A stretch of 46,739 nucleotides of DNA from Methanocella sp. (GCA_050261115.1 JBLNCY010000038.1:1-46739); one strand, 5' to 3'. Counted from the stretch's first letter, positions 1-46,739 are shown. Numbers and translations are program-made. The notes: generated by a model not told the origin, from the letters alone.

Positions 1-5
1 ATGCA

Positions 6-827
6 ATGAACATGCGTAAGGCTTGGTTAGTATTCAAGAAGGATTGGACTGAGATTAAACGTAACTGGCAAGTGGTGCTGCCGATAATCCTTGTGCCGCT
101 CATTTTCTCGGTGGTTTTACCGGCGATAATCATTGGCATTTCGGGGGCACCCGTCGAGGATACCTCAAGCGGCGGCTTCGAAGCCTTAATCAACCTACTG
201 CCTGCTGATGTTCAGGCGCAGCTTGCCCAGTTTAGTCCAAACCAGGTTGTAGTGTACATTATGGTGCTGTACTTCTTTGCCCCCTTCTTCCTAATTATCC
301 CCATAATGGCTTCAAGCGTGATTGGCTCTGACAGCTTTGCCGGGGAGCGCGAGCGCAAAACCATCGAGGCCCTCCTTGCCACACCGATCTCCGACAGCGA
401 ATTGCTCATGGGAAAAATCCTCGTCAGCTTCCTCCCCGCCATGCTAGTCACCTTTGTAGCCTTCGGCCTCTACACCGCACTTGTGGACGCGTTAACCTAC
501 ACAATGTTCAACGGCATGCTACTGCTACCCAATCTTAATTTCCTAATAATGATATTCGGTGTTGCGCCAACTCTTGCGCTCTGCGCCATCGGCTTAACGG
601 TCATAATATCCGCTAAAGTCAAAGGCTTCCGCGAGGCACAGCAAATCAGCGTCTTGTTGTTGCTGCCTGTCTTGGCGTTGGTTTTTGCGCAGATTTCAGG
701 CGTACTCATCCTAGGGCCCCTGGTGCTGGCGTTGGTGATTGGGTTGCTGGCTGCAGCTGACGTAGTGGTGTTCTATGTGGGGACGCAGATATTCCAGCGG
801 GAAGAAATCCTCTCCAAACCCAACTAA
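6..827 (+). CDS. ABC-2 type exporter permease subunit
   Basis: Multi-TM protein with the 'SFAGERERKTIEALLATPISDSELLMGK' signature typical of ABC-2 permeases. Confidence 0.85.
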   Translation: MNMRKAWLVFKKDWTEIKRNWQVVLPIILVPLIFSVVLPAIIIGISGAPVEDTSSGGFEALINLLPADVQAQLAQFSPNQVVVYIMVLYFFAPFFLIIPIMASSVIGSDSFAGERERKTIEALLATPISDSELLMGKILVSFLPAMLVTFVAFGLYTALVDALTYTMFNGMLLLPNLNFLIMIFGVAPTLALCAIGLTVIISAKVKGFREAQQISVLLLLPVLALVFAQISGVLILGPLVLALVIGLLAAADVVVFYVGTQIFQREEILSKPN

Positions 828-915
828 CCCACAACGCGGCGCAACCGTTTCTCTTTTCTTTTTAACGTATTTAGTGCCTTGCTCTTTGATTTAGCGGCGT
901 TCTCTCTTGCGGATG

Positions 916-1905
916 CTATTCCGAGTGCACTTTAAGCCAATCAACAGTAGCTCTTGCAGCATCCATGTCTAGATGGGTGTCTGCTGCGTTGTAACGTAGC
1001 TCCCTTTGTGCCGTTAGCTGCTCTCTTGGTGTGGCCTCGTATTTTAAGACGTGGTTAGCGTTTTCGGGGTAAACAAACGTAGCGTCTGGGTTGTTGGCGG
1101 TTGCAGCTTCGAGTGCTTTGCCATCCTCTTGATAGTTGACCTGTATGTCTTTTTTGCCGATAACCACCAGAATCGGAACGTCAACGGCGCTTATGGTTTT
1201 GGCGGGATCATAGCTCCATAGCTCTCTGCTAAATGGCAGGTTCACTGGAAAAGATAAGCTCAGTAGCACTTGCTGCATCAACTCTGGAAGCGTGGGGTCG
1301 GGTGTGATGAGTTTTTCTGCCAAAAAATCAGCGATGGCATAGTCGTATTTTTCCAATATTTCTTTGCTGTTGGGCAGATCTTTTATTTGTGCGTATATTT
1401 GGCTTCGTGCTACGGTGCCGATTGCGCGTCCAGGCGCACCTGTTAGTACCAGCCCTCTTAGCTTGGGTGTTTTGGCTTGGAGTTGGTAGTTTATGGCGTG
1501 AATGGCGCCCTCGCTGTTGGTTAACGCAAAAATGCAGTGCTCAGCAACTAGCCGCAGCCCGACAAGAGTCTTGACTGCTCCTGAGAGTTCTTCTAGGTGG
1601 CTTTGCATGCTTATTCTGCCTGTCAGTTTTGCTGCGTTTTCTTGTGCGTTTGGTCCTGACGCGGCTTTATCGTATCGGAGAGTAACAAATCCCTCATAAG
1701 CTAACAGTTCAGCTAATAGTTTGGCGCTGCCATTTGAGCCCAAAAGAAGGGGCGAGCACCAGTCACGATCTGTGGGGCCGCTGCCGGCTACAAACACGAC
1801 GCCGCAATGCATCTTCTCCTCAGAGTAAGTCAGGGTGCCCTTGATTGTTATGCCGTTAGCTACCCATGAGACCTCTTTATTCACTATCGACTTAGTTTCA
1901 ACCAC
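916..1905 (-). CDS. Alpha/beta-hydrolase fold protein
   Basis: 'AGSGPTDRD' motif, 'LRYDK', nucleophile elbow 'TNSEG', Asp in 'GKKDIQV', His in 'ANHVLK'. Confidence 0.8.
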   Translation of the reverse strand: MVETKSIVNKEVSWVANGITIKGTLTYSEEKMHCGVVFVAGSGPTDRDWCSPLLLGSNGSAKLLAELLAYEGFVTLRYDKAASGPNAQENAAKLTGRISMQSHLEELSGAVKTLVGLRLVAEHCIFALTNSEGAIHAINYQLQAKTPKLRGLVLTGAPGRAIGTVARSQIYAQIKDLPNSKEILEKYDYAIADFLAEKLITPDPTLPELMQQVLLSLSFPVNLPFSRELWSYDPAKTISAVDVPILVVIGKKDIQVNYQEDGKALEAATANNPDATFVYPENANHVLKYEATPREQLTAQRELRYNAADTHLDMDAARATVDWLKVHSE

Positions 1906-1952
1906 AATACCACAACATATAGTGATAAATTACTAAATCAAAAATAAGATGT

Positions 1953-2771
1953 TTAGAAGGGAATTCGGGAGCCATCAAAGCCGATCTTTGAAATCCCTAA
2001 CTCGTCCTTCATTTCCCGCAGTTGGGCGGCGTTAAAGACGGGGCCATCACGGCAAACACGGTACTTACCGATGACACAGCTGCCGCATAAGCCGATGCCG
2101 CACCGCATAAGCCGCTCCAAGCTTGCCTCGACGGGGAGCTTTCGGGCTTCTGTTAACTCAAAGATTTTCTTAACCATGACTTCTGGACCGCAAACATAAA
2201 TCATGTCAAACCGCTCTCTATCCAGCAAACTGGCTAGCGGTTCTGTCACAAGGCACTGTAACCCAGCGGTGCCGTCATCGGTAGTGGTTATGATGTTTTT
2301 CTCTTGGCAGATTCCGCCTATTTCCCGTACAAATAGTAACTCAGAAGCCGTTTTTGCGCCTTCAACAAATGATAGGCGTTCGGTTTTGGTGGCTAGTTGC
2401 TTGGCAAGGAAGAGTAAGGGTGCCGTGCCGGTTCCTCCTCCGATCAGTAAGACTTTGCCTCGGCTTTCGGTGAAACTGTTTCCGAAGGGTCCTCGTACGC
2501 CTATAGTGGAACCAGGCGCTAAGCTATGAAGGTGCCGTGTGGCGTCGCCGACTGCTTTCACTGTTACTGACACAAGACCGTCTGAGGCATCCATGATGCT
2601 TAGGGGGATCTCGTCTACTCCGGGAATCCACAGCATCAAAAACTGTCCCGGCTTAGCTTTGCTGCACAATTTATCGGTGAACACAAAGGTTTTAGTCGAG
2701 GGGCTCTCTGTGCGTATCTGCACGATTTGGGTAGTTCTAAGTTGATTATTTACGGTGGGCAAGTCCGACAA
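1953..2771 (-). CDS. pyrK: Dihydroorotate dehydrogenase electron transfer subunit
   Basis: 'PGQFLMLW', 'RGPFGN', 'GGGTGTAP', 'VCGPEVM' and 2Fe-2S motif 'MRCGIGLCGSC...VCRDGPVF'; overlaps pyrD, exact start uncertain. Confidence 0.93.
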   Translation of the reverse strand: MSDLPTVNNQLRTTQIVQIRTESPSTKTFVFTDKLCSKAKPGQFLMLWIPGVDEIPLSIMDASDGLVSVTVKAVGDATRHLHSLAPGSTIGVRGPFGNSFTESRGKVLLIGGGTGTAPLLFLAKQLATKTERLSFVEGAKTASELLFVREIGGICQEKNIITTTDDGTAGLQCLVTEPLASLLDRERFDMIYVCGPEVMVKKIFELTEARKLPVEASLERLMRCGIGLCGSCVIGKYRVCRDGPVFNAAQLREMKDELGISKIGFDGSRIPF

Positions 2772-3681
2772 TATCTTTCACACTCCGAGCGTTTTTCTTT
2801 CTCAAATAGTTCTCTATTCCCTTGGTGACTGAACGGAATACTTCAATGTCACCTGCAACGGCTGTGCCAATTTGAACCGCCGAGGCACCAGCCAAAAAGA
2901 ATTCAACAGCATCTTTCCAGTTAGAGACCCCACCACAACCTATGATGGGTACCTCAAACTGGTCTGCGATGTCATATACGCAACGCAGTGCAACTGGCTT
3001 CATGCATGCGCCGGATAAGCCGCCTTTGATGTTAGCCAAAATAGGCATCTGGGTATCAACGTCAATGGCTATGGCCCTTAGCGTATTTACGGCAGTCAAC
3101 GCATCTGCACCGGCTTCGATGGCTGCCTGAGCCAAAACCGAGATGTCGGTGACATTAGGCGATAATTTGACGATTAAGGGTTTGTCCATTGCAGCTTTTA
3201 CCTGCTGCACTACTTCTGCTAAGAGTTTGGGGCTTTGACCAATCTCTGCACCCGTCTGTTTAACATGCGGACAGGAGACGTTTAGCTCAATCGCGTCTGC
3301 GCCTGCTTCAGCCGCTTTCTTTGACACAGCAGCATAATCCTCGGCAGTATAACCAAAGACGCTAACAATCAGTGGAACGCGTAGGATGGTTTTTGAGAAC
3401 TTGATTTCTTCGCTAAAAACCGTTATTCCAGGGTTCGGGAGTCCCATGGCGTTGATTAATCCTGATTCCGCTTGAACTACGGTAGGATTCACATAGCCAA
3501 TTCGGGGTTGTGACCCGACGGATTTTGTGACTATGGCGCCTGCGCCGCTTTTTGCGATGCGTTGAAAGGACTCTGCAGAGTAACCCATGACGCCTGATGC
3601 TAGCATCGTGGGGTTAGGTAATTGTAGACCTGCAAAGCTTATGCTTAGCGCGTTACTTTCCAAATTAAATTTCACCGTCAA
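2746..3681 (-). CDS. pyrD: Dihydroorotate dehydrogenase family 1B, catalytic subunit
   Basis: 'NPTMLASG', 'INAMGLPNPG', 'ELNVSCPH', 'VKLSPN', 'GGLSG', 'VQIGT'; paired with pyrK. Confidence 0.95.
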   Translation of the reverse strand: MTVKFNLESNALSISFAGLQLPNPTMLASGVMGYSAESFQRIAKSGAGAIVTKSVGSQPRIGYVNPTVVQAESGLINAMGLPNPGITVFSEEIKFSKTILRVPLIVSVFGYTAEDYAAVSKKAAEAGADAIELNVSCPHVKQTGAEIGQSPKLLAEVVQQVKAAMDKPLIVKLSPNVTDISVLAQAAIEAGADALTAVNTLRAIAIDVDTQMPILANIKGGLSGACMKPVALRCVYDIADQFEVPIIGCGGVSNWKDAVEFFLAGASAVQIGTAVAGDIEVFRSVTKGIENYLRKKNARSVKDIVGLAHRK

Positions 3682-3797
3682 TCTAGGTACTGTGTTTAGA
3701 AAGATAAAGGTTCGTTTGCTGAAGTTGGTTGTGTTGGTTAGTTAGCGCTTTTTGTGTTAATCTTTTGGTGGTTTGGTTTAGGTGTGGGTTTGGTTAC

Positions 3798-3834
3798 AAA
3801 AAAAGAAAACAGGGATATAGTTTGGCACTATATC
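3798..3834 (-). terminator. Hairpin plus T-tract terminator of the mini-gene
   Basis: 8-bp inverted repeat gatatagt(3814-3821)/actatatc(3827-3834), followed on the minus strand by TTTTCTTTTTTT (A-run 3798-3809). Confidence 0.6.
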
Positions 3835-3837
3835 TGC

Positions 3838-3888
3838 TTATTTCTTCTTTTTGGCTGATTTTGCTGCTTTTTTCGCGGCCTTCGGCAA
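3838..3888 (-). CDS. Putative 16-aa Lys/Ala-rich micropeptide MPKAAKKAAKSAKKKK
   Basis: TTG start, TAA stop, GAGGT RBS 7 nt upstream (3896-3900), TATA box TTTAAATA at 3925-3932 and terminator just downstream. Confidence 0.6.
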   Translation of the reverse strand: MPKAAKKAAKSAKKKK

Positions 3889-3924
3889 GATATTAACCTC
3901 AAACGTAGCATAGACCCTATTTTA

Positions 3925-3932
3925 TATTTAAA
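3925..3932 (-). promoter_or_regulatory. TATA box of the mini-gene
   Basis: TTTAAATA on the minus strand, about 24 nt upstream of the GAGGT RBS. Confidence 0.55.
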
Positions 3933-4073
3933 ATTTATCAATCGTTAAGGCGCCTGCCCCAACCAACAAATAAGCTCAAAAATAACATCTAAAGCTAAAA
4001 TAGGCAAGAAATCGAGCCTTAACAACCAATATAAATGGGGAATTTTCAGTTTATACAAGAAAATGTATAAAAA

Positions 4074-5624
4074 CTAAAATAGATTAGCGTCCTGAAGATA
4101 ACCCTTCCCCGTCCGCAACGCAACCTCAGCCTTCGCCAACTCCATCCCCAAATAAGCCGCATGACCCAACTGCGACACCAATCCACGCCGCAAAACCTCA
4201 CCCATAACTTCCTCAGCTCCCCGACCACAAATTGCACACGACACCTCTTTCGACTCACTCGACTCATAATAGAGCGCTACTATAGAACCCGCTTCTCGAT
4301 CAACCGCCACACGGAAAACCCCACAAGGATCCAACTCCACTAAAGCGGAACTCTGCTTTTTTGCTGCAATCACTTTCGCTTTATCAAAGTCATAATTTAG
4401 CTCTCGTTCTGCTCTATCTTTTAGAATTAGTAAATCCAAGCCTAAGTCGCGGGGCACCGAATCACGCTTTTTAGCCAAGTACATCATCTTAGACGCAGTC
4501 GCGACTTCATGGACTGAGCCGAAGGCTTTCGGCGTCTTTTCTGTGGTTAACAAAATGTCCACGTTAACTTCCGAGGATAGCCAAGATAGTAAGGCGTTAA
4601 GCCCGACAGAGTCGGCATCAAACAACTCTACAAGGTTGGCGATGCCTATCAGCAGGGGCACGTCGGGGTTTCTTCGGTTAAACTCTTGGAAAGCAACAAA
4701 CGAATCTAGCGTATGAGGCGGCTCCAGGACCAAGTCGCCAATGACTTTTCTAAAACCCAGTGCCTTTGCTTGGCCTATAAGGTGTTCAAGCATCTCAACG
4801 CGGGCTTTGGGGTTTTGGGGGAAGATGCCTTTTTTCTGGTTAGTCGGAATTATAACCACTGCAGTGTCCTTTGCGAAGGGTGCAATGTCTTGGAGGTTTC
4901 CCTCATCTCCGCTCAGGATTAAGTCGGCACCGGCTTTTATGGCGGCTTCAATTTCCGCGGGATTTAGCGTGTCTATACTCACCGGCACTTCCACAACCGC
5001 TTTAACCGCCCTAACCGCGCGCTCTGCATCGTCGGGGCGGGTTTGCCCCGCACACATACCCACGTCGATGATGTTGGCACCCGAAGCTACATACCGTTTG
5101 GCTAAGCGCTTGATCGTCTCGTTGTCTAGGAGGGGTGCGTCCACGATTTCTGCTAATACGCGCATGGGAAGTTCTTTGCCGATGGTGAGGTTGCCGATTT
5201 TGAGGTGCCCTGGGTTTTTGAGGAGTTCTTGGCTTTGTGCTTCGGCTTTTTCTAGCTGCTTTAGTGCTTTTTGTTGGATTTTTTCTTGTAGTAGGTCGCA
5301 TGCGGGGGTGACTGTTGATAGTTCTACTTCGTTTAGGTTGTCTAGGATGATGGGGAGGTCGGCGGCGTAGCGTGGGCCTTTGAAGGCGGGTATTCCTGTG
5401 GCTTGGGTTATGCTTTGGGTGTCGCCGGGCATTTGGCCGGGGGTTAGGATGATGGTGATGTCTTTGAGGTTTTGTTTTTTGAGGGCTTGACTAATGAGGG
5501 CGGGGGTTAGGAAGGCGGCGACTTGGACGTTTAGGGCTAGGGTTTGGGTGGGGGTGCTTGATTGTTGGGCGTATTGTTTTACTGTGTTTTGGGCGAGTGT
5601 TCCTGTGATGAGGAGTGCTTTCAT
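4074..5624 (-). CDS. Archaeal dihydropteroate synthase-like protein (MJ0107-type, DUF4346-like C-terminus)
   Basis: 'LLITGTLA', 'VAAFLTP', 'RVLAEIVDAP', 'GANIIDVG', 'PVSIDT', 'NLVELFDADSVG', C-terminal 'HAAYLGMELAKAEVAL...YLQD'. Confidence 0.85.
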   Translation of the reverse strand: MKALLITGTLAQNTVKQYAQQSSTPTQTLALNVQVAAFLTPALISQALKKQNLKDITIILTPGQMPGDTQSITQATGIPAFKGPRYAADLPIILDNLNEVELSTVTPACDLLQEKIQQKALKQLEKAEAQSQELLKNPGHLKIGNLTIGKELPMRVLAEIVDAPLLDNETIKRLAKRYVASGANIIDVGMCAGQTRPDDAERAVRAVKAVVEVPVSIDTLNPAEIEAAIKAGADLILSGDEGNLQDIAPFAKDTAVVIIPTNQKKGIFPQNPKARVEMLEHLIGQAKALGFRKVIGDLVLEPPHTLDSFVAFQEFNRRNPDVPLLIGIANLVELFDADSVGLNALLSWLSSEVNVDILLTTEKTPKAFGSVHEVATASKMMYLAKKRDSVPRDLGLDLLILKDRAERELNYDFDKAKVIAAKKQSSALVELDPCGVFRVAVDREAGSIVALYYESSESKEVSCAICGRGAEEVMGEVLRRGLVSQLGHAAYLGMELAKAEVALRTGKGYLQDANLF

Positions 5625-5770
5625 GGGTGATCGATTGGTTTAGTGTTGGCTGGGGGTGATATGTGTAGCGGTTACTTGTGTAATTTTTGTTGGGCGAATT
5701 CTTTTATATGATGATGCTATGTAGAAATTTACATAACGATGAAGAATAATACAGGAGTTCAAATAGAAAA

Positions 5771-6583
5771 ATGAAAATCACCACCCAACAAGTCGCCCTA
5801 ATAGCCATATTCGCAGCACTATTCTACGTATTATCCCTAATCGCCCCCATAAGAATCCCAACTGGCATAGGCATGATAGAAATCAGCTTTGCCGCCATGA
5901 TCGCCACCGTCTTCGGATTAATCCTCGGTCCCTACCTCGGAGCCGCCGCAGCCCTCTTAGGTTCCTCAGTAACCTGGGCATTAATGGGCATGTCCCCCTA
6001 CGGTGCACCCTTCATACTCGCACCCATGTTCAACGCCCTAATCGCCGGCTTAATCTTCTATAAGAAATGGAAATATGCCTTTGTGGTTTTTGGAGTTATG
6101 ATTTTTGCCTTCCTGTTTACGCCGCCCGTGAGTCCCATTACTGGGCAGACGGTGCTTGCGGGAGTCGCAGTTGACCACTGGTTTATGGCTGCCGCCACCG
6201 TCTTTGACAAAGTAATCGCGCTGCTACTGATTCTCCCCTTAGCGTTCTTCGGCAAGAAACTTTCAATCGCCTACGGAAGCGCCTTCTTTTTCATCTTAGG
6301 CTTCATTGGTAACGAAGCAGACAACATGTTCGGCACCCTCATGTACGTAACCCCGCCAGTCTATGAAGGCATCTTCGGCTTCTCATTGGAGGTTGTCCAG
6401 GTGGGGTTGCTTGCAAGCCCCTTCCTCTACCCAGCAGTCAGAATAATCCAAGCCTTAATTGCGATGTTGATTGCTGTTCCGCTGCTGCGTGTACTTCGGA
6501 ACTCCCGATGGCTATGGAGCGAAGACAACCTCTTTAGCCAAACCCCCACTTCTCCATCCTCCGCAACCTCAGCAGCGCAGTAA
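5771..6583 (+). CDS. ECF transporter S-component-like membrane protein
   Basis: 'ALIAIFAAL' start and 'GLILGPYLGAAAALLG' motif; hydrophobic throughout; longer than a typical S component. Confidence 0.6.
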   Translation: MKITTQQVALIAIFAALFYVLSLIAPIRIPTGIGMIEISFAAMIATVFGLILGPYLGAAAALLGSSVTWALMGMSPYGAPFILAPMFNALIAGLIFYKKWKYAFVVFGVMIFAFLFTPPVSPITGQTVLAGVAVDHWFMAAATVFDKVIALLLILPLAFFGKKLSIAYGSAFFFILGFIGNEADNMFGTLMYVTPPVYEGIFGFSLEVVQVGLLASPFLYPAVRIIQALIAMLIAVPLLRVLRNSRWLWSEDNLFSQTPTSPSSATSAAQ

Positions 6584-6659
6584 ACTTCCCCTCACTATTT
6601 TTGTAATGTTTTTAAGGGATTAGCTTCTCTAGTTCTTAGACGATTTTTGAGGATTTCCT

Positions 6660-8033
6660 TTGGCAGTTAAGGTTACGCTTGTTTATCCCTTTTTTCATCC
6701 TGCACATGACAATTCGATTTTCCGTTTTCCCCCTTTGGGCTTGGGTTACATAGCTGCGGTGCTCCGGCGCCACGGGGTTGAGGTGGAACTTGTCGATTGC
6801 ACCTTCCAAACGCCCCAGAGGGCTCTCCGCCGCATCGTCGCTTCCCAGCCCGATATAGTGGGCTTTTACTGCATGTTTTCGATGAAGAAAACCACCCATG
6901 AACTCGCCGGGGCTCTTCGCGATCAACTACCGGATGGTGTTGTTTTTGTTGTGGGGGGGCCGTTGCCGTCTTGGATGCCTGAGGGCTTTTTGGGTGCGTT
7001 TGATGTGGTGGTTGTGGGTGAAGGCGAACAAACCATAACCGAACTGGTAGCAGCCTTGGCAGAGAAAAAGCCGCTCTCACAAATCAAGGGCATAGTCTAC
7101 CGTCAAGGCGCACAGGTTATTCATACCCCGCCTAGAGCTTTCATAGCCGACCTCGACAGCATCCCCTTCCCCACACGGAGCCAATTTGACAACGACGCCT
7201 ACAAAGCATACTACCAACGCCGCTTCCACTACACCACGACATCGATGATTACTTCTCGGGGGTGCCCCTTTAGCTGCGACTTCTGCAGTCGCCCCATATT
7301 TGGCGCCGACATCCATACCCGCTCGGTGACAAATATTGTGGATGAGGTGGCTGAGATTGCTGGGTTGGGTTATGATCGGGTATGGTTTGCCGATGACTGC
7401 TTTACCCTCAACAGTCGGCATCTTTTGGCAGTGTGTGAAGAGTTGAGTCGGCGACGTTTAGATGTAGGCTGGGAATGCCTCTCACGGGTAGACACTATGA
7501 ATGGTGAAGTGGCAACGGCGATGAAGCACGCGGGCTGCGTGCGAGTGTTTTTTGGGATCGAGTCGGGGAATGATTCGGTGCTGGAGATTATGAATAAACG
7601 CATAAACACCTCACAGGCCGAGCACGCTGTGCGAGCCGCGAAAGCGGCGGGATTGCAAGCCGGCGCATTCTTCATCGTCGGCTACCCCGGTGAATCCGAC
7701 AAAACCGTGCTTGACACCATCCGCTTTGCCTCCAAGCTCCCCCTAGACTACCTCTCCTTCACACTGCCTTACCCGATTCCCGGAACCCCCCTCTACGAAC
7801 GCGTCAAAACCGGCGGCGTATCCATCGAGGACTGGGAAGAACCCAAAAACTATCACCTCATACGCCACAAACTTCTCTACACCGCAGGATTCAGCGAAGC
7901 CAAACTAAAATTCGCCATCCTCAAAGGACAAGCCCAACACTACGGACGACGACTCTTTGGCAGGAGCGTTTATGATCTGCTTGGGGCACCGTTTGAAGGG
8001 CTAACTGATTATGCCTTCAAACATATGAAATGA
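6660..8033 (+). CDS. B12-binding domain radical SAM protein
   Basis: 'PPLGLGYIAA', 'VVGGP', 'VVVGEGE', 'TSRGCPFSCDFC' (CxxxCxxC), 'FGIESG', 'PIPGTPLY'. Confidence 0.92.
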   Translation: MAVKVTLVYPFFHPAHDNSIFRFPPLGLGYIAAVLRRHGVEVELVDCTFQTPQRALRRIVASQPDIVGFYCMFSMKKTTHELAGALRDQLPDGVVFVVGGPLPSWMPEGFLGAFDVVVVGEGEQTITELVAALAEKKPLSQIKGIVYRQGAQVIHTPPRAFIADLDSIPFPTRSQFDNDAYKAYYQRRFHYTTTSMITSRGCPFSCDFCSRPIFGADIHTRSVTNIVDEVAEIAGLGYDRVWFADDCFTLNSRHLLAVCEELSRRRLDVGWECLSRVDTMNGEVATAMKHAGCVRVFFGIESGNDSVLEIMNKRINTSQAEHAVRAAKAAGLQAGAFFIVGYPGESDKTVLDTIRFASKLPLDYLSFTLPYPIPGTPLYERVKTGGVSIEDWEEPKNYHLIRHKLLYTAGFSEAKLKFAILKGQAQHYGRRLFGRSVYDLLGAPFEGLTDYAFKHMK

Positions 8034-8293
8034 ACTTGTAATGCTTTCCACTGTTGCAAACCCAAGAATGCAAAACCTCAATGCTTGGCGGTGGATTTAG
8101 CGGATGATGACGCCACTATGCATAACGAGAGATACTTCACCAAACTACTCATGAGCAACAGTTAGCGCTTATTCATTATCTAATATCTTGCAGAAGAGTC
8201 GAGATTCAGGTGTAGGCTTTGGCTGCTATTGTGCCTAAACACTCACATATGTTTAATTCTCATGCTCTCTCAAGAAAAAATGGAATGATTAGA

Positions 8294-9028
8294 ATGTCTA
8301 CAACAAATGTTCCATGGAGCGATGCCCACAAGAAAGAAGCTAGAGGCGCAAACGGTTTTGACTTAGGTGAAGTTCAGGATACAAGCACATACTATGTCCA
8401 TACACAGAAAGGTATAGGGAGCAAAACACAATACTATATTCCAAAGAAGTATTTCAAAAGCTACGATGGCAGGACTGTACGCTTTGATGTGAGCGAAGCT
8501 GAAGCCAATCGATTAACCGGAAGCAAATTCCCATCGGATGAGGAATATCGAGCTAAGTACGAGGCACCCCAAGCACGAGAAATGCAAGAAAAACCCAGTG
8601 TAGCCGCACCGACTACTAGAACGGAGACTGACATCATTGAAAGAATTCCTCTTATAAGTGAGCGCTTAGACGTTTCAAAACACACCCATGAGGAAGAAGT
8701 CACCATTACTAAAACACCCTACACAGAAACCCAAACCAAAGACATCCCAGTAACACACGAAGAAATCAGTATTGAAGAAACCAAGCCGAGTAGCACAAGA
8801 GTGTCCGAACCCAAAAGTGAGTGGAGGACTGAAACAATCAGAGTCCCAGTAAAGCATGAGGATGTCGATGTCTCTAAGACGGCTGAAGTAAGGGAGGAAG
8901 TGGTGGTTCATAAAAAACCGGTTACTGAAACCCGACACATCTCAGAGCAGGTTAGGAGCGAGAAATTCAGCGTTTCGGATAACACAAAAGCCACTCTTGA
9001 AGAGGAAAGAAAGAAGCGGCCTATGTAG
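8294..9028 (+). CDS. YsnF/AvaK (DUF2382) domain protein
   Basis: 'IPLISERLDVSK', 'IPVTHEEISIE', 'IRVPVKHEDVDVSK...VREEVVVHK...VRSEK'; ATG 8294 preferred over TTG 8219. Confidence 0.85.
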   Translation: MSTTNVPWSDAHKKEARGANGFDLGEVQDTSTYYVHTQKGIGSKTQYYIPKKYFKSYDGRTVRFDVSEAEANRLTGSKFPSDEEYRAKYEAPQAREMQEKPSVAAPTTRTETDIIERIPLISERLDVSKHTHEEEVTITKTPYTETQTKDIPVTHEEISIEETKPSSTRVSEPKSEWRTETIRVPVKHEDVDVSKTAEVREEVVVHKKPVTETRHISEQVRSEKFSVSDNTKATLEEERKKRPM

Positions 9029-9282
9029 GCGTCTATAAACTTTTCTTTTGGTGTATCAGCAGAGCTTTCCGAACTGGAGTGACGGACCCTTGCGGTCGCT
9101 CGCTCCCCACTTTTTATTGAATAAAATCCCTGGAGAAGTACCTTCTTCTGCAATTATTATAAGTCATAATTACTTGGAAATTTTGATATTCAATTAATTT
9201 ATTGATATAGCACCATTTTCATTTTTTAGAGATTGATAAATACTTTTAAGCGGTCGATTACAATATTCAATCGGTGAATTGT

Positions 9283-9469
9283 TTGGTAGCTCAATTTGAA
9301 GTTTTAAAGAACAACTCGAAAATTTTACTGGCGATTTAAAGCAGCGAACGGGGAAATAGTGTCTCATAGCGAAACATACGAGTCAAAACAGAGCGCTATT
9401 AAGGGCATAGAGTCGATAAAGAAGAATGCAGCCGACGCCCCAATCGAAGATTTGACAAATCAGCAATAA
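9283..9469 (+). pseudogene. Frameshifted YegP/DUF1508 family small protein
   Basis: GGTGA RBS and TTG 9283 give MVAQFEVLKNNSK; another frame from 9323 continues FYWRFKAANGEIVSHSETYESKQSAIKGIESIKKNAADAPIEDLTNQQ* (TAA 9467-9469). Confidence 0.8.
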
Positions 9470-9505
9470 CCCATCCCTCTTTTTATCAACAGAAATTTGC
9501 TTCCT

Positions 9506-9976
9506 TTAATTTGTCTTGGCTATTTCCTCTGCCAGCGCTTTACCCAACTCATAACATTTCGACAGTTCTCCCTGAAAAACCGTCTTTGACTCAAGCACTA
9601 AACCGCTAACCATTCTCATTTTTAGGGCATAGCTGAACGCTTTTTCCAGCATCCGCAGGCACTCCTTCCCATCTTCCAAAGCGCCCACTGAGGTGAAGCA
9701 GCCGCAAACTTTACCCTTAAGAGAATGCCCTTTAGTATAAAAATCAAGTATGGTTTCGTCTAGAAACTTTTTTGGTTGCCATGCGATGTTACAGTAGTAT
9801 GTGGGAGAACCGAAGGCTATCCCATCTGCCTCTAACAAATCATTCATGGTGCATTCGGCTACGGGTTTAACGGTGACGTTTGCGCCTGCGTCTTTTGCGC
9901 CTTTGCCTATTGCTGTGGCCATTTTTTCGGTGGCGCCTTTTCTCGAATAATACATGATAAGTAGATTGTTAGCCAT
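9506..9976 (-). CDS. Flavodoxin/WrbA-like FMN-binding protein
   Basis: 'YYSRKGATEKMA', 'ADGIAFGSPTYY', 'LKGKVCGCFTS'. Confidence 0.88.
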   Translation of the reverse strand: MANNLLIMYYSRKGATEKMATAIGKGAKDAGANVTVKPVAECTMNDLLEADGIAFGSPTYYCNIAWQPKKFLDETILDFYTKGHSLKGKVCGCFTSVGALEDGKECLRMLEKAFSYALKMRMVSGLVLESKTVFQGELSKCYELGKALAEEIAKTN

Positions 9977-10161
9977 ATCCGCTCACCACTAATTTAGAGG
10001 TACGGGTAATTAATTTTGGTTACTTCTGCGGGACCCTTTTTGTGCTATCTTCAAACCCCTAACCAGGCAAAACTCTGATACTCCTAGGTTTGTTGGGCAT
10101 CGGGCTGCTCCCTCTTTAAGATCGTTTAGTTGGTTTGCATTCGCGCTTGGGTTGGGCTTGG

Positions 10162-10187
10162 GGTTGACTCTATATACCGGGGAGGGG
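10162..10187 (-). repeat. Dispersed intergenic repeat, degenerate partial copy D
   Basis: Reverse complement cccctccccggtatatagagtcaacc resembles cccctcccttatctatagaaccaacc of copy A. Confidence 0.45.
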
Positions 10188-10419
10188 ACTCCTCAGTAGA
10201 GCAACAGGTCCCTTGCTACCGCCTCTTTTAACCGTATGGTTTGTTTGTTGTATATGTTTTTGTGGTTGCAGTTGTTTGCTGCATTAGGAGGCTGCGGCGT
10301 AGCTTGGGGTTGAAGCGAATCGGTTGATTGGCGGCGGGTCGGTTGGGGGTTTTGGATGCAAAGTATTAAATGCTAACTCGACTAAAATGAGTACAGGAGC
10401 TTTTTAGGAGTTATGTTTT

Positions 10420-11145
10420 GTGAGTGAAGTTGAGAAACCGGCTTCGGTGCCGGAATACATTAGACCTTCCACCCGTTATGTGGCGGAGTTTATCGGGACC
10501 ATGGTGCTTGTGTTAATCGGTTGCGGCAGCGCGGTCACGGCCGGCGGCTTGCTTGGCGTGGGTTATGCATATTTGGCGATTGCGTTTGCGTTTGGCATCG
10601 CGGTTTTGGCGATGGTTTATGCGATCGGCGGCATCTCGGGCTGTCACATCAACCCCGCCATAACCATCTCGATGCTGCTTGCCAGAAAAATCAGCGCTAA
10701 AGACGCCGCGTTGTATATTGTGTTTCAGTGTGTCGGTGCAGTTGTGGGCGCAGGAATATTGTATGCGATCGCATCGGGTTCGACGGGGTATAGTATCTCG
10801 ATGGGGTTAGGGCAGAACGGCTATGGCACGGCGTCGCTGGGCGGCTACGGCGTGGTGTCGGCGTTGGTTGCGGAGGTGGTGTTGACGTTTATCTTTGTGC
10901 TTGTGGTGCATGGCTCGACTCATCAGCGGGTGCCTAAGGGCTTTGCGGGGTTAGCCATCGGCTTAGCCCTGGTGATGGTGCACATCGTAGGCATAGCCAT
11001 AACCGGAACCTCCGTCAACCCCGCCAGAAGCCTAGGCCCAGCCGTCTTTGTCGGCGGCATCGCACTTGAGCAGCTCTGGCTATTCTGGGTAGCTCCAATA
11101 GTCGGCGGCGTCTTGGCGGCGTTGGTGTGGAGAGCCTTCAAGTAA
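10420..11145 (+). CDS. aqpZ: MIP family channel (aquaporin Z-like)
   Basis: 'AEFIGT', two NPA motifs ('SGCHINPAIT', 'TSVNPARS'), 'QLWLFWVAPIVG'. Confidence 0.92.
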   Translation: MSEVEKPASVPEYIRPSTRYVAEFIGTMVLVLIGCGSAVTAGGLLGVGYAYLAIAFAFGIAVLAMVYAIGGISGCHINPAITISMLLARKISAKDAALYIVFQCVGAVVGAGILYAIASGSTGYSISMGLGQNGYGTASLGGYGVVSALVAEVVLTFIFVLVVHGSTHQRVPKGFAGLAIGLALVMVHIVGIAITGTSVNPARSLGPAVFVGGIALEQLWLFWVAPIVGGVLAALVWRAFK

Positions 11146-11171
11146 CCCACGGGCTCTGGTGCTCTCACAGG

Positions 11172-11217
11172 CCCCCTCTTTTATATATGGAATCACCATG
11201 GGTTGAACCTGTGTTGA
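11172..11217 (+). repeat. Dispersed intergenic repeat, copy C
   Basis: ccccctcttttatatatggaatcaccatgggttgaacctgtgttga aligns with the core of copy A. Confidence 0.7.
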
Positions 11218-11409
11218 ATGAACTAATGTATAGCTTGGCTTGTTAGGTTATGACGTTAGTCTGTGTTTGATTTTCTGTATAGCTGCTGATTAATATCGAG
11301 AAATTTTTGGTCTCTATGTAACAGTAATATAGGGGTACCTTACAATAAGGTGCTGATTTAGGGAATTTCATCGCTATAGAGAAGGAGCGGCGTCCTGCTG
11401 AGTAAAGTC

Positions 11410-13080
11410 ATGGATACATTGAATCGTTGGTCCTCTAAAAAACCCTTAAAGTACACCCTCTACCTCTCCGCGATTGCCATATTTTTTGTATTAATTCTGA
11501 TTCCTCCCATAATTGGGATCATAACCAAGGCTGGCTCCTTGGAGGCGGTTTTTACTGAGCCAGAATTGATGAATACTGCGATGAATGCTATTTTCGCTTC
11601 ATTCGTCATAGGTCTAGTGGTTGCTGCCCTTGACCTATTAGCAGGTGTGCCGTTGGCTTGGCTTATTGCCCGAGGCGGAAAATCCCGTTGGCTAAATGTA
11701 CTGGATACACTGGCTGATCTTCCATTTGTTGTTCCAACCGCTGCTTTGGGCTATTCACTTTTACTATTTTGGAACCAAGCCCCTGCGGATCTTTTTGGTC
11801 AACCCTTCATCTCTCCTGGTTGGGCGCTGGTAATGGTTCTGCACTTTACCTTCTCGTTCCCTGTGGTCGTACGTGTTGTTGTCGGTTCCCTGATGGACTA
11901 CAAGATGGAATATGAACGTGCATCGCGAACACTTGGTGCTCCACCGTTGACTGCTTCAAGAACGGTAACTTTCCCAATCATAAAACCCTCCCTGATTGCA
12001 GCCTACACTCTAGCGTTTGCACGTTCGCTCTCAGAAACTGGCGCAACATACCTCGTTGCTGCCGGAGTATTCTTAAATGGGCCCGTCTTTATCCAAACCG
12101 TCAGCGACCAATTTAAGGCTGGTACCATATCGCAGGGCACGTATGAAGGCGCAACTGTTTTTGCCAGCTTAATCCTAATTGTTGTGTCGCTTGCTTTATT
12201 CGTCCTGATACGGTTTGTTGGAAAGAAGATGAAACTGCCGTTCTGTCAGGGCTTACCTGCTTTCGAGAAGAAACTTAGCTATAAAAAAGGCGCCTGGACC
12301 CGTAACGGTGTAGCTCTGGGGGTCTTTTTCATTATCGTCCTTATTCCTTCCATGTATGTGGCGCTCCCCGCTTTCCAAGCTATAGGGACTGGGTCGACCT
12401 TTGTTGAAGCGTTTACTGGTGCTGGGGTCTGGGAGAGTTTTTGGGGTAGCCTTGGTCTTTCCTATGTCTTAGCAGCTATAGTGACTGTTTTAGGTATGGC
12501 ATTGGGGTTGCCGATGGCTATTTTGATTTCTCGTAAAATCTTTGGCACTTGGCCCTCTGTAATCCTGGACACATTGATTAATGTCCCAATTATTGTGCCC
12601 TCCATCGCTTTAGGCGTCTCATTGCGATTCTTCTGGTCCAACCTTTCGGGGGTTCCCGAATTCCTGCTTTTGATTTTTGCCCACTTGGCAATTACTTATC
12701 CCTATTTTGTTAGGTCAATGACTGCTGCTATGGAGCGCATAAGCGTAGAAATGGAAGAAGCGTCCAAAACGCTGGGTGCCAAACCTTTAACGGTGTTCAA
12801 AAGTGTAGTTTGGCCGATAACAAAGTATTCGATTCTTTCAGGTGCAATCATCGTCTTTACACGTAGCGTAAGCGAAACAGGTGCAAGTTTGGCGGTAGCT
12901 CAACAACTGCAAACTGCTCCAGTTTTGATAGTAAACTGGGTTAATTCCGTGAGAGGTACTGCATCTGCCATCCCAGGCGTGGATTCGTTAACTGTCAGTT
13001 TAGCCTGTGGCTTGCTGATTCTATTCAGCTTCGTTATACTGCTTGCGCTGAGACTTTTAACTAGAAAAGAGAGAAATTAA
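11410..13080 (+). CDS. ABC importer permease with two fused TM domains (iron/thiamine/oxyanion class)
   Basis: Two EAA-loop motifs 'YERASRTLGA' and 'MEEASKTLGA', and two 'R-S-x-SETGA' motifs. Confidence 0.88.
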   Translation: MDTLNRWSSKKPLKYTLYLSAIAIFFVLILIPPIIGIITKAGSLEAVFTEPELMNTAMNAIFASFVIGLVVAALDLLAGVPLAWLIARGGKSRWLNVLDTLADLPFVVPTAALGYSLLLFWNQAPADLFGQPFISPGWALVMVLHFTFSFPVVVRVVVGSLMDYKMEYERASRTLGAPPLTASRTVTFPIIKPSLIAAYTLAFARSLSETGATYLVAAGVFLNGPVFIQTVSDQFKAGTISQGTYEGATVFASLILIVVSLALFVLIRFVGKKMKLPFCQGLPAFEKKLSYKKGAWTRNGVALGVFFIIVLIPSMYVALPAFQAIGTGSTFVEAFTGAGVWESFWGSLGLSYVLAAIVTVLGMALGLPMAILISRKIFGTWPSVILDTLINVPIIVPSIALGVSLRFFWSNLSGVPEFLLLIFAHLAITYPYFVRSMTAAMERISVEMEEASKTLGAKPLTVFKSVVWPITKYSILSGAIIVFTRSVSETGASLAVAQQLQTAPVLIVNWVNSVRGTASAIPGVDSLTVSLACGLLILFSFVILLALRLLTRKERN

Positions 13081-13121
13081 CATGATAACCAATAATAACA
13101 TCAAAGGAAGAGGAGACTAGA

Positions 13122-14228
13122 ATGCCAGACGTAAAGGTAGTAAACGTCGTAAAGAAATACGGGAAAGTCTACGCACTAGACCACGTAAGCTTAACAGTAC
13201 ACGATCAAGAATACTTCTCACTCCTCGGCCCAAGCGGCTGTGGCAAAACCACCCTTCTACGCCTCATCGCAGGATTAATCAACCCAGATGGCGGCGAAAT
13301 ATACATCGGCGATCGCAGAGTAGACAAAGACCCACCTGAGGATCGCGACATCGGCTTTGTATTCCAAACATTCGCCCTGTTCCCCCATATGACTGCATGG
13401 AATAACGTCCTCTATGGGCCCAAGGTAAAGAACTATGACACTAAACAGTCTGAAACCATAGGTCATGAAGTTCTGGAGCTAGTTAAACTCAGTGAGCGAT
13501 TGGGTGCATATCCAAGTGAACTTAGCGGCGGTATGATGCAGAGAATCGCTGTCGCCCGGGCTTTGGCTGCAGGAGCTAAAACGCTACTTCTAGATGAACC
13601 GCTCGGGCAGCTAGACGCGAAGGTTCGAAATGATATTAGGTATGAGATTCGTAGAATGGCAAAAGACCTCAAAATCACAGCTATCCATGTTACTCACGAC
13701 CAAGCGGAAGCCATGTCAATATCTGACCGAATCGCTGTCATGAAAAAAGGCAAAATCGTGCAGGTCGGCACACCTAAGGAGTTGTATATGCATCCGAACA
13801 GTCTGTTTGTGGCCTTCTTTATTGGTGAATCTAACCTTTTGGAGGGTTACGTTACAAAGCTTGAGGGTCAGGATGCCGAGATTGAGTTGCGTGAAGGTTA
13901 TCAGATCGAGGCGTTTAATGAGCGGGACATAAAGGTTGGAGATCGTGTGGTCTTGGCTATTCGTCCTGAGACTTGTGAAATGAAGTTGGGGTTTGTTGGT
14001 GAGGGTTATGACGGCTTGTTTGGTCAGATTGAGAAAGCTACTTTTGAGGGTACGATTGTCCGTTATGAGATTCGGCTTGTGAATGGTGATCGGTTTGTGA
14101 TTAATCGGCCTTCTCTTACCGAGGATTGGTTTAAGGTTGGGCAGGAAGTTACGATTACTTATCCTAAGGAGAAAGCGCATCTGTTTCCGTATCCACCTAA
14201 TGGTTTGAGTGATGAGATATCAGTTTAA
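13122..14228 (+). CDS. ABC importer ATP-binding subunit (PotA/CysA/FbpC-like, C-terminal TOBE domain)
   Basis: Walker A GPSGCGKT, signature LSGGMMQR, Walker B LLLDEP, H-loop VTHDQ. Confidence 0.93.
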   Translation: MPDVKVVNVVKKYGKVYALDHVSLTVHDQEYFSLLGPSGCGKTTLLRLIAGLINPDGGEIYIGDRRVDKDPPEDRDIGFVFQTFALFPHMTAWNNVLYGPKVKNYDTKQSETIGHEVLELVKLSERLGAYPSELSGGMMQRIAVARALAAGAKTLLLDEPLGQLDAKVRNDIRYEIRRMAKDLKITAIHVTHDQAEAMSISDRIAVMKKGKIVQVGTPKELYMHPNSLFVAFFIGESNLLEGYVTKLEGQDAEIELREGYQIEAFNERDIKVGDRVVLAIRPETCEMKLGFVGEGYDGLFGQIEKATFEGTIVRYEIRLVNGDRFVINRPSLTEDWFKVGQEVTITYPKEKAHLFPYPPNGLSDEISV

Positions 14229-14574
14229 ACAAGAATTCGATGTTATGTTCGATGCTTTCGACAATTTAGATAAAACCATGAAATTCCACACTTTTATGGT
14301 CTCAAAATTTAAATGCAAGTGCAACGCTTTAAAACAAATAACTCGGGGTAGCATGGGGAGAGAAATAGCGTGGGAGAGACTATGCTAGGTTGTTTCCAAA
14401 AAAACGCCAGTTACACATCAAACACAACCTTATCGGGCACTAATCAATCGTCTAGTCACCATGCAGATACACTTAAATACGCTTTCACAGACGGTTTGGA
14501 ATATAACAAGTGCAAGCTTGTCTCTAACTTTGGGGCAGCATTAATGACCAAGGAAAACACGGAGAGACCTAACC

Positions 14575-14904
14575 ATGATTATTGAAGCCCTACTCGCGTT
14601 CCTCTTAATCTTCCTCTCAACAGTACTTATCTACGCCATAGGCAAAAAGGCCGCGCCAAAAACCACAATAGGCGAAAACGAACAAGCCGCCTATGCCTGC
14701 GGAGAAAAAGTCTCCTTCCAAGGCCTAAAAATCAACGTCTCACTATACAAGTACCTAATCTACTTCGTAATTTTTGACTCATCAGTACTGGTACTTGCCT
14801 TCGCCTCATTCACCATGGGCATAACCAACCCACTCCTACTCATCCTCTACCTCGGCATAATCCTCGCCGCAGGCATAGTCCTGCTAGACGGAGGCAAAGA
14901 CTAA
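14575..14904 (+). CDS. nuoA: Complex I-like hydrogenase subunit A (NuoA/FpoA-like)
   Basis: 3 TM, 'YACGE' loop, 'YLIYFVIFD'; first gene of the operon. Confidence 0.82.
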   Translation: MIIEALLAFLLIFLSTVLIYAIGKKAAPKTTIGENEQAAYACGEKVSFQGLKINVSLYKYLIYFVIFDSSVLVLAFASFTMGITNPLLLILYLGIILAAGIVLLDGGKD

Positions 14905-15371
14905 TGGCAGACACAAAAACCTGGGCCCGCGTAAAATCCCCCTGGGTCCTCCACTTCAACTCAGGCGCCTGCAACGGCTGCGACATCGAAATCGTCGCCC
15001 TACTCACACCAAAATATGACGTCGAACGCTTCGGCATAAAACTCGAACCCTCCCCCCGACATGCCGACATCCTACTAGTAACCGGCTGCGTCACACAACA
15101 ATGCGCAGAACGCCTAAAACGCGTCTACGACCAAATGCCCCAGCCTAAATTCGTCGTCGCCATAGGCGCATGCGCCTGCAGCGGCGGAGTATTCGCAGGC
15201 AACTACAACACCCTAGGCGGCGTAGACAAAGTAATCCCCGTATCCGCATACATACCCGGATGCCCCCCACGCCCCGAAGCAATCATCGACGGCTGCGTCA
15301 AACTATTAAACGCAATAAACCCCCCTAAACAGAAAAAAGCTGTGGAAGTAAAACAAGATGTCAAACAATAA
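14904..15371 (+). CDS. nuoB: Group 4 [NiFe]-hydrogenase small subunit (NuoB homologue)
   Basis: 'GACNGCDIE' (hydrogenase-type CxxC, not the tandem CC of NuoB), 'SPRHADILLVTG', 'GACACSGG', 'PGCPPRPE'. Confidence 0.92.
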   Translation: MADTKTWARVKSPWVLHFNSGACNGCDIEIVALLTPKYDVERFGIKLEPSPRHADILLVTGCVTQQCAERLKRVYDQMPQPKFVVAIGACACSGGVFAGNYNTLGGVDKVIPVSAYIPGCPPRPEAIIDGCVKLLNAINPPKQKKAVEVKQDVKQ

Positions 15372-16932
15372 CATAGATGTTTTAGCTATTCTTCAAGCAA
15401 AATTCGGCGATAAAATACGGATCCAAAACGGCGTCACTGGAACCGCCGCTATCGTAGCAAACAACGGTCTCCATTGTGACGTTTTGGCAGCCATGATTGC
15501 AGCTGACGAGAAAACAGGTATTGTCGCCATCACGGGTTTAGACTTCGGCGAAACCCTAGGCGTGTACTATCATGTTCGGACATCCAAATCCTTCTTTACC
15601 ATAAAAGCAGAAGTACCAAAAGCAGAACCTAAAATCAAAACCGTAACCGATATTCACCCAGGCGCACGCTTCCACGAGCTTGAAGTAACCGACCTCTTCG
15701 GTGTAGTGTTTGAGGGTAACGAGTTTGATGGGCACTTTGTGCTCTCTGAAAACTGGCCCGACGGCGTCTATCCTCTGAGGAAAGATGTGGATCCCTCCAA
15801 AGTTAAACTTGTCCCCACACCCGAACGGGAAGCTAACAAACCCGCCGAGGGACGACAAGTAAAAATCATCATTGGGCCGCAGCATCCGGCGCTGTTGGAG
15901 CCCGAAAAGTTCTCTGTAACCGTTGATGGTGAAACAGTCACAAAGGTAGAGCCAAGAATCGGCTATGTCCACCGCGGTATTGAGAAGACAACTGAATCCC
16001 GAACTTACCTCCAAGACACCTACCTAGTCGAGCGCGTCTGTGGAATCTGTAACCCAGCGCATGCTTACGGGTTTGTTGGGGCCGTAGAAAAGATCCTAAA
16101 ACCTGACGTTCCTGAGCGGGCACAGTACCTACGGGTAATTGCCTTGGAACTTAACCGCCTCCACAGCCACCTCCTAGTGTTGGGTCATGCAGGCTTAGAG
16201 ATCGGTTATGAAACAATCTTCCAGTACTTCTGGCGCGACCGAGAACCAATAATGGATCTCATCGAATTAACCAGCGGCAACCGCGTATACGGCTCACTTA
16301 TCACAGTCGGCGGCGTCCGACGCGACATCACCCCCGAGCAGGTACCGAAAATCAAATCTGTCCTAGACGACCTCAAAAGCAAGGTGCCGTTCTACAGAAA
16401 AATCTACCTCGACGAACCCACCCTACGCCTCAGAATGAAAGATGTCGGTGTCCTTAGCCGCGAAGATGCCCTAAAACTATCCGTGGTCGGCCCCATAGCA
16501 AGAGGATCCGGCGTCGACATAGACGTACGCAAAGACCTCCCCTATGCAGCATACGGCGACATTCCATTCAAAGAAATCGTTTATCCGGACGGTGATGTTT
16601 GGGCCAGAATGAATGTGCGTATGGATGAAGTTGAAGAAAGCATCAAAATCATCGAGTACGCCCTTGACCACATGCCCTCCGGCCCAATCCAGGTGGATGT
16701 CGCAAGAAGAGTGCCGGCAGGCGAAGCGGTCTGCAGCTTAGAAGCCCCAAGAGGTGAACTCTTCTACTACGTCAAGAGTAACGGCACCGACAAGCCCGAC
16801 CGCGTCAAAATCCGCACCCCCACGTTTGCTAACATCCCGGCATTCCTAAAAACAGCCATCGGAGAAAGCATAGCTGACGTGCCCTCCAACTTTGTCAGCT
16901 TAGACCCATGCTTCTCATGCACAGATAGATGA
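15358..16932 (+). CDS. Group 4 [NiFe]-hydrogenase large subunit, fused NuoC+NuoD (HycE-like architecture)
   Basis: C domain 'ELEVTDLFGVVFEG...WPDGVYPLRKD'; D domain 'GPQHP', 'GYVHRGIEK', L1 'ERVCGIC', L2 'DPCFSCTDR' at the C-terminus. Confidence 0.93.
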   Translation: MSNNNIDVLAILQAKFGDKIRIQNGVTGTAAIVANNGLHCDVLAAMIAADEKTGIVAITGLDFGETLGVYYHVRTSKSFFTIKAEVPKAEPKIKTVTDIHPGARFHELEVTDLFGVVFEGNEFDGHFVLSENWPDGVYPLRKDVDPSKVKLVPTPEREANKPAEGRQVKIIIGPQHPALLEPEKFSVTVDGETVTKVEPRIGYVHRGIEKTTESRTYLQDTYLVERVCGICNPAHAYGFVGAVEKILKPDVPERAQYLRVIALELNRLHSHLLVLGHAGLEIGYETIFQYFWRDREPIMDLIELTSGNRVYGSLITVGGVRRDITPEQVPKIKSVLDDLKSKVPFYRKIYLDEPTLRLRMKDVGVLSREDALKLSVVGPIARGSGVDIDVRKDLPYAAYGDIPFKEIVYPDGDVWARMNVRMDEVEESIKIIEYALDHMPSGPIQVDVARRVPAGEAVCSLEAPRGELFYYVKSNGTDKPDRVKIRTPTFANIPAFLKTAIGESIADVPSNFVSLDPCFSCTDR

Positions 16933-16944
16933 TAGGTGACAGAC

Positions 16945-17949
16945 ATGAGCCTCGTAATCGACCCAATGCTGATCTTTAGAGTACTCGTTTTCCCAGGATT
17001 CACTTTCATCCTTTTCCTAACACTCTTCTGTGACTGGGTAGAACGCAAACTAGAAGCACGCATACAGAACCGGGTCGGCCCCATGGTCGCGGGACCTGCC
17101 GGCATACTTCAGCCCCTCGCCGACTTCATTAAACTCTTAACAAAAGAAGACATCGAACCCAGAGACACCAAAAAACTAGTCTTCCGCATAGCCCCCTTGG
17201 CGGCTTTTAGCGTCATGGTTCTGGCACTGTGTTTTATACCCATCGACGGCGCAAGCGTGCTCTCAACAGGTGGCTTCAACGGCGACTTAATCATTATACT
17301 CATCTTCGCGACGGTGGCGAACTTTTTGCTCTTTTTAGCCGGCTGGGCTTCAGCTAACCCCTATGGCACCATCGGCTCTGCGCGTGTCTTAACCCAATTC
17401 TTAGGCTACGACATCCCCCTGTTCCTGCTGGCATTGACGCCTGCCTTCATAGTTGGAAGCCTAAGCATCTTTGAAATCGCCTCCTTTGCCTGGCCAGCCA
17501 TAATACTGGCGCCTTGGGCATTTGTACTATTCATAATCACCATGCAAGCTGAACTAGAACGGGACCCCTTCGATGTACCTCACTCAGAATCCGAGGTTGT
17601 CGGCGGCTTAGAAACAGAGTACACAGGCGCCAAACTCGCCTTCCTACACTTAACACGTGACGTACAAGTTGTATTCGGCTCCGCATTGGTAGTTACGCTC
17701 TTCTTGGGCGGCAGCAATGGCCCCGTATTCTTCGGTTTAGACTGGTTCTGGCACACGCTTTGGTTTGTGCTAAAGCTCCTCGTAGTCGTTGTGATTTCAG
17801 AGTACATTACAACAGTTGTAGCGCGTCTCCGTATCGACCAGGTCTTAACAGGTAACTGGAAGATACTGCTACCTGCAGCGATCCTGACGTTAATGGCGAC
17901 TGTTGCATTAGTTACTTGGGTCTATCAACCCTTAGGCATCGGAGTGTAA
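16945..17949 (+). CDS. nuoH: Complex I-like subunit H (NuoH/EchB-like)
   Basis: 'ERKLEARIQNRVGP', 'LQPLADFIKLLTKE', 'RDPFDVPHSESEVVGG...EYTG'; AGGTGA RBS favours ATG 16945 (GTG 16936 is the alternative). Confidence 0.92.
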   Translation: MSLVIDPMLIFRVLVFPGFTFILFLTLFCDWVERKLEARIQNRVGPMVAGPAGILQPLADFIKLLTKEDIEPRDTKKLVFRIAPLAAFSVMVLALCFIPIDGASVLSTGGFNGDLIIILIFATVANFLLFLAGWASANPYGTIGSARVLTQFLGYDIPLFLLALTPAFIVGSLSIFEIASFAWPAIILAPWAFVLFIITMQAELERDPFDVPHSESEVVGGLETEYTGAKLAFLHLTRDVQVVFGSALVVTLFLGGSNGPVFFGLDWFWHTLWFVLKLLVVVVISEYITTVVARLRIDQVLTGNWKILLPAAILTLMATVALVTWVYQPLGIGV

Positions 17950-17954
17950 ATTTA

Positions 17955-18401
17955 ATGGCAGACAAGAAATCAAAATCGCGGATATCACCAATATTCAAAC
18001 GGGCGCTTTCGCATCTGTTCACAAAGCCCGCTACAAGCAAATACCCCTTTGTGAAGCCTAACCTGCCCCCTGACTCCCGCGGGAAACTCGTCTATGAAAT
18101 CAAAGCATGCAACGAAATAGACTTTGAATGCGGTGAAGACTTCCGCTTTGACATTAAAGCCATGCGAGGTTCCAACTGTCGAGTCTGCGAACGCGACTGC
18201 CCAGCGCATGCAATCACCATTGTTGAGGTTGAGGGTAAACAGCGTCCCCAAATCGACTTAAACAGATGCATTTTCTGCAGTCAATGTGTTGATAGCTGCC
18301 CAAGAAAGGCGATAACGATGTCAGACTTTTTTGAGTTAGCTACAACCGACAAGAATGCATTGGTGATGAAGCCAGAGTATAAAGAAAAATCGGGTGCCTA
18401 A
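17955..18401 (+). CDS. nuoI: 2x[4Fe-4S] subunit I (NuoI/EchF-like) with an insertion
   Basis: 'PATSKYPF...RGK', 'CRVCERDCP', 'CIFCSQCVDSCP'; ATG 17955 follows the nuoH stop. Confidence 0.9.
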   Translation: MADKKSKSRISPIFKRALSHLFTKPATSKYPFVKPNLPPDSRGKLVYEIKACNEIDFECGEDFRFDIKAMRGSNCRVCERDCPAHAITIVEVEGKQRPQIDLNRCIFCSQCVDSCPRKAITMSDFFELATTDKNALVMKPEYKEKSGA

Positions 18402-18402
18402 A

Positions 18403-18867
18403 ATGATTGAACTGATTATTGATATCTTAGCCGTCGGATTAATCGTTTCAGCGATTCTCGCCTTGTTCCTCGATGAAGTGGTTTACTCTGTTACCGCCTT
18501 AGCAGTGACCTTCTTTTGCATAGCGTTTATCTTCATATTAAGCGGCGCTTTATACGCGGGCATATTCCAGTTCACAATATCCATAGGTACCCTTGCAGTT
18601 CTGTTTCTGTCTGGTGAAATGCTTGGCGAGAAGCCAAATCGTAAATCCTCACCTGCACGCATAGGCGGCCTAATCGGCGCAGGTGTGCTGCTCTCTCTGC
18701 CCGCGATTTTCCTATCGGTTTCAGGCACCAGCAATGTTGGTGCAGATGTCCAGTTCGGCGAGGCCCTCTGGAGCCTTCGAGGAGTTGATGTTGTACTTCA
18801 AGCCCTTGTCATCTTTACTTTGGCCTTGGGCATTGGCATCGTCTTGTATGAACGGAGGAAGAAATAG
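18403..18867 (+). CDS. nuoJ: Complex I-like subunit J
   Basis: Hydrophobic ~155 aa, 'GIFQFTISIG', position between I and K (GTG 18394 is an alternative start). Confidence 0.75.
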   Translation: MIELIIDILAVGLIVSAILALFLDEVVYSVTALAVTFFCIAFIFILSGALYAGIFQFTISIGTLAVLFLSGEMLGEKPNRKSSPARIGGLIGAGVLLSLPAIFLSVSGTSNVGADVQFGEALWSLRGVDVVLQALVIFTLALGIGIVLYERRKK

Positions 18868-19182
18868 ATGGACTTCGTCATTTTAGCCATTATTATGCTC
18901 ATTATCGGCATCTACGGTCTGTTGACTAACCGTCAGCTGCTAAAAGTTTTCATATCCATAGAGTTGATCGCGACGGCTGCTACTTTGAACTTTATCATGC
19001 TGGCGACTCCTCAAGCTATGGGTGAAGCACTGCTGATTTTAGCGTTCTCAGTAGACACAGCAGTCAGCGCAGTAATCTTGGCGTTGCTTGTCATCGTTTC
19101 TAAGCGATACGGTACAAGTGACCTCTCAAAGATCGTTGCAAAGATGCAGGAACATGAAAAAGAGGAAGAGGTTGAAGCTTAA
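18868..19182 (+). CDS. nuoK: Complex I-like subunit K
   Basis: 'IGIYGLL...KVFISIELI...LNF', 3 TM. Confidence 0.85.
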   Translation: MDFVILAIIMLIIGIYGLLTNRQLLKVFISIELIATAATLNFIMLATPQAMGEALLILAFSVDTAVSAVILALLVIVSKRYGTSDLSKIVAKMQEHEKEEEVEA

Positions 19183-21128
19183 TGATACTTGAAGAATTCT
19201 CTGCATGGTTCGTCTGGGTTATCCCACTCATCGCAAGCTTATTCGTTCCAGTTATAGCTAAGTACAGCGAGAGAGCCCGCAACTACTATGTAATCGCTAT
19301 AATGGGTGTTGTTGCGGCTCTTGCAGTTTCATTAATCCCTGGCGTCTGGTTTGGCGAGGGCGAGGCAGCTTACTACACTATTAGCTGGCTACCAAGCTTA
19401 ACGGGCGATGCCGGCATAACCGCAGGCGTCTGGGTAGATTCGCTTAGTGTACTATTCACGTGTCTTGTTGCCTTCTTTGGTGTAATTATCGCTGTTTACT
19501 CGCAGGGCTATATGAAAGGCGAGCAAGGCTTAACCCGATACTACTACCTCTTGTTGCTCTTCATTGGCTCCATGATTGGCCTTGTCATCTCCGATAACCT
19601 GTTACAGTTATTCATCTTCTGGGAAATGGTCGGTTTATGCTCCTATGCGCTCATCTCGTTCTGGTACAAGAAACCCGAATCCATTCACTCTGGTGTCAAA
19701 GTTTTCATAATGACCCGCATAGGTGACATCTGCCTGCTTGCAGCAATCGGCATCATGTTCCTAATGTTTGGCACCCTTAGTTTCCACGGCATAATCACAG
19801 GCATCGAGGGGGCAACAGTTGCTGGAACGCTTGACACTGGTTTACTGACAATTGCAGCCTTCTTGGTCTTGGGTGGTGCAGTGGCAAAATCCGCGCAGTT
19901 CCCGCTCTTCACATGGCTATACAGCGCAATGGAAGCCCCCACATCCGTCAGTGCTCTCTTACACGCAGCCACCATGGTCAAAGCAGGTATCTATCTACTA
20001 TCAAGATTCATTCTAATCTTCTCAATCGCACCCACACTGATGGCGGCACTTAGCGTTGCATGGTTCCCAACCATCGCTTGGATCGGCGTTATAACCGCCT
20101 TCATTGGCGCATCACTGGGTCTCATGACGACCGACATAAAAGGCGTCCTCGCGTACTCCACCGTCAGCCAAATCGGCTTCATGATGGTAGGCTTAGGCGT
20201 TGCACTTCATGGCGCCGAATCCATCGGCTGGTTCGGAAGTCTCTTCCACATGGTAAGCCACGCGTTTTTCGAAGGGCTCGGATTCCTCCTTGCAGGTGGT
20301 ATCATACATGCACTCGGAACCCGAGATATGCGCCTAATGGGTGGACTCAGAAAAGCCATGCCCATTACTTTCGGATTAATGGTTATAATGATCTTAACCA
20401 CCAGCGGTTTGCCTCCGTTTGCAGCCTTCTTCAGTAAAGGTCTCATCCTAGAAAGTGTCATGGAACTTGGCACAACCGCAGGATTAATCCAAACTGTAAT
20501 CCTCTTCGCAACCACTGCAATCACCTTCGCCTACTGTGTACGCATGTTCAGCTTAGTCTTCATGGGCAAACCATCACTGCACTTAGAGAAAATCCACATT
20601 CACGAGTCACCAAAAATTATGCTGATTCCCGCCGCCGTCCTCGCCGTCTTCTGCATCATCTGGGGCCTCTCCGAAACCGTAGTGGTTAACTTTATGCATT
20701 TAGAACTTGAAATCACGTTGCTTGAGGCCTTCACAACAATAGAGTTCCCAATATTCATGGCTTTGATTGCCCCCGTCTTTGTACTTGCCTACTGGAGCTA
20801 CTACAAAGGCTTCCAGGGCATCCGAAACGTAGCGGCAGGCAAAAACCCGCTTACAACACTGCTAAACCACAAGTACTTCATAGATGACCTCTACTACGGC
20901 ATTGCTAAAGGCATAAACAAGGCCTCGGAAGGACTCACCCGCTTTGAAAACTCTGTCTTTGGCAGAGGACCCGACAGAATCGGTGAAGACGTAGGCCGAG
21001 CAGCAGAACCCGGAAACGCAACGACGCTCAAGAAGGGCCCCTCAGACAGCTTCCGTAACTACGTGGCAGCCGCAGTTGTCGGCTTCATATTAATCGTGAT
21101 ATTAATCGTGTTAACGGTTGGAGTGTAA
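19182..21128 (+). CDS. nuoL: Antiporter-like subunit L (NuoL/FpoL)
   Basis: 'FIFWEMVGLCSY', 'KSAQFPL...AMEAPTSVSALLHAATMVKAG', 'LAYSTVSQIG', C-terminal 'KYFIDDLY' lateral helix. Confidence 0.93.
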   Translation: MILEEFSAWFVWVIPLIASLFVPVIAKYSERARNYYVIAIMGVVAALAVSLIPGVWFGEGEAAYYTISWLPSLTGDAGITAGVWVDSLSVLFTCLVAFFGVIIAVYSQGYMKGEQGLTRYYYLLLLFIGSMIGLVISDNLLQLFIFWEMVGLCSYALISFWYKKPESIHSGVKVFIMTRIGDICLLAAIGIMFLMFGTLSFHGIITGIEGATVAGTLDTGLLTIAAFLVLGGAVAKSAQFPLFTWLYSAMEAPTSVSALLHAATMVKAGIYLLSRFILIFSIAPTLMAALSVAWFPTIAWIGVITAFIGASLGLMTTDIKGVLAYSTVSQIGFMMVGLGVALHGAESIGWFGSLFHMVSHAFFEGLGFLLAGGIIHALGTRDMRLMGGLRKAMPITFGLMVIMILTTSGLPPFAAFFSKGLILESVMELGTTAGLIQTVILFATTAITFAYCVRMFSLVFMGKPSLHLEKIHIHESPKIMLIPAAVLAVFCIIWGLSETVVVNFMHLELEITLLEAFTTIEFPIFMALIAPVFVLAYWSYYKGFQGIRNVAAGKNPLTTLLNHKYFIDDLYYGIAKGINKASEGLTRFENSVFGRGPDRIGEDVGRAAEPGNATTLKKGPSDSFRNYVAAAVVGFILIVILIVLTVGV

Positions 21129-21132
21129 AACA

Positions 21133-22746
21133 ATGACGCTACCCCTATTACTCTTAGTCTTCGCGATAACCTCCATATGTATCCCACTTGTCTACCTCGT
21201 AGGCAAAAAATCAGCCAAAGCCGCAGCCTTCTTTGTTGCGGGTATTTCAGCATTAAACATGGCGCTTGTCGCAGGCACCATACCAACTATAATGGAAAGC
21301 GCCTCACATCGATATGTAGAAACCTACACTTGGATTCCAACAATCCTCAACACCGAATTCACCCTATTCACCGACGGCATCAGCGCCTCCATCGCACTCA
21401 TTAGCTTAGTGCTGGTCTTCGTCGCCTCCATATACTCAATCAACTACATGGCAGGCAAAAAGAACCTCGCCGCATACTACGCCCTACTCTGCATGCTTAG
21501 CGTCGGCTTAATCGGCGTATTCCTAACCAGCAACCTAATCCTGTTCTACTTCTGCTGGGAACTCATGCTCGTCCCCGCCTACTTCATCGTCGGCGAATGG
21601 GGCTACCGCAACAGCTACAAACAAGCCCTAAAACTCTTCATATTCACCCACGCAGGCGCAGTCTTCGTATTACTCGGCATCGCAGCAACCTACTGGGTAA
21701 GCGGCTCCACCGACATGTTCACCGCCCAGCAAGCATTAGCCACCGCAGCCAGCTCAGACATAGCCAAATGGATACTCCTCGCCCTAACAGGGGGGTTCGC
21801 CGTAAAGATGGCTGTTTTCCCCGTACACATGTGGCTACCCGACGCACACTCAGAAGCTCCCGCCCCCATGTCCGCACTACTCAGCGGCGTCATCATCAGC
21901 GCAGGAGCCTACGCAATAATACGCATGTCCTTTGGAATGGTTTTCCCAGCCGTCGGATCATCATTCGGAGTTAGCTTCTTACATGCGCTCTCAATCATAG
22001 GTGTAGTAACCGCCTTCTTCGGCTCACTAATCGCCCTTGTCGCAACTGACATTAAGCGTGTCATTGCGTACTCAAGCATCGCTCACATGGGCTACATCAT
22101 GTTCGGCCTCTCACTGTTCCCGGCGGCGCTTGCAAGCGGAAGCGTTGTAGCCTTAGCCGCTGCTCCCGCCATCGCCATCGTAGGCACCATACTGCATATA
22201 ATTACTCACGCGGCAAGCAAGGGCCTCTTCTTCCTCACCGCAGGAGGAGTAATGCATCAAACCGAAGAAAGAGACATACGCAAAATGGGCGGCTTAGCAA
22301 GCAAAATGCCCTTCTCAACAGTCTCAGGCATGATTGCGGCCCTAAGCATCGCAGGCGCACCGCCCCTAGCATGCTTCATAAGCGAATTCCTACTGTTTGT
22401 GGGTGCATTCCAAATAATCTCCGTCGATAGCTTCTACATTATACCTACCGCTGTTATGCTCGTTGCCACCGTGTTCTCTTTGGCCTACGCGCTAAGATTC
22501 ATCTCAAAAGTTTTCTTAGGCCGAGCCCAAGGCGAACCCGAAGTCATAGATGAGCACGCTGGGCACGGTGCAGACGCATCTCCCGCGCCAGCCGTCGAGC
22601 ACGCCGAGCCTGGCCACACGATTGTGGACATACCTAACTACATGAAGGTCGCACTCGCAATCCTTGTGGTCCTTGTAGTGTTAATCGGTATTTACCCGAC
22701 GTTCTTTATGCAGCTAATTCAAACAGTTACCTTCGGAGGCATCTAA
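21133..22746 (+). CDS. nuoM: Antiporter-like subunit M (NuoM/FpoM)
   Basis: 'WELMLVP', 'KMAVFPVHMWLPDAHSEAP', 'KRVIAYSSIAHMG', 'FISEF'. Confidence 0.92.
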   Translation: MTLPLLLLVFAITSICIPLVYLVGKKSAKAAAFFVAGISALNMALVAGTIPTIMESASHRYVETYTWIPTILNTEFTLFTDGISASIALISLVLVFVASIYSINYMAGKKNLAAYYALLCMLSVGLIGVFLTSNLILFYFCWELMLVPAYFIVGEWGYRNSYKQALKLFIFTHAGAVFVLLGIAATYWVSGSTDMFTAQQALATAASSDIAKWILLALTGGFAVKMAVFPVHMWLPDAHSEAPAPMSALLSGVIISAGAYAIIRMSFGMVFPAVGSSFGVSFLHALSIIGVVTAFFGSLIALVATDIKRVIAYSSIAHMGYIMFGLSLFPAALASGSVVALAAAPAIAIVGTILHIITHAASKGLFFLTAGGVMHQTEERDIRKMGGLASKMPFSTVSGMIAALSIAGAPPLACFISEFLLFVGAFQIISVDSFYIIPTAVMLVATVFSLAYALRFISKVFLGRAQGEPEVIDEHAGHGADASPAPAVEHAEPGHTIVDIPNYMKVALAILVVLVVLIGIYPTFFMQLIQTVTFGGI

Positions 22747-22747
22747 C

Positions 22748-24256
22748 ATGGTCACCATAACTGATGTAATCCTGCCCATATTCACCCTCATAGTCGCAGC
22801 CCTACTAACCATCCCCATCTTTAAGGTAATCCGCAAAAGCGGCCACAAAACCGCGCTCTCATTGGCATGGTTTATTGTGGTCTTTGCCGCCGCCGCATTG
22901 ACTGTCGCAAACCTCACAATATCCTACTACAGCGTAGCTGACCCATCCACTCTTAACTTGACCCTTGAAGGCACCGCAGACGCTGCAATAGCCACCTCCT
23001 TCCTAATCGACGCCCTATCAATCTACATGGCTATCATAATCGTCGCAGTAGCCGCAGTCGTAGTCGTTTACACGGTCTTCTTCGTTAACACCGCTGACCG
23101 CCCAACAGACCGCTACCTTGCAATCATGCTCCTACTAACCGGTGCACTAATCGGCGCAGTACTCGCAGGCGACCTCTTAACCTTCTTCATATTCTGGGAA
23201 GCCGCAACAGCAGCCGCAGCATTCCTTATGATGTACCGCAAAAACGCATTCAGCCTCAACGCCACCCTAAAATACCTAGTTATGGTCATCATCGCCTCAG
23301 CCTTCGTCTTGCTTGGTCTCTCAATCGTGTACGGCTTAACCGGCACCCTAAACTACATCGCACTAAGAGACTCAATAGGCGCATTAGTAGGCGTCGACCG
23401 GACTCTGCTAATCATCTCATTCGTCTTCATCGCCGCTGGCTACGCGATTGAAGCCGCCATCGTACCCTTCCACTTCTGGCTACCCGACGCATACACCGCC
23501 GCATCCGCACCCTCAGCCGCGTTCCTCTCAGCGCTAGTAGATCAAGGCAGCTACTACATCATAATCAGAATCTTACTCTTCATAATCCTGCCACCCTCAG
23601 TGGGAGGCGCATTTGACTGGACACTTATGCTTGCAGTCATGGCCGCCCTAACCATGATAGTTGGCAACATCTTTGCCCTAATACAACACAACATCAAACG
23701 CATGATCGCCTACATCTGTGTCGCAGACGTCGGCTACAACCTCATCGCCATCACCAGCGCAACCGAACTTGGCTTAGCAGGCAACATGTACTTCTTCCTA
23801 ATCGGCGGCTTAACCACTGCACTCGCATTCATGGCAATCGGCATAATGAACGCCAAAGGCTTCCGTACACTTGACGACTTTGCAGGCGTAGGCAAAAAGA
23901 TGCCCTGGACCAGCCTGGCACTTGTCTTTGCAGGCCTAAGCTTTGCCGGTGTCCCACCCTTAGGCGGCTTCATGGCCAAATACCTCGTGTTCACCTCAGC
24001 AGTCACCGTGGACTTAACTTGGCTGGCAATCATCGGTGTCCTCACCAGCGTACTGCAGACCGCCTATATCTTCCGCTTGGTAAACGTCATGTACGGTAAA
24101 CCCGCTGCAGATCCCAAAGCAATCCTTGAGGACAAGCGTATCTTGATCCCCATATTCATCTTGGTTGGGGCGATCTTTGTATTCGGCTTGTTCCCAGACT
24201 TGGTATTGCAGCTGATTAACCCCATAACCAGCCAACTTCCCTGGGTCGTACCGTAA
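22748..24256 (+). CDS. nuoN: Antiporter-like subunit N (NuoN/FpoN/MrpD-like)
   Basis: 'FWE', 'LKY', 'VPFHFWLPDAY', 'NIKRMIAY', 'GVPPLGGFMAKY'; last gene of the operon. Confidence 0.88.
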   Translation: MVTITDVILPIFTLIVAALLTIPIFKVIRKSGHKTALSLAWFIVVFAAAALTVANLTISYYSVADPSTLNLTLEGTADAAIATSFLIDALSIYMAIIIVAVAAVVVVYTVFFVNTADRPTDRYLAIMLLLTGALIGAVLAGDLLTFFIFWEAATAAAAFLMMYRKNAFSLNATLKYLVMVIIASAFVLLGLSIVYGLTGTLNYIALRDSIGALVGVDRTLLIISFVFIAAGYAIEAAIVPFHFWLPDAYTAASAPSAAFLSALVDQGSYYIIIRILLFIILPPSVGGAFDWTLMLAVMAALTMIVGNIFALIQHNIKRMIAYICVADVGYNLIAITSATELGLAGNMYFFLIGGLTTALAFMAIGIMNAKGFRTLDDFAGVGKKMPWTSLALVFAGLSFAGVPPLGGFMAKYLVFTSAVTVDLTWLAIIGVLTSVLQTAYIFRLVNVMYGKPAADPKAILEDKRILIPIFILVGAIFVFGLFPDLVLQLINPITSQLPWVVP

Positions 24257-24309
24257 CCCACCCCCATTTCTTTTAGATAATTTCTCTGTCTGTAGAGTTT
24301 TGCGCTATT

Positions 24310-24316
24310 TTTATAA
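24310..24316 (+). promoter_or_regulatory. TATA box of a leaderless mtnP-apt transcript
   Basis: TTTATAA 25 nt upstream of ATG 24342. Confidence 0.6.
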
Positions 24317-24341
24317 GCCAAACGCTCGCCTTCTACTATTC

Positions 24342-25133
24342 ATGCAAGTTGAAATTGGAGTTATCGGCGGAACCGGTCTATATGACCCCAAATTACTCAA
24401 GAATATACAGGAAATCACAGTTGAAACACCCTACGGCAAACCCTCAGACGCCCTCTTAATCGGCGAATTAAGCGGCAGAACCGTAGCGTTTCTACCAAGA
24501 CACGGAAAACTACACACCATACGCCCAACCGACATAAACGTCAGAGCAAACATCTGGGCGCTCAAACGGATAGGCGTAAAACGTATCTATGCAACCTCCA
24601 CGGTGGGTTCGCTTCGAGAGGATTACGCACCCGGCGATATGGTTTTTGCAGACCAATTTATTGATCGAACAACTAAACGTGAACAATCCTTCTATACCCT
24701 TGCTGAGGGGAAAGTTTGCCATATCTCTCCCGCGGAGCCCATGTGCCCTGACCTTCACCAAACCGCTATAGAAGCAGCAAAAACCCTAAACTTAAAGCAT
24801 CACCCAACAGGCACCTATGTCTGTATTGAGGGGCCTCGGTTTAGTACAAAAGCGGAGTCGCGTATGTATCGGCAATGGGGTGCTGACATTATAGGTATGA
24901 CTATGGTTCCCGAAGTCGTGTTAGCAAGGGAAGCTGAAATCTGCTACACAAACATCTCCACAGTTACTGACTATGACTGCTGGAAGGACCACAACGTATG
25001 CGTCGATGACATCGTTGCGGTTATGAAAACGGGGATTGAGAACGTTAAGAAAATCATCGCAGAAGTTATCGCTAAAACTCCCAGCACCCAGAGCTGTAAA
25101 TGTAATTGCGCTTTGAATGGCGCTTTTGCTTAG
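24342..25133 (+). CDS. mtnP: S-methyl-5'-thioadenosine phosphorylase
   Basis: 'IGVIGGTG', 'TPYGKPS', 'FLPRHG', 'IEGPRFSTKAES', 'GMT', 'VTDYDCW'. Confidence 0.93.
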   Translation: MQVEIGVIGGTGLYDPKLLKNIQEITVETPYGKPSDALLIGELSGRTVAFLPRHGKLHTIRPTDINVRANIWALKRIGVKRIYATSTVGSLREDYAPGDMVFADQFIDRTTKREQSFYTLAEGKVCHISPAEPMCPDLHQTAIEAAKTLNLKHHPTGTYVCIEGPRFSTKAESRMYRQWGADIIGMTMVPEVVLAREAEICYTNISTVTDYDCWKDHNVCVDDIVAVMKTGIENVKKIIAEVIAKTPSTQSCKCNCALNGAFA

Positions 25134-25145
25134 AGGTTGAATTAA

Positions 25146-25736
25146 ATGAACAAGACCGATAGAGTGGCAATAAACCTAAACATCAACAAAATCAGCTTAA
25201 ACGAAAAAATAAATCTGAAAAGTAGCATTCGTAGAATTCCCGAATTCAAAGGCGTAGTTTTTTGGGATATTACTACGTTACTTAAGGACCCTGTTATATT
25301 CAAAGAAGCCATCAAGCGACTAGCTAACTATTATCGCGATAAAAAAATCGATGTTATCGTCTCTAACGAGGCACGCGGATTTATTATCGGCGCGCCCCTT
25401 GCATACGAGTTAGGCGTAGGCTTTGTTCCCATCCGCAAAAAAGGCAAACTACCCTACAAATGCCTAGACTATACCTACACGACAGAATACAGCACTGATA
25501 GCATCCAGATCCATGAAGACGCTATCGAGAAGGGCCAAAACGTCCTAATCGTCGACGACTTGCTTGCGACAGGCGGAACCGTCAAGGCTAACGTGGAAAT
25601 GGTTGAGAAACTGGGAGGAAACGTTATTGGCTTAGGCTTCCTAATCGAGCTGGAATACCTTGCCGGCCGAAAAGCATTAGGCAACAAATATGACGTGTTC
25701 TCGTTAGTAAATTACAAGACGCCAAACGACGTCTAA
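25146..25736 (+). CDS. apt: Adenine phosphoribosyltransferase
   Basis: 'FWDITTLL', 'EARGFIIG', 'IRKKGKLP', 'IVDDLLATGGT'. Confidence 0.93.
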   Translation: MNKTDRVAINLNINKISLNEKINLKSSIRRIPEFKGVVFWDITTLLKDPVIFKEAIKRLANYYRDKKIDVIVSNEARGFIIGAPLAYELGVGFVPIRKKGKLPYKCLDYTYTTEYSTDSIQIHEDAIEKGQNVLIVDDLLATGGTVKANVEMVEKLGGNVIGLGFLIELEYLAGRKALGNKYDVFSLVNYKTPNDV

Positions 25737-25751
25737 ACAATTTTTTGTTTT

Positions 25752-25906
25752 GGGCTTGGCTTATAGAAAGCATGAGTCAAGCTTCCATTCCTCCACTTCC
25801 TCCCAGATGGCGAAAAAACGTAATATGAATGGGCAACCACCGCTTTCGTCATGCTTTCTGCAGTCTAAAAAGCGGTTTTTCGCCAAGCCCCAGCTTTTTC
25901 AAGCTG
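25752..25906. other. Intergenic segment with multiple nested and competing inverted repeats (candidate structured RNA or MITE relic)
   Basis: Perfect stems of 9, 11, 6, 10 and 8 bp plus a terminal 6-bp hairpin within about 155 nt. Confidence 0.4.
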
Positions 25907-26020
25907 CACGATAAACTATTGCCCACAGAGGTTATATCAATTTGTTGTTGTGGAAGGGTAGCAACTTAGATTTAATACTCTTTTTGGGCAAAATAGATAA
26001 TCAAATAGGAGATTGATTCA

Positions 26021-26326
26021 ATGGAGACGGTTTTTGTCGAGCAACCCAAACCACAAATTAATGCGGGTGGACTTCCTGAAGCGGCGGTTTTGAAACAAAA
26101 GAGAAGCGCTTTTGTTTTTATCACAGCTGAATCCGATGAGAGTAACAATGTATTAGAGGATCTTAGGAAGCTTGATGCAGTTGAAGAGGTTTATCTTGCA
26201 AGAGGCGCCTATGATTTGATTGCAAAGGTCAGTGGGGCTTCTATCGATTATCTTCGCGAGGAAGTTCTCAAGCAAATCAGGAATCTGTCGAGCATAAAGT
26301 CGACGTTAACGCTAACTGTGGTTTAA
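26021..26326 (+). CDS. Stand-alone Lrp/AsnC ligand-binding (RAM) domain protein
   Basis: 'AFVFI...VEEVYLARGAYDLIAKV...IRNLSSIKSTLTL'; no HTH domain. Confidence 0.85.
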   Translation: METVFVEQPKPQINAGGLPEAAVLKQKRSAFVFITAESDESNNVLEDLRKLDAVEEVYLARGAYDLIAKVSGASIDYLREEVLKQIRNLSSIKSTLTLTVV

Positions 26327-26388
26327 TTCTTAGTTTGGGGTTTGTTATCGCTTCTTTTACGTAAGGTTATGTTGAGAAAAAATTTAGG

Positions 26389-26619
26389 TTAAACTGTTAG
26401 AGTCATTTTTTCGTTTACTTTTATGGGCGCCGTCGGCGGCGTTAAATCTTGGATGTAGTCCTGCTGTTTACGTAGACACTCGTGTATGTGCCTCCAAAGC
26501 AGGTAACGCGATCGCCAAGCAGAGTCGTCACAGAAGGGGCATTCATAAATTGGTTGATTCAATCCTCTCACCTTCCATAAACCCTCCATAGCAGCAAATA
26601 TAGCCATATGTGACTGCAA
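26389..26619 (-). CDS. Small hypothetical protein with a C2H2/C2HC zinc-finger-like motif
   Basis: 'YECPFC...LLWRHIHEC'; the start may be a downstream ATG. Confidence 0.5.
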   Translation of the reverse strand: MQSHMAIFAAMEGLWKVRGLNQPIYECPFCDDSAWRSRYLLWRHIHECLRKQQDYIQDLTPPTAPIKVNEKMTLTV

Positions 26620-26643
26620 AAAAACTACAACAAAAATGGGTTG

Positions 26644-27840
26644 TTAGGCGGCGCCGATGGTTACCGATATGTTCTGAGTTTGGCCGTCGCGGACAACCGT
26701 GAAACTAACCGATTGGCCCGGCAGTGTATATCTTTCTAGGTATGCGAGTAAGTCGTCGGTGTTGGCTATTCTTTGGTTGTTTATTGCTATGATTATGTCT
26801 CCGCCTACGATGACGTTGTCGCCTAAAATGCCTTGATACCTATCGCCGCCCCGTAGACCATTGTTTACAGTTACACGCTCAACCAAGTAGCCGTAGGTGA
26901 CATCAACATTCATTGCCTGTGCAATTCGATAATTCATATCGACGCCTTGAGTGTTTATCGAGGGATGACTATCATAGAATCCCGTCGTCACAAGCGACTC
27001 GATCTCTCTTAGTATGGTTGATGAGGGTATGGCGAAGCCTAAGCCTTCGGAGTTACTTATGCCCGCGGTGGTTATTCCCACGACTTGGCCAGCGTAGTTG
27101 AGCAGCGGACCGCCTGAGTTGCCTGCATTAATCGGTGTGGTTGTTTGTATGGTGTCGGCGATTTGCTGTGTCTGTTTGCCTGATTTATCGCTTTCAACTA
27201 TGGTTCTGCCCAGTGCGCTGATGATGCCCGTCGTAAGTGTGCCAGAGAGGCCATAGGGGGAACCCACAGCTATCACCGGGTCGCCGACGCTTAAGGTAAG
27301 GGAACTAACAAGGTTTAGTCCAAAGGCGTTGCTAGGTATATTGGCGGAGAGAATGGCCAAATCCGCTTTAGCATCCTGACCAAGCACAGTAGCTGGATAG
27401 CTGTTCCCGTCAGCAAAAGTTACCGTTATGTTGAGGGCGCCTTCGATGACGTGATTGTTGGTTACTATCACCTTTTGGCCATTAACTGACGTGACAAATC
27501 CTGAACCCTGCTGAAGGCTATATGCTTGCTGACCGAGCCCAGAAACGGGTTTCACGTTTTGGATTACCACTACCGAAGGCTTAACTAGTGTGTATAGGCT
27601 GGCAAGTGAGATATTATCGTCAAGTAGGTAGGTTTGGCTGCTAATGCCGCCGTTGAGTCCAAGCTGCGACTGTAGGTTGGTTAATTTATTGTTAAAGTCA
27701 ATGTATGTCACTGCCGAGCCTACGCCGGCGCCGATAACTAAGCCGATTAAAAGGGTGACCAGTAGGTTTTTAGAGATTCGCTTGGTTTTTTGGGTTGGTT
27801 GCGGAGGAGGGAAGTAAGGACCTGATAGTGGTGATTCCAT
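26644..27840 (-). CDS. htrA: HtrA/DegP-like membrane-anchored serine protease with PDZ domain
   Basis: 'GSGFV', 'TNNHVI', 'DLAIL', 'INAGNSGGPL', PDZ 'GDIIIAIN'; N-terminal TM; ATG 27840 preferred over the extended ORF. Confidence 0.9.
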   Translation of the reverse strand: MESPLSGPYFPPPQPTQKTKRISKNLLVTLLIGLVIGAGVGSAVTYIDFNNKLTNLQSQLGLNGGISSQTYLLDDNISLASLYTLVKPSVVVIQNVKPVSGLGQQAYSLQQGSGFVTSVNGQKVIVTNNHVIEGALNITVTFADGNSYPATVLGQDAKADLAILSANIPSNAFGLNLVSSLTLSVGDPVIAVGSPYGLSGTLTTGIISALGRTIVESDKSGKQTQQIADTIQTTTPINAGNSGGPLLNYAGQVVGITTAGISNSEGLGFAIPSSTILREIESLVTTGFYDSHPSINTQGVDMNYRIAQAMNVDVTYGYLVERVTVNNGLRGGDRYQGILGDNVIVGGDIIIAINNQRIANTDDLLAYLERYTLPGQSVSFTVVRDGQTQNISVTIGAA

Positions 27841-28041
27841 AGAATCACATGTTGAAGTCGTCTGATGTAAAGATATGCTTTTTTCATGATGGCAAATCGG
27901 GGTTGTTGAATTTGATGGCTGAATGGTCAATACTACTTTTTGTGAGCTATAAGCCCTAAAAAGGGTACGCAAGAGGTGCACACATTTATTATATTAGCCC
28001 GTTAACAGTCTAACAATCTCTAAAAGCGTGGAGAGAGCACC

Positions 28042-28344
28042 GTGTCCGCAAACGCAAGAACACTCAAATATCTACTAGGCTGGCTAATTGCTGGTACTAG
28101 AGGCGGACCGACCCGCGCAAAAATTATAAAAGCGCTAAAAGAAAGCCCACAAAACGCCAATCAACTCGCCACCCTGCTAAAGATGGATTACAAAACCATG
28201 CGCCACCACTTAGAAGTTCTTGAGAAAAACAAAATGCTTACTTCAGTCGGCGATCGATATGGGGCAACATATTTTCTTTCGCAAGCGCTCGAAGACAACT
28301 ATTCCATATTTGAAGAAATTATTAGCAAAATCGGGAAAAAGTAG
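28042..28344 (+). CDS. ArsR-like winged helix-turn-helix regulator
   Basis: 'GTRGGPTRAKII...NANQLA...DYKTMRHHLEVL...YGATYF'. Confidence 0.88.
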   Translation: MSANARTLKYLLGWLIAGTRGGPTRAKIIKALKESPQNANQLATLLKMDYKTMRHHLEVLEKNKMLTSVGDRYGATYFLSQALEDNYSIFEEIISKIGKK

Positions 28345-28373
28345 AAAAAGGAGCACAAGAAAGAGGGAGACAA

Positions 28374-28832
28374 ATGATTAGAACCAGAAAAATAGCGCTG
28401 TTGCTTGCCGTATTGATGGGTTTAGCCGCCTTGTTAGCAATCATCCTATCAAGCCATTTTAGCCCAACGCCCGGGACAGAAATCTGGGTATATGATGGTA
28501 ACTCTCCATTCGCGGCCAGAGTGCACGTTAGTCCCCCTGGCGATTTTGAACTGTACTATATGTTCCGAACAGTCCTATCTACCGTAAACATTGTGCTTAC
28601 TTCCCTTCTGATATTCAACTACGTTAACATCTACACAAAAACCCACTCGGAGTTCACTTTAGGGTTACTGCTCTTTGCATCTATGCTCCTCATAAAAGAC
28701 ATAATGCTCAACCCCATCATCATTGGTTTAGGCGGTTTTGGCCTTTCAGGGTTAGGGCCCTTTGCGTTTATACCTGACCTTTTTGAGATGGCGGCGCTTT
28801 TGGTGCTTTTCTATTTAAGCGTCAAATACTAA
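28374..28832 (+). CDS. Hypothetical membrane protein (wHTH-associated)
   Basis: About 4 TM segments, 'SEFTLGLLLFA'; co-oriented directly after the wHTH gene. Confidence 0.7.
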   Translation: MIRTRKIALLLAVLMGLAALLAIILSSHFSPTPGTEIWVYDGNSPFAARVHVSPPGDFELYYMFRTVLSTVNIVLTSLLIFNYVNIYTKTHSEFTLGLLLFASMLLIKDIMLNPIIIGLGGFGLSGLGPFAFIPDLFEMAALLVLFYLSVKY

Positions 28833-28917
28833 GCCACTTACCTTCCTCTTTCTAGGGCTACTTTATCTTTAATGTCTAAATATTTCCTGCCCTTTATTCT
28901 ATTGGAGACACACCTTT

Positions 28918-31014
28918 TTGGCAACAATCGACACAAAGAAGAAACATAACCGGTTAATCAACGAAAAGAGCCTCTATCTACTTCAACACGCATACAACCC
29001 CATTGATTGGTATCCATGGGGCAACGAAGCATTCGAAGTAGCCGCTAAAGAAGATAAACCCGTGTTTGTCTCAATCGGGTACTCGTCTTGCCACTGGTGC
29101 CATGTAATGGAAAAAGAATCCTTCGAGGACCCAGCGGTCGCGGAACTGCTTAATCGCACGTTTGTTTGCGTGAAAGTTGACCGTGAAGAACGTCCCGATA
29201 TAGACGCCGCATATATGGCTGTCTGTCAAGCTATGGGTCGAAACTGCGGCTGGCCCCTAAACGTCATTATGACCCCGGCAAAAAAGCCCTTTTTTGTCGC
29301 AAGCTACATCCCCAAAGATAACCGCTACGGCACAGTCGGTATGCTGAACCTAGTTCCACAGATTGAGCAGATATGGAAAACCCGTCGGCATGAACTTGAA
29401 GCCATGGGAACTGAAATAAATGAACAAATCTCCTCCCAGTCCACCGAAGCAGACAAGGAGCCCTTAAACGAGGATACGCTAAACGAAGCCTACGATCAAC
29501 TCTACCTATCCTTCGATCACAATAACGCTGGTTTTGGTCAAGCACCCAAATTCCCATCACCCCACAACCTTATGTTCCTTCTAAGATACTATAACCGTAC
29601 AAAAAATCCTGCAGCATTAACAATGGTAGACCGCACACTGCAGGCGATGCGTAACGGAGGCATCTTTGATCAAGTTGGCTTTGGGTTCCATCGGTACTCA
29701 ACAGATTCTATTTGGCTGGTTCCACATTTCGAAAAAATGCTCTATGACCAGGCCCTTTTGACGTTAGCGTACCTTGAAGCCTATCAAGTTACGGGTGCAC
29801 CAAAGTTTAGAATAGCTGCCAAAGAGACCCTTGAGTATGTCCTGCGGGATTTAAGGGCGCCTGAAGGGGCGTTTTATTCTTCTGAGGATGCAGATAGCGA
29901 GGGCGAGGAAGGCAAGTTTTACCTTTGGACACTTGATGAACTGAAGGCAGTGTTGCCATCTGAGCTTCTGGGTTTTGCTGTTCGCATGTTCGGTGTAAAG
30001 CCCGAGGGCAACTATGTTGATCCCGGCAAGGGCTTAACGGGCAAAAACATACTCTACCTTGCAGTACTACCCCAACAAATGGCGGCGGAAGAAAACGTCA
30101 GCATCGAGCAAGTAATCGGTAAACTCGGAAGAACAGTTCAGCTCCTATACGCTGCGCGAGTTAAGCGTATCTGCCCAGCCAGAGACGATAAAATCCTAGT
30201 TGATTGGAATGGCCTAATAATAGCCGCCCTAGCTCGAGCAAGTCAGGTTTTAGGCGACCAAACCTACCTTAAAGTAGCCCAAAACGCCGCAGACTTCCTA
30301 CTAAAAACCTTGCAAAAAGGGAACCACCGCCTACTACATCGGTATGCTAAAGGTGAAGCAGCAGTTGAAGGCTTTCTAGATGACTATGCTTTTCTTGTTT
30401 GGGGCTTAATCGAGCTATACGCGGCAGGTTTTGACGAGACATATTTGCAAGAAAGCATAGACTTTACTAAAGCCATGCTGGAAGACTTCTGGGACCAAAC
30501 AAACGGCAGCTTCTACCTAACCAGCAAAGACAGTGACAAATCGGTGCCCCGTATAAAACAGAGCTATGACGGCGCATACCCCAGCGGAAACTCGGCTGCA
30601 CTTCATGATTTACTGCGTTTAGCCGCGTTAAGTGGTGAGATATCGTTTAGTAAGTATGCGGAGCGGTTGCTTTCTTGTTTTGCTTGGGATATTCGGGGGT
30701 ACCCGATGGGACGCACGTTCATGCTTTCAGGGCTGGATTCCCTCTTAGGGGGCTCATCGAATGTGACTATCGTAGGTGAAAAGGACGAAAAAGAAACCCA
30801 AACGTTGCTCTCGGAACTGCGAAAACCTTACCTGCCCAACCTGACAGTGACGCTATGGACTTCTGAGAGAGAAAAAACCGCGCCAGCAGGCGTAAGTTAC
30901 CGAAAAATCGATGGAAAAGCAACCGCGTATGTCTGCAAGGGCCAAACCTGCATGCCCCCCACCAATGACGCAGCCATGATGCTTCAGTATTTGCTAGCTG
31001 ACTCTGAAGCCTAA
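28918..31014 (+). CDS. Thioredoxin domain-containing YyaL/SSP411 (DUF255) protein
   Basis: '[18 protein letters not shown]', '[13 protein letters not shown]', '[11 protein letters not shown]', '[11 protein letters not shown]'. Confidence 0.93.
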
Positions 31015-31037
31015 AGCTTGTTGTCTCAATACTCCGT

Positions 31038-31104
31038 AATTACAGGGTCAACCTATGGTTGGTTCTATATATAAGGGCGGGGGTAAGTCGGCAAAGCGAC
31101 AGAA
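31038..31104 (-). repeat. Dispersed intergenic repeat, copy B
   Basis: Reverse complement matches copy A at 57/64 aligned positions plus one 3-nt indel (manual alignment). Confidence 0.85.
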
Positions 31105-31152
31105 CAGCAACTGATGCACAAAGAAAAAAGTAGGCGACCACTAACACAGCGG

Positions 31153-32403
31153 TTACTTGCGGATTTGTCCATCACCGCAAACAACGTACTTTGTGCTTGT
31201 TAGGTGCTGGATGCTCATGGGGCCGCGTACGTGTAGTTTTTGGTTGCTGATTCCGATTTCAGAGCCTAATCCGAATTGGTTTCCGTCGGTGAAGCGGGTA
31301 GAGGCATTCCAGTAGACGGCGGCGCTGTCGACTTCTTTGAGGAATTTTTTGGCTTTGGCGAAGTCGCGGGTGATTATGCTGTCGCTGTGGCGGGTGCCGT
31401 ACTTGTTGATGTGTGCAATAGCTTGGTCGAGGCTGTCAACCACTTTGACGCCTATGATTAAATCGAGGTATTCAGTGGGCCAATCCTGTTCGGTTGCAGC
31501 CTTAACGCCCTGAACGATTTGCTGTGTGATTTCGTCGCCTCGAACTTCTACGTCATTCTTCTGCAGTTCCGGTACTATAACCGGCAAGTAATGGGATGCG
31601 ATTTTGCGATGAACCAGAAGCTTCTCGGCGGCATTACAGACGCCTGGACGCTGCACCTTAGCGTTAATCACAATTGGAGTAGCCTTCTCCAGATCGGCAT
31701 CCTCATCAACGTATACGTGGCAGTTACCTGTGCCCGTTTCGATTACGGGAATGCGGGACTTCTCGATTACAGTGTTAATCAAATCAGCGCCTCCTCGGGG
31801 GATCAACACATCGATGTATTGCCGCATCGACATAAGCTCCTCTGCCACTTTCCGATCAGGCGAATCAACAATCTGGATTGCATCCATCGGCACAGAGGTC
31901 TCTTTGAGCGCTTCCCGAAGCATCGTGACAATCGCTATGTTGCTGCGTAGCGCATCAGAACCGCCCCTCAAGATAACGGCGTTCCCGGATTTTATGCAGA
32001 CACCTGCCGCGTCGCTTGTAACGTTGGGTCTTGATTCGTAGATTACGCCCACAACTCCCAAAGGAACGCGGATTTGGCTAATGATCAACCCGTTGGGGCG
32101 CGTCCAAGTTGCAAGTACAGAGCCAATAGGATCAGGTAAAGCTGCGACTTCCCGTAATTCCTTAGCCATGGATTGAACCTTCTTCTGGTCCAAGGCCAGG
32201 CGATCTAGAAGCGAAGCCTTGACGCCTTTAGCTTTGGCTGCCTCAACATCCAGCTTGTTTGCCGCAAAAATCTCCTCTTGATGCGCTTCTAGGGCATCAG
32301 CCATCTTGTAGAGTGCTTCATTTTTTGTTTCGCTTGAGAGTTTACCCATCTCAAAAGCGGCGGCTCTGGCTTTAATGCAGATTTCCTCAATCATAGCTTC
32401 CAT
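31153..32403 (-). CDS. proA: Gamma-glutamyl phosphate reductase
   Basis: 'VPLGVVGVIYESRPNVT', 'LIPRGG', 'GNCHVYV', 'VCNAAE', 'NASTRFTDG'. Confidence 0.96.
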   Translation of the reverse strand: MEAMIEEICIKARAAAFEMGKLSSETKNEALYKMADALEAHQEEIFAANKLDVEAAKAKGVKASLLDRLALDQKKVQSMAKELREVAALPDPIGSVLATWTRPNGLIISQIRVPLGVVGVIYESRPNVTSDAAGVCIKSGNAVILRGGSDALRSNIAIVTMLREALKETSVPMDAIQIVDSPDRKVAEELMSMRQYIDVLIPRGGADLINTVIEKSRIPVIETGTGNCHVYVDEDADLEKATPIVINAKVQRPGVCNAAEKLLVHRKIASHYLPVIVPELQKNDVEVRGDEITQQIVQGVKAATEQDWPTEYLDLIIGVKVVDSLDQAIAHINKYGTRHSDSIITRDFAKAKKFLKEVDSAAVYWNASTRFTDGNQFGLGSEIGISNQKLHVRGPMSIQHLTSTKYVVCGDGQIRK

Positions 32404-33520
32404 TTTCCTTTATCAAGTGTATGTTTCGGTGCTCAACGACCTCTTTAGGTGCGTCGGCTCCTAGTTTATCCTGTATCTCTGATACACGCAACCCCTTAAT
32501 TACATTTAATTGCGCACTAGTATAATTGGGGATGCCACGGGCAAACTCGACACAGTTTTCATCTTCAAGACTAACAACGTCGCCCTCTTGAAAAGTACCC
32601 ACAACCTTAAGGATACCAACAGGCAACAAGCTGCCGCCTTCGAGGATGGCTTTTTTCGCACCCACATTAACAACTATGCTACCTTTAACAGCGGCGCCAA
32701 AGGCTATCCAGCGCTTCATTGCCGCCATTGGAGGTTGCGCCTTAAAATACGTACCCACATCCTTACCAGCCAAAATATCCACAAGGACATTATCCGCTGA
32801 ACTATTAGCGATAACCACAGGGATACCGCAAGAAGTGGCGATCTCTGCAGCTTTGATCTTGCTCTCTATGCCGCCGCGTCCCAGTTTGCTTTTACCGCTA
32901 AGCGACGCCTTAAGCTCCGGCGTAATCTTCTCGACCGTTTTGATTAATTTGGCTCCGGGCTGGGAGGGATCCGCCGTATAGAGACCATCCACGTCAGAGA
33001 GAATTACTGCCAAGTCCGCTCCGATCGCGCTGGCAACAAGCACCGAGAGGATGTCGTTGTCGCTAAAGTTTATCTTGTAACCTTCACGTCTACGCAACTC
33101 TGCAACCGAGGTGACATCGTTCTCGTTGATAATCGGAATAACCTCTGATTTAAGCAGCATTGAGAGCACGTTACATGTGTGCACGTATGATGCGCGATTA
33201 GAGAGGTCTTCAGCGGTAAGTAGAATCTGCGCCACCTTAAGACCCCAACGCTTGAAGTGTTCTCGATACTTAGCCATTAGCACCGGTTGCCCTGCAGCGG
33301 CGGCTGCCTGCTGAAAAACCACATCGTTTGGCTTAGGTGGGATTCCCAGCTCGGCAATTCCCGTGGCGACCGCTCCAGAAGTCACAAAAATAATCTTATT
33401 GCCCATTCTAACGGCGGATGCTATTTGGTCAACGAGCTTGGTAATTTTTGTGTCGTCAATTTTGCCTTCCTCGGTTAATGCGTTTGTACCCACCTTAACA
33501 ACGATCAGTCTTTGTGGCAA
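32387..33520 (-). CDS. proB: Glutamate 5-kinase with PUA domain
   Basis: 'VVKVGT', 'VTSGAV', 'PIINEND', 'FSDNDIL', 'LSDVDGLY', C-terminal PUA domain. Confidence 0.96.
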   Translation of the reverse strand: MPQRLIVVKVGTNALTEEGKIDDTKITKLVDQIASAVRMGNKIIFVTSGAVATGIAELGIPPKPNDVVFQQAAAAAGQPVLMAKYREHFKRWGLKVAQILLTAEDLSNRASYVHTCNVLSMLLKSEVIPIINENDVTSVAELRRREGYKINFSDNDILSVLVASAIGADLAVILSDVDGLYTADPSQPGAKLIKTVEKITPELKASLSGKSKLGRGGIESKIKAAEIATSCGIPVVIANSSADNVLVDILAGKDVGTYFKAQPPMAAMKRWIAFGAAVKGSIVVNVGAKKAILEGGSLLPVGILKVVGTFQEGDVVSLEDENCVEFARGIPNYTSAQLNVIKGLRVSEIQDKLGADAPKEVVEHRNIHLIKENGSYD

Positions 33521-33657
33521 TCTACATCCCTTTAGCGCAGACTTGAATATGTCTGACTAGCTTAAAAATGCACCCAAAACCGCAAACCCGCCTCAAGAGC
33601 AAGCGTGCATGCCATTTGCTCCTTTATCCAATGCTTTAACAGATTGTGAAGAAAAAA

Positions 33658-33665
33658 TATATATA
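33658..33665 (+). promoter_or_regulatory. TATA box of a leaderless hppA transcript
   Basis: A-rich BRE-like run followed by TATATATA, 24 nt upstream of ATG 33690. Confidence 0.6.
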
Positions 33666-33689
33666 CAAAATGCGTATGCGTTGTTCACT

Positions 33690-35858
33690 ATGTACATACC
33701 CCTACAAACCCTAACTTCTTTTACATACGATAACCCCCTAGTATTTTGGATAGCACCCATAGCAGGTGTCATCGCAGTCGTTGCCTCATTAGTTCTCATG
33801 TGGAGAATCGGCAAGATGAGTCCCGGCGGACCTAAAGCCGTAGAAGTAGGCAACGCCATACGCGAAGGCGCCTATGCCTTCCTAAAAAGGCAGTATAAGA
33901 CCATCGCTATAATCACGGTAGTGATTTTTGCGCTGCTGTGGATTGCTCTGCCGACTGGACCGTACGGCGTGGGCACGGCGGCAGCGTTCTTGGTGGGAGC
34001 AGTCGCTTCGTTGGCGGCTGGCTACATCGCCATGGATAACGCAACCAAAGCTAACGTGCGAACGGTGGCAGCGGCAAAAGATTTCGGTGCAGAAAAAGCG
34101 CTGAAAACAGCGTTCTATGGCGGCGCCACGATGGGTATGGCTGTTGTCGGTTTATCTCTTTTGGGTGTTAGTTTCCTGTTCTTGCTCTACGGCGGCTATA
34201 ATGCAATGTTTGGTACTCTTGATGCTACCACAGCTGCAGACTTAGGCCGTAACGCGGCAAGCGGAATTGTGGGTATGGGTTTTGGAGCTTCACTAATTGC
34301 ACTATTTGCACAGTTAGGAGGCGGAATCTACACTAAAGCTGCAGACGTCGGCGCAGACCTTGTAGGCAAAGTCGAAGCCGGTATCCCTGAAGACGATCCA
34401 CGAAACCCCGCAGTTATTGCAGATAACGTCGGCGACAACGTCGGTGACTCCGCAGGTAGAGGCGCAGACCTTTTCGAATCAGCTACAGGCGAAAACATCG
34501 GTGGCATGATCATCGGTGGCTTAATCAGCATCGCAACAGGCAACTTAGTCTTCTTGATTTTCCCCTTAATCGCAAGAGCTCTCGGTATCTTCGCAACCTT
34601 GGTGGGTATGCCCTTCGTAAAACTCAACGAATCAGAAGCCAAGCATCCAATGAAAGCACTACGCAAAGGCCTCATGGTAACAACCATAGTCGCAGGCGTA
34701 CTGTTCTTCTTAGCAACAGTATTTTTGCTAGGCAGTATGTACCTCTTCTACTGTCTCCTTGCAGGTTTAGCTGCAAGCGTAGCAATTGACTACATCACAG
34801 ACTACTACACAGGCCGCGACAGAAGCCCAGTCGTAAAGATTGCTAAAGCAAGCGAAACAGGCAGCGCAACCAACATCATCACCGGTTTTGCGGTTGGTTT
34901 AGAAACAACGGCATTACCAATCGTATCTCTCTCCATCGCACTCATAGTTTCCTACTGGTTCGGAACCCAATTCGGCTTAGAGATCGGCATTGACCCCTTC
35001 ATCGGCGGAATCTACGGAACAACACTTGCAACCATGGGTATGCTCGCAGTCATGGGCATGATCTTAGCCTTAGACGGCTTTGGCCCCATCGCAGACAACG
35101 CAGCCGGAATCGCTGAAATGTCTGGCGAAGGCGGAGCAGAATCAACAATGGAAGCCCTAGACGCAGTGGGCAACACCACAAAAGCACTCACCAAGGGTTT
35201 CGCACTCGGCTCAGCATTACTCGCAGCACAGCTTCTATTCCAAACATACATCGAAGAAGTAGCCCTACAAACAGGCGTACACATTGCAATAGACATCTCA
35301 AACCCAGCAGTGCTAGTCGCAGGCTTCATCGGCGCCATGATTCCATTCTTCTTCAGCGCACAAGCAATCAGCGCTGTAGGTAAAGCAGCAGCAGAAATGG
35401 TTGCAGAAGTCAGACGGCAATTCAAAGAAATCCCCGGCATCATGGAAGGCACAGGCAAACCAGAGTATGGCAAAGCAGTCGACATCAGCACAAAATCAGC
35501 ACTCAAAGGCATGGTACTTCCAGCATTAATTGTCGTTGTGGTACCGATCATAGTAGGTGTACTTATGGGTCCAGAAGCAGTCGGCGCATTAGTCATCGGA
35601 GCAACTCTCTCAGCAGTCCCACTAGCCTTACTGATGAATACAGGCGGTGGCGCTTGGGATAACGCAAAGAAACACATTGAAGCAGGCAGACTAGGCGGCA
35701 AAGGTTCACCAGCACACTCCGCAGCAGTCGTCGGTGACACAGTCGGCGATCCAATGAAAGACACAGCAGGCCCAAGCCTTCACGTACTCATAAAGCTGCT
35801 AAGCACGCTATCAATCGTGTTCATCCCGCTGTTCTACAACCTGCTACAGCTCATATAG
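33690..35858 (+). CDS. hppA: Membrane-bound ion-translocating pyrophosphatase (K+-independent H+-PPase type)
   Basis: 'GGIYTKAADVGADLVGKVE', 'EDDPRNP', 'DNVGDNVGD', 'GNTTKA', 'GDTVGDPMKDTAGP'. Confidence 0.96.
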   Translation: MYIPLQTLTSFTYDNPLVFWIAPIAGVIAVVASLVLMWRIGKMSPGGPKAVEVGNAIREGAYAFLKRQYKTIAIITVVIFALLWIALPTGPYGVGTAAAFLVGAVASLAAGYIAMDNATKANVRTVAAAKDFGAEKALKTAFYGGATMGMAVVGLSLLGVSFLFLLYGGYNAMFGTLDATTAADLGRNAASGIVGMGFGASLIALFAQLGGGIYTKAADVGADLVGKVEAGIPEDDPRNPAVIADNVGDNVGDSAGRGADLFESATGENIGGMIIGGLISIATGNLVFLIFPLIARALGIFATLVGMPFVKLNESEAKHPMKALRKGLMVTTIVAGVLFFLATVFLLGSMYLFYCLLAGLAASVAIDYITDYYTGRDRSPVVKIAKASETGSATNIITGFAVGLETTALPIVSLSIALIVSYWFGTQFGLEIGIDPFIGGIYGTTLATMGMLAVMGMILALDGFGPIADNAAGIAEMSGEGGAESTMEALDAVGNTTKALTKGFALGSALLAAQLLFQTYIEEVALQTGVHIAIDISNPAVLVAGFIGAMIPFFFSAQAISAVGKAAAEMVAEVRRQFKEIPGIMEGTGKPEYGKAVDISTKSALKGMVLPALIVVVVPIIVGVLMGPEAVGALVIGATLSAVPLALLMNTGGGAWDNAKKHIEAGRLGGKGSPAHSAAVVGDTVGDPMKDTAGPSLHVLIKLLSTLSIVFIPLFYNLLQLI

Positions 35859-35871
35859 AAACGCAAAACCC

Positions 35872-35920
35872 AAAAAAAGGGAAGACTTCTCTTCCCCCTA
35901 ACCATTCTTTTATTTTTTTA
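35872..35920. terminator. Probable bidirectional terminator between hppA and the convergent ORF
   Basis: 7-bp stem gggaaga(35879-35885)/tcttccc(35890-35896), preceded by an A-run and followed by T-tracts. Confidence 0.55.
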
Positions 35921-35926
35921 ACGCTT

Positions 35927-36259
35927 CTAAACGGCTTCTACGCTCTGGGCAAGTTCTCCGTCAAAACCGTCGACTTTGGTTTGCTTAGCTATCCTTCGGC
36001 CTACATCGGTTAGGTGGAATAGTTTGTATCGGTTACGTCCATTGCGTGTGATCTTTTCTTCTACCCAAAAAAGGCCGGCGTTTGCCAATAATTCGCTGTA
36101 TCGTAGGTCCTCTGAAACCACGGGGGTGCCCAAGCTCTCAACAAGTATGCATAGGTAACCTTCTTTGCTTTCTAGGGCTGCTACGAGGCAGCCTTTGAGA
36201 CGTTCACTTTTTTCGTCCATGTATTGGCACATATAATCTTGAAGGGTTTGGCTTGCCAT
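35927..36259 (-). CDS. Hypothetical protein (possible winged-helix C-terminus)
   Basis: Protein-like ORF with 'YKLFHLTDVGRRIA'; ATG 36259 preferred. Confidence 0.6.
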   Translation of the reverse strand: MASQTLQDYMCQYMDEKSERLKGCLVAALESKEGYLCILVESLGTPVVSEDLRYSELLANAGLFWVEEKITRNGRNRYKLFHLTDVGRRIAKQTKVDGFDGELAQSVEAV

Positions 36260-36401
36260 AAAAATCACCTGAAAAGCTCCATTCAGAACAGTCTCATCTT
36301 GAAATTTAAGTCTATGCATGCCTCCTTGCATCCAAAACCGCTTGGTTGGGCGATTAATATTTCTATATGCGAGGTATTGAGTATCCTTGAGATGTAGTTT
36401 A

Positions 36402-37496
36402 TTGAAGATTGTTCAGAAAAACCTTCAGCAGGGCTTCATCAAAGTTGTTCCTGACTCGCCAGATGATCTCTGGCATTTATACAATGTGATTTACAAAGGT
36501 GACGAAGTCTATGCCATGAGCAGTCGCTCGATTAAAACCGACACCGCAACTAGTCGGCCAAAGAGTGGCGAGCGTGTTTCCGCATTCATGGGTGTGAGGG
36601 TTGAATCGGTAAGCTGGGACAAGTTCCTGGGCAAACTACGTGTACACGGCATTATCATACATGCGCCCGAAATCATACCTACGGGTGCACATCACACCAT
36701 AGCTATCGCATTAAATCAGCAGATGACTATTGTGAAAAAGGAATGGCCCCAGCATCTACTTGATAGGTTAACAAAAGCCAGCGAAGTCGAAAAACCACTC
36801 CTAATCATGTCTATCGACGACGAAGGCTTTGCAATCGCTGAAACCAAGCAGTATGGGTATGAAACCCGAGTGGAGCAACGCATACGCTTACCAGGCAAAG
36901 TGGAAGCTGATAAGCGAATTGAAGCTACCAAAGGATACTTCCGATTAGGCCTTCAAAGCTTAGAAAAACTTTGGTCAGTAAACCATAACCCCATTGTTAT
37001 AATCGGCGCAGGCTACGTTAAGAATGACTTTGTAAATTATCTGCAGCAGGAATCAAAAGAACTCTCTCGAGCCATTGTGGATATTAAAAGTGTTAACAAT
37101 GGGGGCACAGCAGGCATTGATGAAGCGCTGCGATCTGGAGTGCTACTTAAAGCGGCTCATGATTTGCGAATTGTGGAGGAGACGGAGGTCATGGAGGAAG
37201 TCATGAAGCGTCTAGGTAAAGGCGAGGGAACGGTGACTTATGGTTTGGCTTCGGTTGAAAACGCGGCTAACATGGGCGCGATTGAGAAGCTGGTTGTGGC
37301 TGATACTACGATTCGTGATGCGGATGAGGAGCAGCGTCTAAAACTTGAGCAGTTGATGCGTGATGTGGAGCATAGGCAAGGTAAAGTTACGGTTGTTAGC
37401 ACCGAGCACGAGGCTGGGTTTAAGTTGACTTCGCTTGGCGGAATAGCTGCCCTACTCCGGTTCCCAATCTATCGAGAAAACCAAAGCCAAAGCTAA
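36402..37496 (+). CDS. pelA: mRNA surveillance protein pelota
   Basis: 'PDSPDDLWHLYNVI..GD', 'LRVHG', 'HHTI', 'VTYG', 'LGGIAALLRFPI'. Confidence 0.94.
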   Translation: MKIVQKNLQQGFIKVVPDSPDDLWHLYNVIYKGDEVYAMSSRSIKTDTATSRPKSGERVSAFMGVRVESVSWDKFLGKLRVHGIIIHAPEIIPTGAHHTIAIALNQQMTIVKKEWPQHLLDRLTKASEVEKPLLIMSIDDEGFAIAETKQYGYETRVEQRIRLPGKVEADKRIEATKGYFRLGLQSLEKLWSVNHNPIVIIGAGYVKNDFVNYLQQESKELSRAIVDIKSVNNGGTAGIDEALRSGVLLKAAHDLRIVEETEVMEEVMKRLGKGEGTVTYGLASVENAANMGAIEKLVVADTTIRDADEEQRLKLEQLMRDVEHRQGKVTVVSTEHEAGFKLTSLGGIAALLRFPIYRENQSQS

Positions 37497-37550
37497 CCCT
37501 CTATTCTATTCGCAAATTTCTTATAATCCGCTTGCATCGCTATTGGGTGT

Positions 37551-37895
37551 TTGATCGGTATGCTTAAGCCTGAATGGAAACCTGTGGAAACCATAAAGAA
37601 AAAGATCCGTGTTACACGTGTTGAAGCCAAAGGGCACCACATAGACGCAGTCGAGTTAGATGGGAATGTTCCTATGTGTCTTGGTGTGAGTTTAAAGATT
37701 GATTTGGGCAAAGTTAAGCGCGCCAAGATTTATCAGGCAACCATAACGGTTTACGAAACAGAATTCACACCAGAGCTAGAACAGCAAGTGTTTGAATCAG
37801 CAATTAACGACCCAACTAGGCTGCAGGCTTTGCGGTCTATGAAGGCGCAGGGCCTAAAACCCCGAAAATACGAGATAATTGCCCTAAAACACTAG
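37551..37895 (+). CDS. Hypothetical basic protein
   Basis: 114-aa ORF filling the gap after pelota; no family recognised. Confidence 0.55.
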   Translation: MIGMLKPEWKPVETIKKKIRVTRVEAKGHHIDAVELDGNVPMCLGVSLKIDLGKVKRAKIYQATITVYETEFTPELEQQVFESAINDPTRLQALRSMKAQGLKPRKYEIIALKH

Positions 37896-37924
37896 CACCT
37901 TAGAGTGTCTCCTCGCTTTCAGTC

Positions 37925-37988
37925 TTCTGTTGCTTTGACATACCCCCTCCCTTATCTATAGAACCAACCAGGGGTTGAACCTGTAATT
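37925..37988 (+). repeat. Dispersed intergenic repeat, copy A
   Basis: ttctgttgctttgacataccccctcccttatctatagaaccaaccaggggttgaacctgtaatt; homologous to 31038-31104 (-), 11172-11217 (+) and 10162-10187 (-). Confidence 0.85.
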
Positions 37989-38210
37989 GACTGAAACATC
38001 GAAACTAAACCCTTAAACGCATAGAAAAAACATGCTTCTTTTGCCATGGAATCACCCCATTAAACTCGCTGATTTGCGGATCGGTTCATAAAAATCTGGG
38101 GATTGCTCTTGGCGTCGTGTAATTTTGCAAACAACCGCGCCCTAAAGTTGCGGTTTGTTCTCAAAAGCTGCTTTAGTATTGCATCGGCTCTAAAAACATG
38201 GTGAGCAAGC

Positions 38211-38269
38211 CTTAAAAAGCCCTTTATAAATAGATGCTCTTATATACCCACACCCTTATTTAAATAGGG
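38211..38269 (+). promoter_or_regulatory. Cluster of TATA-like boxes upstream of tbp
   Basis: CTTAAAAA 38211, TTTATAAA 38223, CTTATATA 38239, TTTAAATA 38259. Confidence 0.5.
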
Positions 38270-38285
38270 AAGCACGTGAGTTGAC

Positions 38286-38849
38286 ATGAGTAAACGTAAA
38301 CCAATCATCAGCATCCAAAACATAGTCGCTTCAGTTTCTCTTAACCAAAAAATCGACTTACAGAAAATCGTCGAAAAATTCCCCCAAACCGAATACAACC
38401 CCAGCGTCTTTCCTGGACTAGTATTCCGCCTAAAAAAACCTAAAACCGCTACCCTCATTTTCGGTACGGGCAAGATGGTCTGTACGGGCGCGAAATCCGA
38501 AAAGGAATCCCGTAGTGCAGTCGAAAAAGTCGTAAAAGAACTCCGCAGTGAAGGCATTCAAATCACAGAAAAACCAATCGTAAACATTCAAAACATCGTT
38601 GCCTCAGCAGAACTAGGCGGAGAAATCGACTTGGAAAGCTTAGTCTACAAACTCAGCCATGTAATGTATGAACCCGAGCAATTCCCCGGTGCAGTCTACC
38701 GCATGGATGACCCCAAAGTCGTATTCCTAATCTTTAGTGCAGGCAAACTTGTGTGTGTCGGCGCAAAGAAGGAAGAGCAAGTCTACGAGGCTGTTGACAA
38801 AATACAGCAGATCCTTGAAGAAAAAGAGCTTATCTACTACCCCTCTTAA
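38286..38849 (+). CDS. tbp: TATA-box-binding protein
   Basis: Two repeats 'IQNIVAS...YNPSVFPGL...LIFGTGKMVCTGAK' and 'IQNIVAS...YEPEQFPG...LIFSAGKLVCVGAK'. Confidence 0.98.
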   Translation: MSKRKPIISIQNIVASVSLNQKIDLQKIVEKFPQTEYNPSVFPGLVFRLKKPKTATLIFGTGKMVCTGAKSEKESRSAVEKVVKELRSEGIQITEKPIVNIQNIVASAELGGEIDLESLVYKLSHVMYEPEQFPGAVYRMDDPKVVFLIFSAGKLVCVGAKKEEQVYEAVDKIQQILEEKELIYYPS

Positions 38850-38857
38850 ACCTTTTT

Positions 38858-39562
38858 TTAACCCCTTATTCGGCGGCGAACCGCAGGGTTTGCCCAAGCC
38901 AACCTTTTTAGCACACCCTCAAAAGTTTCATCAGGTGCTAACTCCCTTTTGATGAAAACGCCTGTTCTGCCGACGCTGTCACGTTTCATAAGTGCATGGA
39001 CGCGGTCCAGAACCGTCTCAGAAGAGATTCCCAGTAGCCTAGCCACGTGCTCTTCTTTACCGATGATGCTGCTCTCAACATGCCCCTTATCTGTTGGTTC
39101 AATAAGCATTAACCGTTTATCGACACCTGCCATGCGGACATCTGCTTGGAGTTGGGCAAGGTTTGCTTCTCCGCCAAAGCGATAGAATTCCCTCTCCACA
39201 CGGCGCAACTCCATAAGTGGGAACGTTACAGTGGTGTTCTCGTCGATTTCGATGTGGGCTTTCATGGCATAGTTAGGTGTGGCCTGCACAAGAAACCTCG
39301 AATTGAATCTGATGTTTGCTTTTTCTAGGGCGATTTCAACCCTAAAACTGCTCTCCACAGTTGGGATGAAAACGTCGATGTCGCTGTCCTCTTTTACGTC
39401 TCCCCTGGCTAGGCTACCATGAACAACTGGTTGCAAATGCGCTGATTCTAACGCGTTCATAACTGGCAGGGCTTTTGCACGGAGTTCTCTAAGCTTAGCC
39501 CAGTGTATAGCGGAGTATGTGACTTCGTTATATTCTCCGCCTTTTGTTGGTTTAACAGCCAT
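38858..39562 (-). CDS. Archaeal Pol-beta-type nucleotidyltransferase domain protein (COG2413-like)
   Basis: 'HGSLARGDVKEDSDIDVFI', 'EFYRFGG', 'GVDKRL', 'GRTGVF'. Confidence 0.85.
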   Translation of the reverse strand: MAVKPTKGGEYNEVTYSAIHWAKLRELRAKALPVMNALESAHLQPVVHGSLARGDVKEDSDIDVFIPTVESSFRVEIALEKANIRFNSRFLVQATPNYAMKAHIEIDENTTVTFPLMELRRVEREFYRFGGEANLAQLQADVRMAGVDKRLMLIEPTDKGHVESSIIGKEEHVARLLGISSETVLDRVHALMKRDSVGRTGVFIKRELAPDETFEGVLKRLAWANPAVRRRIRG

Positions 39563-39968
39563 ATTTCCCCAGCTAAATCATGCCTAAGAGCGACATCGTT
39601 TATTTACCTAACCCGTGAGAAAACTCCCAGACGTCTATACCTTCCTTGCCGAAAACAGTCAATGAGCGGATGTTTGTGAGTGGTTTAGGCTAGGGGTCTG
39701 ATGCAAAAAATGTTAAGGTCTGAACACTGAGGTTCACGCTTCTTTCTTGATAAAAAAAATTTTTGTCTGTCAGTAATACTATACTGCAGTTTTTGTTATC
39801 CCTTAACTAAGACAAACAAATGGAACTTCTACAGGACAGATTTCAGTGTCTGCACCAGTATAGTACACCATTATTTTAAAACTGTGAAAAAAGAGGTTGA
39901 AGGAGAAGATGCAAACGGAGGATAAGGAATATTTACTTATATTATCACAAATAGTGCGTGACTCATTG

Positions 39969-40907
39969 ATGACGCCGCCTGTTTGCAGTGTCTGCCATAA
40001 GCACCCAGCCTTTTACTTTAGGAAGTACTCTGGGGAACGCCTTTGCAAGAAATGCTTCACTGCATCCGTCGAAGTCAAAGTTAGAGCCACAATCACACGT
40101 CACCACATGCTCAAATTCGACGATCATCTGGCTGTGGCAGTATCGGGCGGAAAAGACAGCCTAACCCTACTATACATACTAGCAAAACTACGCAAATACC
40201 GACCTAAAACACGCCTAACCGCCGTCACCGTTGATGAAGGCATAAAAGGCTACCGCGACGAAGCCCTATCTATCGCCTCAGAGCTATGCAAAAACCTCGA
40301 AGTGCCCCATCACATTGTCTCATTTAAGCAACTCTACGGCTTTACTCTTGATGAAATTGTCGAAAAAGCCCAACGCAGCGGACAAGTGAAACTTACCCCC
40401 TGCGCCTACTGCGGTGTACTCCGTAGAAGAGCGATTAACGCTGGTGCAAGGGAAGTTAAAGCCACAAAAGTCGCCACAGGACACACCCTAGACGATGAAG
40501 CACAAACCGTCCTTATGAATATACTCAGAGGCGACATAGCGCGACTATCAAAAGAGGCACCCATAACCGCTGAAGTACATCCCCTGTTTGTCCAGAAAAT
40601 TAAGCCCCTTTGCGAGATTCCCGAAAAAGAAAGCGCCCTCTACGCCTATGCCAAGAAAATCGCATTCCAAGACACCCCCTGCCCATATGCCAACGAAGCA
40701 CTCCGCAACGACATCCGAGGAATGCTAAACCGGATGGAAGAGAAACATGCTGGAACCAAATTCACCGTGCAACGCGCATTCGAAAAGCTACGCCCAGCCA
40801 TAACAGAAACCGCAAAGAAAGAAGACTTCAAAATCTGCCGAGAATGCGGCGAACCATCCACCGCTGACCTATGCAAAGCATGCGAAATGCTAAACAGTCT
40901 CCGCTAA
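39969..40907 (+). CDS. ncsA: tRNA 2-thiolation protein (TIGR00269; NcsA/TtuA/Ctu1 family)
   Basis: N- and C-terminal Zn fingers, PP-loop 'AVSGGKDS', 'CAYCGVLRR', 'TGHTLDD', 'CPYA'; ATG 39969. Confidence 0.92.
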   Translation: MTPPVCSVCHKHPAFYFRKYSGERLCKKCFTASVEVKVRATITRHHMLKFDDHLAVAVSGGKDSLTLLYILAKLRKYRPKTRLTAVTVDEGIKGYRDEALSIASELCKNLEVPHHIVSFKQLYGFTLDEIVEKAQRSGQVKLTPCAYCGVLRRRAINAGAREVKATKVATGHTLDDEAQTVLMNILRGDIARLSKEAPITAEVHPLFVQKIKPLCEIPEKESALYAYAKKIAFQDTPCPYANEALRNDIRGMLNRMEEKHAGTKFTVQRAFEKLRPAITETAKKEDFKICRECGEPSTADLCKACEMLNSLR

Positions 40908-40909
40908 CG

Positions 40910-41110
40910 CTACCTGTCAAAGCCACGTTCAGCTTTTAGATGCTTTAATATTTCTGAGGCTTCAAACGCGTTTTCTGCCGCTGCAATCCGCTGTGCTTTT
41001 TGCAAATTAACTTTTGTGCCACAGTAAGGGCAGCCTTTGCTTTTCTGTATGGTGCCTGCAAGGATGTATTTGCCGCATTTTGGGCATCGGTAGATAGCTG
41101 TGGGCGCCAT
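40910..41110 (-). CDS. Small zinc-ribbon protein (DUF1922-like)
   Basis: 'RCPKCGKY...KGCPYCG'; ATG 41110. Confidence 0.8.
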   Translation of the reverse strand: MAPTAIYRCPKCGKYILAGTIQKSKGCPYCGTKVNLQKAQRIAAAENAFEASEILKHLKAERGFDR

Positions 41111-41148
41111 ATTGAACCGCTTCCTCAACAAGAGTTTCGTATGCTTTT

Positions 41149-41823
41149 TTATTTTATGGGTTGCCCGTCTGTTTTTGTTGCGTGGACTATTACCCATGGG
41201 CTGAGACTTGGAATTCTCCTAAACCCCAACGCCCATTCCAGTTTTGCCAGTAGGGGTATGAGGGGGTTTTGAGACATTCGCCCAAAAAGAAGCCAGTTAT
41301 AGCCCGTCTTCTTCACAACAGAAAAATTCGACCTCTTTAGCGTGTTTATAACGTTGCTGTAGGCGTGGGTGTATGATTTTCCGCTGAGTTGCCTTAGTTT
41401 AGCTTTTAGGCTTGATCGGTTACCGAAAGAGAGGATGAGTGGGCTTTTGGGTTTTAAGGTTCGGTGTGCTTCTTGAAAGACCATTTGCAGTTCGGGGATG
41501 TAGTCTAGGACTTCAATCATTGTGATAGCGTCAAAAAGGCCGTCTTTTAGGGGGAGGTGTCTGGCGTCGGCTTGGACGATGAGGGTATCGGGCGCCTTCT
41601 TTTGTAGTCTTTTTAGGGCTTTTTTGTCTATGTCTATGCTTACCGTTTGCGCGTTCGAGCTAAGCTGAGAGAATCGTCCCGCTTCCGCGCCCACGTCCAA
41701 TACCATTTCTAGCGAGTTAGCGCCTAGGCTGTTTTTGATAAATTGAACTTCGACTTGGGTAATGTATTTGCCCATTCGGGTTTTAGCTACCTGCTCCCAA
41801 TGGGTTTCTTCAGTTTGCGCCAC
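41149..41823 (-). CDS. Class I SAM-dependent methyltransferase
   Basis: 'VLDVGAEAG', 'IDID', 'QADARHLPLKDGLFDAI', 'RTLKP'. Confidence 0.88.
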   Translation of the reverse strand: MAQTEETHWEQVAKTRMGKYITQVEVQFIKNSLGANSLEMVLDVGAEAGRFSQLSSNAQTVSIDIDKKALKRLQKKAPDTLIVQADARHLPLKDGLFDAITMIEVLDYIPELQMVFQEAHRTLKPKSPLILSFGNRSSLKAKLRQLSGKSYTHAYSNVINTLKRSNFSVVKKTGYNWLLFGRMSQNPLIPLLAKLEWALGFRRIPSLSPWVIVHATKTDGQPIK

Positions 41824-42038
41824 AATTCTTCCCTGCTGCCACCTTACCCTCTTTACGGGGTCGCTTGGATGTATGGATGGAAATAACGGTGCGGCTATTT
41901 ATTGCTTGTTTAAACTACCCTTCCATATTTAGTAGGTCTGAAATCTACGGGTCGCTTTTTTCCTGAAGGATTGGATAGAAAGACTTTTCCGCAAACAAAC
42001 AGATAACATCCTAGATACAGCGAAAGGGAAGCGCAAGC

Positions 42039-42395
42039 ATGAGCAGTGAAGACAAAGAGCAGCGTTCACCGCTATTGGATTTAGCCGCAGCATACTTTAA
42101 GAAAGAAGGCTATAAAGTCAACAGCGAAAACGTAATGCTTGAAGGCAACAGCGGAGTACTACGCCACTTCGACTTGATAGTGCAGAAAGGCCGCTACGAG
42201 CAGGGCGTCTGGGTCCGGGACTGGAACCGCACCATAGGCGTCAACGTAATAATCAACCTAGACACGGCCTCAGAAGACGTCGGATTGTCCAATCCAATCA
42301 TGATTGGCGAAAAATTCAGCGACCATGCCAAATCCTACAGCAACAGACGCAAAATTACCCTGCTGACTAAGCAAAAAATCGGCAGTTTCCGCTAA
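42039..42395 (+). CDS. Mrr-like restriction-endonuclease-fold protein, degenerate active site
   Basis: 'YFKKEGYKV...GNSG..RHFDLIV...VWVRDW...IG...FSDHAKSY...ITLL' follows the Mrr_cat pattern. Confidence 0.7.
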   Translation: MSSEDKEQRSPLLDLAAAYFKKEGYKVNSENVMLEGNSGVLRHFDLIVQKGRYEQGVWVRDWNRTIGVNVIINLDTASEDVGLSNPIMIGEKFSDHAKSYSNRRKITLLTKQKIGSFR

Positions 42396-42979
42396 AACTT
42401 ATGCTTTAGGTACTCATCAAGTACGCCTTCATGTTCTAAGGTACCCATCCAATCAACAAACCCAACAAAGCAAGCCTTCCGCTTCTCCAGTATGGCAACT
42501 ATTTCCTCAACCACTGCCTCAACTGGTTTACCTGTGATATCTAATTCACATACTCGCCCCGCATGAAATTGCACCGCCTCGCCCAAACAGACATCTATTA
42601 TTTCCGCCTCAAGATTCTCCCAAAGCTTAACGCCACAATAGCCCCGTTGCTCCATGAACTGCTTAAGCTCCCTGGGATGCCTGCGAAGAACAAATACTTG
42701 GGTGACAAAGCGCTTGGGGGTCACTGCGGCAGCGTAATGGCCGTCAATGACTATGCGGTCGTTCTTGGAGGCATCGATGGTGTTTTCGAGGCTTTGCCGC
42801 ATCGCTTCCTCGTCGATAATGGTGGTGGCGCGGTCGGGGTCTTGGGCAAGAGTTAAGTTGTTAGCCATGGCATAATCGGTTAGATTGATGTATTCTGCAT
42901 TTAGTTTTGCTGCAAGGGCCTTTGCCGTGGTGGTTTTGCCCACACTGGGGGTGCCAGTGATGAGGATGATGCGTTTCAT
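42392..42979 (-). CDS. Adenylate kinase/ATPase, AK6/Fap7 family
   Basis: 'ITGTPSVGKTT', 'IDGHY', 'VLRRHP...RGY...ENLEAE'. Confidence 0.9.
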   Translation of the reverse strand: MKRIILITGTPSVGKTTTAKALAAKLNAEYINLTDYAMANNLTLAQDPDRATTIIDEEAMRQSLENTIDASKNDRIVIDGHYAAAVTPKRFVTQVFVLRRHPRELKQFMEQRGYCGVKLWENLEAEIIDVCLGEAVQFHAGRVCELDITGKPVEAVVEEIVAILEKRKACFVGFVDWMGTLEHEGVLDEYLKHKF

Positions 42980-43071
42980 GGATGGTTCTTAGTAGCTGAG
43001 CTATATGGCTCTACCTATCCAATAATATTTAAAAACAGCCATCCAATCAACACTAGATGGAAGTGTGATTT

Positions 43072-43329
43072 TTGCCAAAATATCTAGTAAACTCTGCCAT
43101 TTTAAAATCCGAAAACAACCCCCAAGCCTGCGCTGAAGGCGCCGCAAAGATGCTATCCAAAGGAAAAATAAAAGACGTAGAAGCAAAAGCCTGCTATTGC
43201 TGCAGAGGGGAGAATCGGGTGGCGTTCGTAATTGAGGGACCAAACCAAGAGCGCGTTCTATCCGTCTTGCAAGAGCAGCTAAACATACCTGTGGAGTCCA
43301 TCTCGGAAGTAGAAGAAGTCACTGCTTAA
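43072..43329 (+). CDS. Small Cys-containing hypothetical protein (DUF4242-like fold possible)
   Basis: 'MPKYLV...ACYCC...VAFVIEGPN...IPVESISEV'; TATA-like TTTAAAA upstream. Confidence 0.6.
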   Translation: MPKYLVNSAILKSENNPQACAEGAAKMLSKGKIKDVEAKACYCCRGENRVAFVIEGPNQERVLSVLQEQLNIPVESISEVEEVTA

Positions 43330-43877
43330 CCCAGAACCTCTCTAGCTGCCCTAAGGTAGGTTTCGAGGTCTCGATCAGAAAACAGAACCATCGTGACCTT
43401 CTCTATTTTATTCTCCTGCTTCAAATAGTCCTTGATGGCTTTGAGGGCGACGCGGCTTGCCTCCTCCTTAGGATACCCATAGGCGCCTGTGCTAATTGAG
43501 GGAAACGCAACTGACCTCAAACCATATGATGCCGCAAGCTTGAGCGAGTTCCAATATGCACGTCTTAGCAGTTTTGCTTCGTCATGTACGCCTCCACGCC
43601 AAATCGGCCCAACCGTATGAATCACATTTTTTGCTTTTAGGTTACCTGCGGTGGTAATCACGGCGTTTCCTGTGGGTAACCCATCAGGCCACTGCGTCTC
43701 CCTTAGGCGTTTGCATTCCTCAAGAATTCTGGGGCCTCCTTTGCTGTGTATGGCGCCGTCTACTCCGCCGCCTCCAAGCAGAGTTTCATTTGCTGCATTA
43801 ACGATGGCGTCGGCGGCTATGTTGGTTATATCATCTTTTATTAGCATGAGGGTTGCGTTTGCAATTTTAAATTCCAT
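43326..43877 (-). CDS. ymdB: Macro domain O-acetyl-ADP-ribose deacetylase
   Basis: 'DIT', 'AIVNAAN..LLGGGGVDGAIH', 'VIHTVGP', 'AFPSISTGAYGYP'. Confidence 0.92.
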   Translation of the reverse strand: MEFKIANATLMLIKDDITNIAADAIVNAANETLLGGGGVDGAIHSKGGPRILEECKRLRETQWPDGLPTGNAVITTAGNLKAKNVIHTVGPIWRGGVHDEAKLLRRAYWNSLKLAASYGLRSVAFPSISTGAYGYPKEEASRVALKAIKDYLKQENKIEKVTMVLFSDRDLETYLRAAREVLG

Positions 43878-43908
43878 ATTCTACCCTTACTGCAGGCAGG
43901 CATTTAAA

Positions 43909-44541
43909 TTATGCCAGCAACGCCCAAACCGCACTACCCATAAAGTACAAGCCGAACCCAACAAACACGACAGTACAGAACAAGTTAATACCGAAGCGTA
44001 CCTTGTCGTTCCAGAACCGCTGAGACTTAAACACCACAAACGCTGCAACCGTATAATACGCAAAGTCAGTGAACCAATGAACACCCGCAAAAACCGTGAA
44101 GCCTAAGAACCCAAACAGTTGAGCATTAAGCACAAGCGCCATCCCCACAGTCAACCACCACAAAATAAACCCCGCATTAATCGCCGTCGTGTAGGCACCA
44201 GCGAGAACCGTATCCCGCCTAGGACTAAGCATCGCCCTTGCAGGCTTTTTTTGGCTCCTAAACATCTGGATCCCCATAAGAACCATCATGCCACCCCCAA
44301 CCAAACCAACCCCCACATGCACTATGCTTGGAACCTCAAACATACTAAGCACAAAGAAAATCAGAAACATCAAGGGAAACTCAACTAGGCCGTGCCCAAG
44401 CGCTATTAGGGCTCCTGCGTACTTGCTCTTTTCAGCCTGCTTGACTGTAACAGCAAATAAGGGCCCAGGCATAAGAACCCCCGAAAGCGAAATCAGCAGC
44501 ACAGACCCAAGAAACATGGGAAAGTCGGTGATAAACGCCAC
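43909..44541 (-). CDS. LysE family transporter
   Basis: 'SGVLMPGPL', 'GHGLVE', 'WWLTVG'; about 6 TM. Confidence 0.88.
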   Translation of the reverse strand: MAFITDFPMFLGSVLLISLSGVLMPGPLFAVTVKQAEKSKYAGALIALGHGLVEFPLMFLIFFVLSMFEVPSIVHVGVGLVGGGMMVLMGIQMFRSQKKPARAMLSPRRDTVLAGAYTTAINAGFILWWLTVGMALVLNAQLFGFLGFTVFAGVHWFTDFAYYTVAAFVVFKSQRFWNDKVRFGINLFCTVVFVGFGLYFMGSAVWALLA

Positions 44542-44547
44542 TCTGCA

Positions 44548-45132
44548 TCATTCCCATTCTATGCCCTTTGTCGGCTCACGTGTTTTGGTCTGCAGAAGGC
44601 TTTTTTGCATTTCAATGATTTCCGTGCTATCCTTAGCCGTAGCATACTGGTCTAGCAGAGTCTGGTTGATTTCAAAGAAGGTGTGGCCCCAAGGAAAAAT
44701 ATCAAGCAACGCTTTAGCCTCAGCCTGAAAACCCGTAATGTATAGCGTCGCCGCGATTGCTTCTGCGGTTGAGAGCTTTGTGAGTTTACCGTAGTTGACG
44801 GGGTTACCTGCAATCAATATCGGGAGGGTGCGGCTTGTGCCCCTAACGTGCTCGCCCATGACTTTCTCGGCATGCTCCCAACTGCAATCAAGCGCCACAA
44901 CACCAAACTGCTCCACACGTTCACGATCCGCCGGTGAGAGGGCAATTTTACTAAAGGGATTGAGAACAACAGCACGCCTAGGCAAAAACCTGATCTTGGT
45001 TACAATACGTGCAAACCCCCGACGGCCAAGACGTAGTGCAGTGTTCTTTTTCGGGTCGTCCTGTGCGGCATGGTAAATGGTTATCCGAATCGGAAACGCA
45101 GCTTGGGCTTGTGTCTCGGTGTCATTGCCCAC
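44548..45132 (-). CDS. tsr3: 16S rRNA aminocarboxypropyltransferase (DUF367)
   Basis: 'QDDPKKNTA', 'LSPADR', 'LDCSW', 'LPILIAGNPVNYG...LSTAEA', 'FPWGHTF'. Confidence 0.94.
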   Translation of the reverse strand: MGNDTETQAQAAFPIRITIYHAAQDDPKKNTALRLGRRGFARIVTKIRFLPRRAVVLNPFSKIALSPADRERVEQFGVVALDCSWEHAEKVMGEHVRGTSRTLPILIAGNPVNYGKLTKLSTAEAIAATLYITGFQAEAKALLDIFPWGHTFFEINQTLLDQYATAKDSTEIIEMQKSLLQTKTREPTKGIEWE

Positions 45133-46669
45133 TTGGGTTTTTCACCTTCAAGTGTTCCATGGGTCTATCGAGGAACAAAGGAATGTATTTTATGATGTCG
45201 GATGCCGCCATGTGGTAGCCAATGTTTGACGTCACAAAGTCGCCTGCCGCTCCATTAACGAATGCCCCGACAACCGCTGCCTCAAAGGGATCGGCATGTA
45301 GCGCCATCAACCCAGCGACAATTCCAGCCAGAACGTCACCTGTGCCGCCGACCGTCATGCCGGGATTGCCCGTGAAATTAAGCTTGGTTTTTTCGCCATT
45401 GGAGATGATATCGACTTTGCCTTTCAGCAGTATGGTCGCGTTTAGCTTCTTGGCGACGTTTTTTATGGCTGCAGCTTTTTCCTCAAGGCTTTCGGGCAGG
45501 GTTTCGCCTGTGAGTATGCCGTATTCGCCTGCGTGGGGCGTTAACACCAACGGCACCTTTAGTGGCCGTTTGAATTTTGCAAACGCTTTCAACCCGTCGG
45601 CATCCAGCAGCAACGGTTTACCTGCCCGCTCGACCAAGGCAATAACCTTTTCAGAAAACGCCTGTGTTTCCTCGGCTAAACCCATACCCGGCCCCAAGGC
45701 AACAACACCCACCGCTTTTATGTACGGTTCGAGTGCGCTGACGTTTGCGGGATTGAGGTTGTCACCTTCGAGCTTTATCGTGATCAAATCTGGCGAAATC
45801 GAGGTTATTTCGTAAGCGTTTTTCTGCGGAGTCGCCAAATACACAAGGTCTACGCCTGAACGCATGGCGGCCATGGAAACCAACGTGGGCGCCCCCGAGT
45901 AAACAGCGCTTCCACCAATAACTAGCAGTCGCCCAAAGTCGCCTTTATGCCCCGTCGGACTTCGAGGCTTAACCGCTAAAGCAACATCGCCCGGTCCAGA
46001 AAACCGCTCGAACTCGGAAGGCAAACCGATGTCGCCTACGACGACTTCACCGACGTATTTCTTGGCGTTTTCAAGGCCCTGCTTAGCTTTATGGAAAGTC
46101 ACCGTCAAATCCGCCGCCACAGCAGTTCCTAAGACCTCGCCAGTATCGGAATCTATTCCCGTAGGAACATCAACGGCGACTTTAAAGCCCCGCATGGCGT
46201 TAATGGCGTCAACAACTTGGCTCATGGGTGCCTTTAGTTTACCCTTCGTTCCCGTACCCAACAAAGCGTCGATAATCACGTCAGCTTCGACTTTGGGTAT
46301 TGCTGTGCTGTCTGTGATTTCAACGATGGGAACCTTGCCCTGTAGCGCCCGTAAAATGGCATAGTTCTTCTTGGCTGATTCATGGTTAACATCGCGTCCT
46401 TTTCCAACCAAAAACACGGAGACCTCAAAACCAGCCGCCAGCAGATGCCGTGCCGCTACAAAACCATCTCCGCCATTTCCGCCAAGCCCACAAAAGATCG
46501 CAACCTTGCCGCCCTTGGCAGAACGCTTGATTACCTCTTGGGCAACGTTGCGTCCTGCGAGTTCCATGAGCTGGAGCAGGCTGACGCCAAAGTATTCTGC
46601 GTTTACTTCTAAAGCTCGCATCTCTCGGCTTGAAATATGGTGGTTTTGGTTTTTCATAGTGACGCCCAC
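45122..46669 (-). CDS. nnr: Bifunctional NAD(P)H-hydrate epimerase/dehydratase
   Basis: YjeF_N 'LMELAG', 'GGNGGDG', 'DALLGTG', 'VDVPTG'; kinase-like 'HKGDFG', 'LDADGL', 'LTPHAGE', 'GGTGDVLAG'. Confidence 0.95.
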   Translation of the reverse strand: MGVTMKNQNHHISSREMRALEVNAEYFGVSLLQLMELAGRNVAQEVIKRSAKGGKVAIFCGLGGNGGDGFVAARHLLAAGFEVSVFLVGKGRDVNHESAKKNYAILRALQGKVPIVEITDSTAIPKVEADVIIDALLGTGTKGKLKAPMSQVVDAINAMRGFKVAVDVPTGIDSDTGEVLGTAVAADLTVTFHKAKQGLENAKKYVGEVVVGDIGLPSEFERFSGPGDVALAVKPRSPTGHKGDFGRLLVIGGSAVYSGAPTLVSMAAMRSGVDLVYLATPQKNAYEITSISPDLITIKLEGDNLNPANVSALEPYIKAVGVVALGPGMGLAEETQAFSEKVIALVERAGKPLLLDADGLKAFAKFKRPLKVPLVLTPHAGEYGILTGETLPESLEEKAAAIKNVAKKLNATILLKGKVDIISNGEKTKLNFTGNPGMTVGGTGDVLAGIVAGLMALHADPFEAAVVGAFVNGAAGDFVTSNIGYHMAASDIIKYIPLFLDRPMEHLKVKNPSGQ

Positions 46670-46738
46670 CTACCAATTGGCTTCATGATAAGATAAGCCT
46701 ATCCATGGGCTGTATACAAAAGCATCTCCCAACAAACT
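46670..46738 (-). CDS. Probable C-terminal fragment of an upstream gene (truncated by the window edge)
   Basis: Open frame SLLGDAFVYSPWIGLSYHEANW* whose TAG (46670-46672) abuts the nnr GTG. Confidence 0.35.
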   Translation of the reverse strand, partial: SLLGDAFVYSPWIGLSYHEANW

Positions 46739-46739
46739 T

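Follow-up and report, generated by a model that had tools for sequence, protein, structure and literature searches.

An operon for Hfo, a predicted group 4 [NiFe] hydrogenase with the core subunit set and gene order of complex I

The window, meaning the whole 46.7-kb stretch of DNA that was analysed, carries at 14575-24256 (+) a series of nuoA-B-CD-H-I-J-K-L-M-N homologues, identified by ORF calling and by Pfam and NCBIfam searches. The ten ORFs all lie on the + strand, with neighbours abutting or overlapping, and account for eleven core homologues because C and D are fused. Each ORF gave the expected Pfam family, including three Proton_antipo_M matches, in agreement with the gene order listed in a preliminary description of this DNA, and NCBIfam returned the fitting Nuo family for nine of the ten and none for A. 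The features are:

14308..14313, +: TATA-like TTTAAA, a weak candidate for the archaeal promoter element of the operon (sequence reading)
14575..14904, +: NuoA/FpoA-like membrane subunit, 109 aa (Pfam Oxidored_q4, 24.4 bits, cut-off 23.3)
14904..15371, +: small subunit B, 155 aa, hydrogenase type, predicted carrier of the proximal [4Fe-4S] cluster (Pfam Oxidored_q6, 5.8e-35)
15358..16932, +: fused CD, 524 aa, NuoC-like domain and [NiFe] large subunit (Pfam Complex1_30kDa, Complex1_49kDa, NiFeSe_Hases)
16039..16062, +: L1 motif CGICNPAH, with Ni-Fe ligands C228 and C231
16903..16929, +: L2 motif DPCFSCTDR, with Ni-Fe ligands C518 and C521
16936..17949, +: NuoH-like membrane subunit, 337 aa (Pfam NADHdh, 7.8e-85)
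17916..18401, +: NuoI-like 2x[4Fe-4S] subunit, 161 aa from TTG 17916 (Pfam Fer4_7 and others)
18394..18867, +: NuoJ-like subunit, 157 aa (Pfam Oxidored_q3, 1.5e-11)
18868..19182, +: NuoK-like subunit, 104 aa (Pfam Oxidored_q2, 4.5e-14)
19182..21128, +: NuoL-like antiporter-like subunit, 648 aa, with C-terminal extension (TIGR01974 NDH_I_L over its full length, 443.3 bits, cut-off 407.5)
21118..22746, +: NuoM-like antiporter-like subunit, 542 aa (TIGR01972 NDH_I_M, 315.4 bits, cut-off 263.8)
22748..24256, +: antiporter-like subunit in the NuoN position, 502 aa (closest to Mbs/Mbh H subunits)

An RNA-library contig (X13) starts at 14337, about 25 nt 3' of TTTAAA, which is only a hint of a promoter since the ends of RNAs cannot be read from contigs. 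For I, the start codon is more likely ATG 17955, giving 148 aa, and its relatives are 145-154 aa long. An A ORF lies 5' of B in related loci too. A Pfam search of the operon and 45 further ORFs of the 46.7-kb window found no NuoE/F/G, FrhB/FpoF, FpoO, formate dehydrogenase or CODH gene, consistent with the absence of input modules and of formate and CO dehydrogenases described earlier. The window also contains an H+-PPase gene (33609-35858).

The four Ni-Fe cysteines attributed to CD lie exactly where they had been placed, in RVCGIC (residues 226-231, nt 16033-16050) and DPCFSC (residues 516-521, nt 16903-16920), and the protein ends in DPCFSCTDR, without an extension. Both motifs fit the published definitions (L1, C[GS][ILV]C[AGNS]xxH; L2, [DE][PL]Cx[AGST]Cx[DE][RL]; as quoted in PMC7886697), and alignment A1 shows no variation at C228, G229, I230, C231 and H235. 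Against solved structures, CD scores 292.5 bits with MbhL, 291.9 with HycE (residues 70-524) and 246.1 with Nqo4. Its E181 aligns with Glu21 of MbhL, and its Leu180 and Gly229 stand where Thermus Nqo4 has the quinone ligands His38 and Tyr87. The hydrogenase CxxC claimed for B is likewise present: C23-x2-C26, C90 and C120 are invariant in 35/35 relatives, and the CxxC aligns with 'CNGCDIE' of MbhJ, at a place where NDH-1 subunit K has two adjacent Cys. MbhJ is the best solved match of B (179.5 bits), compared with 138 for the top complex I/NDH-1 chain. The pair thereby has the hallmarks of group 4, a four-Cys large subunit (L1 and L2) and a four-Cys small subunit starting with CxxC, and B has this CxxC instead of the paired adjacent N2 Cys of respiratory complex I and Fpo.

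These observations bear on an alternative reading of the operon as a respiratory complex I or Fpo-like ferredoxin:quinone/methanophenazine oxidoreductase, with the cysteines as a relic. Annotation would suggest it: NCBIfam NuoD (PRK06075) matches CD at 360.4 bits, barely over the cut-off of 360, L and M exceed the NDH_I_L and NDH_I_M cut-offs, and 'NADH-quinone oxidoreductase subunit C/D' is among the public names of close homologues, together with 'Ni,Fe-hydrogenase III large subunit' and 'formate hydrogenlyase subunit 5', which bears out the earlier warning that the complex is liable to annotation as NADH dehydrogenase. The replaced quinone ligands and the CxxC of B argue against it, as does the retention of the four Ni-Fe Cys and the remaining L1/L2 residues in a D ORF in 38 of 40 related loci, the two others being a broken copy (L034) and a locus at a contig end (L062). 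In an 84-row D tree, the large-subunit phylogeny proposed earlier as a check, the window falls inside a clade that has both motifs in 51 of its 52 rows, and a 30-row clade of motif-less NuoD-type sequences stands apart from it. Moreover, MenA (TIGR00751) was not found in the 94.85%-complete genome, in a search that left aside the futalosine and other quinone routes and phenazine synthesis. A respiratory enzyme with relic cysteines is thus highly improbable.

The gene order is identical in 18 of the 40 loci taken from related genomes, and because order and motifs recur across these loci, the arrangement is not a matter of chance. C and D form one gene in the window and in every family-level relative examined, and the window D is placed in a clade with a 'Bathy6' record, near the D subunits of Methanomethylicia and Nezhaarchaeota. 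Comparison with three relatives gave dN/dS values of 0.04-0.16 for CD, H and N; for CD and close relatives the values were 0.04-0.05, at a dS that was almost saturated.

The membrane arm includes all components of a complex I-type arm, namely A, H, J, K, L, M and N, with a long lateral helix and anchor on L (the helix in a low-confidence model), and its conserved charged residues are kept. The best solved matches of H are NuoH and Nqo8 (154.8 and 154 bits; MbhM, 95), and its acidic stretch E206-E228 is conserved in 29-31 of 31 sequences; E44 and D68 of A and E32 and D63 of K are invariant in 29/29. L scores best against complex I/NDH-1 subunits, aligning with NdhF (6hum_F) over residues 8-637, and Foldseek matched it over its full length to NdhF and NuoL (TM 0.77-0.81). 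Its AlphaFold model has a pLDDT of 80.6, with the lateral part at 36-63 only and helices 566-593, 597-607 and 622-646 all of low confidence. M is about equally close to NuoM (175.9 bits) and MrpA (175.7), followed by MbhH (165.5), and N scores 174.2 bits with 6u8y_H, 163.5 with MbhH, 147.8 with NdhB and 136.8 with NuoN. Invariant charged residues are E148, K236, H261 and K419 in L (27/27), E148, K230 and E423 in M (27/27), and E151, E235 and K411 in N (23/23). Some central residues depart from those of complex I, namely the TM7 Glu of N (in place of Lys), the TM8 Ser of M and the TM11 Glu of L, which counts against the reading of the operon proposed below. In subunit I, eight Cys (C65, C88, C91, C95, C118, C121, C124 and C128, numbered from 17916) are invariant in 13/13. 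The preliminary assignment of a group 4 [NiFe] hydrogenase on a complex I-type arm is thus upheld, with B and CD matching Mbh and FHL best and H and L matching complex I/NDH-1. The proposed three antiporter-like subunits are borne out by three Proton_antipo_M genes, but not as a unique trait: FHL-2/Hyf has three as well, and thirty bacterial-labelled loci were found with three antiporter-like genes beside a Cys-retaining D.

In the 94.85%-complete genome, the hyp maturation genes, whose absence had been set beforehand as a refuting result, were found for HypA, C, D, E and F, with HypF, C and D together on contig C53, HypE nearby, and HypA adjoining an Mrp/MinD-type ATPase gene on C31. Canonical HypB (TIGR00073) was not found in the profile search of the genome; Mrp/MinD-type ATPases stand in for HypB in some archaea. 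The hyp genes are not specific support for the operon, because the other hydrogenases of the genome need them anyway: a HoxE-F-U-Y-H-like operon on C16 and an Mvh-like hydrogenase next to HdrB and HdrC. The genome further contains three POR-type genes as candidate ferredoxin sources, CdhC, the A and B subunits of an A-type ATPase, and an FrhB_FdhB-type gene on C52, with two genes between it and an F420 ligase gene. On C28 there is a second cluster, a hybrid one that we have not seen reported before; it has an intact catalytic subunit and no B gene. Contigs at least 99% identical to the operon span it in four metatranscriptome runs from four studies, labelled as anaerobic digester or bioreactor sludge; these data are contigs, which could include DNA and whose depth gives no ranking of genes.

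Judged by its sequence, the operon encodes Hfo, a membrane-bound group 4 [NiFe] hydrogenase with the 11-subunit core set and gene order of complex I/Fpo and with C and D fused. Attributes of Hfo that are found here are the eleven core homologues in order, the lack of FpoF, FpoO and NuoEFG in the cluster, and a co-occurring Hox (3d). This architecture had already been published in 2021: it is that of the Hfo of Bathyarchaeia, an Fpo-like group 4g hydrogenase of Bathy-6 whose large subunit is classed by HydDB as 4g and falls in the authors' clade 4g-6 (Loh, Herve and Brune 2021, PMC7886697). The tree position of the window D, given above, would indirectly fit such a placement. The suspicion of an earlier 'Hfo' proposal was thus well founded, since this is the same system. 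According to PMC7886697, no group 4g enzyme had been biochemically characterised, and our literature search likewise found no published biochemistry of any group 4g enzyme, as had been supposed.

The sequence shows a hydrogenase-type pair, B and CD, in which every metal ligand is retained, a subunit I with two clusters and a complex I-type arm. We infer a ferredoxin partner and ion pumping. In the proposed mechanism, reduced ferredoxin would dock on the I/CD face, and electrons would travel along three [4Fe-4S] clusters as far as the Ni-Fe site and there reduce protons to H2. In the pocket equivalent to the complex I quinone site, the chemistry would power ion export via H/A/J/K and the three antiporter-like subunits, and the enzyme would be reversible. 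In the low-H2 anaerobic digesters whose RNA libraries contain its sequence, Hfo would rather probably act mainly as a ferredoxin-oxidising, H2-evolving ion pump, and run backwards at high H2. By textbook potentials, far less energy is released when ferredoxin reduces H+ than when NADH reduces quinone. Four pumping channels working at the stoichiometry of complex I would seem more than the forward reaction can support, so that either a lower stoichiometry or the reverse mode is favoured.

The same enzyme may work mainly in reverse, with the membrane potential, generated by ATP hydrolysis or by the H+-pyrophosphatase, driving H2-dependent ferredoxin reduction that feeds the Wood-Ljungdahl pathway. 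Three antiporter-like subunits would give a high ion/electron ratio, as is favourable for this direction, and the H+-PPase gene of the window would offer a source of the potential. On the other hand, the RNA runs bearing the operon come from digester or bioreactor sludge, where H2 is usually kept low, and reduced ferredoxin could come, independently of Hfo, from bifurcation by the Mvh-like hydrogenase beside HdrB/HdrC. Reverse operation is what Loh et al. proposed, and the CdhC, A-type ATPase and Hox of the genome are the combination of the H2-using TB2 lineage (PMC7886697). The direction of the reaction cannot be read from sequence; we regard predominantly reverse operation as possible, although doubtful. 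We consider it improbable that F420H2 or NADH is the donor, through docking of the FrhB/FpoF-like C52 protein or of HoxEFU to Hfo. NuoEFG-like genes were suggested to serve the cluster of Bathyarchaeum tardum (PMC10477458), and the FrhB_FdhB-type gene does lie near an F420 ligase gene, but it is unlinked to either cluster, HoxE, F and U share an operon with their own HoxY and HoxH, and the window has no input-module gene. Besides, H2 formation with F420H2 or NADH as donor would release no energy that could power pumping.

Compared with known systems, the ferredoxin-oxidising Hfo favoured here shares its eleven core subunits and their order with complex I (Nuo/Nqo), Fpo-like complexes and NDH-1, which give the best scores for H, L and M; in those complexes D has no Ni-Fe Cys and is a quinone- or phenazine-binding subunit, whereas the window CD keeps the Cys. 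NDH-1 lacks NuoEFG and takes electrons from ferredoxin. Fpo-like complexes also lack NuoEFG and receive electrons from ferredoxin (PMC7886697). In FHL-1 (PDB 7Z0S), HycE is likewise a C-D fusion, and FHL-2/hydrogenase 4 (Hyf) has the three antiporter-like subunits HyfB, D and F (PMC7384014), but the gene order of FHL is unlike that of the window and its formate dehydrogenase partner is not in the window. Neither the NuoA-type nor the NuoJ-type subunit identified here by Pfam is among the FHL-2 membrane proteins listed from PMC7384014. Asgard complex I-like group 4 hydrogenases (PMC11291895; bioRxiv 10.1101/2024.07.04.601786), some of whose clusters adjoin Hdr or ATP synthase genes, fall on separate branches of the D tree and have C and D split; one Heimdallarchaeota-labelled locus (L138) has A-B-C-D-H-I-J-K and three antiporter-like genes, with L1/L2 intact.

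Mbh of Pyrococcus furiosus (PDB 6CFW, group 4d) provides the best solved match for both CD (MbhL) and B (MbhJ), with the same small-subunit CxxC and the same Glu in the loop ahead of the active site. Its ferredoxin-dependent H2 evolution and ion translocation may serve, by analogy, as the functional model for the operon. Mbh has a single antiporter-like subunit, and the window H is far nearer to NuoH than to MbhM. Mbh also has a Na+ module (MbhA-C and F), which is absent from Hfo (PMC7886697), and no Mrp-derived Na+ module was found in the operon, all ten ORFs matching Nuo-type Pfam families only. In the cultivated Bathyarchaeum tardum M17C, L1 and L2 are retained in the 'NuoD' of a Nuo-like cluster, which was read as Hfo by its authors; they did not find NuoJ, whereas J is present here, and raised NADH input via NuoEFG-like genes (PMC10477458), which in our genome are those of the Hox operon. 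The Hfo of Bathyarchaeia has the same ABCDHIJKLMN order, the same retained L1/L2 and a cluster free of FpoFO and NuoEFG, and likewise occurs alongside Hox (3d) and the archaeal Wood-Ljungdahl pathway (PMC7886697), the main text of which does not use the words 'fused' or 'fusion'. The operon also occurs in a record named 'Bathy6-F90' (L069), and in the D tree its CD pairs as sister with the CD of G102, which belongs to the same genus as the window. The window operon and Bathyarchaeia Hfo come from the same lineage and do not differ in any essential respect.

The complex I-shaped hydrogenase operon Hfo consists of ten ORFs, whose junctions abut or overlap by a few bases. By Pfam they read NuoA, NuoB, CD, NuoH, a 2x[4Fe-4S] protein (I), NuoJ, NuoK and three Proton_antipo_M proteins (L, M and N; 648, 542 and 502 aa), bearing out for all ten the gene order A-B-CD-H-I-J-K-L-M-N of the preliminary description; the NCBIfam assignments match for nine and leave subunit A without a family. 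L and M exceed the NDH_I_L and NDH_I_M cut-offs, and CD scores 360.4 bits with NuoD PRK06075, barely over the 360-bit cut-off. CD is a single 524-aa protein comprising NuoC, NuoD and the N-terminal part of NiFeSe_Hases (Pfam), and its C-terminus is ...TDR, without extension. The two sequences read earlier as its Ni-Fe cysteine motifs, RVCGIC (16033-16050) and DPCFSC (16903-16920), were confirmed at exactly those positions, and their full forms, CGICNPAH and DPCFSCTDR, fit the L1 and L2 definitions as quoted in PMC7886697. The I ORF is listed from TTG 17916; an alternative ATG at 17955, 6 bases past the H stop, would give 148 aa, in line with relatives. The operon and two other window genes considered here are:

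14575-24256, plus strand, Hfo operon (A-B-CD-H-I-J-K-L-M-N)
9506-9976, minus strand, flavodoxin-like gene, 4.6 kb upstream of the operon
33609-35858, plus strand, membrane H+-pyrophosphatase, 9 kb downstream of the operon

The operon is flanked on its 5' side by an ABC transporter permease and ATPase, and on its 3' side by a purine nucleoside phosphorylase-type gene, a phosphoribosyltransferase and an Lrp/AsnC-type protein. No NuoE/F/G, FrhB/FpoF, formate dehydrogenase or CODH was recovered when 29 more ORFs of the window, which include a TATA-binding protein gene, were scanned, as the preliminary description had it. The flavodoxin-like protein is a possible alternative electron carrier, and the H+-pyrophosphatase a possible second means of energising the membrane. 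A 347-bp gap precedes A, with a TATA-like TTTAAA at 14308-14313 (gap region 14229-14585). A weakly conserved 71-aa GTG ORF in this region (14370-14585) was rejected as a subunit: it has no family, and its translated similarity to the upstream regions of three relatives is 34-39%, versus about 80% identity for the neighbouring proteins.

Comparison with solved structures divides the complex between hydrogenase-like and complex I-like parts. CD matches MbhL (292.5 bits) and HycE (291.9) better than Nqo4 (246.1), and HycE aligns from CD residue 70, so the C-D fusion is common to HycE. In the alignments, Glu21 of MbhL corresponds to E181 of CD; the Nqo4 quinone ligands His38 and Tyr87 correspond to Leu180 and Gly229, and Nqo4 Asp86 and His89 to Cys228 and Cys231. 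Subunit B scores 179.5 with MbhJ, versus at most 138 with complex I, NDH-1 and Mrp-type proteins, and shares with MbhJ the stretch CNGCDIE, where the aligned NDH-1 subunit K sequences have two adjacent Cys and a two-residue gap. H, on the other hand, matches NuoH/Nqo8 (154.8 and 154) rather than MbhM (95.0), and L matches NdhF (303.4, residues 8-637), MrpA (274.9) and NuoL (259.1), with no hydrogenase-type protein among the matches listed at E <= 1e-60. M scores 165.5 with MbhH, 175.9 with NuoM and 175.7 with MrpA; N scores higher with Mbs subunit H (174.2) and MbhH (163.5) than with NdhB (147.8) and NuoN (136.8). An AlphaFold model of L from a 28-row alignment (mean pLDDT 80.6) places helices beyond the antiporter core at 566-593 and 597-607, and a last helix at 622-646, at a pLDDT of only 36-63; Foldseek aligns the model with NdhF and NuoL over 646-673 columns (TM 0.77-0.81, rmsd about 13 A).

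Of 301 genomes sampled from the class, 240 have a CD homologue at E <= 1e-60, as do 122 of the 152 with a completeness of 90% or more and a contamination of 5% or less. Among 40 places fetched from the CD matches listed in this sample, 18 have the exact A-B-CD-H-I-J-K-L-M-N order, 29 the (A-)B-CD-H-I-J-K beginning, and 38 a D ORF with both motifs, the exceptions being a broken copy (L034) and one cut by a contig end (L062). Invariant residues include the four Cys of B (35/35 relatives), eight Cys of I (13/13), E32 and D63 of K (29/29), E148, K236, H261 and K419 of L (27/27), E148, K230 and E423 of M (27/27), and E151, E235 and K411 of N (23/23); the acidic stretch E206-E228 of H is kept in 29-31 of 31. 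By the alignments and E. coli numbering, the invariant positions of L, M and N correspond to charged positions in TM5, TM7, TM8 and TM12 of the NuoL, M and N subunits. Glu235 of N would then occupy the TM7 position, where NuoL and M have Lys, and Mbs-H likewise has Glu there; Ser261 of M at the TM8 position (22/27) and Glu364 of L at the TM11 position (21/27) also depart from the complex I pattern. Compared with three close relatives, CD, H and N have a dN/dS of 0.04-0.16, at high dS. The membrane arm varies within the family: L042 and L043 (genomes G229 and G217) carry a fourth antiporter-like gene, L-M-M-N, and L027 and L028 (G166 and G154) have L and M only. In subunit I, both in the window and in its 12 closest relatives, the first ferredoxin motif is missing its leading Cys, where the translation reads Gly85, and an invariant Cys stands 20 residues upstream instead (C65 ... 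C88xxC91xxxC95); two canonical CxxCxxCxxxC motifs are present in I from Hfo operons at a greater distance and in I from the second cluster described below. C65 may be a remote ligand, or the site may hold a 3Fe cluster.

The best 120 CD homologues listed are 73-91% identical and, where named, mostly from Bathyarchaeia or Bathyarchaeota. The predicted mis-annotation as NADH dehydrogenase is found among them, with homologues named NADH-quinone oxidoreductase subunit C or D; other names are Ni,Fe-hydrogenase III large subunit and formate hydrogenlyase subunit 5. The record 'Bathy6-F90' (L069) carries the same operon, and its CD is sister to the CD of G102, which belongs to the window's genus. For a tree of D domains, 84 rows were taken from 20 class-sample loci, 31 of 80 named loci and all of the best 30 NuoD-model hits from 151 phylum genomes, ORFs shorter than 330 aa being left out. 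Thirty rows, none with a Ni-Fe motif, form one clade (SH-aLRT 86), and 52 rows, of which 51 have both motifs, form another (SH-aLRT 84); because the root is a midpoint only, no direction of evolution is claimed. The clade that holds the window (13 rows, SH-aLRT 100) consists of Bathyarchaeia sequences with a fused CD; it forms a polytomy together with further nuo-order clusters of Bathyarchaeia and Methanomethylicia- and Nezhaarchaeota-labelled D subunits. Rows L082_486 and L088_345, on branches longer than 4, were rejected as D homologues; they were kept in the tree and ignored.

Because the scan that found the 80 named loci used a pattern containing the L2 motif, the figure of 75 with both motifs carries a built-in bias, is unused as conservation evidence, and is uninformative on the frequency of motif loss. 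At least three antiporter-like ORFs lie beside a motif-bearing D in 42 of the 80, and 30 of these 42 are bacterial-labelled (L085-L136), mostly in the order X-X-X-J-K-A-B-C-D-H-I, with labels including Planctomycetota, Omnitrophota, Elusimicrobiota, Spirochaetota and others. A Pirellulales-labelled contig (L111) carries an archaeal-type A-B-CD-H-I-J-K-L-M-N operon with a fused CD 50% identical to the window's; either the contig was binned wrongly or the operon was transferred.

The genome to which the window belongs, as contig C38, measures 2.15 Mb in 66 contigs (94.85% complete, 2.21% contamination). The preliminary description pointed to hyp maturation genes as a check on the hydrogenase reading, and HypA, C, D, E and F are present: HypF, HypC and HypD are grouped on C53 with HypE nearby, and HypA is on C31, adjoining an Mrp/MinD-type ATPase, while canonical HypB (TIGR00073) gave sub-threshold matches only. 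The genome further encodes a HoxEFUYH-like hydrogenase operon (C16), an Mvh-like hydrogenase adjoining HdrB and HdrC (C51), CdhC, A-type ATPase A and B, three POR-type genes, and a stand-alone FrhB-like gene next but two to an F420 ligase gene (C52). MenA has no match in the genome, which, as a single family searched, is weak evidence against quinones.

Outside the window, the same genome (G000) contains a second hybrid complex-I-like hydrogenase cluster:

L011:6044-15622 (= G000:C28:10043-19621), H and A divergent on the minus strand, then CD-I-J-J2-K and three antiporter-like genes (487, 693 and 495 aa) on the plus strand

Its CD (523 aa, 65% identical to the window CD) has ERICGIC and DPCFSCTDR intact, its I has canonical Cys motifs, and its J is split. 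It has no B: tblastn with the window B returns only the window's own copy, the further matches of a PF01058 scan of the genome (E <= 0.1) are limited to the small subunits of Hox and Mvh, and tblastn on C28 at E <= 10 gives chance matches only. In a 41-row CD tree, the CDs of C28 and of G038, a related genome, fall inside the genus-level Hfo CD clade (13 rows, SH-aLRT 98), and the membrane subunits of both clusters resemble a more distant cluster type (L056, L060). The C28 CD derives from the Hfo CD lineage and is joined to a foreign membrane-arm type. Clusters of this second type (type 2) are distributed in six genomes checked as follows:

G000, G193 (type 2 broken), G433 and G434: both cluster types, B only beside the Hfo CD
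G038 and G432: type 2 only, B and CD adjacent

The type-2 B is thus absent in 4/4 genomes with an Hfo operon and present in 2/2 without; G434 has an additional unrelated B (47% identity) beside a CD at 32% identity. By amino acid identity the B-less copies are each other's closest relatives, and B was probably lost once rather than four times. Between two genomes the B-less CDs have a dN/dS of 0.083 at a dS of 1.9; between the C28 cluster and its relatives dS is saturated, so that no dN/dS is given for pairs with L011 except X3 against L073 (0.057 at a dS of 3.6, unreliable). In G193, of the same genus, the type-2 cluster (L034:5661-7249; G193:C6, about 628 kb) is decaying, with CD in three pieces with stop codons and H in two; the genome's Hfo operon is intact. 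It is a doubtful possibility that in G000 two different ion-translocating membrane arms use one shared small subunit, the window B; if true, this would be a natural example of the module exchange by which complex I has been proposed to arise.

The operon is present nearly word for word in 18 of 22 sequencing runs listed (10 studies), six of the 18 being recorded as RNA; among those listed, four DNA runs from a single study are a possible source of the assembly. One RNA run from each of four studies, all labelled as sludge of an anaerobic digester or bioreactor, was compared with window 11000-27000. Pieces at least 99% identical (19/20, 26/26, 22/22 and 27/28 across the four runs) cover the operon, single contigs span A to H (14337-17225), and contigs start at 14337 and 14373 and end at 24234 and 24256. 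Contigs of RNA runs may stem from DNA, and presence in RNA libraries is therefore claimed, rather than proven transcription. The higher depth of operon bins than of upstream ABC transporter bins in 4/4 runs was set aside, contig depth being unfit to rank genes.

By analogy with Mbh, the membrane-bound hydrogenase of Pyrococcus furiosus, and with ferredoxin-dependent Fpo-like and NDH-1 complexes, I would take electrons from ferredoxin and pass them through three clusters to the Ni-Fe site, where proton reduction in the former quinone pocket would be coupled, reversibly, to ion export through the membrane arm. The main rival is operation in reverse, with the membrane potential driving ferredoxin reduction by H2 for acetogenesis, as favoured by Loh et al. 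(PMC7886697). For a digester organism, the forward mode seems the more probable.

The preliminary description's mention of an 'Hfo' already proposed proved correct: Loh, Herve and Brune named it and described its architecture in 2021 (PMC7886697). Their paper covers its motifs, places it in HydDB class 4g, notes that FpoFO is absent and that Hox occurs in the same genomes, and says that none of the 4g enzymes has been characterised. Hfo is also reported in a culture, of Bathyarchaeum tardum (PMC10477458), and a literature search on Hfo and 'Fpo-like hydrogenase' found nothing beyond these two Bathyarchaeia papers. The architecture is thus already known and the window is no new kind of system; it adds one more genome, presence in RNA libraries from digesters, residue-level detail, and a B-less hybrid paralogue that provides a lead on modularity. 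Hfo is widespread, its hosts are abundant, mostly uncultured archaea of sediments and digesters, and its routine naming as NADH dehydrogenase distorts metabolic reconstructions. Among related systems, Asgard archaea are reported to have group 4 hydrogenases that resemble complex I and include a lateral helix (PMC11291895; bioRxiv 10.1101/2024.07.04.601786), and FHL-2 to have three antiporter-like subunits (PMC7384014). Of the [NiFe] hydrogenases, Hfo comes closest to complex I in its set of subunits and their gene order, and is therefore well suited to studying how proton reduction gave way to quinone chemistry and what number of ions a hydrogenase is able to pump.
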